Below, piece by piece: positions 1 through 64,000 of a stretch of DNA of 64,000 nt (its first letter is position 1; every line of letters begins with the position of its first letter). Under the pieces are notes generated by a model. That model did not search any database. It was not told the DNA's origin and was given only the letters and a program-made list of their open reading frames with translations. The position numbers were made by a program, and so were the translations under genes. The stretch is from Thalia democratica (Eukaryota): positions 8,122,001 through 8,186,000 of the forward strand of contig OZ241832.1 in NCBI GenBank assembly GCA_965202585.1, in the 5' to 3' direction.

Positions 1-943
1 TTCAAATAGTTTTATTTTTTTACAAAAGTCTGATTTTAGGTGTTTTTGATTGCCGCACCCCTGCAAAAGCTGAGGCTTTCTTTTCAGAAAGTTTTTTTTT
101 TCGAACACAAAACTGGTCTAACGCAGCAGATGAGGTGTGGTAAAATAAAATCTTGAATGTTTTGTATGTGTTTCAATTAAATAAACTTTAAAAATTTTAA
201 AAGTACCCTTTTGTTTTGCAGTTTTCATTTCAAGGTTGTTTTGCCACCTTCTAAAAAGAGCCAGTTAACATAATATATATTTAGAGTAAACTTGTACAGC
301 TTGTTGTGGCAGTTGAAGTTATTGTTTTAGTTTCTTCTAACACCTACTTTGTATAAATTAGAAGTAAGTATACATTGTACGAACTTTTATAACTTTTTCT
401 GCAACTGAACTTTTAATAAACTATTAAATTTAATGCCAAACAATTTAAATAATTGTTTTATGAAAAAAACGTTTTTTCAACTGCTGCAAACTTTGCTTTA
501 TTTCCCCATTAACTAAAACATTGCAGGTTAAACTTAAGAAAATTTTAATATCTTAAGTACTAATTTAAGTTAGTTTTAGTTTGTTTTGTTAGCGTGCATT
601 AGCAAAACTATTATAACCTTTTACTGGGCTTTTTACAGCTTTATTTATTTACAAAACAAAATAAATTCAAAAAATTAATTTCTAAAAGTAAACGTTTGTT
701 TCTTCAGTACCAAACCGTTACTTTTAATTACTCAACAAACTGACGCATGCTGACGTCACAAACTAAAACTGCCAGTTTAAAGCAATCATATTAAGTAAAT
801 AATTTATATATATATGTAGTAATTAAACACGTGACGCTGCGCCCCTTTGAAGCGCGCTCGAGCGCTGAAAAAATTTGCGAGGGGGCGCGGCGTTGCCACG
901 ACAACCCGTTTCGAACCCCGTTTAACAACACCCCAACATTCAG

Positions 944-1072
944 TTCGGGATGATCGAGTGCGTGAGCGCCGGGTTGAAGGAGCAGTTCCCGTGGCTGAGG
1001 AGGAACAAGGTGAAGTTCCTCATCGGGTTGTGCCTCGTCCAGTTCCTGTGCGCCCTCCCCATGGTAATGCAG
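944..1072 (+). CDS. SLC6 (sodium:neurotransmitter symporter) transporter, internal exon; upstream exons lie outside the window
   Basis: cag|...|gttag boundaries, 129 nt, FGMIECVSAGLKEQFPWLRRNKVKFLIGLCLVQFLCALPMVMQ resembles SLC6 TM8-TM9; splices in phase to the next exon. Confidence 0.9.
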
Positions 1073-2749
1073 GTTAGAGGGAAACTTCCAGTTTTTAAAT
1101 TGTTTTAGTAGTTTTGAAGTTGTATTAGTGTATACCAAGGGTTAGTTATTTTAAGTTGTGCTTGGCTCAGTTTTTATTCGTTATCCCAATATGATTATGC
1201 GGGTTCGTTTTGGGAAATTCTCATTTTTGAATCTGTTTTAGCAGTTGTACCTGTAAGCTCTTATGCAATTAAATGGAATTAAATGGTTTTAGGAGAAATT
1301 ATCGGTAATAGGCCATTTTTTAATAGTTGTTATTTTAGCCCCAGTTTTGTGGCCAAATGAAGTTTGTTTTCAAAGTCTAGCCCCTGCGAATGAACCTTTA
1401 TCAAGGCCTTATTAAAATTACATTGTTTGTTGTATTTAAGCCCTTAATATCAGAAGAACGACGGTTCAAGTAGAGGGAGTTATGTCGTTTACAACCTCAT
1501 AAATTATCAAAAAGTCGAGTTAATTACAAAAAGTACGGGTACTTTAGTTCACGCCTGTGTGCACTGTTTTGTTAAAGTGTGTTTAATGGTAGTACAGCTC
1601 ATCTGTACTACACCTATATTTCAGTAGACTCCTTAAAGTTGGTAGTTAATTTTAAAAATTTGCCCTACTAAAATGTTTGTTGTAAGCCTTCAACCGTCTT
1701 GCCCAAATAATGCTTGGTGGAAATGAAATTCTAGTAAAACTTTTAAGTTTCGTGCAAAGTTTAACGCCTAAAGTATTAAGTTAATTTGTATTTTAATATT
1801 AGCTGACTGATTGCATTAACCCAAATACAATCGGTGTTTTAACTTTTAAGCTTTAACATTTTTCAAGTTTTTTTTTTGTATCATTTCAAAAACTTACCTG
1901 CTCCAGCAGTACTTCAATCTTTTACAATTTACTTTAGCAACAAATATTTTCTTTTTTAATTGTTTTCGCTTACCAACTACAATGCTGACCAAAACAAATT
2001 TTTCAGTGTTTAAGCAGTTAAAAAAAAAAACTGAAACATAGTTTAATTGTGTAAAATTTTATCCTGTAAACTTTCTATTGTATTGCTTAACTATTAAAAG
2101 TGTCCAGTCAAACTGCTTGTATATTAAGTACGACCTTACCAGTCCTTTGCGGTGACCTTTATGGAATAAAATTAGCAAACACTTTTAAACTCAACAATCT
2201 TAAATTCTACTCACCAGTTAAATATTTCCACTGACAATGTGTAGTATTTAAACCAATCAAACCGCTTCAAACGATCCAGTTGTTTTAAGACAATCAATCG
2301 TCACCCCAGATGTTAACTCAAGCGTGAAATGAGATTTCAAAGGTTGCGCAAGATTTTAAACCCGATTGCTTTGTTTTATTGGTTTACTGCTGCATTAGTT
2401 GAAATGTAATGCAGATTTTAATCTTTTTTTTTAAGCTTGTATTTACATTTTAATTGTGAATTTCTTGATTTTGTTCAAGTTTTAAAATTAGATAGATATT
2501 TTACAACATTTACTTTTTGCACTATAATGTACGTATATATAGTAAAAAATATTTTTCTTCATCATTTTGTATCGAAGACATCGAACTCGTACTTTATTTT
2601 TTTATCAGTGTTGGAACGAAATAAAACCGTAAAAGTGTTTAAAAATAAACAGTTTTTTTTTAAGAGTTGTTAAAGCAACAAATGTATATTATTATACAGA
2701 GTGTAGCTAAATGGGTGTAGAATTTAATATAAACTATTGTACTTTTCAG

Positions 2750-2849
2750 AGTGGAATTTACTGGGTAACACTTGTGGATTGGTACTGCTCCGGACTGCCT
2801 CTGATGGTGGCCGCCGGGTGTGAAATATTCTGCATTGCCTGGATCTACG
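2750..2849 (+). CDS. SLC6 transporter exon (TM10)
   Basis: ttttcag|...|gtaaat, 100 nt, SGIYWVTLVDWYCSGLPLMVAAGCEIFCIAWIYG matches the SLC6 GGIY..L.D.Y...E...I.W.YG pattern. Confidence 0.93.
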
Positions 2850-3311
2850 GTAAATAATATTAATTTATTTCAGAAAGTACGGTAAATATTTATTTATTTT
2901 GTTAGCGTTCTTTAAGACTTAAACCCTTTTTTTTCTATTGAACCAATACTCCTAAAAACTCCTACAGAAGCAGGAGTTTCTGTAAAGTGTTTATATAGTC
3001 GTACTGTGTACAAAAAACAATGATAAAATCTAATGCAAAAGATCTGTTCGTTACCGAATTTGTAAACCAAACTAACAAAAAAAAAAGCTGCAATTCAAAG
3101 CGTCATTGCAATATTTTTTTATTAGTTCCACTTTGAACATACTTATTAAACAGCACAAACTTTAGTTTATTTTTACCTCACAAGAGTTTTGCATTGTAAT
3201 GAAACGCCGTTTACATTTCACAACCACTTGTACATTTATTGTTCCCGGAGTTTTCATAAATTTGTTGTAGGTAGTTTTGAATTAATATTATATTTAATAC
3301 ATTTCAAACAG

Positions 3312-3418
3312 GAGTTGACAGGTTCATGTACGACTTGAAAGTTATGATCGGTTACACCCCAAACACTGCCCCCTGGTGGAGAATCGCGTGGCTGTACATT
3401 ACACCGAGCATCATTGTG
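3312..3418 (+). CDS. SLC6 transporter exon (TM11)
   Basis: acag|...|gttagt, 107 nt, phase 1 in and phase 0 out, GVDRFMYDLKVMIGYTPNTAPWWRIAWLYITPSIIV. Confidence 0.92.
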
Positions 3419-3462
3419 GTTAGTAATTTGTAACAATATTATTGGTTAACTGGTTACATTTC

Positions 3463-3523
3463 GTTACACCCTAATACTGCCCCCTGGTGGAGAATTGTGT
3501 GGTCGTATATCATACCGAGTATT
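3463..3523 (+). repeat. Degenerate intronic copy of the 3' half of the preceding SLC6 exon
   Basis: gttacaccctaatactgccccctggtggagaattgtgtggtcgtatatcataccgagtatt parallels exon gttacaccccaaacactgccccctggtggagaatcgcgtggctgtacattacaccgagcatc. Confidence 0.85.
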
Positions 3524-5198
3524 CGCTTAGTAAAAATAATAGTTACAAGTACTTTAGTATGCTAATTAACTTTATTTACCACGATCATGATTGTTATCAA
3601 AGTTTTTAAACAAAAAAATAAAAGAAGAACTACTTATATTTTTGTAATAAAACAGTATTAAGAAATTTTTATATAAAGAGCATAAATAATTTTATTCATT
3701 TATCCTTTAGCAGATATTTTCAACATAAAAGCTTTTTTGACAAAAGCTTATCTACCAGCTAAGTTGAAAAAAAAAATCTACACGTTTATCTTATCAACAG
3801 TTTTATTTTCAACAGCTGACTTTTTTTCTCTCCTATTTTAAATCATGATAATATATCAACTTATGAAATAGCAAACTTGGTTTATTTAAGTTGTATTTAT
3901 ACCTCGGTGAAACAATGTCACCAATTTACGCTTTATATGTATTCAAACATATTATACTAGCAATTGATAAAACAACATGTAACGAAACCCGGATGTTTTT
4001 AATATGTTACAAATCCGCTGTAATCTGCACATGTTGCAATGTATGCGGTCACATGAGTTTGATATCACTTGTATGCTACAAACTTGATATCGTTGTTCAA
4101 ACAGTTGCCGTCACAACCAGATAAGCTCAATACACACGTTCCCAGCGATTAGAGATTGTGCTTCGTAGCAATATTAGAATTGTTTATTGAATGTTGGTCT
4201 ATAAGGTTTATAATCTGTCTTGCAGCACAAAACAAGACTTCAGAATGTTACATGTTTTCTTAAATGGTACTAACGCCATTATTAGTTTTTAAGTTGAGCT
4301 TTTGTACAAAGTTTTGTTGAGTAGACCTAAACATACTTATGTAGGGAGTATTTATCTCCACAATGTCTTTCTGACAGTATAAAATGTTTATGTAGCTTTG
4401 AAAATATTTTTACAAACAGTTTTTTCGAGTAGTTTTAATTTTTGTTAGTGATAAAAAGTATAACAACAATTTTATCTTTTAAAGTATCGTCAATTTTCTT
4501 TTTGTTTGTATAAAAACTATTTAATTACTATAAAAACTTAAAATGTATAAAAAATGGTGAGATTTAAGGCAAAAAGTTTTAGTTTGATATACCACTTGCC
4601 TAATAAGTTGAGTACTTACATGTTAAGGTCTTCTTTTCTAAAAAAATAAGCATACTTAATCGCTTAATATAACATATTTTTAAGGTTCTTACTTTTATAT
4701 TCCGATTTAACAACACTCTTTTTTATCTTTTTATTTTTTCACAACTGTATGCTAATGTTAAAGTTAAGTTGCTGAATGTCAGATAAATTTAATCAATATT
4801 TGATAAAACTAAATACTTGTATGCTAACAAAGTTTGTACAACAACTGTTCAAGGGTAATTGAAAGTTTCATGTGAACACAATAGTTCACGACAACTTCTC
4901 CATCACACGCAACCACTTACTACTATGACGTAATAATATAGGGGCGAGTGAAAACATTTAGAATAAAACAAAATACAACCAGAGTTTTCAATCAACAAAT
5001 ACTAGTTAATACTAACTTGCTTAATCAAGTTAGAGTTTAAAAAGAATTATGTAACAAAATTTTGCATATCGCAGGTTCTAGTCAAAAGACAAAAACAGTT
5101 AAACAATATTTCAAAAAAACTTTTTGCCATGTGACCGTGTTGTTTGTAGTACTGCATATTTTACTACAATATGTTATATTAATATAAAATTCACAATA

Positions 5199-5336
5199 CA
5201 AACTAATTATTACGTCACAGGGCCTGGTGATCTGCTACATGGTGTTTTACACGCCAGTGGTGCACAACTTATTATCATTTCGTCACAATACAAACTAATT
5301 ATTTTGTCACAGTCCAAACTAATTATTACGTCACAG
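5199..5336 (+). repeat. Duplicated acceptor plus first ~44 nt of the SLC6 TM12 exon, with repeated caaactaattatt..gtcacag units
   Basis: caaactaattattacgtcacag|ggcctggt(g/c)atctgctacatgg occurs with acceptors ending at 5220 and 5336; a further cag acceptor ends at 5312. Confidence 0.85.
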
Positions 5337-5516
5337 GGCCTGGTCATCTGCTACATGGCGTTTTACACGCCAGTGGTGTACGACGGCGTGATCTACCCGT
5401 CGTGGGCTGAAGTGATTGGGTGGATGTCCTGTTTCAGCTCCATCGTCCTCATACCCGCCACCGCCTTCTACCAGGTTTACTACCACGAGAGGGCGCAAGG
5501 GTTATCGTTCGCACAG
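5337..5516 (+). CDS. SLC6 transporter exon (EL6-TM12)
   Basis: tcacag|...|gttcgt, 180 nt, GLVICYMAFYTPVVYDGVIYPSWAEVIGWMSCFSSIVLIP matches Y.YP.WA..IGW. Confidence 0.92.
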
Positions 5517-6695
5517 GTTCGTAACCGCATGTTATTTTCATGTTTGATTTGTTTTCAATAAAAACTTGTAAAAACTTTTTTAAGGGACTGAAAAAGTTAA
5601 ACAGCTAATCAATGCAAACTACATTATATTTTAAACCAGAAGCCACAAGGCTTCACACAATGTACTAACCGTGGGCAAACCACTTTATATAAAACAATAA
5701 AACAGAGCTATGTGTGTGTGTACAATAAGCTAGAACTTCCTGTATAGTCGATTATCTGTTACATTCTCCTTACACTTGCTTTAGCTGCCTTTACATCGAG
5801 CTTGAAGTTTAAATAAAGCTATTAGTTGAAATTAGTGAGCTGTTGCCTAAGCTTAAAAATAAGGTTTTTCAATTAGTAGTTTAAGGCAAGGTTCAGCCTG
5901 TATGCTTTTCGTATTTATTCAACTTTTTCTTTACTTTAAAAATAACTTAAGTCAATGTGCAAAAAAAAAGTTTTTGAATATTTTTTTAGGCATCGCATTA
6001 TGTGCCGGGTGCACGGCAATTCAGGTATAGACAATTTATATTCATAGAAAAATGTTTGAGGGACATTATCTCAAAAAATTTATTTAAAAAAAATAAAAAT
6101 AGGTGTGTAGGTGTTATTAAAAACTACAAGCCATTTATTATCTTTTGAGGTATGGCTAAAATATGTTATAAAATACAGTTATTTTAGTAATTTTAAATTT
6201 TTTTTTTTAATATTTAAAATTCTGCAAATAATAAAAAATGGCTTGTAGGTCCATTAACTTTTACTGATAATTACGACATTTGTACACAGACTCGAATTTA
6301 GAGAACATATTGTCCCATAATGTTAAGCTTTAAACTGAAAAAGTCTATTTTTTACTACCCAAGTTTCTATTCTTTATAATACTCTGACAAACACAGTTGA
6401 CAAAAAATTAGCTTGTTCATAAATTTTATTAGAAAACTGATAAGCTTATCTAAATCTAATTAAAAAACAATAAAAATAACATAAATATATTTTTTTAGTA
6501 TAGGGAACTTCAGTTCAAGTTTAGATTCTTTGTAGCACTTCAACAAACATAACAGAGTTGAAAAATTAAATTTGTATATTATTTCAATCAGAAGGCCCAT
6601 AAACTCAGCCTAAATATATACTTTTCAAAAACCAATTAATAAATAGAAAATATATTAAAAATAACTTATAAATAAAAAATTATATTTTTTACCAG

Positions 6696-6899
6696 AGGGT
6701 GCGCGAACTTCTCAGGTGCGACCCGTCATGGGGCCCCACCGACCCGGAAATCGACTACAAGTACCGTCGCCATGGCGACAACGGGGAGAAGCTGGAGATG
6801 CTTCCCGCCAAAAAGGTCGGTTCCCATGGCAACCTGTGCTGCCCCAGGGCGGGGGAGAGTGTGGGGTCCGGAAATTCCAGCCCGCCCCTCTACCGGTAG
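6696..6899 (+). CDS. SLC6 transporter terminal exon
   Basis: ttttaccag| then RVRELLRCDPSWGPTDPE...PLYR* with the C-terminal P..WGP motif; TAG at 6897-6899. Confidence 0.88.
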   Translation, partial: RVRELLRCDPSWGPTDPEIDYKYRRHGDNGEKLEMLPAKKVGSHGNLCCPRAGESVGSGNSSPPLYR

Positions 6900-7712
6900 C
6901 TGAAGGAATTATTGTTTATTTTTTTTATGATTTTTCCCGTTTTGCGAAAAAAAAGAGTTTGTTGGTAACTTTTTTTTCTAGGTTATTATTTTGAAAGCGG
7001 TTCTTATAGAGTTGCAAGGTTTGAACAAATAGTTTTTCGTTTCGGCTTGAAATTTTTTGTTTAACCTCTCAAAAGAAAAAAAATAATATTTTTAGTTTGA
7101 AAAACCCAAATTTTTATTAAAAGCATAACATTTTTACGTTATTTAAGTCGATTTTTGTCAAGTACATTTCAGTTTTATTTCTCATACTATAAAGTTTCTT
7201 CAAAAAATTAAGTCTTCTTTTTTATCATTGTGTCAAAAGAATTTCTAGATAAATTATTGGATTCCGTTTGTTGTTTTTATATATTTTTTCTCATTTTCAA
7301 ATTTTTTTAAAATTAATATGTAAAATAAATTTTTTTATCAATTTTAAGTATGACGGTAGTTAATCTTTTATTTTTGCTTAAGTAAATTTTTATTAGTACT
7401 ACCTAAATTGGCTTTGAGAAAAGATAAAAATGGATCTAAATATTTTTTTTTGATTTTTCTAAGTTTGGTTACTATAAAACCTGTAGCGAACTAAACATTC
7501 ATATAAAAAAAATCCAGATTTTTATTGCAACGGCAAAGCACAAGAGCTATCTAATCAAACGACCACATGCGTGAAAATATAATTTGTGTATTATTTTAAA
7601 CTTAAATAGTAAGAAAAAAAAGTAAACTTTCGGTGTTACTCACCATGCTAGTGTTTCGCAAACGCTCGCTTCGCAAAAATTTAAATAAAATCGCCACCAT
7701 TATTTACATACC

Positions 7713-9021
7713 GCCCCTTTGTTAGCTAGTTACCCATTTATTTTTACGTCTCACTATTACCCCTAGCGGTGAAAATTTCCATCAAGGGGCGATGTTGCCT
7801 ACTTTAGGGAACTCTGCTCCACGCCACCACCAAACTGTACAACAGCTCAATCCGAGAAACTAATCCCAAAAAATGTCAGTTTCAATCAACAGATGACTGC
7901 AAAGCTGAGAATAGCTCGTCCTCAACTAATTTTTGAAAAACAATTTAGTGTGATAAACACTTTTTTCATTGATCTCATCTGAATTTTTACCATTGATAAC
8001 AATCCCTTGTTTTGGATTTTAATGATGATTTAAGACGTTAACTTTACTTTTTTTAAAACCACCTTAAATGAAGAGCAGAGGTTGCAATGTTTTAATCCTG
8101 CCGCATAAACAAATGATTAAATGAATGAAAAATAATATACAAAATCTTGTCGTGGTTGTTTAAGAAAAAAATTTAAAATGGCTGTCGTATATCTAAAATA
8201 AAAATTACTAAAATAAGTTTTTGTTGTTAAGTAAATTACTTTTTAATTGAAACATACGTTTATTAAACTGATCAAAATAAGAATTTCTCTGGTATAATGG
8301 TTTTCAAAGCTTAAAATTTGTAATTTGTCAACTTAAAACGTCTAACGAAACATCATAAAGTTAGAACAACTTTTGCACATCTTAAGCTTTGATATACTTT
8401 TGAAATTACACCCTGAAATACAGTTGAAAAAAAATAATTTAACCAAAACAAAAACGTGACAGTTGATAAATCTATCTCGAAATTAATCATAACAAACTGT
8501 TATTAAAGAAAAGTTGATGTTTATATGAAATTGTAAACAAGGTACCTTATTAACAACAAAAGAAAAATGCTTGCTAATATTTTGAATCTGTACGCTAAAA
8601 GCACAAAAGTTCTTCTTTGAAAACAGCAGTGTTTGAGTTAATTAAAAACATTTTTACACAGCTTAAAGTCAGCATTATAGTTTGCACTATGCTAAGCTAC
8701 GACTTACGAAGGGTAGAGTTTGAAACTGATGTTTTTGCCATAACAAATATAAACAAAAAGAACTGGTTAATAATAAAAAGATCAAAACAACATCAGTTAG
8801 CTACGGGTAGGTGTTACGAGCGGACAAAATTGCATAAAGGGACAAAATTGCACGAAGACACTTTTGCTCGTGGGGACATTTTTGCACAAAGGGTCATTTT
8901 TGATCAAGTGACAATTTTGCACAAGTTGAAGTTTTTAAATTATTTTGTTAATCTATTTTTTTTTAATTTGAAATACATATTTATTTTACTATCACTGTTA
9001 CCCTAACCCTTCCCTCGGTTG
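7713..9021 (+). repeat. Left arm of a long inverted duplication (partner 16501-17986)
   Basis: gcccctttgttagctagttacccattt (7713) is the reverse complement of aaatgggcaaccagctagcaaaggggc (ending 17986); about 7930-9021 matches about 17580-16501; ORF-track peptides 8617..9006(+) and 16572..16805(-) share MLSYDLRRVEFETDVF. Confidence 0.9.
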
Positions 9022-9384
9022 ATGACTTATTTATCAATTTTTTTATTAGTTATTATTTATTTTAACTGTCACTGTAACCCCTAACCCTACTTGTTGGTAG
9101 GTAACTTTTTTTTTATAATAGTTTTTATTAGTTATTATTTGTATTTTTATTTTACTATTACTGTTACCCCTGCCCCTTACCCTCGGTCAGTATTTATTTT
9201 TTGTTTTTTTAACTTAATCATTTTTCATTTTTTTGTTCTTTTTATTTTAATATTTTTCTGTGTTTTTTTACTTTCGTGCAAAATTGGCCATTTGTGCAAA
9301 ATCGTTTTCGTGCAATTTTGTGCACTCGTGCAATTTTGCGCACTCGTGCAATTTAGTTCCCTCGTGCAATTTAGACCCGTTCTC
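8805..9384. mobile_element. Non-autonomous Mutator/Foldback-like MITE (tttgcacga subrepeats, ccctaaccct core)
   Basis: Ends GGGTAGGTGTTAC and ACCCGTTCTC resemble the termini of the 41877-43918 element; no matching TSD on this copy. Confidence 0.7.
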
Positions 9385-10608
9385 TTTTTTTCTCTAGCAT
9401 CATCAAATTTTTTTTTTCTAAAAATTACAGTTCTAAAGGAGCTTTACAGTATCTTTTGAATGTTTTTCATACAATACAACACAGTTTTTAACTCATAATA
9501 AACTTTAAACTAAAAATAGACCCAAAAATGCGTAATTTTAAAAACCTGCAGAAATTTTTGAAAACTTGGAGAAAATTTGCTTAAAACATTTAGCAACCCT
9601 GTCTTTAGCAACAAGTGGTGACCTTTATTTGTTATATATCTTTAAAGACAACAGCTTTAAATAAATGATTTGGCTAATTTTAAACTGTTTTTAGTGCAGA
9701 AGTATAGTTCACAAAAACTATATATTTTCAAATAATTTGTTTGTTATATTTTATTAATTATAGCAATCAAAGGTTGTCAAACACTCAGGGTACTCAGAGA
9801 AACATAGGGTATTCTAAAAGTTTAGAAAATCTCTTAGAGGCTCTGGGAAACTCAGGGTAGTTTTATTTTCAATAAATATATTAGGATAGTTTTAAGACTT
9901 TCAAAATTTTAGGTTAGTATTCATATATATTGAATGAGATTTAATTGAATTAGTTTGAATACTTTGTTTTATAACCAATTTTGTTTAAAACTTGATTTCT
10001 ATTGATGTCGAAAAATTGTTTTTTTGTACTAAGGATTTGAAAAATCTCGAGGTGACTCAGAACAGTTTAAGGTCACTCAGGCCCTAACTCAAACATTTAT
10101 GCCAAGAAAACTAAATAAATTTAATCGTTAAAATAATAAAAGTATGTATATTGAAGCAGATGTTTGCAAAATTTTAGCTCTATATTATTATGCTTATATT
10201 TATTTATATATTTATTGTGTTAGGATTGTAAATTCACACAAACGCTAAAATACAATGTAATTAAATTGTTAATTTCATGAAATAAGTTTGACTCACTAGG
10301 TCAGTATAAATAAAGCTTGAGCTTTTTAATAGCATAAGCTTAATAAATATTTGAAGATATGTTGGTTTGAATTTTGTATTATCATGTTTTGCATAGTAGT
10401 TTGAAATACAGTTTTTTTGTATTCACAAAATGTTTTATTTAAATGAAAACAAAATTTAAGAACAAAACTATTACGACCTATGTTAACAGCTTTAGCAAAG
10501 TATAGTTTACACAACGTAGAAGTTAAATTGCTATTTGGAATTAAGATTTAGTGCATTTTAATTTTGTAATACTATCATGTTATCATTCTATTGTTTTTTT
10601 TATTAGTA

Positions 10609-11004
10609 ATGTCTTCAATAGTCTGGCAATATTTTACTATAAGTTAGGAAGATAGCTCCATCGCAATGTGCAATATCTGCGGAGCTAAGATAAAAAGAGG
10701 AAGTAGCAAGCCTAAGTCTATACTACCTTTTCCATGCACGAGCATTTGAAAACTCAACACATCGAGAGTTACAAAAGTCTCAAAGTTAATCTTTAGACAA
10801 AGATAGAAGTTGTACTGCACCCGAACCTACGAAGAAAAGAAAGCTTGAAATTATCAAGCAAACTAGCCTTGATGATTATAGATCTATGAAACTCTGGGAC
10901 ATTAAGGATTTAAAAGCAATTAAGGTTTATAAAAATTACCAAAATATTTGGACTCGTACTCGGATTCGGCCGAATCCGAAATTTTTGGACTCGGTAGATC
11001 ACTA
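10609..11004 (+). mobile_element. Decayed hAT-type transposase N-terminus (BED zinc finger) followed by a probable terminal repeat
   Basis: MSSIVWQYFTIS*EDSSIAMCNICGAKIKRG..., then a frameshift to YTTFSMHEHLKTQH (W-YF, CxxC, HLxxxH); ends tcggtagatcacta. Confidence 0.7.
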
Positions 11005-11882
11005 GTTTTAACCATATTTATTTGATTCACGCACTATGATCTTAGAAGCATTAAAAACTTGTTTGTAAATATGTTTTTTGTAAATATTGCTATATCAACA
11101 TTAAAAAGTATTATAATTTATCTATTATCTTATGTTATGCTAACAAGCAGGTGCATTTTAAACTTAACTTTAAGACTTTATTTTTTATACTTTATGAAGT
11201 TTCAAAGGTTTCTGTTATAAAAGAAAATTAAAATTTGTTTTAAAATTACCAATTTCAAGGTCAAAGTTACACTTTTTTACTTGCGTTTTTTTGATAGTAA
11301 ACTGTTCACTTTAAAAGTACAAATAGAACTCTCTCAAATAAAAGTAGTTTAGATTAATGCATAAAATAAACACCATAGGTTAGGTTTAAAGTTATGAACA
11401 GCTTTTTTTAATTTTTGTTCATATCTATTCTTAAAAATTTTAAACTTTGTCGACTTTTAATCATTGCTTTCCTTTTTAAAAGTTTTTAACTCGCACCCAT
11501 AATATGCTCAGGTGTTATAGTTTATTGAACGACAAAAAAAGACGCTCAAAATATTTGGTTCTAGGACCTTACGCATGAAGAACCTTCGGTTATCGAGTCG
11601 CACACCACGGGTACCTTTTAAGGTCTTGTCCAGGACTTGCTTTAGCAAACCGGTATAATTTTATTTCTGCTATCCTAACCACCAAACAAAAAAAAAACAA
11701 GTAAAAAATTCTAAACTGTGCAAAAATGTCACAAAATCAAAACATTAAACAAAATTTTTCCAAAAACTTTTAATTATGACGTAGGCTTCTGTTTTTGGAT
11801 GCTTTTCATAAAAAACCAAAGAAAACCAAACCAATACTTTTCGTTTTCCGTTTTTGTTTTTTTTTGTCCAACATCAAAAATA

Positions 11883-13261
11883 ATGTCGGATCGAGCTCAA
11901 AATAGCAGTGACAATGCTGGTGATGTCATAGTTCCTGCTAGTAATAACAACGCTCACGGTAATAACGAAGACGTGCCTGCTATTAATAACAATGAGAATG
12001 ACAATGTTAATGCTAGTGAAAATGTTTCTGCCAGTGAAAATGCTACTGTTAATGCCAATAATCCTGCGAACGGTGGCAACGATTCCGAGATCATCGAAAG
12101 GACGTGCTCCGTGGACAACTGGGAGGAGCTGATGAGGAGCTACAAGACGTACTTCAGCGAGCTCAAGCTGGAAAACGAAGCCGAACCGACCGAAGAACAA
12201 GCCAAACGCAAGTTCGAGGAGCTCGCGGGGAGGCTGGAGTGTGACAAGAACGACAACGCGCTCTTCGACTCCCTGAAGGACCACGGCTTTCACAGCTGGC
12301 TCAGAGTGCTGCTCGGGCTGGAGGTGGTGCTGGATCTGCTGCGGAGGAACCTGCAAAAGGCCGCCGACCGGCTGTACGAGGAGTTCGCGAGAAAAAAAGA
12401 CGCGAACGCGAACGATGGAGGAGCTGTGGCAAAAGTTGGTGCGAACGTGAAGGGTGGTGGAAGTGCAGGCGGAAGTGGTGGAAAAAAAGCAAATGAGGTT
12501 ATATGTTGCACGAATGCTTTTGACAGCCTCGATGGCGACGAAATAGAACTCATCGACGGCATATACAACGAGTACAGAAGAGCGAAGAGAAATAGAACAG
12601 ACGCCAAAAACGCATGCAAGGAATTTTTCATTGATAACGTATCTGAAAAGTTAGAGGGTTCCTTGAATAACAATAGATTCGAATTTGAGTACACTGAACA
12701 ACAACGAGAAGATTTAAAAAGAAGCGGTAAAACTGTTACCAAAAAAACAAAACCAATGTTAGGAGATGATTTTATAAACAAATATAAAAATGTCACTCAA
12801 ATTCTGAGGTGGTTTTTAAAAAGGCTGGACAAAACGTCCACTCACGAGAAAAAAGAAATAAATGCAGATACCACCAGAGAAGAATACTTTCTCATCGCCT
12901 TGTCCGTGTTCCGGTTTTTAAACTGCGAGAACTGGAAAAGAAAAGGCGCAGGCAACCAGGAAGGGTTAGAGGCGGACAGCGGCAGCACGGGCTACAAGCT
13001 CAGGGTCGCCATAGTTTTCATGGGCTGGGGCCAGGAGTACGTCAAGTTCAGAGGCGACAGTGTCGGTTGTTACGACATGACCCCGTTGGCGAAGATGGCG
13101 GTGTCCGTGCGCAAGGATTTCCTTTTCAACGACAAGTACAAGACTCTGCAGGAGTCGGCCGATCCGAAGAAGACGGACAAGCCAGAAGAGAAGACTTTTA
13201 ACTTCTGGGTGAAGATGGTAAAGGATGTGAGAAACAAAATTCTCCACAGCGCAACTGACAG
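11883..13261 (+). CDS. Novel multidomain protein, exon 1: Asn-rich N-terminus plus CXorf38/DUF4559/DZIP3-like HEPN domain
   Basis: Open frame from ATG 11883; motifs SWLRVLLGLEVV, VAIVFMGWG, YDMTPLAKM and VKDVRNKILHS parallel CXorf38 NWLKAGHCL, VAKAFMPRG, DAVALL and IKCRNEIMHS. Donor either AG|gttgga (13261, phase 2) or AT|gtaaat (13277, phase 0). Confidence 0.75.
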
Positions 13262-13532
13262 GTTGGAATTTAGATATGTAAATATATATGATTTATTTTA
13301 TTTAAATATATTTTTACGTTGTATATTACTGCTTTTTTTTTATTGTAGTGTTTTCGTAATTTGTTTTATATTTTAATTTGTTTACATTTTGTTTTCTATT
13401 TATAACTTAAAAATAAAAGTTAGAACATCTTTTTTTGTCGTTCAAACTTCTGTACCATCCCGTTGTTTCCGACACTCTTTCCTACTTTCTAATTGTCTAA
13501 TTGTTAAAGCAAAATTTTTACAAAACGTTTAG

Positions 13533-14888
13533 GACGAAAAGCGAACTGAAAACCGCTTGCTTCTACGTATTGCACAGCTTTGTTCGACACTTGCGGGAGA
13601 ATAGGTTTTTTGAAATGTACGAGAAAAATGGTAATGGAGGCGGGAACGACGAAAATAACGGCGGGAATGGCAATGATGGCGCGGAAAGCAGTAATAGCAG
13701 GAAAGGCAATGATGGCGGGAGAGACCGCAAAGGCGGGAATGGCAATGATGACGACAGTGACGATGGTGGTAGCGGTAGAGGCGGGAACGGTGCAAGTACA
13801 ATACAAACCGCCGTTGTCGGCAAAAATGTTAACGGTAAAACCGAAAGTGAGGTAAGACGAAAAGAGCGAGAAAAAAAAAAGGCGCAGATGAGGATCTACG
13901 CGGAGGTGACGAAGAGCCTGAGGTTCGTGGAGACGGCGGACGTGAGGCTTCTGTTCGAGGGTGAGGTGACCAGGTCCACTCTCAACCTCTACCTGAACAA
14001 AAAGAAAAAGAAGGAGGGCGGGGCGGGCTCGAGCGGAGGTGGTAGGGGAGGAAGCAAAAGTGTGACAGCAGCAGCGCAGCAAGGAAGTAGCAACGCGCAA
14101 GGAGCAAATGAAGGCAATGGTGTGGCGAGCACCAGCAAAACTGTGTCAGCAGAAGCGCAGCAAGGAAGTAGCAACGCGCAAGGAGCAAATGAAGGCAATG
14201 ATGTGGCGAGCACCAGCAAAACTGTGACAAGAGAAGCGCAGCAAGGAAGTAGCAACGCGCAAGGAGCAAATGAAGGCAATGATGTGGCGAGCACCAGCAA
14301 AACTGTGACAAGAGAAGCGCAGCAAGGAAGTAGCAACGCGCAAGGAGCAAATGAAGGCAATGATGTGGCGAGCACCAGCAAAACTGTGCCAAGAGCAGCG
14401 CAGCAAGGAAGTAGCAACGCGCAAGGAGCAAATGAAGGCAATGATGTGGCGAGCACCAGCAAAACGGTGACAACAACAGCGCAGCAAGGAAGTAGCAACG
14501 CGCAAGGAGCAAATGAAGGCAATGATGTGGCGAGCACCAGCAAAACTGTGACAGCAGCAGCGCAGCAAGGAAGTAGCAACGCGCAAGGAGCAAATGAAGG
14601 CAATGATGTGGCGAGCACCAGCAAAACTGTGACAGCAGCAGCGCAGCAAGGAAGTAGCAACGCGCAAGGAGCAAATGAAGGCAATGATGTGGCGAGCACC
14701 AGCAAAACGGTGACAACAACAGCGCAGCAAGGAAGTAGCAACGCGCAAGGAGCAACAAAAGGAAAAAGTAATGGAAAGAATAAAAAAAAAAATAAAGATC
14801 AAGTGGAACTATCGGAGGAGTACAATAGCGCGAAAGGGCACAGAGCGCCCGTGAGGTTCAAGAAAATAGACGGCAATGACAAACTGCA
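13533..14888 (+). CDS. Novel multidomain protein, exon 2: G/N/D-rich linker, short helical segment, 27-aa repeat array
   Basis: Acceptor tttag| at 13532 (phase 2; alternative aaag| at 13509, phase 0), long open frame, perfect donor CA|gtgagt at 14889. Confidence 0.72.
14065..14755 (+). repeat. Coding tandem repeat, 81-bp / 27-aa unit, 8 full copies plus one partial
   Basis: AQQGSSNAQGANEGNDVASTSKTV+XXX units start every 81 nt from 14074 to 14722. Confidence 0.97.
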
Positions 14889-15157
14889 GTGAGTTAGATA
14901 GTTGAAATATTTTTTTCTTTGTAATGAGAGGCAGCTGTATGCTTTCATCTTGCAGTTTTAAATAAGTGCAGGCTTTATTTTAATACATTTTTATACCTAA
15001 GAAGTAGTCATAAACGCTTAATAATCACAAAGTTTGACCAAATCTTGGCACAAAACAAAAAACTTGAAGTTTTTTTCAAAAACTTTTCTTTACCGTCGTC
15101 AGTTTTCGCAAGCAAATTTTTTAATCGAGTTTGCTTCAACCACTTTTAAAATTGCAG

Positions 15158-16169
15158 GCTGAAGCCAGTGTTTTTGCCTGCGATGAAAACTCCAGGTGGA
15201 AAAGCACAGATGAAGTCCAAACTGCAAAACTGGAATAAAACTGATCAAAGTAACTTTCACGTCCTTGAAGAATTGCTGAAAATTAAAGACAAAAAAAAAC
15301 GTGTCGCGAAGGTTTTCAAGTTTTTCGAGAACGAGATCGATTGCGTCCAGCAGGAGTTCGAAGAATTCTCGGACAGCTGGAAGGTGGTAAACGATTACCT
15401 GAAGCCGAAGAAGAGGCAAACGCTGAGGGAAATCAACGAGAACTGGACGTTCTACAGGGAAGAGAAGCTGAAGGAAGCGGAAAAAGAAAAAGAAAAAGCA
15501 GAAAAAAAAGAAAAAGAAAAAGCAGAAAAAAAAGAAAAAGAAAAAGAGCAGAAGAAGAATGCGGGAGCAACAGCAAATAACAACCAGGGTCAACAACAAC
15601 TACAAACACAAGGATCAAACCAACAACAGCAAGGACCATCTGAACAACAAAAAGGAACAACAAATCAAGGCCAACCACCAAAACTAGGATCAGAAGAGCA
15701 ACAAAAACCGTTAAAACAACAACAACAACAAAAACAATCAGGATTACAACAACAANNNNNNNNNNNNNNNNNNNNNNNNNNNNNNNNNNNNNNNNNNNNN
15801 NNNNNNNNNNNNNNNNNNNNNNNNNNNNNNNNNNNNNNNNNNNNNNNNNNNNNNNNNNNNNNNNNNNNNNNNNNNNNNNNNNNNNNNNNNNAAGAACAGC
15901 TGTCGGCAATGCGAGGCAATGAGATCGGCAATGCGGGAAGCCAGAGCCGAGACGATGCTGGAAAAATTCTCGAGACCGCCAACGAAACCGCTGCAACCAC
16001 GATCGAACAGGTAAATGTTCTCGGGAGCTTGTCAGACGACAACGGGAACAGAAGCGCCGAAGGTGCAGGTCTCGATACAGCCATCCCTGCGCTAACACAA
16101 GAAGTGCAATCCGATAATGACGGCAATGACGAAGGTGGGGAGATAAGTGTAAGCATAACAGAAAATTAA
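15158..16169 (+). CDS. Novel multidomain protein, exon 3: helical segment, KE- and Q-rich tracts (spans assembly gap)
   Basis: attgcag| acceptor at 15157 is phase 2, matching the 14888 donor; frame stays open to TAA at 16167-16169, but continuity across the N-run is unverified. Confidence 0.72.
15756..15891. other. Assembly gap (136 N) inside a CAA/Gln-rich tract
   Basis: Run of N. Confidence 0.99.
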
Positions 16170-16310
16170 CGCCGCCTTAATGTGAAAGCACCAAATGTCA
16201 TTTTACCTGCAAAGTTTTGTGTGATTTTGTATACTCCAGCAATAAAGCGAATTTAAAACTTTTAGATCTTGTTTTTTTTTTGTTTTATATAAAGTAAGGT
16301 TGAAGTTAAC

Positions 16311-16689
16311 TAGAACGGGTCAAAACTGCACGAAGACAAACTTGTACGAAAGGTCAATTTTGCACAATGACAAATTGCCAGGGGGGGTCAATTTTGCAAA
16401 AAGGGTCATTTTTGCACGAGAGAAAAAAAAAAGATAAAAATTTGAAAGAAAAAAACTAAATGGTAAATAAGTACAAAAAATATATAAATATATAAAGCTA
16501 CCAACCGAGGGAAGGGTTAGGGTAACAGTGATAGTAAAAGTAAAATAAATATAATTAAATTAACAAAAAAATTAAAAAACTTCAACCAGTGCAAAAATGT
16601 TCCCACGTGCAAAAGTTACTCTTCGTGCAAAAGTGTCTTCGTGCATCTTTGTCCCCTCGTGCAATTTTGTCCGCTCGTGATACCTACCC
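16311..16689. mobile_element. Mutator/Foldback-like MITE, same family as 8805-9384
   Basis: Termini (t)AGAACGGGTC and TACCTACCC; flanks gaagttaac / gtagctaac match 7 of 9 (degenerate 9-bp TSD). Confidence 0.7.
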
Positions 16690-17986
16690 GTAGCTAACAG
16701 ATGTTGTTTTGATGTTTTAAAAATTAAACATTTTTTTTTGTTTATATTTGTTATGGTAAAAACATCAGTTTCAAACTCTACCCTTCGTAAGTCGTAGCTT
16801 AGCATAGTTCAAACTATAATGCTGACTTTAAGCTGTGTAAAAATGTTTTTATTTAACTCAAACACTGCTGTTTTCAAAGAAGAACTTTTGTGCTTTTAGC
16901 GTACAGATTCAAACTTTTAGCGAGCATTTTTCTTTTGTTGTTAATAAGGTACCTTGTTTACAACTTCATATAAACATCAACTAACTTTTCTTTAATAACA
17001 GTTTGTTATGATAACTTCGAGATAGATTTATCAACTGTCACTTTTTTTTTTTTGTTTTAATTAAATTATTATTTTTCAACTTTGTTTCATGGTGTGATTT
17101 AAAAAGTAAATCAAAGCTTTAGATGTGCAAAAGTTATTCAATATAAAGTTTATGTTGTTTCGTTTGACGTTTTAAGTTGACAAATTACAAATTTTAAGCT
17201 GGAAAACCATTATACCAGAATTTTTTTTTTTTGATCAGTTTAATAAACGTATGTTTTAATTGAAAAAATAATTTACTTAACAAAAATCATTTATATTAGT
17301 AATTTTTATTATAGATATACGACAGCCATTTTAAAATTTAGCTCTTTTTTTTTTAAACAACCATGACAAGTTTTTGTATATTATTTTCAATTCATTTAAC
17401 CATTTGTTTATGCTGCAGGAATAAAACATTGCAGCCTCTGCTCTTCATTTAAGGTGATATTAAAAAAAGTAAAATTAACGTCTTAAATCATCAGTTAAAT
17501 CCGAAACAAGGGATTGTTATCAATGGTAAAAATTCAGATGAGATCAATGAAAAAATGTTCATCACAATAAATTATTTTCATTATAACATGCTTCAAATAA
17601 AATTCAGACCTAAGCATGTTTTTTAAGCAAAAAAAATTATGATTTAAGCTTTTTAGTTTCAAGATTTGATTGAATCGATCTAAGGTCGTTTGCGGCTTTT
17701 GCATTCGTTTATACTTTACAGAGCAACTTACGCTCGTTTGATAAGTTTCGTGAAACCAACTCCAGTAGTGCGCTTTAAGGAGTTTTTTTTGTAAAATAAG
17801 TTTTGCTCATTTAGTATATAATTCTACGACCAGCTTACGAAAATTCTTTTAAGACTGACCTGACACATCTGGGGTGTTTGCGTAGAGCAGGGTAAAGTGG
17901 GCAACATAGCCCCTTGATGGCAGTTTTCACCACTAGGGGTCTTAGTGAGACGTAAAAGTAAATGGGCAACCAGCTAGCAAAGGGGC
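16501..17986 (-). repeat. Right arm of the long inverted duplication (partner 7713-9021)
   Basis: Reverse complement of the left arm, apart from a non-matching block at about 17580-17880 versus about 7825-7930. Confidence 0.9.
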
Positions 17987-18529
17987 TTCTAAAATAGAAT
18001 AAATAAATAAAAATTTATAATTTAAGTTTGAAAACCATTAATCTAAAATTAATTTTTGGAACATCTATTTGTTATTAAAAGATTAAGAAAATGGACAAAC
18101 TAAAATGTCATTTAATACTAATATAATTGTATTTACAGAAAACAAGTTAATTTTCAATACCCTTAAAGATCGTAGAAATTAAATAAAATAAAGATTATAA
18201 AAGTTTGTTATTTAGCTCTTTCTTTAAATTTTTTCTGAAAATTAACTTAAACCACTTTTTTTTTTTTCTAAAAAAAAGTGCATAAACTTAAAAGTCGATT
18301 ATAAAATACAATACAATACTTTAATAGTAATAACACTTTTTTTTTTCACCAAGCATTTTTTTTAACTTTCCTGTTTATTGCAATCAATCAAGTAACCTGT
18401 AACACTTGTAAAACGCTTTTCACCGTTCGTTGGACTGAGATTAAAATCAAGTGAAAAGACAGTTTTGAGTTCAGAAATATGTAAGAAGCCACACTTATAA
18501 AAAAAATACTTTAAAATGGTGAAAGCACT

Positions 18530-19496
18530 AGAATGACACCGTTGATGGCGAACCGAAGAAAACTCTGCAGTCGACCAAAATGAAACGGCCTGACGCTTTC
18601 AACTTGCCATTTTTGAACTTGCTAGTATTACCCTGCAGCGCAGGCTCGCTTTCGAGCTCAACAAAGTTTACATTCTCACACCTAACAAGCCGCAAGTTGT
18701 AAAGAGAGTCCGAGCCTTGTCAGCAAGCAAACAACGCCCAACTTAATTTTTTAAACTCTTTTTTTTTTGTCAAACTTCAACAAATATTTTTCACGAACCC
18801 GGCAAAATTCTACCGGGTATTTCCAGTGGCAAATACGAAACCTTAAAACGACAGAAAGGTCGGAAGGTAGAAGAAACGGGAGTTTTACGACCTAAAAGGA
18901 TTTGTCGACTCTAATAACCTTAGGCAAAGCGGCGCGAAAGTCTTCGAGTTTTTCAAGAGATCGATTGCGTCCAGCAGAAGTTCGATGAGTTCTCGGACAG
19001 CTGGAAGGTGGTAAACGATTACCTGAAGCCGAAGAAGAGGCAAACGCTGAGGGAAATCAACGAGAACTGGACGTTCTACAGGGGAAAGAAGCAGAAGGAA
19101 GCTGGAAATAACGGAAATCAAGGAGACCAGAAGTATAAAATCAACAAAAACCAGGAGTAAGAACATCAAAACCATAAACGAAACAACTACAAATACAAGG
19201 ATTAAAACAATGATATACATCACAAAACCAACGATATCAATCACAAAGTGAAGGAATTTCACAAAAGCGAACTCAAAATCTACTCCAAAAACTAGGATCC
19301 AAACACCAGCAAGCAGAAAAATCAAAACAAATGAAATCACAATCGTATCTACAATGCAATAACACTAAGAATAACTGTAAAAAAATGTAAACAATAATGT
19401 CGTCAATTGTCCTAAAAACAGTGCGGTCCTGAAAATAACAATGACACCCGGAACGAGATCACTTGGCTTTAAAGCCGATTTCAACGGGAGGGAAGG
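18530..19496 (+). pseudogene. Relic paralogue of exon 3 of the 11883-16169 gene, interrupted by the LTR array
   Basis: About 18957-19105 is nearly identical to about 15338-15480 (EIDCVQQ...NWTFYR) with a small indel and frameshift; followed by a degenerate Q/N-rich tract; similar sequence resumes after 32718. Confidence 0.75.
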
Positions 19497-20800
19497 TGTA
19501 GGACACTTATGCAATATCTTATTTTGCCTTGTGTCCAAATTTTGATAACTTAAAGAAATTAATGTTAATCACTTGATATTATATTTTTCCTTTAAAAAAA
19601 ACAACAAATAAATATAGTAAAACTAATTCCCAAAAAAAACTATTTTTCACAAACAAAATAAGTGCTAGTTAAAATGATTTTTGTCTTTGATTTCTTGATT
19701 GAACTGGAAATAGCTTGTTTATGGGTGTGGCTAAGGGAAAATGAGAGAATCAAATGATAGATCAAGTGATCTACAGTTCAAAGTCCAGGAAAATGAGAGA
19801 ATCAAATGAGAGATCGCGTGATTATTGAAAATTCTAGAAAAAGAATCGAAAAACTATAAATACGCCCAATCAGAGCGTGAAGCAGGGCATTTACCTCGAA
19901 ACAAGCACGAAGCGACACTCTGCTGCTCGAAAATTTAAGCGTTAGCCGCCATCTTGGAAAAGCTAGATGACACCCGAGAAAACCTTCTTATACAACAACG
20001 TCGACGGGGCGAACAACTCGATTTGAGTTGTTAACGTGCCATAATCATAAGCCTACGCATACTGTAGCAGACAACTTCTTTGGATCAATTTGAACACTGA
20101 ATTCCACGATTGAGTCCACAGCGTTCAAAGAAAGAAACTTGAACATTCATCTTATTGAGCAAGCCCACACAGATTGTGGCGTCAACCTTAGCTACACTTC
20201 TACGAACAAGTTGTTTTCGTACTTTTAAATAATTCTGTCGTAATATTTATACATATTTATATTATCGTATCTATTTACTATTGTACTTGTATTGTAATAT
20301 TTATACATATTTATATCATCGTGCCTATTTATATTGTATTTTATCGCCACGCTCCGATTACGGGAAGGAAACGGAAGAAGATCAAGCCACGTACATCAAG
20401 ATTCTGTAAACGAGACGGACCAACGTCGAGTGCCAGAAACTGAGCGACCGGAGACCAGTGACACGTCTCCAGTGACACGTCAAGGAGGGAATCCAGAGCA
20501 CGTTTTCCTTCTAATTGTTAACTTTAAGTGTTTAGACTTATTGTGAGCTGTCATTGCGTTTATTTGTACATAATAAAACAACATTACTTAGTTTTATTAT
20601 ATTTAGTTATATAAATTATATAGTTATGTCCTTAAAACCCCTAAAAAAGGCATTAGTCTTGAAAGTGCCACGCACACAAACGTGCACCGAAATGAGTTGT
20701 TCCGAGACTACTGCTAACCTGGAATCTGATGAGATTGTCGAGCCTGAGACCGAGGCAATTTCGAAGGAAATCAGTGAGGCTACAAGTCCGGGTAACAATA
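19497..20800 (+). repeat. LTR 1 (1304 bp)
   Basis: Same sequence at 25454-26757 and 31411-32714 as far as I can read; contains TATAAAT, internal direct repeats and AATAAA (20572). Confidence 0.85.
19855..19956 (+). promoter_or_regulatory. Putative LTR promoter: TATA box and YY1-like motif
   Basis: TATAAAT at 19855-19861, GCCGCCATCTTG at 19945-19956, and a duplicated ggaaaatgagagaatcaaatga upstream; repeated in each LTR. Confidence 0.5.
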
Positions 20801-23262
20801 ATGGCGTCCTCCGCAGCAACCATCTGCCAACCACTGAAGACAACACTAAAAAAATAAACGAATTAACTAAACTAGTAGAAAATAGTAACAAACTAATAGA
20901 AGATAGATTTAATACTATTTTAAAAACAATTTCTTTACAGAATTCTCAATCAATCAACACCCCTGCAAGAAGTGTGGTAAGTTCAGTTAATTGTTTTAAT
21001 TCACATATAAACTTGACAGACTCGCCCTCAGCCAGTATATATATGATGACCAAAACAACGGCTGCCAACAATCCTACGTTCCTTCAAGACTCCCTAAACA
21101 CAAGAACATCACAAATATCCAGTTATCAAGTCACAGCTGTAACACAAACACTCCCTACTACATCAATGAGTTCAACAAATTCATCGTTAGACAGTTTTTC
21201 ACGACCATATTCCCATCAAAAAAAACTAAATTCTAACCTAAAGTTTGATCAATCAAATGAAAAAAAATTAAGTCACTTTTACGGCAGTAGTTCAAATATC
21301 GAGCAGCTTAAACGACAGATCGATATTCTACAAAATAAAGTGAACAAAACTCCCAATTGTTATACAGATTCGAATCAGACTAATGGCAATCATATCTCTT
21401 TCAATCAAGAATCTTCGCCCGAGAATCAAAACTTCCACAAAGCAACAAATACAAGGCGTTTTCCAGAGCGAATGTTTAGGAAAATTAAAGGAAAAAATCC
21501 GAGAGAGGAGTTCAAATTGTTTGAGCTTCAGTGTAAAAGCCAGGGCATTTTCGATGATACAACTCAGTTTGAAATCATAATTAGAATATGGCCAATTAAT
21601 GATATACTTTACTATGTAAAAATTGGTAAACCATCTAGCTATGTCTGTTTCAAACAAGAAATCTTAAGCATGACACCATGCTTACCGGATATACACAAAC
21701 CTCCACCTATTTGGAGTCATACCCCAACTTTTAAAGACATTCATCAGTTGGTATCGAAAAGTCTTACTTGCTCGCCAGATGACCTCTACAAACATCTTAC
21801 TATTAGTTATAGTCCCAAATGGGCGAGTAAAATTCTAATAAAAGACCTTGAACTTCCTATCAAGAAGTTTAAGAACCGTCTTATGTGGATTCTCGAACAA
21901 GGCCCAACTGATTTGAAAATGAGTTATTATAGTAAAAAATCAAATAACCAATATAAGTTGAATAATAAATCTAAAAGGACATTTCATCAAAACCGAAATG
22001 AAAATTATTCGCAACCTAATCAAAACATAAACAACTACTCAAAAGACTATAGACAACATCAAAGTAATTTTAGTAATAAAAAACTTAACAGATGTCGCTA
22101 TCATGTTCGTTTTGGTGAGAAAGCTAAAAATTGTGAAGGCTCGCAATGTAAAATGTACAAAAAATTTGTAGAAAATAAAATAAAATATTTTAAGCAAAAA
22201 TCAACAATGGTAAAAAAAGAACTATTTATCGAAGAAAGGTTGAAAAGAGGAAAATTGAAGTGCACATGTGAAAATAAATCAATAAGAATCAAAGAAGCAA
22301 GTTCGTGCTCAACCTATAAAACACTTAACGAAAAACTTAAACAAAAGTCAATTGAACCAAAAAGAAAATATAGCAAATTTCGAGAAAATGAAGTACTCTG
22401 TGAAACAAAGTCAAATATAAGTACCAAACTACTATTTATTACAGATAAATATAATAAAATACCTTATTTGTTTGATATCAATGCACAACATTTGATTATT
22501 TCTAAGGGATTAATTAGTTCATATGAAGAAGATGATTTAGTACCTGAAATTTGGAACGTCTGGGGAAATGATATGAAAGCTCTAGGATATACAACTCTAA
22601 AGGTCAACATTGGTTTACAACAAAGTTTACCTCACAAGTTTTATGTAATAGAATCAAACAACCCTTTTGCTATTCTTGGCTCAAATTTTATAGTAAAGAG
22701 AAATTTAACAATCAATGCAAAGGAAAAAACGATAACACAAACAGAAACAGGAGTTAAACTTAAACTCGAACTGTCAGATCCTTCTCGTAAAAAAACCATT
22801 AGAAAAGAAGTAAAAAATTATTTAGAAACTTTTCCCGTAATCGCAAAAGAATCAAGTAACAGAGAAAAACCACAACATAACCATGTTCTTGATATGAAAC
22901 TCAAAAACGAAGTCTTGCCTCGTCATAAAAAAGCTATAGCACCGATTGCAATAATATCAAAAACAAAAGAAAACATCTTCAACAAGTTGTCAAAAGGAAG
23001 CATTCCAAAAACAATTGATAATGATAAAAACAACCTCCCAATATCATTTTTACCAACCGTCAAAAAGTGTGTAAACAAAACAATTAAATTAACTAAAGCT
23101 GTAATTTTGTTTTCTAAAAAGTGGAACAGTACTCAGAAAGTAATTTCTTTACATAGTAATCGATCTCTTAGTTGTTTAATAGAAACAAAGAAAATTACAA
23201 GAGACAACTTTTATCTCCAACAAAAAAATGACCTTAAAGACTACACGCATCTCGTCACTTAA
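20626..23262 (+). CDS. Gag-protease-like polyprotein (878 aa from the first ATG), no RT/RNase H/integrase
   Basis: Gag-like F.LFELQCKSQGIFDDTTQFEII; CRYHVRFGEKAKNCEGSQC (CX2HX9CX4C); retropepsin-like LLFITDK...YLFDINA...ILGSNF; then a linker resembling the pre-RT region and a stop. Confidence 0.8.
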   Translation: MSLKPLKKALVLKVPRTQTCTEMSCSETTANLESDEIVEPETEAISKEISEATSPGNNNGVLRSNHLPTTEDNTKKINELTKLVENSNKLIEDRFNTILKTISLQNSQSINTPARSVVSSVNCFNSHINLTDSPSASIYMMTKTTAANNPTFLQDSLNTRTSQISSYQVTAVTQTLPTTSMSSTNSSLDSFSRPYSHQKKLNSNLKFDQSNEKKLSHFYGSSSNIEQLKRQIDILQNKVNKTPNCYTDSNQTNGNHISFNQESSPENQNFHKATNTRRFPERMFRKIKGKNPREEFKLFELQCKSQGIFDDTTQFEIIIRIWPINDILYYVKIGKPSSYVCFKQEILSMTPCLPDIHKPPPIWSHTPTFKDIHQLVSKSLTCSPDDLYKHLTISYSPKWASKILIKDLELPIKKFKNRLMWILEQGPTDLKMSYYSKKSNNQYKLNNKSKRTFHQNRNENYSQPNQNINNYSKDYRQHQSNFSNKKLNRCRYHVRFGEKAKNCEGSQCKMYKKFVENKIKYFKQKSTMVKKELFIEERLKRGKLKCTCENKSIRIKEASSCSTYKTLNEKLKQKSIEPKRKYSKFRENEVLCETKSNISTKLLFITDKYNKIPYLFDINAQHLIISKGLISSYEEDDLVPEIWNVWGNDMKALGYTTLKVNIGLQQSLPHKFYVIESNNPFAILGSNFIVKRNLTINAKEKTITQTETGVKLKLELSDPSRKKTIRKEVKNYLETFPVIAKESSNREKPQHNHVLDMKLKNEVLPRHKKAIAPIAIISKTKENIFNKLSKGSIPKTIDNDKNNLPISFLPTVKKCVNKTIKLTKAVILFSKKWNSTQKVISLHSNRSLSCLIETKKITRDNFYLQQKNDLKDYTHLVT
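20802..20816 (+). other. Putative primer-binding site
   Basis: TGGCGTCCTCCGCAG begins one base after the LTR end (also at 26759); cognate tRNA not assigned. Confidence 0.5.
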
Positions 23263-25453
23263 CGATATTAAGACAACATAAGTTCTGTCAACTGGAATAG
23301 TTTCTTAATTCTGTCACATCTACGTTCATTTTTTTAAGTTTCTTTTATCAGTGAATAACGAGCTATAAACTCATTCTATTTATTTTTATATATTTTATAT
23401 ATTTATATATGTAATGTATACATGTGTATATACTAATTTTATTCTTTACTAACATGAGACTTAAAACAAAACACACTTTTTTTCCCTCTTTCTAACAATT
23501 TTTTTTTCGCTTACACAATAACCAAACTAAATACTGCAAGTTTACAATTTAATAATTAAATTATCTGTTCTTGCAATTTTACAAATTTATTTTTTTTTTC
23601 TCGCGCAGCTGTACGATAAAAAAAAGAGAATAAATGATTCTTCTGTTTGTTTTAAATTAAATTCCGGAAGCGTTCAAATTATAATTTTTCTAAATCATTG
23701 ACATTTTTTTTCCGGTATGAATTTGACCCCAGATTAATAAGAATTCAATTCCAAATAAGCACTTGGTCTTTTTCTCTTTATAACTTTAAGAATTTAATTA
23801 TTTAAATCGTGCTCTAAAAAGAGTGCGTAAACTCACTAACCTGAAACCAAAAATTAATAATTATATACTTATTGAACTTATATGTTGGAAGCAAAAAAAA
23901 AAAAAAATTTTATATTACAAGCTGGTCTATTTTAAAGTAAAAATCTTTGAAAAGAAAACATTGTTTTTCTTGAACATCTATTCAAAAAAAATTAAACTGC
24001 TCAAATCTTCTCCCATTCAAATGATTTTTTTGCCGACTAGTACAATCAACTAAACTGAATGCAGCAAACTTACTGAACTCTAAGATGATAATGGTTTGCC
24101 TTTTTACAACTTTAACTGTTAGTCACTCTCGTACAGTTGCACGTGAAGTTTGCAGCAATGAAGTTCGTATATAACAGGTGATATTTTGTTTTCAACCCTC
24201 AATTTTTTACGACACACGTGTTATTAAAGTTCGAAATATGCGCAGTCAAAATTAACTCCCAAGAGTTTAACTATTGCGCTAAGCTAACTTAAATAACTTT
24301 ATAAAAAGCTTCTGACAATCAAATTAATTTCCCGTATTTTTGTTTTATCACTTTTGCAGTTCACAAAAAAACTTGAAGTATAAATAACTTCCAGCTGTTA
24401 AGCTAACTTTTTTTGCCACTAAACAAACTTATTAAAATGTTCCTTCAATCAAATTGCTTAATCTAAATAGTTTGAAATGTCGCTTTTCCACCTATCTCTA
24501 ATTTCAAGTTATTCACTGACAGTGTGGAAGTGAGTTTATAGCATGTTAGTTTTTCAAAAATATGTATATTTTTCGAAAAAAAAAATTAAAACTAAAATAA
24601 AAACAAAATTATAAAACAAAAAAAAAACACATTCTATTAATTTATTTATCTATATATATTTTTTTTTCTCTTGTTTTCTTTGATCTTCATAAACTTTTAT
24701 TAATATCTTATATCAATTAAGTAAAAGTCGTTTTTTTTCTCTTCTAACCTTAAAAAATTAAAAAATCAAACCAATTATCAATTTAGACTTTTTCGAATTC
24801 TTACTTCAGATGTTTTTAATTTTTTTTTAATTTAACTAATTCATTCATAAAAAATATTATAACTTTGATATGATAACGTTTCATACTAATTAGAATTAAC
24901 TTTTTTTAATTTTTTTCTTTGGATAAGTACATGTCTTGTATACGGATAATTAGGTAAGAGTTAAAAACAAATTCTAGTTTTCTTTTGACATTGTTTTTAC
25001 TATTGTCGTTGTAAACCTGTATTTTTTTTCTTGCTTTATTCTTACGCGATGTCTTGGATCTTGATATTTAAGTGTTTGAATTTTCTAATTATTGGTTTTT
25101 CATTAACTATTAATATTTATTTTTTTTGAACTCTAAAAATTAGAAATATCGTTAGACTTTTTATTTACACTCTATACTAAACTGTAATTTTCATTTTTAT
25201 GTGTCGATGAATTTATGTATAATTAATTTTTGGATTGGTTAAAACTTCCGATTTATTTTTTTTTCTTCTAAACATGATATCGCTTTATTTTTTTTTATTT
25301 CACAAGCTGTTTCAAACTTGGAATTTATAAGTTAATATTCGTCTACCTAATAATTTTTTTCTTATCCATTCATTTTTTATTTTTCTACAATTTAAAAACA
25401 AAAAAAAAAAAATTTTTGGTAAAAAAAATAAAAATAAAATAGACAATAGTCGA

Positions 25454-26757
25454 TGTAGGACACTTATGCAATATCTTATTTTGCCTTGTGTCCAAATTTT
25501 GATAACTTAAAGAAATTAATGTTAATCACTTGATATTATATTTTTCCTTTAAAAAAAACAACAAATAAATATAGTAAAACTAATTCCCAAAAAAAACTAT
25601 TTTTCACAAACAAAATAAGTGCTAGTTAAAATGATTTTTGTCTTTGATTTCTTGATTGAACTGGAAATAGCTTGTTTATGGGTGTGGCTAAGGGAAAATG
25701 AGAGAATCAAATGATAGATCAAGTGATCTACAGTTCAAAGTCCAGGAAAATGAGAGAATCAAATGAGAGATCGCGTGATTATTGAAAATTCTAGAAAAAG
25801 AATCGAAAAACTATAAATACGCCCAATCAGAGCGTGAAGCAGGGCATTTACCTCGAAACAAGCACGAAGCGACACTCTGCTGCTCGAAAATTTAAGCGTT
25901 AGCCGCCATCTTGGAAAAGCTAGATGACACCCGAGAAAACCTTCTTATACAACAACGTCGACGGGGCGAACAACTCGATTTGAGTTGTTAACGTGCCATA
26001 ATCATAAGCCTACGCATACTGTAGCAGACAACTTCTTTGGATCAATTTGAACACTGAATTCCACGATTGAGTCCACAGCGTTCAAAGAAAGAAACTTGAA
26101 CATTCATCTTATTGAGCAAGCCCACACAGATTGTGGCGTCAACCTTAGCTACACTTCTACGAACAAGTTGTTTTCGTACTTTTAAATAATTCTGTCGTAA
26201 TATTTATACATATTTATATTATCGTATCTATTTACTATTGTACTTGTATTGTAATATTTATACATATTTATATCATCGTGCCTATTTATATTGTATTTTA
26301 TCGCCACGCTCCGATTACGGGAAGGAAACGGAAGAAGATCAAGCCACGTACATCAAGATTCTGTAAACGAGACGGACCAACGTCGAGTGCCAGAAACTGA
26401 GCGACCGGAGACCAGTGACACGTCTCCAGTGACACGTCAAGGAGGGAATCCAGAGCACGTTTTCCTTCTAATTGTTAACTTTAAGTGTTTAGACTTATTG
26501 TGAGCTGTCATTGCGTTTATTTGTACATAATAAAACAACATTACTTAGTTTTATTATATTTAGTTATATAAATTATATAGTTATGTCCTTAAAACCCCTA
26601 AAAAAGGCATTAGTCTTGAAAGTGCCACGCACACAAACGTGCACCGAAATGAGTTGTTCCGAGACTACTGCTAACCTGGAATCTGATGAGATTGTCGAGC
26701 CTGAGACCGAGGCAATTTCGAAGGAAATCAGTGAGGCTACAAGTCCGGGTAACAATA
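25454..26757 (+). repeat. LTR 2 (shared central LTR)
   Basis: Copy of 19497-20800 at +5957. Confidence 0.85.
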
Positions 26758-29219
26758 ATGGCGTCCTCCGCAGCAACCATCTGCCAACCACTGAAGACAA
26801 CACTAAAAAAATAAACGAATTAACTAAACTAGTAGAAAATAGTAACAAACTAATAGAAGATAGATTTAATACTATTTTAAAAACAATTTCTTTACAGAAT
26901 TCTCAATCAATCAACACCCCTGCAAGAAGTGTGGTAAGTTCAGTTAATTGTTTTAATTCACATATAAACTTGACAGACTCGCCCTCAGCCAGTATATATA
27001 TGATGACCAAAACAACGGCTGCCAACAATCCTACGTTCCTTCAAGACTCCCTAAACACAAGAACATCACAAATATCCAGTTATCAAGTCACAGCTGTAAC
27101 ACAAACACTCCCTACTACATCAATGAGTTCAACAAATTCATCGTTAGACAGTTTTTCACGACCATATTCCCATCAAAAAAAACTAAATTCTAACCTAAAG
27201 TTTGATCAATCAAATGAAAAAAAATTAAGTCACTTTTACGGCAGTAATTCAAATATCGAGCAGCTTAAACGACAGATCGATATTCTACAAAATAAAGTGA
27301 ACAAAACTCCCAATTGTTATACAGATTCGAATCAGACTAATGGCAATCATATCTCTTTCAATCAAGAATCTTCGCCCGAGAATCAAAACTTCCACAAAGC
27401 AACAAATACAAGGCGTTTTCCAGAGCGAATGTTTAGGAAAATTAAAGGAAAAAATCCGAGAGAGGAGTTCAAATTGTTTGAGCTTCAGTGTAAAAGCCAG
27501 GGCATTTTCGATGATACAACTCAGTTTGAAATCATAATTAGAATATGGCCAATTAATGATATACTTTACTATGTAAAAATTGGTAAACCATCTAGCTATG
27601 TCTGTTTCAAACAAGAAATCTTAAGCATGACACCATGCTTACCGGATATACACAAACCTCCACCTATTTGGAGTCATACCCCAACTTTTAAAGACATTCA
27701 TCAGTTGGTATCGAAAAGTCTTACTTGCTCGCCAGATGACCTCTACAAACATCTTACTATTAGTTATAGTCCCAAATGGGCGAGTAAAATTCTAATAAAA
27801 GACCTTGAACTTCCTATCAAGAAGTTTAAGAACCGTCTTATGTGGATTCTCGAACAAGGCCCAACTGATTTGAAAATGAGTTATTATAGTAAAAAATCAA
27901 ATAACCAATATAAGTTGAATAATAAATCTAAAAGGACATTTCATCAAAACCGAAATGAAAATTATTCGCAACCTAATCAAAACATAAACAACTACTCAAA
28001 AGACTATAGACAACATCAAAGTAATTTTAGTAATAAAAAACTTAACAGATGTCGCTATCATGTTCGTTTTGGTGAGAAAGCTAAAAATTGTGAAGGCTCG
28101 CAATGTAAAATGTACAAAAAATTTGTAGAAAATAAAATAAAATATTTTAAGCAAAAATCAACAATGGTAAAAAAAGAACTATTTATCGAAGAAAGGTTGA
28201 AAAGAGGAAAATTGAAGTGCACATGTGAAAATAAATCAATAAGAATCAAAGAAGCAAGTTCGTGCTCAACCTATAAAACACTTAACGAAAAACTTAAACA
28301 AAAGTCAATTGAACCAAAAAGAAAATATAGCAAATTTCGAGAAAATGAAGTACTCTGTGAAACAAAGTCAAATATAAGTACCAAACTACTATTTATTACA
28401 GATAAATATAATAAAATACCTTATTTGTTTGATATCAATGCACAACATTTGATTATTTCTAAGGGATTAATTAGTTCATATGAAGAAGATGATTTAGTAC
28501 CTGAAATTTGGAACGTCTGGGGAAATGATATGAAAGCTCTAGGATATACAACTCTAAAGGTCAACATTGGTTTACAACAAAGTTTACCTCACAAGTTTTA
28601 TGTAATAGAATCAAACAACCCTTTTGCTATTCTTGGCTCAAATTTTATAGTAAAGAGAAATTTAACAATCAATGCAAAGGAAAAAACGATAACACAAACA
28701 GAAACAGGAGTTAAACTTAAACTCGAACTGTCAGATCCTTCTCGTAAAAAAACCATTAGAAAAGAAGTAAAAAATTATTTAGAAACTTTTCCCGTAATCG
28801 CAAAAGAATCAAGTAACAGAGAAAAACCACAACATAACCATGTTCTTGATATGAAACTCAAAAACGAAGTCTTGCCTCGTCATAAAAAAGCTATAGCACC
28901 GATTGCAATAATATCAAAAACAAAAGAAAACATCTTCAACAAGTTGTCAAAAGGAAGCATTCCAAAAACAATTGATAATGATAAAAACAACCTCCCAATA
29001 TCATTTTTACCAACCGTCAAAAAGTGTGTAAACAAAACAATTAAATTAACTAAAGCTGTAATTTTGTTTTCTAAAAAGTGGAACAGTACTCAGAAAGTAA
29101 TTTCTTTACATAGTAATCGATCTCTTAGTTGTTTAATAGAAACAAAGAAAATTACAAGAGACAACTTTTATCTCCAACAAAAAAATGACCTTAAAGACTA
29201 CACGCATCTCGTCACTTAA
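26583..29219 (+). CDS. Second copy of the Gag-protease-like ORF
   Basis: Same as 20626-23262 except S to N (G21290 vs A27247). Confidence 0.8.
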   Translation: MSLKPLKKALVLKVPRTQTCTEMSCSETTANLESDEIVEPETEAISKEISEATSPGNNNGVLRSNHLPTTEDNTKKINELTKLVENSNKLIEDRFNTILKTISLQNSQSINTPARSVVSSVNCFNSHINLTDSPSASIYMMTKTTAANNPTFLQDSLNTRTSQISSYQVTAVTQTLPTTSMSSTNSSLDSFSRPYSHQKKLNSNLKFDQSNEKKLSHFYGSNSNIEQLKRQIDILQNKVNKTPNCYTDSNQTNGNHISFNQESSPENQNFHKATNTRRFPERMFRKIKGKNPREEFKLFELQCKSQGIFDDTTQFEIIIRIWPINDILYYVKIGKPSSYVCFKQEILSMTPCLPDIHKPPPIWSHTPTFKDIHQLVSKSLTCSPDDLYKHLTISYSPKWASKILIKDLELPIKKFKNRLMWILEQGPTDLKMSYYSKKSNNQYKLNNKSKRTFHQNRNENYSQPNQNINNYSKDYRQHQSNFSNKKLNRCRYHVRFGEKAKNCEGSQCKMYKKFVENKIKYFKQKSTMVKKELFIEERLKRGKLKCTCENKSIRIKEASSCSTYKTLNEKLKQKSIEPKRKYSKFRENEVLCETKSNISTKLLFITDKYNKIPYLFDINAQHLIISKGLISSYEEDDLVPEIWNVWGNDMKALGYTTLKVNIGLQQSLPHKFYVIESNNPFAILGSNFIVKRNLTINAKEKTITQTETGVKLKLELSDPSRKKTIRKEVKNYLETFPVIAKESSNREKPQHNHVLDMKLKNEVLPRHKKAIAPIAIISKTKENIFNKLSKGSIPKTIDNDKNNLPISFLPTVKKCVNKTIKLTKAVILFSKKWNSTQKVISLHSNRSLSCLIETKKITRDNFYLQQKNDLKDYTHLVT

Positions 29220-31410
29220 CGATATTAAGACAACATAAGTTCTGTCAACTGGAATAGTTTCTTAATTCTGTCACATCTACGTTCATTTTTTTAAGTTTCT
29301 TTTATCAGTGAATAACGAGCTATAAACTCATTCTATTTATTTTTATATATTTTATATATTTATATATGTAATGTATACATGTGTATATACTAATTTTATT
29401 CTTTACTAACATGAGACTTAAAACAAAACACACTTTTTTTCCCTCTTTCTAACAATTTTTTTTTCGCTTACACAATAACCAAACTAAATACTGCAAGTTT
29501 ACAATTTAATAATTAAATTATCTGTTCTTGCAATTTTACAAATTTATTTTTTTTTTCTCGCGCAGCTGTACGATAAAAAAAAGAGAATAAATGATTCTTC
29601 TGTTTGTTTTAAATTAAATTCCGGAAGCGTTCAAATTATAATTTTTCTAAATCATTGACATTTTTTTTCCGGTATGAATTTGACCCCAGATTAATAAGAA
29701 TTCAATTCCAAATAAGCACTTGGTCTTTTTCTCTTTATAACTTTAAGAATTTAATTATTTAAATCGTGCTCTAAAAAGAGTGCGTAAACTCACTAACCTG
29801 AAACCAAAAATTAATAATTATATACTTATTGAACTTATATGTTGGAAGCAAAAAAAAAAAAAAATTTTATATTACAAGCTGGTCTATTTTAAAGTAAAAA
29901 TCTTTGAAAAGAAAACATTGTTTTTCTTGAACATCTATTCAAAAAAAATTAAACTGCTCAAATCTTCTCCCATTCAAATGATTTTTTTGCCGACTAGTAC
30001 AATCAACTAAACTGAATGCAGCAAACTTACTGAACTCTAAGATGATAATGGTTTGCCTTTTTACAACTTTAACTGTTAGTCACTCTCGTACAGTTGCACG
30101 TGAAGTTTGCAGCAATGAAGTTCGTATATAACAGGTGATATTTTGTTTTCAACCCTCAATTTTTTACGACACACGTGTTATTAAAGTTCGAAATATGCGC
30201 AGTCAAAATTAACTCCCAAGAGTTTAACTATTGCGCTAAGCTAACTTAAATAACTTTATAAAAAGCTTCTGACAATCAAATTAATTTCCCGTATTTTTGT
30301 TTTATCACTTTTGCAGTTCACAAAAAAACTTGAAGTATAAATAACTTCCAGCTGTTAAGCTAACTTTTTTTGCCACTAAACAAACTTATTAAAATGTTCC
30401 TTCAATCAAATTGCTTAATCTAAATAGTTTGAAATGTCGCTTTTCCACCTATCTCTAATTTCAAGTTATTCACTGACAGTGTGGAAGTGAGTTTATAGCA
30501 TGTTAGTTTTTCAAAAATATGTATATTTTTCGAAAAAAAAAATTAAAACTAAAATAAAAACAAAATTATAAAACAAAAAAAAAACACATTCTATTAATTT
30601 ATTTATCTATATATATTTTTTTTTCTCTTGTTTTCTTTGATCTTCATAAACTTTTATTAATATCTTATATCAATTAAGTAAAAGTCGTTTTTTTTCTCTT
30701 CTAACCTTAAAAAATTAAAAAATCAAACCAATTATCAATTTAGACTTTTTCGAATTCTTACTTCAGATGTTTTTAATTTTTTTTTAATTTAACTAATTCA
30801 TTCATAAAAAATATTATAACTTTGATATGATAACGTTTCATACTAATTAGAATTAACTTTTTTTAATTTTTTTCTTTGGATAAGTACATGTCTTGTATAC
30901 GGATAATTAGGTAAGAGTTAAAAACAAATTCTAGTTTTCTTTTGACATTGTTTTTACTATTGTCGTTGTAAACCTGTATTTTTTTTCTTGCTTTATTCTT
31001 ACGCGATGTCTTGGATCTTGATATTTAAGTGTTTGAATTTTCTAATTATTGGTTTTTCATTAACTATTAATATTTATTTTTTTTGAACTCTAAAAATTAG
31101 AAATATCGTTAGACTTTTTATTTACACTCTATACTAAACTGTAATTTTCATTTTTATGTGTCGATGAATTTATGTATAATTAATTTTTGGATTGGTTAAA
31201 ACTTCCGATTTATTTTTTTTTCTTCTAAACATGATATCGCTTTATTTTTTTTTATTTCACAAGCTGTTTCAAACTTGGAATTTATAAGTTAATATTCGTC
31301 TACCTAATAATTTTTTTCTTATCCATTCATTTTTTATTTTTCTACAATTTAAAAACAAAAAAAAAAAAATTTTTGGTAAAAAAAAGAAAAATAAAATAGA
31401 CAATAGTCGA

Positions 31411-32714
31411 TGTAGGACACTTATGCAATATCTTATTTTGCCTTGTGTCCAAATTTTGATAACTTAAAGAAATTAATGTTAATCACTTGATATTATATTT
31501 TTCCTTTAAAAAAAACAACAAATAAATATAGTAAAACTAATTCCCAAAAAAAACTATTTTTCACAAACAAAATAAGTGCTAGTTAAAATGATTTTTGTCT
31601 TTGATTTCTTGATTGAACTGGAAATAGCTTGTTTATGGGTGTGGCTAAGGGAAAATGAGAGAATCAAATGATAGATCAAGTGATCTACAGTTCAAAGTCC
31701 AGGAAAATGAGAGAATCAAATGAGAGATCGCGTGATTATTGAAAATTCTAGAAAAAGAATCGAAAAACTATAAATACGCCCAATCAGAGCGTGAAGCAGG
31801 GCATTTACCTCGAAACAAGCACGAAGCGACACTCTGCTGCTCGAAAATTTAAGCGTTAGCCGCCATCTTGGAAAAGCTAGATGACACCCGAGAAAACCTT
31901 CTTATACAACAACGTCGACGGGGCGAACAACTCGATTTGAGTTGTTAACGTGCCATAATCATAAGCCTACGCATACTGTAGCAGACAACTTCTTTGGATC
32001 AATTTGAACACTGAATTCCACGATTGAGTCCACAGCGTTCAAAGAAAGAAACTTGAACATTCATCTTATTGAGCAAGCCCACACAGATTGTGGCGTCAAC
32101 CTTAGCTACACTTCTACGAACAAGTTGTTTTCGTACTTTTAAATAATTCTGTCGTAATATTTATACATATTTATATTATCGTATCTATTTACTATTGTAC
32201 TTGTATTGTAATATTTATACATATTTATATCATCGTGCCTATTTATATTGTATTTTATCGCCACGCTCCGATTACGGGAAGGAAACGGAAGAAGATCAAG
32301 CCACGTACATCAAGATTCTGTAAACGAGACGGACCAACGTCGAGTGCCAGAAACTGAGCGACCGGAGACCAGTGACACGTCTCCAGTGACACGTCAAGGA
32401 GGGAATCCAGAGCACGTTTTCCTTCTAATTGTTAACTTTAAGTGTTTAGACTTATTGTGAGCTGTCATTGCGTTTATTTGTACATAATAAAACAACATTA
32501 CTTAGTTTTATTATATTTAGTTATATAAATTATATAGTTATGTCCTTAAAACCCCTAAAAAAGGCATTAGTCTTGAAAGTGCCACGCACACAAACGTGCA
32601 CCGAAATGAGTTGTTCCGAGACTACTGCTAACCTGGAATCTGATGAGATTGTCGAGCCTGAGACCGAGGCAATTTCGAAGGAAATCAGTGAGGCTACAAG
32701 TCCGGGTAACAATA
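31411..32714 (+). repeat. LTR 3 (3' LTR)
   Basis: Identity with the other LTRs ends at ...GGTAACAATA, followed by AAGG. Confidence 0.85.
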
Positions 32715-33624
32715 AAGGGAACAGCGGAAGGTGAAAGCATGACGATACTCATCAAGGTAAACTTCCAGAAGTTCATATAAGCGTTAGGGGGCGTTCGAAC
32801 TCCGTAAACCTTTTTATAAATAAAATATTAGCTCTTTTAAATAAAACATTAATTGAACTGAGGAACAAAGTAACATGTGCATTGAGCTAAATTAGTCATT
32901 ACAAGTTTGACAACAAGTTCCATTTTATAATTTAAAACTTTACTTGCAATACAAATATTTTTAACACGTTTTAGCAAAAGAATGTTTTTTTTCTCTAATT
33001 TTGTTTGTAAAAGATAAAAAAAGAACGCTAAAGTTTTTTAAAATATTATTTTTAATCTGGTTTTGTTGAAATAGTTTAATGTTTGTATTTATGTCAAATT
33101 AAATTGGGATAATAAAGGTTTTTTTTTAATAAGCATGTGTCCTATTTTGCTCTAATATTATTACTTTGTGATTAATAAGCAGTTAATCAAAATATTAAAA
33201 GTAAAACTAAAAACAAGTTGTTATAAGACAAATACAAATTTTACCAGATTGTAAAATTACTTTCAGTGGTTTGGTTTTTGTGAAAAATGTAAAAGTTTGA
33301 AAATAAATTATTTTGATTAACATTGTTACTAACTGGTAAACTAAAAGTGAAAATAAAAGTATTAAACTTCAGAAAAGTTTTGAAGTTTTAGGATGTACTT
33401 TTTTAATTGTAAATATATATCTTGATGTGCAGTTACAGTACCCTATTTAAAGTAAATATATAAACTTATTTTGTTTTAGCTGTTTTTTAAAAATTATTTA
33501 TGTGTTGTGTGCTAAAAAATACAATGATAAAATAACATATTTTTTTCAATAAAAAACTTATTTACCTAATCTATTGTTCTTAAATTAGCAGATTTTAATG
33601 ATTAAAATGGCTATAAATTTTTGA

Positions 33625-36500
33625 TTTATTATTATTATTATTATTTTCGTAAGTTTATTGTCAATACGATGGACCTAGGCATCAAAACCTAGGCCACTTA
33701 AACAGAAATACATATAATGAAAAAATAGAAATAAATGAATAAGTATTATACCAAGTTTCATTTTGTTTAACACAAAGATAAAAACATATTTTAATGAAAT
33801 ATGTATAAAATTTGTAAATTAATATAAAAAACAAACTTTTAAACTACAAACTTATACTTTTTTTTTACTACTTATTGATGTAGAACGATCAAAATGAAAT
33901 GTTTAAATGCATTGACTAACAACGAAAATAAAAACCTAATGCTCAAAGGACATAAACAATAGGCTGGTCAGACAAATAGTCGTTAAAAATATTAAAAAAG
34001 GACTTACTATTAATAGAGGAAAGGCGCTGCTTTTAAAATTGAACTATGGACTAAGCTAAATGTTAAAATTAAATTAACGGTTGATGAAATTAATTAATAA
34101 TTCAACCAACAAACATTTATTTAAATCAAACATTTTTAACTTATATCGAATTTGTTCAACTTTTTTCAAGAAAAAAAACCTTTCGGAAGTTTTTTCCATA
34201 TTTCAACTAATCTAGAAAAAAAAAAAGAATTATGCCGAGCCTCATTATTGAAATGATGCTTGCATGTAAATTTTTTGCTGTTTCCTTTCAGTATGTAATT
34301 AGTTTTATAAGGTTCAAAAGTTTTTGTATATTGATTATATTTTCACCATTAACTAGTTTGAAAAAAAGTAATGAGGTCAAATTCAAGTCTCCTGTATTCT
34401 AAAGATTTTATATCAAGTTTTGTTAGTCTATCAAGGTAAAACGTATAAAAAGTATTGCAGCGGTTGAAGATTATTTTAGTTTATTTCTATTGAACAGATT
34501 CTATATCGTTAATATTTTTTTTTAAAAGTATGGAGATCAGACGGGTGTGTTGTATTCCAACATGGAACGAATGCACACGAGAAACAACTTTTTTAGGATG
34601 TCGACATCCGCAGGTTTAGAGCTCTTTAAAACTTCAAAAGATGTAGTTGATGCAATTTGGTAAAGGTAATTAATATGGTTGTTCCATTTTAAACTTTTAG
34701 CAATTCCAAGATCTCTTTAAGACTTTAGTTGAAGATAAGTTTGTATTGTTTTTTTTTTTAAGTCAAAAGTAGAGAAAGTAGTGAAATTTACTAGGGTTTA
34801 AGTTTGTTTTTCTTTTGTTTAGCCAAATGTAGGTTTATCTAATAAATTCTGTAAAGTTGTGCTTGATTGGCTAATTTTTTTTGTTTCATCTGCGAAGAGG
34901 TTAATGCTGCTGCTAACACTCTGAATCTATATCATTTATGTAAATAATAAATAATAATGGGCAAATAGCCCCTTTTTGAGGGACTCCACTAAAAGTAGGT
35001 GAAGATTCTGAAAATGTGTTATCAATTTATAAGTTTAATCGTTTAGAAACTCTTTGAACCACCTAACTAGACTGTTATTAGTTTTGTATTGCGATAATGT
35101 TTTAATTAGTTCAATGTGGGAGACAGAGTCAAAAGCTTTTTTTACATCTGTGTAGAATAATTTAGTAGACTTATTGCTTCAAAAAGACACCGTCAAAGAA
35201 GGTAAGCAATCTAACAATTGAAAACAGGATGTTCGGTTAGGGAGAAAACCAAATTGTTTAGGTGAAATAAGGTTATTTGAAAAAAGGTGATCAAGTATTT
35301 TTATAGAAATTATATGTTCAAAAATTCTGCACAAGCTACTTGTCAAAGAAATTGGTCTGTAATTAAAGGTTGTAATTGCTACCATTTTTGTGTAGTGGAA
35401 TCACGTATGAAATTTTCCATTGTTTGGGTACAGAAGATATAGCCAGAGAAAAATCAAATGATAGTGATATTGGAAAATTATAGAATAAGTAGTACGTTTA
35501 ATAAAAAAATGAATGAATTTTGTTCTTGTTATTTTATTTTTAAAACGATTTACAGATTTATTTACTTCATCATTGCTTAAAAAAAAAAAAAATTACTAAA
35601 TAGTCTTTATCATTAGTTCAAATTTTTGTTTTCATCGTCTTTAACAAATACTTTTAGAAAGGCCTTACTAAAAAAAAGAGGCTTTATCAAAATTAGATAC
35701 TATTAGTAAATTGTTTTTGTCATGCAAAACAGAAAAAGTAGGTGCTATCTTAAGCTTATACTTTACATAGCAGTTAAGATTTTCTTCATTTATGTTCTCG
35801 ATTTTTTTTTCATGTGTCATATTTTTTACTGCTTTTTGATATTCATTTAAAATTATTTTGTATTTCTGTATAATTTTCTTTATACATTTACATCGTTTAA
35901 TCTCAACAGTTTTCTTTATATTAAAAGGATATATTTTTGATATCCTGTGATGTTTAGATAAAGGCACAAATTGTTTGATTGAAAAGTTTATTAGGTTTGT
36001 AAATTCGTCATAAAATTCTTGTAAGTTATTTAAATTGTTATAATTACTTTCCTGTTGATTTCTTAAAAAAATTTAATAATGTTTACAAAATTTGATTTGT
36101 AAAGATTTGGGTAGAGCGACCAAGAAGTTGGCTTTGTATCTTATCAACACTAATGCCAAATAAAATAACGCTGTGTTCATTAGCATCGTGTAAAGGTGAG
36201 CACACCGAATAAAACTTAACTCTATCCAAACCCGTAAAATTACGAAGCAGTAATTCAAGAATGTCACCGTCTTTATGTGTAGGTGAATCAACAACTTGTG
36301 TGGAAGGATTATCTGAACAGAAATTATAAGGCTTATGTGAAATTTATACACAAAAAAGATATACTAAGTAGCTCGACTACAGAAATGTCTTTCTATACAC
36401 AAGGCACTTTGACCAAAGTTTTTGAGCGTTAATTTCTTATCATGTTTAATAAGCTGTAATTATACATACTTTGCAAAAAATTTTGATACCCAATAGTATC
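33625..36500 (-). mobile_element. Decayed CR1/Jockey-group LINE (APE and RT relics, 3' end with TAA tail); 5' boundary approximate
   Basis: Minus-strand QVVDSPTHKDGDILELLLRN (APE, about 36190-36300), NYRPISLTSSLCRIFEHII...KQFGF (35179-35385), 3' hairpin cctagg-ttttgatg-cctagg, AATAAA and (TAA)n tail. Confidence 0.8.
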
Positions 36501-37371
36501 AAGAATTGATTTATAAACTACTCTGAATAAAAAATTTATATGCTACTTCGATTTACTTTATTTTGTGCTGAAAAAAAACTATACAGATATATTACAGTAA
36601 TAACAATTTGATTGTATTCTAAAACTGTTGTTTTTAGGAAATTAATGTTGTTGTAGTTCAAAACATTAAATTTATACAAAATTTAGAGTTTATGATTAAT
36701 TTAACAATGTTAAAAACTTTTATTGGTGTTTATTCTTAAAAGGTCCTTGAGCTAAATTACGAATTTAATTTTAAGAAATTCAAGAATAAAAGCTAGTTTA
36801 TTTTAATTGCAATAAAAACTTTAAACTATAATTAAACAATCTAATAACTTCTACAAAAAATATGTATACAATTAAGAATTTTTATCTTGATTAAAAAACA
36901 AAAAAGAACAAAATGACAATAAAAGCTTCTTAAAACAAACATTTTCAGTTCATTTAAGAGAAAAACATTAAAAAATTGTTCAATAAATGACATAGTTGAA
37001 GACAATTAATAATGCATTTAAAAGAATGTATCATAACTCGATTGTTTTCTTTGAAATTTTGTTTCCTTTGGCTTTAAAAAAAATTAAAACAAATCTCAAT
37101 AAAAGTTACAGCGATAAAAACAAGGTACTAATATGTGTTACAGCGAAAAAAGAACTAATTGAAATGCATAATTGGTTGAAATGATTAAAAATACGTATAC
37201 AAAAGCACTTGACGGAATATTATAATTAACAAATGATTATTTTAATTCAAACGGAATTGATTCGTGGCGCAGTTTGAGGTTTGGACTGTTCCTGAAAATA
37301 TTTTGATCGATTAAAATGTTTTGAAAATTTAAAGTGTTATGATAAAAAAATCATTTGAAAATATTAAAGTA

Positions 37372-38034
37372 CAGTCACCTCTCGCGAACCCACGCGCACA
37401 GCAAAAGTGCGTGACTAAACAAGATAACGCAAATGTAAAATGGTTGCAAATACAAGACTTATCCTTTTTTATAATGCAGCTGACCAAATACAGTTTGGGG
37501 ACTTCCCACTTTTAATCGCTTGTTTACTCAACTAGTTTTTATTCAAGTTGTACACATATGTGTGTAGTTTACTGCTGTAATGGATTTTTGCTTTTGAAAT
37601 AAAAAACGAAGTTTAATTTTTTCTTATTTGTTCCTTGTCCACACAACAATTTTTTTATTAATTCAACTCCTCTTGTATAAAACTAGAAAAAGATTAAGGG
37701 AATAAAATGGAATAAATAATGGAATAAAATTTTACGCAACAATATTGTGCGGAATAGAACATTGTACCTTGGTTGAATTAAAGGTAATAAGGAGGATTAC
37801 GACACATAAGGTATAAGGCGATGTCATAGAGCTCAATAGGTTCCGTATGAAAGGCACAAAATAAAAATGAGAAAATCTCGATCTTACTAACAGCATCTAT
37901 TTTCTCTAACTATTCTATTTCACTACGTTTTTCACACTAATTACTTATTTTTTTTATTGTTTGAGAATTCTAAAATGCGTAAGTAAACGATAGCGCGTAA
38001 CCAAATGAGTGCGTAGATTCGCGAGAGGTTACTG
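37372..38034. mobile_element. Tc1/mariner(pogo)-type MITE
   Basis: TIRs CAGTCACCTCTCGCGAA / TTCGCGAGAGGTTACTG with TA on both sides. Confidence 0.85.
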
Positions 38035-38440
38035 TACTTTACTTAATAACTTTAAATTTCACAATAAATACTTCAAAAAATTTTTCATTTGTTACAAATA
38101 ATAAAAATTTTAAATCGATAAAATTATCTAGAAGCTAATATAAAAGTAAGAAATACTTTTAACTCTATTATAAAACAATGGAGATTTTACTAAAGATTAT
38201 AAAACATCAAGTACATAGCTTGTTCTAAAATAGACAACTACGAAAAATAAAATGTAAAAAAAAAACACTCATAATTAATGAATACTTTCAATTATATTTA
38301 AAACTATTAAACATATATACTACATAAGAAGAAGTTTAATACAAACTTGTAGTATTTTAAAAATTATAATTTGCAACTAACAAATACTAAACGTACAGCA
38401 AACTTTAGATTAAGAACTAAAAAACTTACTTTTAATCTTT

Positions 38441-38729
38441 TCAGTTACTACTTGTAACAAACGCATCTTCATCATCGTCAGAGCTACATTCTGGCTGGTA
38501 AGACGTATACTTTACTTCACCCACATTACTACCGCTTGAACTCACTATACCCTCATCACCTGACTCCACACTACTCAAATCACTCAACCCCACCCTACCC
38601 ACATCACTTGACTCCACTCCACCCATATTACTTGACTCCACCCTCCTCACATCACTTGACTCCGCCCTCCCACCTTTCACTTGACTCCGCCCTACTCACA
38701 TCACCTGACTCCGCCCTCCCACCTTTCAC
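38441..38729 (-). repeat. Degenerate ~24-bp repeat tail (GRAESSDV-like) with a 49-bp tandem duplication at the caspase 3' end
   Basis: ttgactcc(g/a)ccc units recur; 38681-38729 and 38632-38680 match 46 of 49. Confidence 0.85.
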
Positions 38730-38867
38730 CTTCCTCCTGAACACCAGCTGCTTGGTCAGCGAGTTCCTGAAGCACGCCATCTGCTTCAGTTCCCCCACCA
38801 CGATCCCCTGTGGCGTCCGCATCTTGAACTGCCTCGTTGCCAGCGTCGAAATTGTTTTCGTCAGCAG
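38652..38867 (-). CDS. Caspase, terminal exon
   Basis: ttttcag| LLTKTISTLATRQF...KQMACFRNSLTKQLVF matches the KQMP..S.LTK.L.F pattern; TGA at 38652-38654. Confidence 0.88.
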   Translation of the reverse strand: MLTKTISTLATRQFKMRTPQGIVVGELKQMACFRNSLTKQLVFRRKVKGGRAESGDVSRAESSERWEGGVK

Positions 38868-38919
38868 CTGAAAAAAAAAGTTCATAACCACCGTTTTTTG
38901 CTGAAGTTACGGTATACTA

Positions 38920-39105
38920 TCAAAATCCACCCGCGTTCGAAATCCACCCTTTTTTTTCTTTATTATATTATATTTTTTGCATTTTTTTATTTACTTTTAC
39001 TATCACTGTTACCCCTAACCCTTACCCTCGATCGGTAAGCGGTTCTCGAATTTGACTGGGTGGATTTTGGGTTTTGATTGCGGGTGGGTTTAAAACGTGT
39101 CCCGC
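38920..39105. mobile_element. Short MITE-like repeat sharing the ctatcactgttacccctaaccct core; boundaries approximate
   Basis: Core shared with about 8990-9020; aaatccacc / ggtggattt inverted subrepeats. Confidence 0.5.
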
Positions 39106-39739
39106 AGTTAAATATCGTTGGTTTTGTGTCTGTATTAGTGTCGAAGCAGACTGTTTAAGTAAATTTAAAATTGATTTACACGAACAGTTTTGGCAAGAAA
39201 GTTTACCTAAATTTAGTTAAGTTTAATAAGTCATGACTGGCGGTGCAGTTGTACTATTTTTAATATACTTCTGCTGAAAATTTTATGGTGATGAAAACTC
39301 AAAAATGCCACTTATGCTAATATATATATTGATGGTATTTCAGTGTATTTATGGTGGCTTTAAGATCTTAGCTGGGCATATTTTTACTACTTACTTGTAA
39401 AACGGTTTTGGATCAATTAAGGTAATATTTTGTTTCTAGTAGAACAATTATATATTCAAAAAAAAAGAAGCAAACATACTATATTTAAAAATTTAATTTA
39501 ATTATATACACAAATATGTACATACAAAACTGTTAAATACTTTTTTAAAATAAAGACTAATGTTTAATAACTATAAATTTGCCATTTAAAACTACTTAAA
39601 ACAATATTAAAACTATTTAGATCACTAAAACTGTTTCCTTTGTATATACAACTTATAACCAGGTTTTTGAACAAAAAAAATTGTACTTAACAAACATATG
39701 TAAAAAAAAATCATGTACATTAACTAAAGCACATCTTAC

Positions 39740-39840
39740 CTCAATGATGTCAACATTATCATGATCATGTTTTTCAAATTCTTCCTTGAGTATCCTGACG
39801 AAATAAGATCCTTCGTTAGGGTCTCTGAACGACACTTTGT
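39740..39840 (-). CDS. Caspase exon (small subunit start)
   Basis: ccacag|...|gtaaga, 101 nt, DKVSFRDPNEGSYFVRILKEEF matches S.R....GSWFI..L. Confidence 0.92.
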
Positions 39841-40963
39841 CTGTGGAAACATTTTAAATTAATTCAATACAGAAGCTTTAGTGTTGTGAGTGCTTCAAAA
39901 GTAGGCACAATTGCGACAAACTTTCAGTTATTTTGTTTTCAAACAGTTATTATGTTATTTTCAATGCGCAGCCATTTTAAAAGATGTTTCTTAAACTTGG
40001 TAGATCTAAAATTTATCTAATTTTTGCTCGAACTCAAGAGTGAACGCATGATTATAAAAAACTAAAAAAAAATAACAGCTAGAACTACGAAACTTTGTTA
40101 ATGGCAACCGCACTTTACAACATTAGTCTTCACGGAGTTTATTCTGAAACACACACCCCATATCCCGGAAATTGTGGTGGTAAAGAAAGAAAACGAAATT
40201 TCAGCTTGGGCAATGGATTTTATTTCCAACTTAATGTGCCTAGATTTCAAATACCATGAAGACCACTGCTTCACAAAACAACAAACCTTAATACTAATAA
40301 ATTTAAGCATTTGCATTCCTTACGAGAGAGCTGCAACTTAAATTTTGAAAACAGTTCACTTAAAGCTCCTTTAACGTTTAATTGCCATTTGTTTTTGACT
40401 AATCCAACAAATGTTCTAACTTTTAAACAAACTTTTAAACGATGTTCATAATACAGGGATGCTACTCTTTCAATATAAAACACAGATTCAGTCGGACTTT
40501 ATGAGAAAACTTAAAAAATACTTTAAACCAATTTTATACACTTGAAAAATATATAACAGAAAGTTCATACATTTTGATACAAAAAGTTTAATATTTAAGT
40601 CATAAAAATTAGCCGAAGATTTAGAAAAAAAAGTCTGAAATTAAAAAAAAAAAACCTTGATATTTACAAACGACCTGGAAAAAAATTAAGCCTACCTGAG
40701 TGCAAGGTAACATTTAATATTACTTCAAAAATTATTTGTAAAATATCTAACATTTTGTCAACAGTTTAATGAAAGTTGTACAACGTTTGTGTTTTTTAAG
40801 ATTTATTGATTGGTTTAAAACCAAAAAGTTTTTACTTAACTTAAACTTGCTTATTGCATTTTATAAGATTTGGATGTAGTAAAGAAAATAAAATGACTAA
40901 AAAACAACAAATTATTAAATGTTTTTAACAGTAATAAATTTACTTATATATGTATGTATATAC

Positions 40964-41496
40964 CAGTGGTCGGCACGGTGTACACTGGTGCACACTAGTG
41001 TACATGAAATTTCTTTTAGGGTGCACGAGACTTTTGGGGTGCATGAAACTTGTTTTGGGGTACAATTTTTTTTTTCGCGCAGAAATTAATTAAATTTTTA
41101 TTTTAATCTTTCTACATTTAAGACATTACCAACCTTGATATCTAGTTGACCATTTTGTTGTTAATAAAATGACCGTTTTTGTACTCTCCTAGTTATACTC
41201 TGTTACATTATGAAAAATCCTTCCATTATTAGCCACCAAAAAAAAAAAACCGAAGTGAGCAAATCTCATAGATTCTTAAAAACAAAATTAAACGGTTAGT
41301 ATTCTATTAATGTTTAATTTTATTAACTCTTATTGTTTAAAAGCGTTGGGTGTTACCGAATTAATAGTAAAAAAACGATTAAAAGTGTTTACATATTCTT
41401 TAACACTAGCGGCGCTAAAGAATGCAAATTGGGGTGCACAGAATTTTAATTTTGTGATTTAGGGTTCACGGATTCGAAGTAGCGTGCCGACCACTG
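40964..41496. mobile_element. hAT-type MITE
   Basis: Perfect 14-bp TIR CAGTGGTCGGCACG and perfect 8-bp TSD GTATATAC. Confidence 0.92.
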
Positions 41497-41504
41497 GTAT
41501 ATAC

Positions 41505-41809
41505 CATAGATGTTTTTGTGTCAAAACTTCATTCCGACTAACGGCGTTTCACTGCTCTCAAATAAATTTAAGAACAGATCTACGGAGTCTATAAAATATT
41601 AACACACTAATAAAAATAATACAATATATATTTTTTTGTTTCTACTTAACTATTAGTTTTGTTAATTTTGAGCTTAAAACATAATTATACATGCTTTTTT
41701 TCTAATGTGTGTTAATATTTTATAGACTCCGTGGGTCTGTTTTTGAATTTATTTGAGAGCAGTGAAACGCCGTTAGTAGGAATAAAGTTTTGACGCAAAA
41801 ACATCCATG
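41505..41809. mobile_element. Palindromic MITE with TIRs of about 110 bp
   Basis: catagatgtttttgtgtcaaaac...ttaacacac is mirrored by gtgtgttaa...gttttgacgcaaaaacatccatg; no clear TSD. Confidence 0.8.
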
Positions 41810-41876
41810 ATATTCCGATAAGCCTAGCTTATCAGTATCTCTAGGACTTAACGCCTTTTAACGATACATCTTATGT

Positions 41877-43918
41877 GGGAACGGGTCACTTTTGCACGAG
41901 CGTCACTTTTGCACGAAGACACTTTTGCACGAGGGGACACTTTTGCACGAGGGTCACTTTTGCACGAAGGGTCACTTTTGCACGAGTGGACACTTTTGCA
42001 CGGCGACTCTTTTGCACGAGCGTCACTTTAGCACGAGGGGACACTTTTGCACGGCGTCACTTTTGCACGCAGGGTCACTTTTGCACGAGGGGACACTTTT
42101 GCACGGCGACTCTTTTGCACGACTGTCACTTTTGCACGAGGGGACACTTTTGCACGGAGGGTCACTTTTGCACGAGGGGACACTTTTGCACGGAGGGTCA
42201 CTTTTGCACGAGGTGACACTTTTGCACGGCGACATTTTTTTTTTTTGAATATTTACGTAGAACAATGTAACAACGTACCACAATTCATTAATTTATATTT
42301 ATTAGCTTAATTTAAATAAAATAGTTGAATACATATTTTTAATTTTGAATAAAAACAACTTTGAATACATTAAATCAAAATAATCTGAATTTTGTTACTT
42401 TTTAAACAGAAAAATAAACTTAATTTAGTAATGCTTTAAAACACGAATTTTGAGTATTATTTTTACTAATTTCTCTTGATGTTGTAAATAGCATTATATA
42501 GCTGCTAAAAATATATTTTAAAATTATTTTTATTTTAAACAATTGTTAAATTAAAAAAAAAAAATTAGTTAGTTTATGAAGTGTAAAGTTATTTCAGATT
42601 TTACCTGATGTTTTTTTTTATTTTATAATTTAGTGTGAGAATAAAAAAAGCAATAAAATAGCGCATTTTCATGATTTAAACTTAGATTATTTCATTACAA
42701 TAATGTTGCATGATCATGATAAGTTAATGGGAGAGTAAAATTCGAAGATTGAACTTATGTTCATCACAAGCATCAAGAGATGCTTAAACCAGCATTCCAT
42801 GATCATGAAATAAGCCAATGAGAGCCTAACGTTAATGTCCTTGGAGCGTTAGGTTTTTATTTTTGTTGTTAGTCAATGCATTTAAATACTTGATGTTGAT
42901 CGTTCTACATCAAAGCGTAAATAAATATAAGTTAGTGGTTAAAATTTTGCTTTTTATGATAACCTATAAATTTTATATCAAATTATGTTTTTATTTTTGT
43001 TTTAATAAATAAACTATATGTGTTATTTTATTTTTTCTTTATGTGTCTTCCAGTTTAAGTGGTCTAGGTTTTGATGCCTAGGTTCATCATATGAACAATA
43101 AACTTGTAAAATATATAAAAAGGCCTCGTTGTTGATTAATATATTAAAACTCAAAATAAACTAGAACAACTTACTTATACTTAATATATCTTTTATCCTA
43201 GTTTCTAAATAAAATAATTTTGTTGTCCCTGGTATGAATCTTTTATAAATAATTTTATGTTATCTTTTCGTTAGTTTGTTTCTAACATTAACATTTAATG
43301 TTTAAGGTTTTAGATCTTTTATTCTTTGCCTTTAATATAGGTGTATTATAAAATTTTAGTTTTCAGTTTCTTTTTATGTTACAAACTTGGTAATAGCTAA
43401 ACAACTTTTAATCGGCCTGCATGCAAAATTGATTTTCCGTGCAAAAAATTCATTGTGCCAAAATGTCGCTGTGCAAAAATTTCATCGTAAAATTGTGACG
43501 TTGTGCAACAATGCTGCTGTAGAAAATTTTCATCGTAAAAAAAAATTTGCCGTGCAAAAGTGTCTCCTCGTGCAAAAGAGTCGCCGTGCAAAAGTGTCAC
43601 CTCGTGCAAAAGTGACCCTCCGTGCAAAAGAGTCGCCATGCAAAAGTGTCCCCTCGTGCAAAAGTGACCCTCCGTGCAAAAGTGTCGCCGTGCAAAAGTG
43701 TCCACTCGTGCAAAAGTGACCCTGCGTGCAAAAGTGACGCCGTGCAAAAGTGTCCCCTCGTGCTAAAGTGACGCTCGTGCAAAAGAGTCGCCGTGCAAAA
43801 GTGTCCACTCGTGCAAAAGTGACCCTTCGTGCAAAAGTGACCCTCGTGCAAAAGTTTCCCCTCGTGCAAAAGTGACGCTCGTGCAAAAGTGACGCTCGTG
43901 CAAAAGTGACACCCACCC
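41877..43918. mobile_element. Foldback/Mutator-type non-autonomous element with long TIRs built of ~14-bp subrepeats
   Basis: cacttttgcacga arrays at about 41885-42235 and inverted at about 43430-43910; G-rich termini; perfect 9-bp TSD ATCTTATGT (41868-41876, 43919-43927). Confidence 0.9.
42700..43115 (+). mobile_element. 3'-end fragment of the same LINE family as 33625-36500, inside the Foldback element; 5' boundary approximate
   Basis: gtttaagtggtctaggttttgatgcctaggttc...aataaactt and gttagtcaatgcatttaaa are reverse complements of sequence at about 33650-33950. Confidence 0.75.
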
Positions 43919-45273
43919 ATCTTATGTATGTATATATATATTTATTTATTGTATTGTTAACTTATTTTTTAACATTTTAATGTTGGCTTACCAAACATTT
44001 AAGATATGTTTTCTAATTTTTAGTTTTTTAGTCTAGTAAGTTGCAAACTTTGTAATATTTTAAAATATATCACCATAAAACATATATATAAAAATAGTAA
44101 TAAATTTAATTTATTTTTTAAAATATTTAAACAACTGCCTTACTTATAATATGCTGTTTTAAAAAGTTGTTTATAAATTTATAAGTTAATTTGTTTTTAA
44201 ATTTTCTAACCCCAAAAACATACACTATATATCAATAAATTTGTCTACATATCATTTTTCGGCCTGTTCATATATTTTTATACAGACCAAAAGAACAGAG
44301 ATTTTAAAAAGATTATTAATTATTTTCAAAAACTCCAAACTTTATTTTTCTAAAGTTAACCCATTTGTTTTTTCAAGTAGATTTAAACTTTATTTTCTTA
44401 TAAATTGAATATAAATATCAATATTTATTAACAAAATTATTTTTTTTTTCGAAACTATACTTATGACCAATTATTTACTTTAAGAATTTTAACTTTTCAA
44501 GCAAAACAGATATACGGTTTATATTCTTTTGTTAGCTAAGATCCAACAGAATTAACAAGCATTAGTTTTGGTTGACTTAATGCATAGAAGTAATACAACT
44601 GCTAATGTCAATTTACGCTCAATGTCTTTTTTTTTATTTGAAATTCATTAGAATTATTCACTTCGCATGTTTGAAAGAGTTTGCAAAAAATAAGTATAAC
44701 AAACTTCAAGGAAAAACATTCTAAATATTCGACTATTGTTGTTAATTAATACTTATTACCCATGTAATACATCTATCATAAAAAACTAATTACTCTAGTT
44801 TTTCAAAAAGCCCACTAGACAGAATATTTTGCAAGTGGCAAGCTTAATTGTTGTCGTTTATGTAAACAGAAGCATGTATGGTTTCAAAAGCAAATAATAG
44901 AAAGCGCGTTTGTTAAAAACAAACTATACTCATTTAATATAAACTTTTTTAAAGCTTATTTTCGAAAAAATACTTTAACTTATGAGTTAGTGCAAAATCT
45001 TCCTAGCATATATTTTTCAAATCACTAAAAAGAACTATTATAATCCGTTTAAAAACTTAAAATACTAATTTGAACATGCTGCATAGATTTTTATATATAA
45101 TTAAGTATATAAATTTTTTTAGTTAATTATTAATTTTGTTAATCTTGAGTTTAAAATAAAATTATGTTATTGAAATATAAAAAAAGTTTTCTATTATGTA
45201 ATTAGTAGCATCAATTTGTATAAAAAATACAATTAGACTTTTTATTAAAATTAAATTTACAGTTTGTATTATA

Positions 45274-45628
45274 CATGGTTGCCACTAGTTTTTTCCAAAT
45301 TTCTTCCAGGTTTTTAAAAGTAATATTTTTGGGTCTATTTTTAATTTAAAGTTAAGTTTAGAGTAAGAAACTTTGTTAAATAGCATAACAACTTTGAAAA
45401 GATACTGTAAAGCTATTTTAAATATGTTTTTAAATAAAAAAAAATTTTGATGATGAGAAAATTTTTTTATTTTTAAGATAGATTTTTGAGTCAAATCGAA
45501 AATTTACTACTGAAAATGTGAAAATTGTTGAAATTCCAGGTTTTTTTAAACGTTTTTCCAGGTTTTTTTTTTACCTAAATTGACGAATTCCAGGTTTTTC
45601 CAGGATTCCAGGTAAAGTGGCAACCCTG
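45274..45628. mobile_element. MITE with CA(T/G)GGTTGCCAC TIRs and internal ttccagg subrepeats
   Basis: catggttgccac at 45274 and gtggcaaccctg ending at 45628; no TSD seen. Confidence 0.6.
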
Positions 45629-46966
45629 ATCATAAGAACAACATAATGGTGTTATGAACAAGACCTACAATGTATAAAACTTACAAAATACACCAACAAA
45701 AACATTGAAATACTTCTACTGTTCAATATATATAACAACAAAAAGCTATACTATTACATTGTTCTATTTTTATTGTAGCTTATGTTAAACAGCAAAACTT
45801 CAAGTAGGTCGAAATAATATTGATTATAATTTTCCAACTGAAATAAAAATGTAACAATTTCCACTACTCTGTGCGTTTAATATTAGCTTGGAAGATTAAA
45901 AAATCATATAGAATACACAAGGGTTTGCCTAATTTTTTTTCAAATGACCCCCTTTAAAGAAATTAAAATTGCCATGGCCACCTTCAACAAGATTACTCTT
46001 AAACTACCATAAAATACACCTGAGGCTTTTTTTTTGCTTTTACAACATCAACTACAGAATATCTAGTGTAAGTTTCAATTATGACCTCATGGCCCCTGTG
46101 GCTCCTTTACTGCTCATGGCCCCCTGAATGTCTGTCATGGCCCACTTTAAGGAACCCTGGTGTACACGAAATACTGATCACTAATTGCTTTACTAAACGT
46201 TGGTTTGTTTACAATAAATCAGTTTGAAAGTACAAACTGGTTGAAGATAATAGTTTCGTTAAAACTTTATAACCCAACTCAGCGGTTTGGCGTACTGCGG
46301 CCAGCGAGCCACGTGCAACTCATAAAGTGTAAGTTTTCAAACTTTTAGATGTTCTGGGTAAATAATAATCTTTCTTGGTTAAGTTTATTCACAAACTAAT
46401 TACAAGAATGATAAATTCTGTAAAAAAAATATAGTGAAAACTAGGTAAATACCTATAAACTGGGGATTGTAATAAAGAACACAGCTACAAAATGTCAAAG
46501 GTAGAGTAGACTGAAGAGGTGATGTTGTAACTTACAAAAGTCAAAGGTATAGCTGACTGAAAACTTGCAAAAGAGGTGATGTTGTAACTAAAACTGAAGC
46601 TGCGGCTTGCGAAGATTTTTCGTTTTGAAATTTGGATTGCATTTACTAGACACCCTGATCAAAGCAGATATGATGGAAAGAAACCAAATTTGCATCTTGG
46701 CTCTTTTAAATAAGCATTTTATTAAAACTTTGTAATTTTCAGCAGGGAAATTAAATAGCAAATAAAATTGTTACAAAGGTTGAAATTGCAGCAATACGAT
46801 GGTGCATTGAAAAGTTTTTTAGCATTTAATTCAAAATTTACTTATGACAACTTGTTTAATGTTTAATTCTAACTGGTAAAATAAAAAACCACAGTTTCCC
46901 CGACAGTTTCTTTTGAGTATTTACTAAAACACGAAACTGGTAATTTACAGAATGTTTAAATCTTAC

Positions 46967-47093
46967 CAGGTATAGTTGAAAACACAAGTAGCAGATCATG
47001 GAGATTTGTTGACGTTGTGCATTCCGAAGACTTGAACATTTCATCGTTTGTAGTGAAGCTTGCTTTCTTCTCAGCCTGTATACCTCTACAAGC
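46967..47093 (-). CDS. Caspase exon with catalytic Cys
   Basis: tcaaag|...|gtaaga, 127 nt, ACRGIQAEKK...DLLLVFSTIP; forms QACRG with the previous exon. Confidence 0.95.
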
Positions 47094-48050
47094 CTTTGAA
47101 AAATATATTTTAAGTTGATTTGCATTACAGAAAAAAAAAAAAATATCAAAAATAAAACAAGCAATGATTATATACATGTTTAAATATCAAACTTTCTTTT
47201 TATACACAAATAATTCTAATTAAAAAAACTTTCAACACGTATATATTTACAATATTATTTTACTTTTCTTAATTTTCATCTTTATTTTTAAAAGTTAAAA
47301 CATTTATTTTTTATTTAATAAATAAATATAAAACGTTTCTAAAGGCACAAGGTAAAAATATGTAGCCATGAAAACTAACCTTTTTGCACTCATTTAATAA
47401 TTGTTTATAAATTATTTTAGGTTTTTACTCGAATTTAGTTTATCATAGAGCCAGTGAGGTCAGGCACTTAGTTTTTACATTTTTCTGAATTTAAAATATT
47501 TTAAAATAGTCGCAGCTTGAGCTGCTGTTAAGGCATAGGGGTTCAAATATAAAAAGATAAGATTGACTGTTAAATTAAAGTTTCAAGAAAAAACGTCTAG
47601 CCGGATTTTATAGTTTATGTGTGTAATGTATATAAGTTAAACCATTTAGTTTTTCTTTTGTGAAAAGTTTCCATTATATAATACTTAGATTTTTGGTGGC
47701 TAATTTTATACTAAATGTATATATAATTGTTTATTTTTGAGCTAAGACCTTCAAAACTTAAAAACTTACTCATTAAATATTAGAAACATTTATCAAAATA
47801 AATTAAAAAACAAAAAAAAAGTATAATACCAAAAAAATAGATTTAAACAAATTTAGATTTTATTTAAAATACTATTTACATATGTAAGATGTATAACAAT
47901 TTCTCTAAGACCAGCTAAGCCATCAAGATGATTCTTACTTTACCTTAACTACGCTAATTTTATTGGTATCTACTAATGAAGAACTTTAAAAAAGTGCAAT
48001 ACTAACAATGTTGCACTTAATAAATAAAAATCAAAAACCACACTTAAAAC

Positions 48051-48214
48051 CTGAATGAAGAAAATTTTAGGGCCAGTGAAGCTGCTGAGATGTTCAACCA
48101 GTTTACTGATGGGCAGCTCTTCACCATACTTCAGTTGTAACATGTCTTTCTTTTTACCGTGAGAGGAACACGCGACCACGACACAATCGTGATCAGGGTC
48201 TCCTTCTTCTTTGT
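48051..48214 (-). CDS. Caspase exon with catalytic His
   Basis: gtacag|...|gtttta, 164 nt, DCVVVACSSHG...PKIFFIQ. Confidence 0.95.
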
Positions 48215-49019
48215 CTGTACAATTATTTGTATTAATACAGTTTCATATTTCTATACTTTAAACTATTGACACTTAAAATAAACAATAACACAACAGTTTA
48301 TAAACTACCCTTCTTCCCTTATCTGTATTAATATTTATATATGGTCTTACATTTCGTTACTTTAAATTATAAACACTTAAAAAAAACAACAATCTATGAA
48401 TGTCTTCTTCTTTCTTTGGTAATAATGAAGTTTTATTTAAGTTTCTGTTTTATTTTTATGTAAGTTAGTTTAATTACCTTTTTATTTGTCGGCAACTAAA
48501 TTTGCTATTTATTAGTATTTTCTCAATTTACTAATTTTAAATTTACACAAATTGACCTTTTCATATCTTTTTGGACTAAAACTTAATTACACTTTTCAAA
48601 AGTAGTTTGATTAAACATACTAATCATTTATTAATTTTTTGTAGTTTTTATCATGTAAAAAAATTAACTTGATTTAGTTACTTAGTAAATTTTCATTGTT
48701 AAGAATATTTCTTATGTTCCTAATAATAACATTTAAAATATATTTTCTTTAAAGTCGCCAAATGAACTATTACAATTTATAGGTCCAATGTCAATATGTT
48801 TAGTCTGTTTTTATTTAAAATTCAAAATATCTTTTTTTTTCAAGAACTACCAATCGTTTGAAACAAGAAAAAAAAGTTCATTCAAAAAAAAGTTAAAACT
48901 CTATTAATTAAACTATTTCAAAACATGTAAAAGTTAAAATTCTTTAATAACTTAAAAAACTATATCAATATTCAACTAAAACTTTAAAATCAAAGTTTAA
49001 AAAAATTTAAAAAACTAAC

Positions 49020-49149
49020 ATTCTTTGAACTTTTGCAAAACATAATCCCTTTCTTCGTCATCGAAAACAATGACGTCCTCATCTGCAAATCCAAGAGCTT
49101 TCGCAACAAATTTGTAATTTTCAATGTCTTTTACGTACCCAGGTCTTTT
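49020..49149 (-). CDS. Caspase exon (large subunit)
   Basis: atacag|...|gttagt, 130 nt, KRPGYVKDIENYKFVAKALGF matches R.G...D...L...F..LGF. Confidence 0.9.
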
Positions 49150-49613
49150 CTGTATTTAACTTTATTGAAAAAAAATGCTTTTAACTTTTACAAAAAAACA
49201 CGTAAATGATAATAAATGTAAAAGTATTTATTGTTTATTAATTTTAAGTTGCAAGTGGTAAAACGAGCTATTATTACAATAGTTTCTAAAACATGAATGC
49301 AAATCATTGAAAAAAATATACTATAGTAAACTACCAAGTCATGATGATTAAAAACCTTTACACGCAGAAAATGTACAAACAAAACTTGTTTGAAAATTTT
49401 AAGTTGTGCATGACAAAAAAAAAAACAGGAAATACAAATTTAATTAAATTAATTTAGTGCTATCAATAAAATTTTTACTTGCAGAAAACGTATAAATAAT
49501 ATTTGTTTTCATCTTGTGTAAAAAAAATTTTAGTTTTCCCCAAAAAAAAAAACAAGAAAAAACAGGAAAATAAAAATTTAATTAAAATAATTTGGTGTTT
49601 AAATAGAACTGAC

Positions 49614-49725
49614 AGCGCAAATGATGAAAAAGCGACCCCTTCTTGATTTGTTCATCTCGTACTCTTCCAAAGGTTCAATCACTTTTGATCCGAACTTTTC
49701 AGCCCAGTCATCGTAATTTGTGGAA
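49614..49725 (-). CDS. Caspase exon (prodomain end and large subunit start)
   Basis: ttatag|...|gtcagt, 112 nt, ...EYEMNKSRRGRFFIICA matches Y.M....RG..LII. Confidence 0.85.
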
Positions 49726-50190
49726 CTATAAAAAAAAAGTTTATATTCAGAGGTTGGAATGTACAAAACTTGAAATTCAATTTTGTTGAACTAAAACTTT
49801 AAATGAACAAGTTGTCTTACTAATTAAACAAAAAAATTAAACAAAAATTTGAGAATCTTATAGGACAAACATTTACATTAATATTTTGTTAACAATTTTA
49901 ACCATTTTTTCTACAACTGCAACTAATCTTTCTACTTGAAATAAAATCCTATCTAACTTGTGACACACTAACATATAGCAAAATAAAAAATGACAAACAA
50001 CTTATCATAATAGTCATACACATTTCAATATTTTACTTAAAATAACAAAGCAATAAAAATTAAATTACAACAAACTATCTCGTAACCATCAGTATTAAGC
50101 TCATGAGTATAGTCACTAATTAGCTTTAATATACACTTTTTTTTCTTAATTATAAAATAAACAAAATAAATTAAATTTTTGTAAACTAAC

Positions 50191-50287
50191 TCATAATCGT
50201 CAGTAACAATTTGCCCTTCCATCATAACTTTGCCAGCTTCTTCGTTTATTTGTTCAGTGAAAAACTTATCTCTTTTTTCAATTTCAC
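50191..50287 (-). CDS. Caspase prodomain exon
   Basis: taaag|...|gttagt, 97 nt, phase 1 in and phase 2 out as required, GEIEKRDKFFTEQINEEAGKVMMEGQIVTDDY. Confidence 0.75.
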
Positions 50288-50502
50288 CTTTATTATAATA
50301 AAATTAAATAATTAAAACTAGTTAGCTAATTTTGATTCAAAAAGACCATAAATATTGCTTTAGATATAAATTTGTGTAGCTTTCTCACTTGTAACTTCTA
50401 TATGAAAAGGTAATTATTTTAGTTTAGTCATCATTACAAAGCAAATTATCCTAAAAGGTATAAAAAAAAACTTTTGAACTATTTTAATAAATTCAAACAA
50501 AC

Positions 50503-50637
50503 CTGCGAATTTAAATTCATCAATGTTCTTGCACATTACTTGAAAAATTGTCTTCCTACAACCAGGACTCAAGTACGAGTGTGAGTTTTCTATGCATTTC
50601 TTAAGTTGCTCATACATCATTGTGCATTTTATTGAAT
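50503..50637 (-). CDS. Caspase prodomain exon
   Basis: tttcag|...|gtttgt, 135 nt, DSIKCTMMYEQLKKCIENSHSYLSPGCRKTIFQVMCKNIDEFKFA. Confidence 0.75.
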
Positions 50638-51037
50638 CTGAAAGGAAATTTTTTTTTTTTATGATATTTTTTAATGGCGCACACTTGTATGTTAAAAACT
50701 AAAGCATATTACAACTGTTATTTATACAAATTTGGCTAACTTCTCTTTAAGGCATGAAAAACAACCTGGGAGACCAAAAATTAGCCAGATTTAATGATAA
50801 AAATGAAAAAAAAAAAAAAACTGAACTAACTTTTAATTAACCAAGCTTAAATATCAAAACTACCAAAATGATAACAAAGTACTCAATAAAACTACTATTT
50901 TTAAGAAAAAAACCTCAAGTGAAAAAACTAGCCTGAATTTATTAAAAGTATATCCAAATTAGCCTTATTTTAATAAAAAATGTCAAACCAGTAAGAGTTT
51001 TTTTGTTAGAGTTATTCTGTATGTGAGGAAGGCAAAC

Positions 51038-51058
51038 CTGATAAAATTTTCACATATT
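51038..51058 (-). CDS. Possible 21-nt caspase micro-exon
   Basis: ttgttgttttag|AATATGTGAAAATTTTATCAG|gtttgc preserves phase and adds EYVKILS; not required by the frame. Confidence 0.35.
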
Positions 51059-51192
51059 CTAAAACAACAAAATAACTAAATATCAGTACTTCAAGTACAA
51101 TTTTTTTTCAATAACTTAGTGCTCATAGAAATAACTGCTAATGACTCATTCTACATAAGTTTTAAAACAACTGAGTGCTCTCAACAACTCAC

Positions 51193-51277
51193 CTTCAAGG
51201 CCAGGTTTGATTTTTTCAGTTTTGGTTGAGTTGTAGAATTCCACCAGCTGCTCAATTTCTTCTTTTGCTTCGTCCAT
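51193..51277 (-). CDS. Caspase first coding exon
   Basis: aaaATGG start, MDEAKEEIEQLVEFYNSTKTEKIKPGLE, perfect |gtgagt donor, phase 1 matches the next exon. Confidence 0.75.
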
Positions 51278-52281
51278 TTTTGTTTATTTACATAATCTAC
51301 ACAAGTAGTTATTCTACGTTTTTGAAGTAAACTTTAAGCGAGTGATAATGGTTTAAAAAAATAATTTAAAAAAATGTTATTTACTGTAATTAATTTATTT
51401 TTTACTAACCTTTACTCAGTAGCTATTCAAAATAAATATTCACAAGTTTATTAGCTCAGCTTATCAAAAATTTTTACTTATTTTATTTGTACTGATCAGT
51501 AAGTTATTAAATTTTAATTTTTGAAAAAGTTTCCATGAGTATAAACAAGAACTCTTAAAATAGATAAAAACTGTTTTTTATAGTAGTATAAATATTTTTG
51601 ATTAAGATTTTATTAATTTATAAAAGCTTATTTCTAAATCATTATACACATAATTTAAGTAGTCAAACTGTGGCAGTTTATAAAAGTTCAAAAAAAAATG
51701 CAAGTTTAAGTTAAAACTTCATTAAAATTTCTGTTTTAAACTAAACTATCTTACATTGAAAAACTTAATAACATTATACCGAAGTAACTCAGATTAATTA
51801 CAAATTTAAGTAAGAAGTTTAAAACTTGAAATTGGAAAAAAAATTATAACTTAAACATACTTAACAAAATATAAATTTCCTATAGCCTAAATTGTCTAAA
51901 ATTTTTAAATATTTTAACAAAACAAAAATTTGTATTAAAATGTACAAATTTAGTTAAACTTGTAGTACTATAAACTTTGGTGGAAATATGAATAACCAAA
52001 TAATTTAAAAAATAGAATGAATAAAGTTAAAATAACTTCAACACTAGTTACTTACAACTAATTTTTACAGCTTTTAAACTTAACAAGTCAAGTGTTTTAA
52101 AGTTAAAAATTTAAAAACTACAAAGGGTTTACACTAATTCATATTATATTTTATCAAACCCCCACTATGCCCTTAAGTCATATATATTTGACTTTTAAAA
52201 CACATTTGTACACAACATAAAAATTCAAAAAATTATTTTTGTACAAAAGAAAAAATATTAAATATAAAAGCCAGTATCTTA

Positions 52282-54651
52282 TCAACTAGAGCTACTGCGG
52301 TGGACATTACAAAACAACAGTTCCTCGCAGAGTTCAACTTCTAATTCAACATGTTTCCTACTCCCAACCACAATTTCCTTAGTGTTTCTGCTGAACACGA
52401 ACGCACTTTGCTGCCAGTACTCAACCTGACACTTTCCTTCAAGAGTTGTGACTGTTACATCAGGAGTAACTTGGATATCAAACCAATACACTACAGCATC
52501 CAATTTTCCATTGTTGTTGAAACTGACATTGATTTTTTTACTCAAAACATCTTCACTTGTGCTAAGAGAGTTCATTTTAGCCGAAATTATGTCATCAAAC
52601 AGCATGAAAGGAGAAGACAATTTCGAACAGTCCAGACAGTTTAAGTTCAAGCCACTGAAACTGGACACGCAGTAGTTGTTGAGAACTGAGTCGATCCCGT
52701 GCAGTTTGTTGGACTCATCCAACACTTTGCACCTGGACAAAAGTTCTCTTGAGCTCAAGCACTGGCCTTTGACTTTAAGCTTATGAGGCAGAACTAATGC
52801 TGAACTGCCGACCTTTGCAGACTTTACACATTTGCAGTGAGCCTCGAGGCTGCCTTTTGAAAGCATCCCATCCTGTTCAACCAAGTCACTGACAATCACG
52901 TCAAATTTTTCTTTCATGGCCAAGTCCAGCTTGTTGGTAACTACCACCTGGTTCCTGAGCACGCCGCTTGCAAATTTCTTGTAAAACCTTTTCATGACTT
53001 TCAGTTTGCTCGATCCCAGAGTTACATAGTGACAAATTTGAATCTTGTTTCTGTGGTTCAAACGCAGCAAGTGTGTGGCAACTGGATTGAAACTTGATGA
53101 AATTATCAGAACTTTGACAGGTCTCACTTGGCCTTTTACAGTTAACAGTGCTGATTCTGGTATAGAATCAATGTACTTTTCACACTCAGCAACGTAGTGT
53201 TTGTAATAAGTAGGGTTGTTCAACTTCAAAACGTGGTTTTCAGACACAAACATATGGTTGCTTTTTACCAAGGACCTGTCAATGTGCTGCGAGACGTTTT
53301 TGTCATTCATTCTCACAGACTTGAGTTGCAGGCCCTTTAGACACAGGTTAAAATTACAAGCCACACTAAGAGGTGATTCCCTGTTGACAGAGGAAAAATC
53401 CAAATTCTTTAAAGGAAATATTGCTTGTTGCCAACAGGATTTATTCCCAAAAGGGGAATTTGTTAACATAAACTCCCCTTCTTTGTCTAAATCTACCTCA
53501 AACCATTGGACGAGACAGTTGAAGTTTTTTTCAGGCTTCAGTTCAAAATTACAACTGATATCTTGGTTAAGATATAACTCAACGTGTGATTGATCGCACA
53601 AGTCCAGATTAAGCACTTCAACAGTATTTGAAACAACTTGATGATCAAAGTCATTCAAGTACTCGCAAGTATAAGGCTCCAGAGCAGTCAGACTGTTGTA
53701 CGAACTGCTAGGCTTTCCAAACAAATTTACAGCACCGCTAGAAATTATCAGATCATCATCATGGTCCACATACTGGTGCTTTAATTTAAATGTCTCACAG
53801 TTCACCAGAGCACATTTTATTCTTACTCTGCTGGGCAGAAAAGTGCCATCTCTGGCAAGTAGTTTTTCATGGGCATGCAGAAAAGTAGGCAAAAAGTGCT
53901 CACCAAAGAAACTGGCGTCAAATATCTCACAGAAGATCAAAGAATATTTTTGCTGGAGTTGTGCGGAATTGCATGTTTTCAAAGTTATTTTATCATTACA
54001 GTTGTTCAACTTGAAGCATTCTTTTGCGATGGACGCCATCAGCTCTGACTCTTCACACGCGTGCACTCTCAAAAAGGACTCACACTTGGCCGCCATCAGT
54101 GACAAAAGCCCAGTGCCACACCCAATATCGAGAACAGGCATATGTCTCAAGGAGGCAGGGATAAAAGACAAGCATTTTTCAATTGCCTTCTGATACTGAG
54201 AGTTCCTGTTGACGTCATTCAGCATGGAAAAGTGCCAACACTGCATCATGCTGCTGCTCAAATTTTCCATGTTTGCAACAACTTGCACGTTACAAGGATC
54301 CAAGTAGTAACTTTTGAGCAAGAGGTTCAAGCTGGGCAGCTTTATGCCAATTTTAAAAAGGCACATTGCCATGTGAAAATGCAACTGAGGGCATTCGTCA
54401 AAAACTTTAACCGCCTCCTCATACAAACTCATGACGTCTTGCGCTTTGTTTAAACTCACCAGTTTATCCACCCAGATCTTCCACGTGAGCCCGAACTCTC
54501 TGCTTATGACCGGTTTCAGCTGGTTCGCGTAGTCTCCGCCTATTTTGAGTGAAAGGAGGTAGTAAGCAAACGCCTTTCCGTGGTTGCCCTCATTGCCGCA
54601 TTGCCTGGCAAGCTGGCAGTAATTTCTGCTGTTGTCAGCAGCACTGTTCAT
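52282..54651 (-). CDS. PRMT9: Protein arginine N-methyltransferase 9-like (TPR-like N-terminus, two MTase modules), single coding exon, 789 aa
   Basis: WHFSMLNDVNRN, VLDIGCGTGLLSLMAA, double-E loop CEIFDASFFGE, CWQQA (CW in place of the THW loop, as in PRMT9), second module ending YWQQSAF; the ORF-track start at 54717 is upstream of the likely ATG. Confidence 0.88.
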   Translation of the reverse strand: MNSAADNSRNYCQLARQCGNEGNHGKAFAYYLLSLKIGGDYANQLKPVISREFGLTWKIWVDKLVSLNKAQDVMSLYEEAVKVFDECPQLHFHMAMCLFKIGIKLPSLNLLLKSYYLDPCNVQVVANMENLSSSMMQCWHFSMLNDVNRNSQYQKAIEKCLSFIPASLRHMPVLDIGCGTGLLSLMAAKCESFLRVHACEESELMASIAKECFKLNNCNDKITLKTCNSAQLQQKYSLIFCEIFDASFFGEHFLPTFLHAHEKLLARDGTFLPSRVRIKCALVNCETFKLKHQYVDHDDDLIISSGAVNLFGKPSSSYNSLTALEPYTCEYLNDFDHQVVSNTVEVLNLDLCDQSHVELYLNQDISCNFELKPEKNFNCLVQWFEVDLDKEGEFMLTNSPFGNKSCWQQAIFPLKNLDFSSVNRESPLSVACNFNLCLKGLQLKSVRMNDKNVSQHIDRSLVKSNHMFVSENHVLKLNNPTYYKHYVAECEKYIDSIPESALLTVKGQVRPVKVLIISSSFNPVATHLLRLNHRNKIQICHYVTLGSSKLKVMKRFYKKFASGVLRNQVVVTNKLDLAMKEKFDVIVSDLVEQDGMLSKGSLEAHCKCVKSAKVGSSALVLPHKLKVKGQCLSSRELLSRCKVLDESNKLHGIDSVLNNYCVSSFSGLNLNCLDCSKLSSPFMLFDDIISAKMNSLSTSEDVLSKKINVSFNNNGKLDAVVYWFDIQVTPDVTVTTLEGKCQVEYWQQSAFVFSRNTKEIVVGSRKHVELEVELCEELLFCNVHRSSSS

Positions 54652-55949
54652 ATTAATAAAGTTTCTGCAAAAATTACAGATAACTAATTTTTTGGAATGT
54701 CTATAACTTATCTGCAAATGAAGTTTATTTAAAGAGGTAAACTAAATTTTTAATAATGTTAGACAAGAATTTATTTGAAATAAAAGATTATTTATAATAT
54801 TATAAATTTATATACAAACTTCTTAAAATTTAAATTTTTTGAAAAAGAGATAAACGAAATTTTTAAACTGTATGATTATGTGTTAAACTTGTTAAATGCA
54901 TCACTCTTCATATAAACTTTTTGATGACGTTTTAGTCCAGTCTTAGTCTTATTTACCTATTTTTTCAATTTTGAAGTATCTTGGTTTTATATATCTTAAA
55001 TGTTGAAGTTTAAAATTATTTGTGTAATTACCTAGCATGATGTCGCACCAATATTGAGCTGAAAAATGTTATATTCAAAGTCTATTTTAACAATAATATT
55101 AGGCTAAAAACTGATGTTTTATAAATACATAAATTGAATTAAACTTATTAATCATAAACTTACAAAAATTGAATATTTTATTGATTCTATTTTACAATAA
55201 AGCAAACAAATGAATACAATACTTTATATTGATTACAACATTGTAAAATAAAAGCAATTAAATATTTAAGTTTTATTAGTTTATGATAAAAAAAATATGT
55301 TTCTTTTATGGGTTATATAGCTTGTTAAAACAGTATTTTAGTTTTTTTGTTAAAAAATTATTATTTTATTTTTATTTTTTAAATTCTATTCCGACAGAAT
55401 TTTTTATTTATAAATAATTTTTAATATTTAAATATTGCAAGAAACATTTCCTGAAAATTTGAGGCAGTTATCTCAATAAATGTAGGAGAAGATAGATTTT
55501 TAGTGATTCTAATTGTTTGCCGTTTTAGTTTGCGCCTCCCATAAGGATCCTATTGTTGCCTCCGACTTTGACCTGTTACATCTCAAAAATTGTTTTGAAT
55601 TTTTATAATCTGTAAAAGGCATCTTGTAGATTAGTAAAAACTATATAAAATAAGATCAAAAACCAAAAAAGGGTGTTTACCCCCCCCCTATGCCCTTAAT
55701 CTAGTATTATAATGAATACATTAGCATTAAATAACTATCTTTAAACTTAATAATTAACTATTTTACTGATATATTATTCAGAAAAAACAAAAAAATTAAA
55801 TTAAATTAAAAACTGTTTTGAAAAATGTAGTTTCTGAAAATTGTATTGGTAGAATTAATTTTAGTCTAATAAAACTAAAATGAAAAAAAACTTATGGTTT
55901 TGCAATAGTAATTATTATATACAGCTACAAAAAAATTCAACAAAAATGG

Positions 55950-58100
55950 AAAACAGCAAATAACACCAATATAAATATACTTCCCCATCAACAGACCAAA
56001 ACCAGCCAATCGTAATCAGAATAACTACACACAAAACTGACCATAAATATATTAAGAAAAACAGATAATAAGTAAAAACCAAAAGCAATTAAGCAATATC
56101 TGCATGCAACACAAATAACTCAACCAGAACACTTCAAACATACTCAGTATACTGGCTCAACAAGAACTTTTTGTAACTGTATTTAAACTGATCTTTTTAA
56201 AGGTTTCTAAATTTTTTGGAACACTAGAGCACAACTTAGGGCCCAAACACTTAAAGGAGTTTAGGCCAAGCCCTGTTTTAGGTCTTTAAGTTTTTTTATT
56301 GAATGTCTTGTATTGTGTGTAAGAACCATACTTGCTGGAGTAAAACAACTGTGGTCAAACTTAAATCCTCCCAGAGTATTTAACATCAACTTACAAACTA
56401 AACACCTCACTAAATTTCAGAATATCAGTTGTCAAAAACAATGAATTTGTTGGAGTCAATGCAGGCTTGTGACAAAAATATCTTACAATTCTTTTTTGCA
56501 TACAAACAATTGACTTAAAATAAAAACTAGCAGCACCACCCCAATCAGATATACATTACTGGATATGAGGATAGAACAAACTGTAATACACCATTTTCAA
56601 AGTACTTGTATCCAAATAGTATCTCAATTTTTACATCATAAAGCAACTTATCTAAAGCTAGATTTAAGGTACTTCAAATGCGCCTTCCATTTCAACTTGT
56701 CCTCTAATACCACACCTAGGTATTTAATATTTTCACTCTGCTCAATCACAAAACCATTTACCTTAATACTGAATTCATTCTTTTTTGCGGTTCTATTAAA
56801 CAGTAAAAACACTGAATTAGCAGCAAAAACTTTGTCTTTGAATAGTTAATAAACAACCTGTTTTTACACTGCCATTCATCAACTTTCTTCAACTCCATAT
56901 TAATAACATCATTAAAATGGTCAATATCACAATGTTGATAACTCAGACAACAATCGTCTGCAAACAATCTCAATTTAATATTTGTAGCTGAAAATATGTC
57001 ATTTATATACACAAGAAATAACAATGGACCAAAACAAGAACCCTGAGGTATCCCAACATTCAAAATTTCACGCTCAGAAACAACATTATTTATAACAGTA
57101 GACTGAATTATATATTTTTAAAAACTTTCAATAAAATTTAACATTGAGCATTTTGTATTATAATATTTAAGTTTTGATACTAAAATTCTATGATCAACAG
57201 TATTAAAAGTTTAAGCAAGATCAAGAACATAGAATAATTTTCCTTTTTTTTTACCAGCCTCAAATAGTTCCTCAACAATCTGATTTACTGCTAACTCAGT
57301 CGTACTATTTTTATTAAACCCATATTGTTTGCAGTGCTGTCATATCATTTGACAGAAAGCAACCACTCAGTCTCTCACACACTAATGACTCAAAAGTTTT
57401 AGAAAAGGGAGACAAAAGATGAACAGGCCAAAAATTTTTACATCATTTTTTTACCATTTTTATAAATTAGCACTACCTCAGCATGTTTGAGAGAATTAGG
57501 AAACACACCATATTTAACACAATTATTACACAATATAGAAAGGTAAGGAGAAATTTTTTTCACACTCAGCTTCACAAAATGAATACTAGGGACATCAAAA
57601 CACACACTTTTATTAGGGTTTATTGTTTTAATATAATTTTCAGTTTGTTTTATTTTTGGATAGTTAAAGTTAAATTTTAATGGGGCAGGTAAAATTACAT
57701 ATGATGTAACATACTCAATTTTCCCCAGAAAACGTTTATCGTTGCAAGGGATAGAGTTTGGGACTGATGTTTTATTACCATTAAAATAAAAAGTTTGTTT
57801 GCTGATGTATTCTTAAAAACAAAACTATTTTTTACAAAACCTAAGGAAAACTAATCATAACCACAAGCAACATGACAATTAAATCATCAGCTATAGACAA
57901 AAAAAAATTATTCATTAAGTTACCAATTTCTTTTGGTTCAACAACAAAATTACCATGCACATCAAGCACACCATTGATTTTGGAATGAGAGATAGGCTTT
58001 GTAGCAACAGTATTGTCAATTATTTTCCATAGGTTATTAAAAACAACTTGGTAGTTTAACAACTTCAACTCAAAAATGCTGATAAACACGTAGTATTTTT
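55950..58100 (-). mobile_element. Decayed LINE (CR1/L2-type) reverse transcriptase relic; boundaries approximate
   Basis: GIPQGSCFGPLLFLVYIND...LRLFADD (56758-57063), TFNTVDHRIL near 57200, LWKII...EIGNLMNNFFLSIADDL (57841-58089); frameshifts and stops. Confidence 0.85.
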
Positions 58101-58179
58101 TGTAATTGTTTTCATATTAATAAAAGATATCTACAAGTTTTTCTAAAGTAAATTAAGAATCAAAAAGGTTGGTAATTAC

Positions 58180-58572
58180 CTAGGATGATGTCACACCAAT
58201 ATCAAACTGAAAATGTTTTATATAAGGTAAAAAATATAATATATAAATACATATATAAAATTAAACTTATCTATAATAAACTAATAAAACTTAAATGTGT
58301 AATCACTTTTATTTGACAATATAAAGCGATTATATCAATACAACAATTTATATTGATTATGCTATTGTAAATTTAAGTCAATTAAATATTTTACTTTATC
58401 ATATATAAATTTAATTTTTACTATGAATTTAAAAAGCTTTTTTAAAACAAAGTAGCTTTTCAAATTAAACATATTAGGCTTAAAATATCGATTTTGATCT
58501 TACAATTATGTTTTTAAAGCACATTGAATATAAAAATATTTTCAGTTTGATATTGGTGCAACATCATCCCTG
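58180..58572. mobile_element. MITE with ~35-bp TIRs; a related end lies at about 55030
   Basis: ggatgatgtcacaccaatatcaaactgaaaat is mirrored by attttcagtttgatattggtgcaacatcatccctg. Confidence 0.7.
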
Positions 58573-61500
58573 GACTAAATATTTTGAGCATCTTCTTTTT
58601 TTATCATTTAATTAACTATAGGTAATTACCAAAAGGTTTTATGTAAAACTATTGATGTTGCTAAGGAAACAATAAGATATGTGGTGCTCGTAATAAAAAC
58701 AGTTAAGGTTTGTAAAAAATTTATCAAGTTTACTTAGATTAAACTTGTTAAAATTAATTGTTATAGTTTTGTCATAATTTCAAAAATTCAAAACTTTCCT
58801 TTAAATTAACTCAATATTTATTAAAACTTAAAGGAACTAAAATAACTATTTCTTTAACCCGGGAAAGCCCCTTTTAAAAAAATGTTTTGTTATACAAGGG
58901 CTGTTCTGATCGAGCAGCTTCAACATTCTGAAAATAGTTTACATATATCAATCCGAGATTGATTTTTTTTATTTTTTTCTTGTTTCTTTTAATTAAAAAT
59001 ATTTGAAATCTTTTTTTGACTTTTATGCCTTTTATTTCACAAGGTGGGATAGGGATAAGGGTATACCCAATACAATAGATAAAAAATTTAAAAAAAACAT
59101 GCAAACTGTTTCCACCCTTCTAATCAAGCAACTGAGTAAAAAAAATAAAATAACTTCAGTTTTTGTAAACCTAACATTAAAAATGTTAAAACTTTCATGC
59201 CCATTCTTTTTATTTTAAGAAATAAAGTTCAAACAAGTATAAGTTTTAAAAATGTAAAACTAAGAAAGATATAGAATTTAGATAAACCTGTTGTCAAAAA
59301 GGACGTCAAAAGGTTCGCTATATTGACGACAAAAAAAAAATTGTCTGATGAAGTCAATGTTTTGCTTAAGATTCCTTAGATGTTACAAATTTTTGATTCA
59401 TGGTTAACTTAAAAAGATTGCTATTAACAATTAAAAACACATTGCTGTAATAATTATTTTCTAAAGCTTAGTGTAATGTAATCTTAAACTATACTTTTCT
59501 AATAACTTTGGTAGATTTTGTTACAATCGTAACATAATTTATTTTGTTTAGTTTTGTCTTAAACTAGATTACTTTAATAGTTTGTTATATTTTGTTAGTT
59601 ATTCTGGTCATAATTTATATATTTATTTAAACAAACTTAAAACACTATAAAATGAATCTAATTTCGTAAAGAAAACCCTAGTTTTCAACTCAAACAAACT
59701 TAGACTTATTAGAAGTAAAAATTGTAGAAATTTATTTAAAATAACAAGCAACAATATTTTTAACCGTACTAAACGTTAAAAAAACTAAGAAATAAAGTTA
59801 TAAAAAACAAAAAAAAAAATATCATTTTGTACAAAGTATGTAGATATTGAAATCAAATAAATGACTGAAAACTAGTTTATCAAAAAAATAAATTCACACA
59901 ATCAACTGAACAAAGTATAATCTAAATATTTGACTACAATACTTTGAAAAATTTAACATACAACATAAAAAGATTAATTACAAGTTTTTTTTTCGGTATA
60001 CAGTATCACCTTTTTCTTAAACAGTGGATACTATTTAGGGAATATGAAAAAGCATTCGTTTTTCCAACGTTTAGAGTTTTAGCCTGCAGTTGTTATACTA
60101 TTATTTACGTATTGTATTATCCACAACTAATAGAAAAGTTTTTTGTTTTAAATGCAACTTCAACTGATAAAAGAATATTATTAAAGGCTTTTCTGAAGCT
60201 AATGTACTAAGTAGGTGTATTTTGTATGATAGAAAATAAACGGTAAGCTTAAAACTAGTTGCTAAAAACTTTAATATCCCTTAATTCAGGCTACAAAAAA
60301 AATTATTGAACCCAAGGCTAAAAAAGTACTAAGATAACAAACAAATCCTAACAAACACAGAAAATATATTTAAAATATTTAAAAATGAATCTTCCTCAGA
60401 TCTAGCTGTTAAAAACTTTATAATTTCTAAACAACTGTTGCAGTTTTTTCCGGATACTAGCTGTGTATTCAATATAGGGTACAAATTAAATAAGACTGTG
60501 GAGACTATTTAATTAAACTTTGTGGTTAAGTAAACATTGTTATTTAATTAAACTTGGTTATTAAGTTAACAATAGTTACTTTTGTAAAATACAAACAAAA
60601 ATGTTAAAATTTATATTTTTCAACCTGCCAGTTGTAAAAACTGATTTAACTCATTTTGAGCACTTTTAAATTTTAAGTTGATCTTATGCTAAAATAATTG
60701 CTGTTAATGGAGCTAAAAGCAGACAGCTATTTTGAAGTAAGCAAAATTGATTTCTTTTAAGACTGCGTTAACAAAAGTTAAAGAAGGTTCATTGAAAAGC
60801 GAGCGCTTTTGTTACTTGACTCTAGCAACAGAATATGTTTTTTAAGCCTACTGCAAAGTTAGTACAAGAAAAATGATATGCGTTGCATAGCCGACCAATA
60901 ACAGCTTTAAAAAATAAAAATAATTAAACAGCGTTATTTAAGTTTAATACACTTTTAAATGTTCTTTTTTACGAGATCACTTGTCAACTCTTTTGTTAAC
61001 AAAGACTTTAAAATTTTTCAAGTGCGACAAAGTATGTACTTAGAAATAATATTATTTTAATCAATAAATTTTAACTCAAAAACTTTTCATATAATTTTTA
61101 AATGCTTCCATGAAGAATTTTAGTATCGGAACTTGTTAATTAGATTCTTAACTAATATAGTAACTTACAAATATCAGTTAAAAATTTATGTTCATACTAA
61201 TTGAAGTACTTCATTGTAAAAACTCTTTGATAGCTGACTGTATTCAAGATTTTTTTTATTGAGTTTAAATAGCACTAGTTTGTTAATTTGAAAGTTATAT
61301 ATCCAGTAGTAAAATAACTTTTTAAACTAATCCGTATACTCAAAAAGTATAACCTCTAGATAGCATCACCTGCTCATCATTAACTTTGATTTTTTCAAAA
61401 CGATTTTATAAGAGTACTTTTCAAGTGTTCGCAGCTATTTAAATAAATTCAAATGAGTTTGGTTTCAAGTTTGTTGCAACATTTTATAAAAATGCTTTTA

Positions 61501-64000
61501 AAAAGACAGTATTAAAACTTACCTCAGTTGTAACTTTGTAACAGTTTGTTCAATTTTATAAGTTTTACAGTATATCGAATTTTTTGATAGCTATGCTATG
61601 TTTTAAGAAAGATAAAAAGCACAGTGTATAAGTAAAATTCGTTATATCTATTTTAGCTTAATTGATAAAAAAAAGCAATGTAGTACAAAAATGTACAAAG
61701 ATAACGATAAAGTTTTAAAAGATTGTCATTACCGGCTAATTAAGCACATTTACGCTTCAATGGTGAAATAAGTGAAAATAATAAGCTTCAATACTTTTTG
61801 ATAGTTTTGTGTTTAAAAAATTTAAGTTGGTTTTGCTACTAAAGCTTTAGTTAGGTTCGTTTGATTTCGAATCTTATGATTTTTTTTGTAACGAATTATT
61901 AAAGAAAGTTTAAAAAACTATAACGTCAAAGGTTAGGCTCACTTTGCTGCTCTTTATTCTGCAAAATCAATTAGTCATTTTAGCTCATGCGAATTGAACC
62001 TTATGGTGATTTTACACGTTGTACTAGTATTGCTACAATATTTGCAATGTTGTCATTTGCAAAATGTCATTTGTAAATTCAATTACTCTAGTATGCTTGT
62101 TATTTTTTGTCTTTTAAAAAATATTATAATTTTTAATACATACCTAGTGATTTTTAAACTAAAAAAACTAAACAGTCTTAAAAAAGTAGCCGATTTTATA
62201 AAATTTTGTTTACTGCTTTTTCATATGACTATAGTTGTAGAAATTCTTTGTTACAGTTAGAATGTACGAACAGTTTTAGTAAAGTTTGATTTATACATTT
62301 TAAAAACTTTAAAGTAAGTTTACAAAAAATAGCTCAAAGTATTGCAACGGTGCAAATGCTTTATGTTTTTATTGCTATTTAGACGAAACAATATTTTTAT
62401 TGTAAAAGATCAACTAATCACGTGAAAAGGTTGAATTCTGTAAACAAATGTTTGTTGTAATAAGTGAAACTTTGCCTGTTTTCGGCCGTTACAAGTGCTT
62501 GTTACGTTGTAACTTGGTGTTGAACGTTTAATCTTTTTAATTGAGCAATTGGAAAGAAATCAAATCAAGTAGGCTGTCGTTTTAGCTACTGTATGGTCAA
62601 TAAAAAGTTTTAAATTAAACAAAAAATATTGTTTTATTTCCTGTTTTAAACTAAAAGAAAATAACTCTGTGTTGCTTGAGAATAAATTTTAAGTAATTTT
62701 TTTAAAATAGAACAAACGAAAAGAAAGTTATTATGTACAAAAAGCTCAAAGCTAATTGAAAAATAATTTTATACATAAAAACAGATAAGTTATGAAGCTT
62801 TTAAACGTAAAAAAAAAGTTTAATACGTTTTTAAAAAGTCAAGGTTAAATATAATCCATCAAAGCCGAAAACAAAAATGACACACCGTTTTATTTTTCAC
62901 TTAAAAAACCAAAACACTTTTTATTTTTGTGGCTTAGAACTGTTTATACGTAAACAGTTTAATTGTTTGAACAAAATTTTGCCTTAAGCATGTAATTGAT
63001 GAATGTAGATTTTGATTTTTGGCGTTATAATCGTTTAATCTTTTGTATTGAGCTATTCAATTTAAGTATTTCAATTTAAGTGAGCAGTTGATGATTTGTT
63101 GGTGGTTGTTTTAATATAAAAACTTTTCTTTTTATGACTTTTGTAAGTTGAGTTTTTATGTTTAGTTTGTTCACGAGTGTACATTTTTTTATGTTGAACA
63201 GATCGCTTTGACTTCGTAAATTCTTACAAATAAGAAAGTTTAATATTTCATTAATGAGCAATCAAGTAAAAGGCAGTATAATGAACAGTTGTAATATAAT
63301 ATGTTTAATTGAATAATATATGATGTTTGAAAAATAAACAGAGTTTGTTATTATACATTTATGCCAGAATACTTTTCACATTAGTGTCATGTAGAATTTT
63401 TTATATTTAATTAGTAAAACTTCTCAATTAATACCATTATTTAATCGGATTAAAGATAGTTTTATTGATGTTTAAATGTTAATTCACTAAATTTATGTTG
63501 AAAAGTAAATTAAGACATAAATTTGTTTATGTAAAAAGTTAACTTTAAATTTATTAAGTCTTTATTTTGCTTGGATATTATACTTAAAAATGTTGATAGA
63601 TTTTGAAAGTTAGCTTATTAACAGTATTTTTCTATAATGCTTGAGGTAGATTTTAAAAAACAATATTTAAGTTTCGTGGGTGTACAGAAAGCTTTTGTTA
63701 TAAATTTTTAAAGTAAACAAAAACTAGTTTATTTACTTTAAATTTAAATTAATTCCTTTATTGTTAGTTTAATATTTTTATTTTATTTACAGGTATAATC
63801 AGCTTCAGCTTTTTTATCTTTTTTTAAACTATTAATCATGATTTAGTTCTAAATCTGTCAACACCATGATTTTGAGTTTAAAATACTTTACATATTTATA
63901 CATGCTTAAAAGTTTAAAGCAACAATTAATTTAAAATAAAATAATCACAAATTGTTTTGGGTTTGTGTTTTATATCTTAGCTGTATCTAAAATTAACCTA

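Follow-up and report, generated by a model that had tools for sequence, protein, structure and literature searches.

A transcribed three-exon gene of Thalia democratica whose helical region may end in a very divergent HEPN domain

Gene structure and transcription

The window, by which we mean the whole 64,000-nucleotide stretch of Thalia democratica DNA that was analyzed, contains at 11883-16169 a gene of three exons that is confirmed as real, spliced, and transcribed. A sequence-only reading had joined three long open reading frames (ORFs) into one frame through GT-AG introns, and the join holds: frame analysis found both intron phases compatible (2+1 and 2+1), and RNA contigs carry both junctions. 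So far, the gene is known from a narrow lineage only. Its parts are as follows.

11883-13261, plus strand: exon 1, encoding amino acids (aa) 1-459 and the first 2 nt of codon 460, from ORF and phases
13262-13532, plus strand: intron 1, 271 nt, GT..AG, within codon 460 and between the candidate motif and the next helix
13533-14888, plus strand: exon 2, from ORF, phases, and RNA contigs
14889-15157, plus strand: intron 2, 269 nt, GTGAGT..CAG
15158-16169, plus strand: exon 3, from ORF and RNA contigs, with a TAA stop
15756-15891, unstranded: assembly gap of 136 N (nominal length)
16241-16246, plus strand: AATAAA, 72 nt 3' of the stop, likely the polyadenylation signal

The joined frame starts at the ATG at 11883 and ends with the TAA that closes exon 3 at 16169. 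With the 136 N counted as written it comprises 1,248 codons, that is, 1,202 known residues and 46 X. An in-frame ATG at about 11800 was dismissed as the start because a 2-nt indel variant at 11857, just 5' of the accepted ATG, would break the frame there.

Both junctions were found spliced in marine metatranscriptome contigs. Junction 13261/13533 was seen in set X1, in a 559-nt RNA contig with 152 nt on its shorter side, where the intron 1 joint is aligned as 13259>13531 (cut +2); junction 14888/15158 was seen in RNA sets X1 (328 nt) and X2 (244 nt, zero mismatches). With these spliced transcripts in hand, the possibility that the three ORFs are unspliced, unlinked, or unexpressed falls away. 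RNA depth within the introns was close to zero (0.04 in the bin 13371-13531 and 0 in the bin 14981-15141), and the DNA-like runs X3 and X5 read through the introns without joints. RNA contigs covered 12484-12646 and 12853-13259 in exon 1; 13531-13664, 13798-14019, and 14697-14888 in exon 2; and 15158-15364, 15628-15706, and 15892-16170 in exon 3. They extend to 16264, just past the AATAAA, after which depth drops. DNA depth over the gene was about 60 to 130, which is the low-copy level.

The assembly gap in exon 3 opens at a codon boundary, and 3' of it the sole open frame starts at 15894 and continues to the TAA. The frames before and after the gap coincide if the nominal 136 N are used, a coincidence that proves nothing across 15756-15891, since the nominal length is an estimate. 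We found no record bridging the gap. RNA contigs cover the part that follows it, where a 12-nt length variant at 15915 leaves the frame intact.

Variation and surroundings

The reading frame is preserved among variants and is intact in at least three variant sequences. Exonic indels among them were +6, -3, -3, -3, -12, and +54, together with one +1/-1 pair 5 nt apart; those in exon 1 are multiples of 3 or compensated. Indels of 1 to 2 nt were confined to the sequence 5' of the ATG, to intron 2 (1 nt each at 14910 and 15010), and to the sequence 3' of the stop. The listed variants comprise 10 synonymous and 26 nonsynonymous changes, a ratio that implies that most of the protein is weakly constrained.

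The sequence-only reading had also described inverted repeats and a decayed paralogue near the gene, and both were recovered.

7713-9028 and 16495-17986: inverted repeats, 76-93% complementary
18933-19210, plus strand: degenerate duplicate of an exon 3 segment (15305-15483, 92% nucleotide identity), flanked on either side by stop codons

Joints in DNA runs that lead from 11636 to several AT-rich places were considered as deletions and rejected: their sides are 20 to 25 nt long, and they originate at the edge of a very-high-copy repeat.

Organization of the predicted protein

The protein begins with an N-rich tail (aa 1-70), continues with a helical region (aa 71-492), and ends in about 750 aa of low-complexity sequence, which runs from aa 493 onward and makes up more than half of the whole. 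Exon 1 encodes the N-rich tail, the helical region with a Gly/Ala-rich loop at aa 171-205, and the candidate HEPN part. Exon 2 encodes a hydrophobic helix, a G/N/D-rich stretch, a basic segment, 27-aa repeats, and a K-rich end, and exon 3 a helical K/E-rich part, (KEKEKAEK)n, a Q-rich stretch, the gap, and an acidic tail. The repeat modules described earlier are present as an array in exon 2.

14053-14755, plus strand: tandem array of 81 nt x 8.7 copies (TRF, 96% matches, no indels)

The array encodes 8.7 near-identical copies of the 27-aa unit AQQGSSNAQGANEGNDVASTSKTVTxx. The protein has no signal-peptide-like start. Its first 500 aa contain eight Cys, scattered at 75, 120, 208, 209, 245, 348, 396, and 469, and no paired CxxC.

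A candidate HEPN motif and its helical context

All peptide strings cited in the sequence-only reading are present in the translation. Among them, RNKILH corresponds to R450 through H455, and the elements around it are listed here.

12291-12395, plus strand: N-terminal conserved helix, aa 137-171 (HSWLRVLLGLEVV...DRLYEEFARK), matched by phmmer to P0001
13182-13253, plus strand: predicted helix, aa 434-457, candidate HEPN helix 3, with the motif near its C-terminal end
13230-13247, plus strand: R450-N-K-I-L-H455, an Rx4H motif with N after R
13540-13623, plus strand: hydrophobic helix, aa 463-490, candidate HEPN helix 4, at the start of exon 2

R450-N-K-I-L-H455 has the form of the HEPN-type Rx4-6H motif, in which the R precedes a polar N, D, or H. 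Across its 1,202 known residues the protein has no other R[NDH]xxxH; a protein like this one would contain such a match by chance with a probability of about 0.066. In the published description of HEPN domains, the motif lies at a helix end, before a loop and one more helix (PMC3710099). The arrangement predicted here would fit that description: the motif stands near the C-terminal end of a helix, DRTKS and a 28-aa hydrophobic helix come next, and low complexity sets in at aa 493. Helix 434-457 appeared (by DSSP) in both AlphaFold models described below and was their best-scored part, with a pLDDT of 46 to 69 (55 to 69 in one of the two).

A further HEPN trait that we looked for is a conserved acidic residue upstream, typically Ex3[KR] in helix 2. 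E167-x3-K171, in the N-terminal conserved helix, is the same in P0001 as here and may correspond to Ex3[KR], a pattern that is common in K/E-rich helices.

Searches for relatives and fold

Relatives are scarce. A phmmer search with aa 70-459 against 1.84 billion representatives returned one, the 109-aa fragment P0001 (E value, 1.3e-5; 48% identity over query positions 58-103), which covers the N-terminal helix only. For exon 1, whole or in pieces, hmmscan against Pfam, which includes PF18731 as well as the PF15112 and PF18738 families that the sequence-only reading had pointed to, found no HEPN match at E<=10. Scans of the NCBIfam, PADLOC, and PHROGs profiles at E<=10 matched no HEPN family either, nor did hmmscan of exons 2 and 3. 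The low-scoring hmmscan matches (TAF4, DUF7799, DUF4879, ZorA, and phrog_19529) were rejected, all being far under the cutoffs. Only chance-level matches came from phmmer against PDB sequences; word-seeded protein searches with exon 1, with region 295-459, and with the 165-aa piece alone gave no match; and scans of metagenome contigs with the P0001 alignment and with the C-terminal piece yielded no relative.

AlphaFold was run without an alignment on 390-aa and 174-aa pieces of exon 1, and the models were poor (pLDDT, 39.2 and 44.6). Searches with the poor 174-aa model, by Foldseek against Swiss-Prot models and PDB and by Atlas shape search, gave nothing better than an E value of about 1 or a TM score of 0.37; because both models were poor, these fold searches are uninformative.

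The language-model features of the Atlas point in one direction. With aa 295-459, the last 165 aa of exon 1, as the query, 97 of the 100 nearest clusters were Swt1-type HEPN (57 HEPN_Swt1 and 40 clusters named Swt1-like HEPN), and 1 was HEPN_DZIP3. Scores were 0.83 to 0.86, topping at 0.86, and thus amount to a lead only, under the tool's reliability line of 0.9. For aa 70-459, again with lead-level scores, the 100 neighbors included 47 HEPN_Swt1, 8 HEPN_DZIP3, and 4 DUF4559 clusters. These counts call for caution: by the tool's own account, one in three shuffled proteins receives ten family matches that agree with each other, and the features may respond to the same short motif noticed in the sequence-only reading. 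A feature search with the 54-aa N-terminal helix returned no result.

Comparison with known HEPN families

The gene had been likened in particular to CXorf38/DUF4559 (PF15112), an animal family reported from tunicates (Ciona) (PMC3710099). The human protein has RNEIMH at 162-167, identical to RNKILH in four of six residues, and DUF4559 clusters occur among the language-model neighbors. Membership in that family is not upheld, however: there is no PF15112 match at E<=10, and the Cys-rich Zn ribbon which, inserted in the HEPN domain, marks CXorf38 (PMC3710099, Table 1) is absent. The partners of the family (dsRBD, NACHT, DEATH, CARD, and ankyrin) are all missing as well, and the candidate elements are spaced much further apart in the Thalia protein. 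That its Cys-rich segment was replaced, and that it may serve in defense, are conjectures of the sequence-only reading.

Swt1-like HEPN domains (PF18731) include active solo versions of bacteria, which have undergone expansion in Daphnia, Naegleria, and dictyostelids, and have a lineage-specific spread in eukaryotes (PMC3710099). The likeness consists in the predominance of Swt1-type clusters for aa 295-459 and in a motif that is intact, as in the active versions. Against it, PF18731 was not matched, and the solos measure about 110 to 130 aa, whereas the Thalia protein has a low-complexity tail of about 750 aa and a long N-terminal extension.

DZIP3/hRUL138-like HEPN domains (PF18738) belong to multidomain proteins of invertebrates, and in marine invertebrates the gene families that encode them change rapidly (PMC9646362). 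Shared with them are an N-terminal HEPN position (a candidate one here) and Rx4H with N after R, and they supply a few of the feature neighbors (8 of 100 for aa 70-459 and 1 of 100 for aa 295-459). PF18738 gave no match, however; NACHT, TPR, RING, LRR, and death domains are absent; and the tools used here showed no gene expansion. The KEN domain, an RNase L-type HEPN, is expanded in the tunicate Oikopleura (PMC3710099), so that lineage-specific HEPN genes have a precedent among pelagic tunicates. KEN domains, however, form a separate family with a circularly permuted HEPN, and no feature of the Thalia gene suggests KEN.

Discussion

The explanation that we consider best is of a lineage-restricted, transcribed gene in which the helical region ends in a HEPN domain that has diverged very far and belongs to the Swt1-like clade, where CXorf38 has also been placed (PMC3710099). 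We give this explanation an even chance, and the presence of the domain itself likewise stands at about even odds. The suggestion of a possible HEPN RNase made in the sequence-only reading survives in part: the RNxxxH motif, its placement, and the language-model neighbors speak for it, and every profile search speaks against it.

If a HEPN domain is present, R450-N-x3-H455 would lie at the end of helix 3, followed by a short loop split by intron 1 and by helix 4, with which exon 2 would open. The N-terminal conserved helix with E167-x3-K171 may supply helices 1 and 2, in which case a very large insert would precede helix 3; alternatively, the domain may be compact and span about aa 329-492. 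An active motif would, by analogy with other HEPN RNases, cut RNA without metal, probably after two HEPN domains pair. The repeat-rich tail would then have a putative role in self-association or localization.

A real possibility, somewhat short of an even chance, is that this is a fast-evolving, lineage-restricted protein of another kind, with a helical region, a disordered repeat-rich tail, and RNKILH as a chance motif; given the K-rich and Q-rich stretches, a nuclear or condensate-forming protein would be an example. The profile, sequence, and fold tests, all negative or uninformative, are what such a protein would give, and the Atlas scores below the reliability line, the extent of low complexity, and the excess of nonsynonymous variants fit it too. 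What this explanation does not readily accommodate, besides the position of the motif, is that the nearest language-model clusters are almost all HEPN, a family that had been predicted beforehand from the motif.

A more far-reaching form of the HEPN reading, in which the gene represents an unrecognized family restricted to pelagic tunicates that combines an active RNxxxH RNase, an unusually large insert, and a rapidly evolving, self-assembling repeat- and Q-rich tail in antiviral or anti-transposon defense, strikes us as unlikely. We regard as improbable a HEPN fold that does not cut RNA and acts as an RNA-binding or regulatory module, as proposed for the eukaryotic Swt1 HEPN. Inactive HEPN versions have been described in the Swt1 family (PMC3710099), and Swt1-type domains are the nearest feature clusters; the published inactive versions, however, lose Rx4-6H, whereas R, N, and H are all kept here. 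Finally, that a mobile element carries the gene as cargo or left it as a by-product, devoid of host function and heading for decay, is very improbable: inverted repeats bound the interval, very-high-copy short repeats lie at both ends (DNA word depth of >22,000 at 11600-11760 and 16269-16400), and a decayed fragment lies 3.6 kb downstream, but the gene itself has low-copy DNA depth, its introns are present and spliced, its frame is kept among variants, and the duplication covers part of exon 3 only.

Should the HEPN reading prove false, this would be an ordinary orphan low-complexity protein; the gene model is well supported either way. The repertoires of HEPN domains in animals are thought to serve defense at the level of RNA. 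If the HEPN reading is true, the Thalia gene belongs to a family that present profile libraries fail to recognize, and counts of HEPN genes in animals would be too low for fast-evolving lineages such as the tunicates; the gene would also be a small, convenient model for work on a so far unassayed animal HEPN domain.

Gene structure and transcription

Transcripts confirm and strengthen the earlier observation that three long open reading frames join through phase-compatible GT-AG introns. At each junction a codon is divided 2+1, so that the three frames continue as one, with 1202 known residues plus an assembly gap.

Features of the gene (positions in the window)
11883, + strand: ATG, putative start
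11883-13261, + strand: exon 1 (open reading frame and phase)
13262-13532, + strand: intron 1 (GT..AG)
13533-14888, + strand: exon 2 (open reading frame and phase)
14889-15157, + strand: intron 2 (GTGAGT..CAG)
15158-16169, + strand: exon 3 (open reading frame and phase), with the TAA stop at 16167-16169
16241-16246, + strand: AATAAA in the sequence; RNA contigs end near 16264

In marine metatranscriptome contigs, the joint 13261/13533 was seen in run X1, while 14888/15158 was seen in X1 and, without mismatch, in run X2; RNA contig depth in these two runs is about zero within both introns. Two DNA-like runs, X3 and X5, span the introns and carry no splice joints. The length differences among variant sequences agree with the gene model: those in exons are +6, -3, -3, -3, -12, one +1/-1 pair 5 nt apart, and a 45-nt back-step with 9 letters between, and indels of 1-2 nt are confined to 11857 (upstream of the ATG), 14910 and 15010 (intron 2), and 16267 (past the stop). 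The indel at 11857 argues for the ATG at 11883 and against an upstream in-frame ATG; as the 5' third of exon 1 is without an RNA contig, this start is an inferred one.

Exon 3 contains the sole run of N in the window (15756-15891, 136 N), which its frame meets exactly on a codon boundary. Beyond the gap the only open frame is the one from 15894, which continues for 91 codons to the stop, the two remaining frames ending within 10 and 41 codons. The frames on either side coincide at the nominal 136 N, a length that is an estimate, and the coincidence hence has no evidential value. RNA contigs span 15892-16170, one of them differing in length by 12 nt, in frame, at 15915, which indicates that the post-gap part is transcribed and coding-like. 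None of the records used bridges the gap, and continuity of the frame across it is the simplest reading.

Protein composition and variation

The product is a succession of compositionally distinct segments.

Segments of the spliced product (amino acid numbering)
1-70: N-rich
71-170: helical, L/E-rich
171-205: G/A/K-rich
206-492: mixed, of globular-like composition
493-565: G/N/D-rich, then a basic segment
641-880: 27-aa unit in 8.7 copies
After the repeats: K-rich, K/E-rich helical, Q-rich (broken by the gap) and acidic stretches

If the protein is HEPN, what had been proposed as a new architecture would be a tail of low complexity and not an unprecedented arrangement of domains as usually understood. 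The 81-nt unit underlying the 27-aa repeats has 96% matches, marking the array as young or homogenised. No signal-peptide-like start was found in the protein.

The listed variants, a small and partial sample, comprise 10 synonymous and 26 non-synonymous changes, a ratio close to expectation under little constraint. Within aa 330-459, again a small, partial sample, there are 3 synonymous versus 4 non-synonymous variants, and the changes are conservative. An 18-nt repeat lies within the N-rich protein start (11997-12041), where DNA run X5 carries a 54-nt in-frame expansion; the N-terminal tail thus varies in length.

Genomic surroundings

Inverted repeats flank the gene, as the sequence-only reading had described: the arms, 7713-9028 and 16495-17986, share several blocks that are 76-93% complementary, and the gene is the sole long open reading frame between them. 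The decayed paralogue also holds up: at 18933-19210 (+ strand) lies a pseudogene fragment that duplicates a piece of exon 3 with 92% nucleotide identity and is flanked by stop codons. Word depth in the DNA runs is about 60-130 over the gene and >22,000 at 11600-11760 and 16269-16400, and dozens of contigs end at 11636 and 16313; very high-copy short repeats (MITE-like) thus abut both gene ends. The exon-3 bin that corresponds to the pseudogene fragment (15303-15463) is covered 3-4 times as deeply in the DNA runs as the bins beside it, which indicates that further copies of this piece lie elsewhere in the genome. These surroundings fit a dynamic region and are no demonstration of the proposed defence role.

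Elsewhere in the window, two 902-aa open reading frames (20554-23262 and 26511-29219, + strand), 5957 nt apart, lie in a tandem LTR element; Pfam matched no family at E<=0.001 in the one searched, a surprising result if the frames are read as gag-protease. A single-exon 811-aa open reading frame at 52285-54717 (- strand) encodes a protein arginine methyltransferase-type product, with a methyltransferase domain, PRMT_C (8e-16) and a helical-repeat-like N-terminal part.

A sole relative and the HEPN reading

Among 1.84 billion cluster representatives, phmmer with aa 70-459 as the query matched a single protein, the 109-aa fragment P0001 (E 1.3e-5). The two are 48% identical along the helix HSW(L/I)R.LLGLE...D.LY.EF, and the fragment is without the Gly-rich loop. 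It is encoded on a 563-nt contig of an ENA metagenome assembly (L001, positions 1-563). There a polypyrimidine-AG precedes the matching part and a GT follows it, so that the match looks like a separate exon in the genomic DNA of a related organism; its exon structure is then unlike that of the studied gene, where exon 1 is large and undivided. Word-seeded protein searches and metagenome scans yielded no additional relatives.

The sequence-only reading had placed a CXorf38/DZIP3-like HEPN domain in exon 1. The protein holds a single R[NDH]xxxH motif, R450-NKIL-H455; such a motif would occur by chance once or more in this protein with a probability of about 0.066. It sits close to the C-terminus of a predicted helix (434-457), where both of the (poor) AlphaFold models have their best local confidence, and is followed by DRTKS, a hydrophobic 28-aa helix (463-490) and low complexity. 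This predicted placement would fit the published account of HEPN domains, in which N, D or H follows the R and an Ex3[KR] lies upstream (PMC3710099); E167-x3-K171 is invariant across both known members, the studied protein and P0001. In a protein language-model neighbour search with aa 295-459, the 100 nearest clusters included 57 HEPN_Swt1 and 40 named Swt1-like HEPN (top score 0.86), and the neighbours of aa 70-459 also included HEPN_DZIP3 and DUF4559 clusters at 0.70, scores that, being under 0.9, the tool treats as leads, shuffled proteins often giving concordant hits. These features may lean on the same RNxxxH motif. They do name the family that had been predicted in advance, and CXorf38 has been placed within the Swt1-like clade (PMC3710099).

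Profile matches are missing from this picture. A Pfam search at E<=10, which covered PF15112, PF18738 and PF18731, matched exon 1 to no family, either entire or cut into four pieces, and no HEPN match came from NCBIfam, PADLOC, PHROGs or PDB sequences. AlphaFold without an alignment reached pLDDT 39 (390 aa) and 45 (174 aa), and fold searches with these low-pLDDT models returned noise.

Membership of CXorf38/DUF4559 itself is not supported. Besides the unmatched profile, that family has a Zn ribbon according to a 2013 survey (PMC3710099), whereas the first 500 aa here hold just eight scattered Cys and so lack one, and its partner domains were not found in the studied protein. The motif of human CXorf38, RNEIMH (162-167), is alike in 4/6 residues to RNKILH here. 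The hypothesis that the Cys-rich segment has given way to an insert of 190 aa depends on aa 137-171 being helices 1-2, which would need an insert of about 260 aa; HEPN inserts described at that point reach up to 60 aa (PMC3710099). The alternative is a compact domain inside about aa 329-492.

The motif, its helix placement and the feature neighbours thus favor the HEPN reading and the profiles do not, leaving it plausible but unproven. We consider a HEPN fold somewhat probable, and the protein a candidate active HEPN RNase with even chances. If it is a HEPN protein, a known superfamily would gain a new and highly diverged family or variant.

Follow-up and report, generated by a model that had tools for sequence, protein, structure and literature searches.

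A very young three-LTR tandem of a Ty3/gypsy-like retrotransposon that lacks pol, retains a gag frame and probably depends on a helper

We describe here a tandem LTR retrotransposon from Thalia democratica, which lacks pol and keeps an open frame for its own Gag. The element lies in a window of 64,000 nucleotides, by which we mean the whole stretch of DNA analysed; all features are on the forward strand. In our view it is probably a non-autonomous, CsRn1-like derivative of a Ty3/gypsy element, which depends on a helper, is recombinant and has become a tandem only recently.

The array has the order LTR-internal-LTR-internal-LTR and occupies positions 19497-32714 with an exact period of 5957 bp throughout. 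Its three LTRs (19497-20800, 25454-26757 and 31411-32714), the second common to both units, are 1304 bp long and show no difference among each other; one LTR-internal-LTR measures 7261 bp. The internal region of unit 2 (26758-31410) differs from that of unit 1 at exactly two positions. The first is G at 21290 against A at 27247, that is, AGT (Ser) against AAT (Asn) in codon 222. The second is T at 25429 against G at 31386, in an A-rich stretch adjoining the LTR. AAGG is found immediately 5′ of the array (19493-19496) and again immediately 3′ of it (32715-32718). On the right side this target-site duplication is ambiguous by 1 nt and could also be read as AGG, because 20801 and 32715 are both A. 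With its long direct repeats and short flanking target-site duplication the array element is a real, very young and structurally intact LTR retrotransposon without pol. The arrangement, the period, the AAGG ends, the two substitutions and the recent insertion given in a preliminary description of this DNA are thus borne out base for base, and the LTRs, there called near-identical, are identical. Within the 64-kb window we found neither further copies or solo LTRs of the element nor a helper copy.

LTR 1 has the ends 5′-TGT...ATA-3′, contains TATAAA at 19855 and AATAAA at 20572 and presumably divides into U3, R and U5. It also holds, at 20626, the start codon of an open reading frame of 878 codons, which extends to 23259 (23262 with the stop) and encodes Gag, a protease-like domain, a reverse transcriptase (RT) stub and a tail. 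The second copy is located at 26583-29216 (29219 with the stop), and in LTR 3 the start codon at 32540 opens an ORF of 64 codons running into the flank. The preliminary description had correctly reported the 878-codon frame without RT, RNase H and integrase, followed by 2.2 kb of AT-rich DNA. It had overlooked the start of the ORF within the LTR, the RT stub with the tail and a recombinant 5′ module of helper type.

Pfam models of RT, RNase H and integrase do not match the ORF, and none of the frames encodes these enzymes. Homology to pol stops in the stub (residues about 745-815, 22858-23070), where the alignment ends at residue ~780 of P0012 and residue 785 of P0018, the first residues of Pfam RVT_1 in these complete relatives. 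The stub spans some 70 residues from the N-terminus of RT, and no other part of the ORF is so poorly conserved. The C-terminal tail of 63 residues (23071-23259) is kept in a sister pol-less lineage; its identity to P0115 is 84%, against 52% in the stub. The tail neither matches a Pfam model nor resembles pol. The 3′ internal region (23263-25453; 2191 bp, 24% G+C) is non-coding, with no ORF above 76 codons, and tblastn with the complete relatives as queries detects no pol remnant in it even at E = 50. Its end upstream of the 3′ LTR (25400-25453) is an A-rich stretch interrupted by T and not a clean polypurine tract; it could be a candidate plus-strand primer site. A spliced or frameshifted pol, which the preliminary description wanted checked, was likewise not found, as tblastn with complete polyproteins of 1865 and 1964 aa gave nothing beyond the stub in any frame up to E = 50. 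The element thus carries a Gag ORF between LTRs and is devoid of RT, RNase H and integrase.

Gag is recognised by its position and by a Cys/His knuckle. It runs collinear with P0012 and P0018 over their residues 1-570, which precede the RVP domain. The knuckle (22093-22149) is a zinc-knuckle-like CHCC motif of the nucleocapsid type with the spacing C-X2-H-X9-C-X4-C, which is also present in P0001, P0004, P0005, P0012, P0018 and P0045 as well as in five distant Gag proteins. The best-conserved part of Gag is a core predicted to be helical, presumably the capsid domain (residues 281-440, 21466-21945), with 73-91% identity to every lineage and no sequence match in Pfam or PDB. For residues 230-520 AlphaFold predicts, at low confidence (mean pLDDT 32), helices over 292-425.

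The protease-like domain (residues 598-715, 22417-22770) aligns to the RVP domain of the relatives. It is homologous to retropepsins: it is 47-50% identical to the RVP region that Pfam recognises in P0012 and P0018, and hhalign gives a probability of 96% against the P0012 domain. It lacks the catalytic D-T/S-G of an active retropepsin: at the active-site position (22474-22482) the window ORF reads DIN, as do P0001, P0005, P0006 and P0115, against DTG in the complete relatives P0012 and P0018 and in P0017. Searched against Pfam, the window domain has no hit even with a limit of E ≤ 10, and AlphaFold models it poorly (pLDDT 42). The intact gag-protease of the preliminary description therefore does not hold, because DIN replaces DTG, in fact in all three pol-less lineages, and no Pfam protease model matches any more. 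Judged by its motif the domain is apparently a dead protease.

The closest proteins are one that is itself pol-less (785 aa, 71% identity) and two polyproteins with gag-PR-RT-RNaseH-IN, which measure 1865 and 1964 aa and are 53% and 48% identical to the ORF across residues 1-800. Pfam finds the order RVP, RVT_1, RT_RNaseH, Integrase_H2C2 and rve in P0012, P0009 and P0002; P0018 has the same families as precomputed hits and the motifs DTG, YIDD and GPY in that order. Since the nearest complete relatives encode PR-RT-RNase H-integrase, the order of Ty3/gypsy pol, of which the window element has the PR-like domain and the RT stub, we assign the element by homology to the Ty3/gypsy family. Some 15 short ORFs in databases resemble the window ORF in no more than the first ~58 residues, which are encoded by the LTR, and then diverge into different flanks; the family thus appears to be dispersed and multi-copy in public data.

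Three pol-less lineages are 71-77% identical to each other, all with DIN and all with open frames. A neutral simulation at 71% identity predicts about 21 stops, and none of 300 runs stays open. We therefore conclude that the ORF is under selection and that the pol-less state is old; this argument, like the one for recombination below, uses protein sequences from metagenome contigs, possibly of a sister species. The degree of conservation varies strongly along the protein, and the profile of the pol-less pair parallels that of the complete pair. The long-lived non-autonomous Gypsy lineage with a selected Gag, as proposed in the preliminary description, is supported by the three open lineages and the simulation. 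Its further proposals, that Gag serves capsid piracy or restriction and that the element is still mobile, we would only infer.

The ORF also has a mosaic ancestry. The candidate primer-binding site TGGCGTCCTCCGCAGC (20802-20817) begins 1 nt past the LTR and lies inside the ORF at codons 59-64; its first 11 nt carry the codons N-G-V-L, which do not vary among the five lineages. There is no tRNA gene in the 64-kb window. This site is part of a 5′ module of codons 1-110 (20626-20955), comprising U5, primer site and gag start, which groups with the complete, autonomous-type relatives; downstream of about codon 110 the ORF groups with the pol-less lineages. Discriminating sites divide 37 to 4 in the module, against 42 to 204 downstream (Fisher p = 4e-20). 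The module also holds a 21-bp tandem duplication at 20864-20906 (SNKLIED codons), which P0012 and P0018 share and which P0001 and P0019 lack. Thus, by these protein comparisons, the element is recombinant with a break near codon 110. An autonomous relative that shares the LTR-encoded N-terminus and the primer-site codons does exist, as the preliminary description's search for an autonomous partner would require.

By its motifs the family is close to the CsRn1 clade of Ty3/gypsy elements. Members of this clade (CsRn1, PwRn1, AgCR-1 to -14 and CsRn1_Cv1) have the Gag signature C-X2-H-X9-C-X3-C, the tRNA-Trp site TGGTGA(G/C)CCCG(T/A), a 4-bp target-site duplication and LTR termini 5′-TGT...ATA-3′ or 5′-TGT...AAA-3′ (PMC2582038, PMC3630058). 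Our element shares the CHCC-type instead of a CCHC knuckle, the 4-bp duplication (AAGG) and LTR ends, TGTAGG...ACAATA, which fit the first form. Its complete relatives have gag and pol in a single ORF and GPY/F after the integrase core at residue 1564 (GPF in P0012, GPY in P0018), and the hosts are invertebrates as well. There are, however, differences. The knuckle, though of the same type, is one residue longer in its final spacer (C-X4-C), and the primer site TGGCGTCCTCC does not fit TGGTGA(G/C)CCCG, as TGGCGTCCTCCGC matches the published tRNA-Trp site at about 7 of 11 positions. The LTRs have 1304 bp against ~180-380 bp in the clade, the ORF begins within the LTR, and in the complete relatives integrase is followed by a second protease-like domain. 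The window element itself has no pol, and this placement is by motifs.

The tandem could in principle be an assembly artefact, a single copy of 7261 bp or two alleles joined by the assembler across the identical LTR. In that case the two substitutions would represent heterozygosity, variation among dispersed copies or errors of polishing. Zero differences in three LTRs and only two in 4653 bp are indeed what a false duplication via a repeat looks like, one of the two falls into a homopolymer-rich A tract, and the family is multi-copy in public data. Nevertheless, the joints contain no gap or N, the only N run being at 15756-15891, the outer target duplication is intact, and the absence of LTR differences fits the internal substitution rate (P = 0.33). 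Moreover, such tandems are common in nature: in sugar beet, 65 of 97 tandem copies are three-LTR tandems which keep the target duplication (PMC13570524). We therefore regard an artefact as rather unlikely. For a cryptically autonomous element, with pol supplied via another frame, splicing or the AT-rich region, we found no supporting point; the tblastn searches refute it at the sequence level, the longest other ORF has 76 codons, and its probability is close to nil.

It is also conceivable that the Gag-pseudoprotease is kept as a dominant-negative antagonist of the helper's capsid assembly or protease dimer, with a restriction-like or competition function. Retropepsins work as dimers, so that a dead subunit could interfere. 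The protease-like domain, non-catalytic by its motif, is yet nearly as conserved in the pol-less pair (79%) as in the complete pair (84%), and a conserved extra C-terminal tail is present. The carrier is, however, no fixed single-copy host gene; it is a multi-copy mobile element whose LTRs are perfect and whose 5′ module matches the helper. Blocking the sole source of RT and integrase would halt the element's own spread, which makes this role quite improbable. Very improbable is a passive young deletion derivative, whose ORF would be open merely through youth and whose Gag would have no role and decay neutrally. The copy is very young, and nowhere is conservation lower than in its RT stub (52% to P0115), as such a derivative would predict. 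Against this, the pol-less state and DIN are common to three open lineages only 71-77% identical, no simulated frame stays open at such divergence, and the uneven conservation parallels that of the complete relatives.

We thus favour a helper-dependent recombinant element and suggest the following course of events. An ancestor of the element, in an invertebrate with an AT-rich genome, would have lost by deletion everything from just inside RT through integrase, which left an element incapable of its own reverse transcription or integration. It would be copied by enzymes of complete relatives of the P0012/P0018 type, its own Gag probably co-assembling with the helper Gag-Pol before copying. Through inheritance by transposition the Gag frame could have been kept open in at least three pol-less lineages. 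U5, the primer site and the first ~110 gag codons would have been gained from a helper-type lineage by recombination, most plausibly by template switching between co-packaged RNAs, and with this module the parasite would remain compatible with the RT and integrase of the helper. Finally, a single insertion with the AAGG duplication could have come first, and very recently an unequal exchange between 5′ and 3′ LTR may have duplicated the internal region and given the three-LTR tandem.

Similar elements are known from plants. The TR-GAG and GAG/PROT-only elements of Coffea, Arabidopsis, Triticeae and sugar beet have LTRs, a primer site and an ORF for gag or gag plus protease, lack RT, RNase H and integrase and are presumed to be mobilised in trans (PMC13570524). 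Sugar beet has chimeric copies besides the tandems mentioned above, with which our array shares the kept target duplication, and its GAG/PROT families likewise exceed the proposed TR-GAG size range, as does our much larger element of 7.3 kb (PMC13570524). Unlike the plant elements, it resides in an animal and in a different Ty3/gypsy clade, its protease-like domain is conserved without the catalytic motif, and its ORF has a conserved C-terminal tail and is maintained across deep lineages. In wheat, Angela sub-populations and Wilma/Sabrina/WHAM form autonomous/non-autonomous partnerships with partner switching, for which a transfer of LTR sequence through gene conversion or template switching has been proposed. 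To match its helper a parasite needs at minimum common LTR ends and a common primer site, and parasite lineages persist long, as ours appears to do (PMC9744471). Different from wheat, the module transferred here is mapped within coding sequence, and different from both the wheat and the BARE1/BARE2 partnerships, the parasite retains its own Gag. BARE2 is said to be the reverse case, being without its own Gag and dependent on that of BARE1. The host genes PEG10, Arc and Fv1, which derive from retroelement gag or gag-protease, also keep such a frame long-term without RT or integrase. They are fixed, single-copy and without LTRs, whereas our ORF is flanked by identical LTRs and a fresh target duplication, and its family is dispersed and multi-copy.

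In summary, the element would be a parasite of a parasite, which has lost and evidently borrows its enzymes and has kept its own capsid gene across old lineages. With three-LTR tandems, GAG/PROT-only families and LTR transfer between partners known from plants the case is not unprecedented, but it is instructive.

W, the 878-codon open reading frame of the tandem LTR element at 19497-32714, has no credible match in Pfam, whether searched whole, in pieces or as the tail alone, and a PDB sequence search gave no match either. A word search with W found two relatives, P0001 and P0002. P0001 (785 aa) is 71% identical to W and carries no Pfam domain; P0002 belongs to a family with the full members P0012 and P0016 (1865 aa). 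P0012 is a complete gag-pol polyprotein in which a CHCC knuckle (residue 465), a retropepsin (DTG at 588), RVT_1 (YIDD at 887), RNase H, an integrase with H2C2 and core domains and a GPF motif (1564) follow one another. P0018 (1964 aa), which represents a second complete lineage, and the fragment P0019 were retrieved with a profile search. When the PDB was queried with the profile of the whole family, only integrases were returned, reflecting the pol portion of the relatives. All relatives are database proteins from metagenome contigs and were compared as protein, and two metagenome-contig scans and one viral-contig scan found no DNA of them.

W is collinear with residues 1-780 of the complete polyproteins. 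By this collinearity W comprises Gag, whose best conserved part is residues 281-440, a C-X2-H-X9-C-X4-C knuckle (residues 490-508), a protease-like domain (residues 598-715) and a stub of the entry into the reverse transcriptase, which extends to residue ~815, where similarity to pol ends in hhalign. The AlphaFold models are of low confidence (pLDDT 32 for the Gag core and 42 for the protease-like domain).

The reading frame begins within the LTR. The LTR has the termini 5'-TGT...ATA-3'; in the first copy, TATAAA is located at 19855 and AATAAA at 20572. The start codon of W at 20626 precedes the LTR end by 175 nt, thus the first 58 codons are LTR-encoded; provided that AATAAA is the polyadenylation signal, this ATG would lie in U5. 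One base past the LTR follows the candidate primer-binding site TGGCGTCCTCCGCAGC, which is translated as codons 59-64 of W, and the N-G-V-L codons across it are invariant in all five lineages. Since the frame starts in the LTR and continues across the primer site, any 3' or solo LTR opens a short reading frame into its flank. At the third LTR the start codon at 32540 indeed opens a 64-codon frame (32540-32734) which extends 17 nt into host DNA before a stop codon and might give rise to chimeric transcripts directed into the right flank. W itself ends at 23259 and, as the preliminary description had it, is followed by AT-rich DNA (2191 bp, 24% G+C, no open reading frame >76 codons). Rfam and tRNA scans of the window were both empty. 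The LTR also contains short direct repeats, possibly regulatory, at 19739-19810 (unit of ~42 bp, upstream of TATAAA) and at 20236-20320 (AT-rich unit of ~56 bp).

The element is devoid of pol. Searching the element and the window in any frame by tblastn with P0012, P0016, P0018 and P0009 (a further complete relative) revealed no reverse transcriptase, RNase H or integrase, in agreement with the preliminary description, and the 3' internal region gave no match to pol even at E = 50. A hidden, spliced or frameshifted pol, a caveat raised at that stage, is therefore excluded. The claim of an intact protease did not hold. At the position of the active site P0012, P0018 and the related protein P0017 have D-T-G, whereas W, P0001, P0005, P0006 and P0115 have D-I-N. 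The domain is thus a retropepsin homologue without the defining catalytic motif. The complete proteins P0012 and P0018 possess a second retropepsin-like domain past the integrase (residues ~1640-1735), which has its own D-S-G and ILG-D-F motifs and is ~32-37% identical to the protease-like region of W. Two protease domains in one Ty3/gypsy polyprotein are unusual.

An exhaustive search of representative proteins returned W-type fragments, and the subsequent cluster look-up gave P0115, a third pol-less lineage. It is 76.5% identical to W across residues 283-878, carries DIN as well and ends at the same stop. The three pol-less lineages differ by 23-29% in protein sequence, and the frame is open in all of them. 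When neutral, AT-biased mutation of W was simulated down to a protein identity of 71%, ~21 stop codons arose on average and the frame stayed open in 0 of 300 replicates. Regional conservation within the pol-less pair (W and P0001) parallels that within the complete pair (P0012 and P0018), with 85% against 84% identity in the Gag core, 78% against 81% in the knuckle region and 79% against 84% in the protease-like domain. Between W and P0115 the reverse transcriptase stub is least conserved (52%), while the tail, that is, the last 63 residues of W (23071-23259), is 84% identical, with almost no change in the last ~50 residues. We conclude that Gag and the protease-like domain are, as judged at the protein level, under purifying selection and that the same holds for the tail in the branch of W and P0115. 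The proposal of a long-lived pol-less lineage with a selected Gag is thus borne out at the protein level by three divergent open lineages and by the neutral simulation.

The tail has no known match in Pfam, tblastn or hhalign searches. An origin as an integrase remnant was considered on account of an apparent similarity to the zinc-binding region of integrase, seen as a match of 40% over 32 residues at E = 24 and in a scattered MAFFT alignment; hhalign did not confirm it, and we rejected this assignment. The conservation of the tail may stem from a function of the protein or from a signal in the RNA or DNA.

The front of W has a different affinity from the remainder. W is 83% identical to P0012 in residues 1-60 and 80% in residues 61-120, compared with 38% and 72% to P0001; from residue 121 onward its identity is 61-85% with P0001 and 22-77% with P0012. 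We scored as discriminating those sites at which W agrees with only one of these two proteins. Residues 1-110 contain 37 such sites for P0012 and 4 for P0001, residues 111-780 contain 42 and 204, respectively (Fisher test between the segments, p = 4e-20). Quartet-informative sites join W with P0012 in 6 cases and with P0001 in none in the first segment, and in 2 and 129 cases in the second. A 21-bp tandem duplication (20864-20906) is common to W, P0012 and P0018 and missing from P0001 and P0019. In the 5' segment W lies inside the clade of complete elements, nearer to P0012 than P0018 is, and the mosaic conclusion is therefore independent of the history of P0001 itself. These protein comparisons show that the element has recombined with complete relatives, with which it shares the LTR-end and primer module. 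The exchanged module, as delimited here, takes in the LTR-encoded N-terminus and the primer site together with ~150 nt beyond, parts which reverse transcriptase and integrase must recognise. Such mosaics classically arise when templates are switched between co-packaged RNAs, and the module could have been exchanged in this way; gene conversion in the genome is a possible alternative origin of the same mosaic. Both processes have been proposed in the wheat literature as means by which parasites change helpers (PMC9744471).

The tandem arrangement likewise allows two explanations. The period of 5957 bp holds across 19497-32714, AAGG is present at both outer ends, and the two substitutions seen previously are the only differences between the units. 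The LTRs, formerly called near-identical, are in fact identical throughout 1304 bp (19497-20800, 25454-26757 and 31411-32714). One substitution (21290 G, 27247 A) turns codon 222 from Ser into Asn, and the second (25429 T, 31386 G) is within an A-rich run immediately 5' of the LTR. The right boundary is uncertain by 1 base because the LTR is followed by A in both contexts. We suggest that a single insertion was followed by unequal exchange between the 5' and 3' LTRs, which would yield LTR-internal-LTR-internal-LTR and keep the original target duplication at the outer ends. Among 97 tandem copies of non-autonomous families in sugar beet, 65 carry exactly three LTRs and 73 retain the duplication (PMC13570524). 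The same picture would result if the assembly had joined, for example, two alleles or copies at the identical LTR; we consider this unlikely. Taking unequal exchange as the origin, two differences in 4653 bp of internal sequence and none in the LTRs, which are mutually compatible (P = 0.33), imply that the tandem formed very recently. No further copy or solo LTR is found within the 64-kb window. The reconstructed empty site has no open reading frame >53 codons, thus no coding exon is visibly disrupted by the insertion.

A Gag profile matched only 42 of 1.84 billion representative proteins. None of the matches looked up is named, and the family would therefore be missed by domain-based transposon annotation. 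About 15 of the 42 are frames of 59-98 aa which consist of the LTR-encoded first ~58 residues and then unrelated sequence; they come from all lineages, four being of the W/P0012 type. These short frames are 3'-LTR or solo-LTR junctions at different sites, and the family is thus multi-copy and dispersed in the sequenced material. This material may include a sister species, since a PRMT encoded in the window has a close counterpart there. The gene in question, an intronless 811-codon frame on the reverse strand (52285-54717), encodes a PRMT9-like arginine methyltransferase; its best named matches are from insects (28-29% identity), and a single metagenome protein is 94% identical, which suggests that a sister species is present in public data.

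The window as a whole is AT-rich animal DNA (~29% G+C) of an invertebrate host, with no sign of human sequence. On the forward strand, an open-frame fragment at 5124-5558 matches the C-terminus of the sodium:neurotransmitter symporter family and is probably one exon of a transporter gene. Three long, G+C-richer and A-skewed frames without Pfam matches at 11718-16169, on the same strand, are probably one host gene. They contain ~10 tandem copies of a unit of ~25 residues (AQQGSSNAQGANEGN...TSKTV) at ~14.1-14.8 kb, and the single N run in the window (15756-15891) is located in this stretch.

Ty3/gypsy elements of the CsRn1 clade are characterised by a Gag with the CHCC signature, duplicate 4 bp of the target, end in TGT...ATA or TGT...AAA, have a primer site for tRNA-Trp and possess GPY/F (PMC2582038, PMC3630058). 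The present family shares the 4-bp duplication, the TGT...ATA ends and, in the complete relatives, GPF/GPY and a fused gag-pol. The knuckle is a near match with one extra residue in the last spacer, and this C-X4-C spacing also occurs in five distant Gag-only proteins. The candidate primer site deviates from the tRNA-Trp site published for the clade. As only part of the hallmarks is present, we regard the family as apparently CsRn1-like and not as a proven member of the clade. Non-autonomous LTR elements with Gag or Gag and protease only, three-LTR tandems and chimeras are already known, chiefly from plants (PMC13570524, PMC9744471). The element described here differs in being animal and CsRn1-like, in its conserved protease-like domain without catalytic motif, its conserved tail, its reading frame, which starts within the LTR and is continuous across the primer site, and its mapped helper-derived 5' module.

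Taken together, the sequence shows an element without any replication enzymes which encodes a Gag-pseudoprotease protein under selection, as judged at the protein level. We suggest that the element is transcribed from its LTR, that its protein packages the RNA of the element and assembles together with helper Gag-Pol, and that the latter provides protease, reverse transcriptase and integrase. Assembly or docking, and not catalysis, would be the role of the dead protease domain and the tail. More speculatively, the pol-less lineage could be a specialised capsid-level parasite, with Gag, dead protease and tail as a docking module and a front end swapped from helpers; we hold this to be conceivable, if rather doubtful. 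The docking module would bring protein and RNA of the parasite into particles made with helper Gag-Pol, for example by pairing with the helper protease domain, and U5, primer site and 5' gag module would be renewed from the currently active helper lineage.

To our knowledge, LTR elements that are non-autonomous and keep gag are well documented in plants and scarcely in animals, and it is usually unclear whether their gag frame is needed or has just not yet decayed. Here the frame, the protease-like domain without catalytic motif and the extra tail are all kept across deep lineages. We know of no description of a strategy of pseudo-enzyme plus swapped front end for animal LTR retrotransposons; if true, it would be a modular strategy new to them. 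One small family thereby makes it testable whether a parasitic element needs its own Gag in cis, what role a dead protease domain plays and how parasites stay matched to their helpers.
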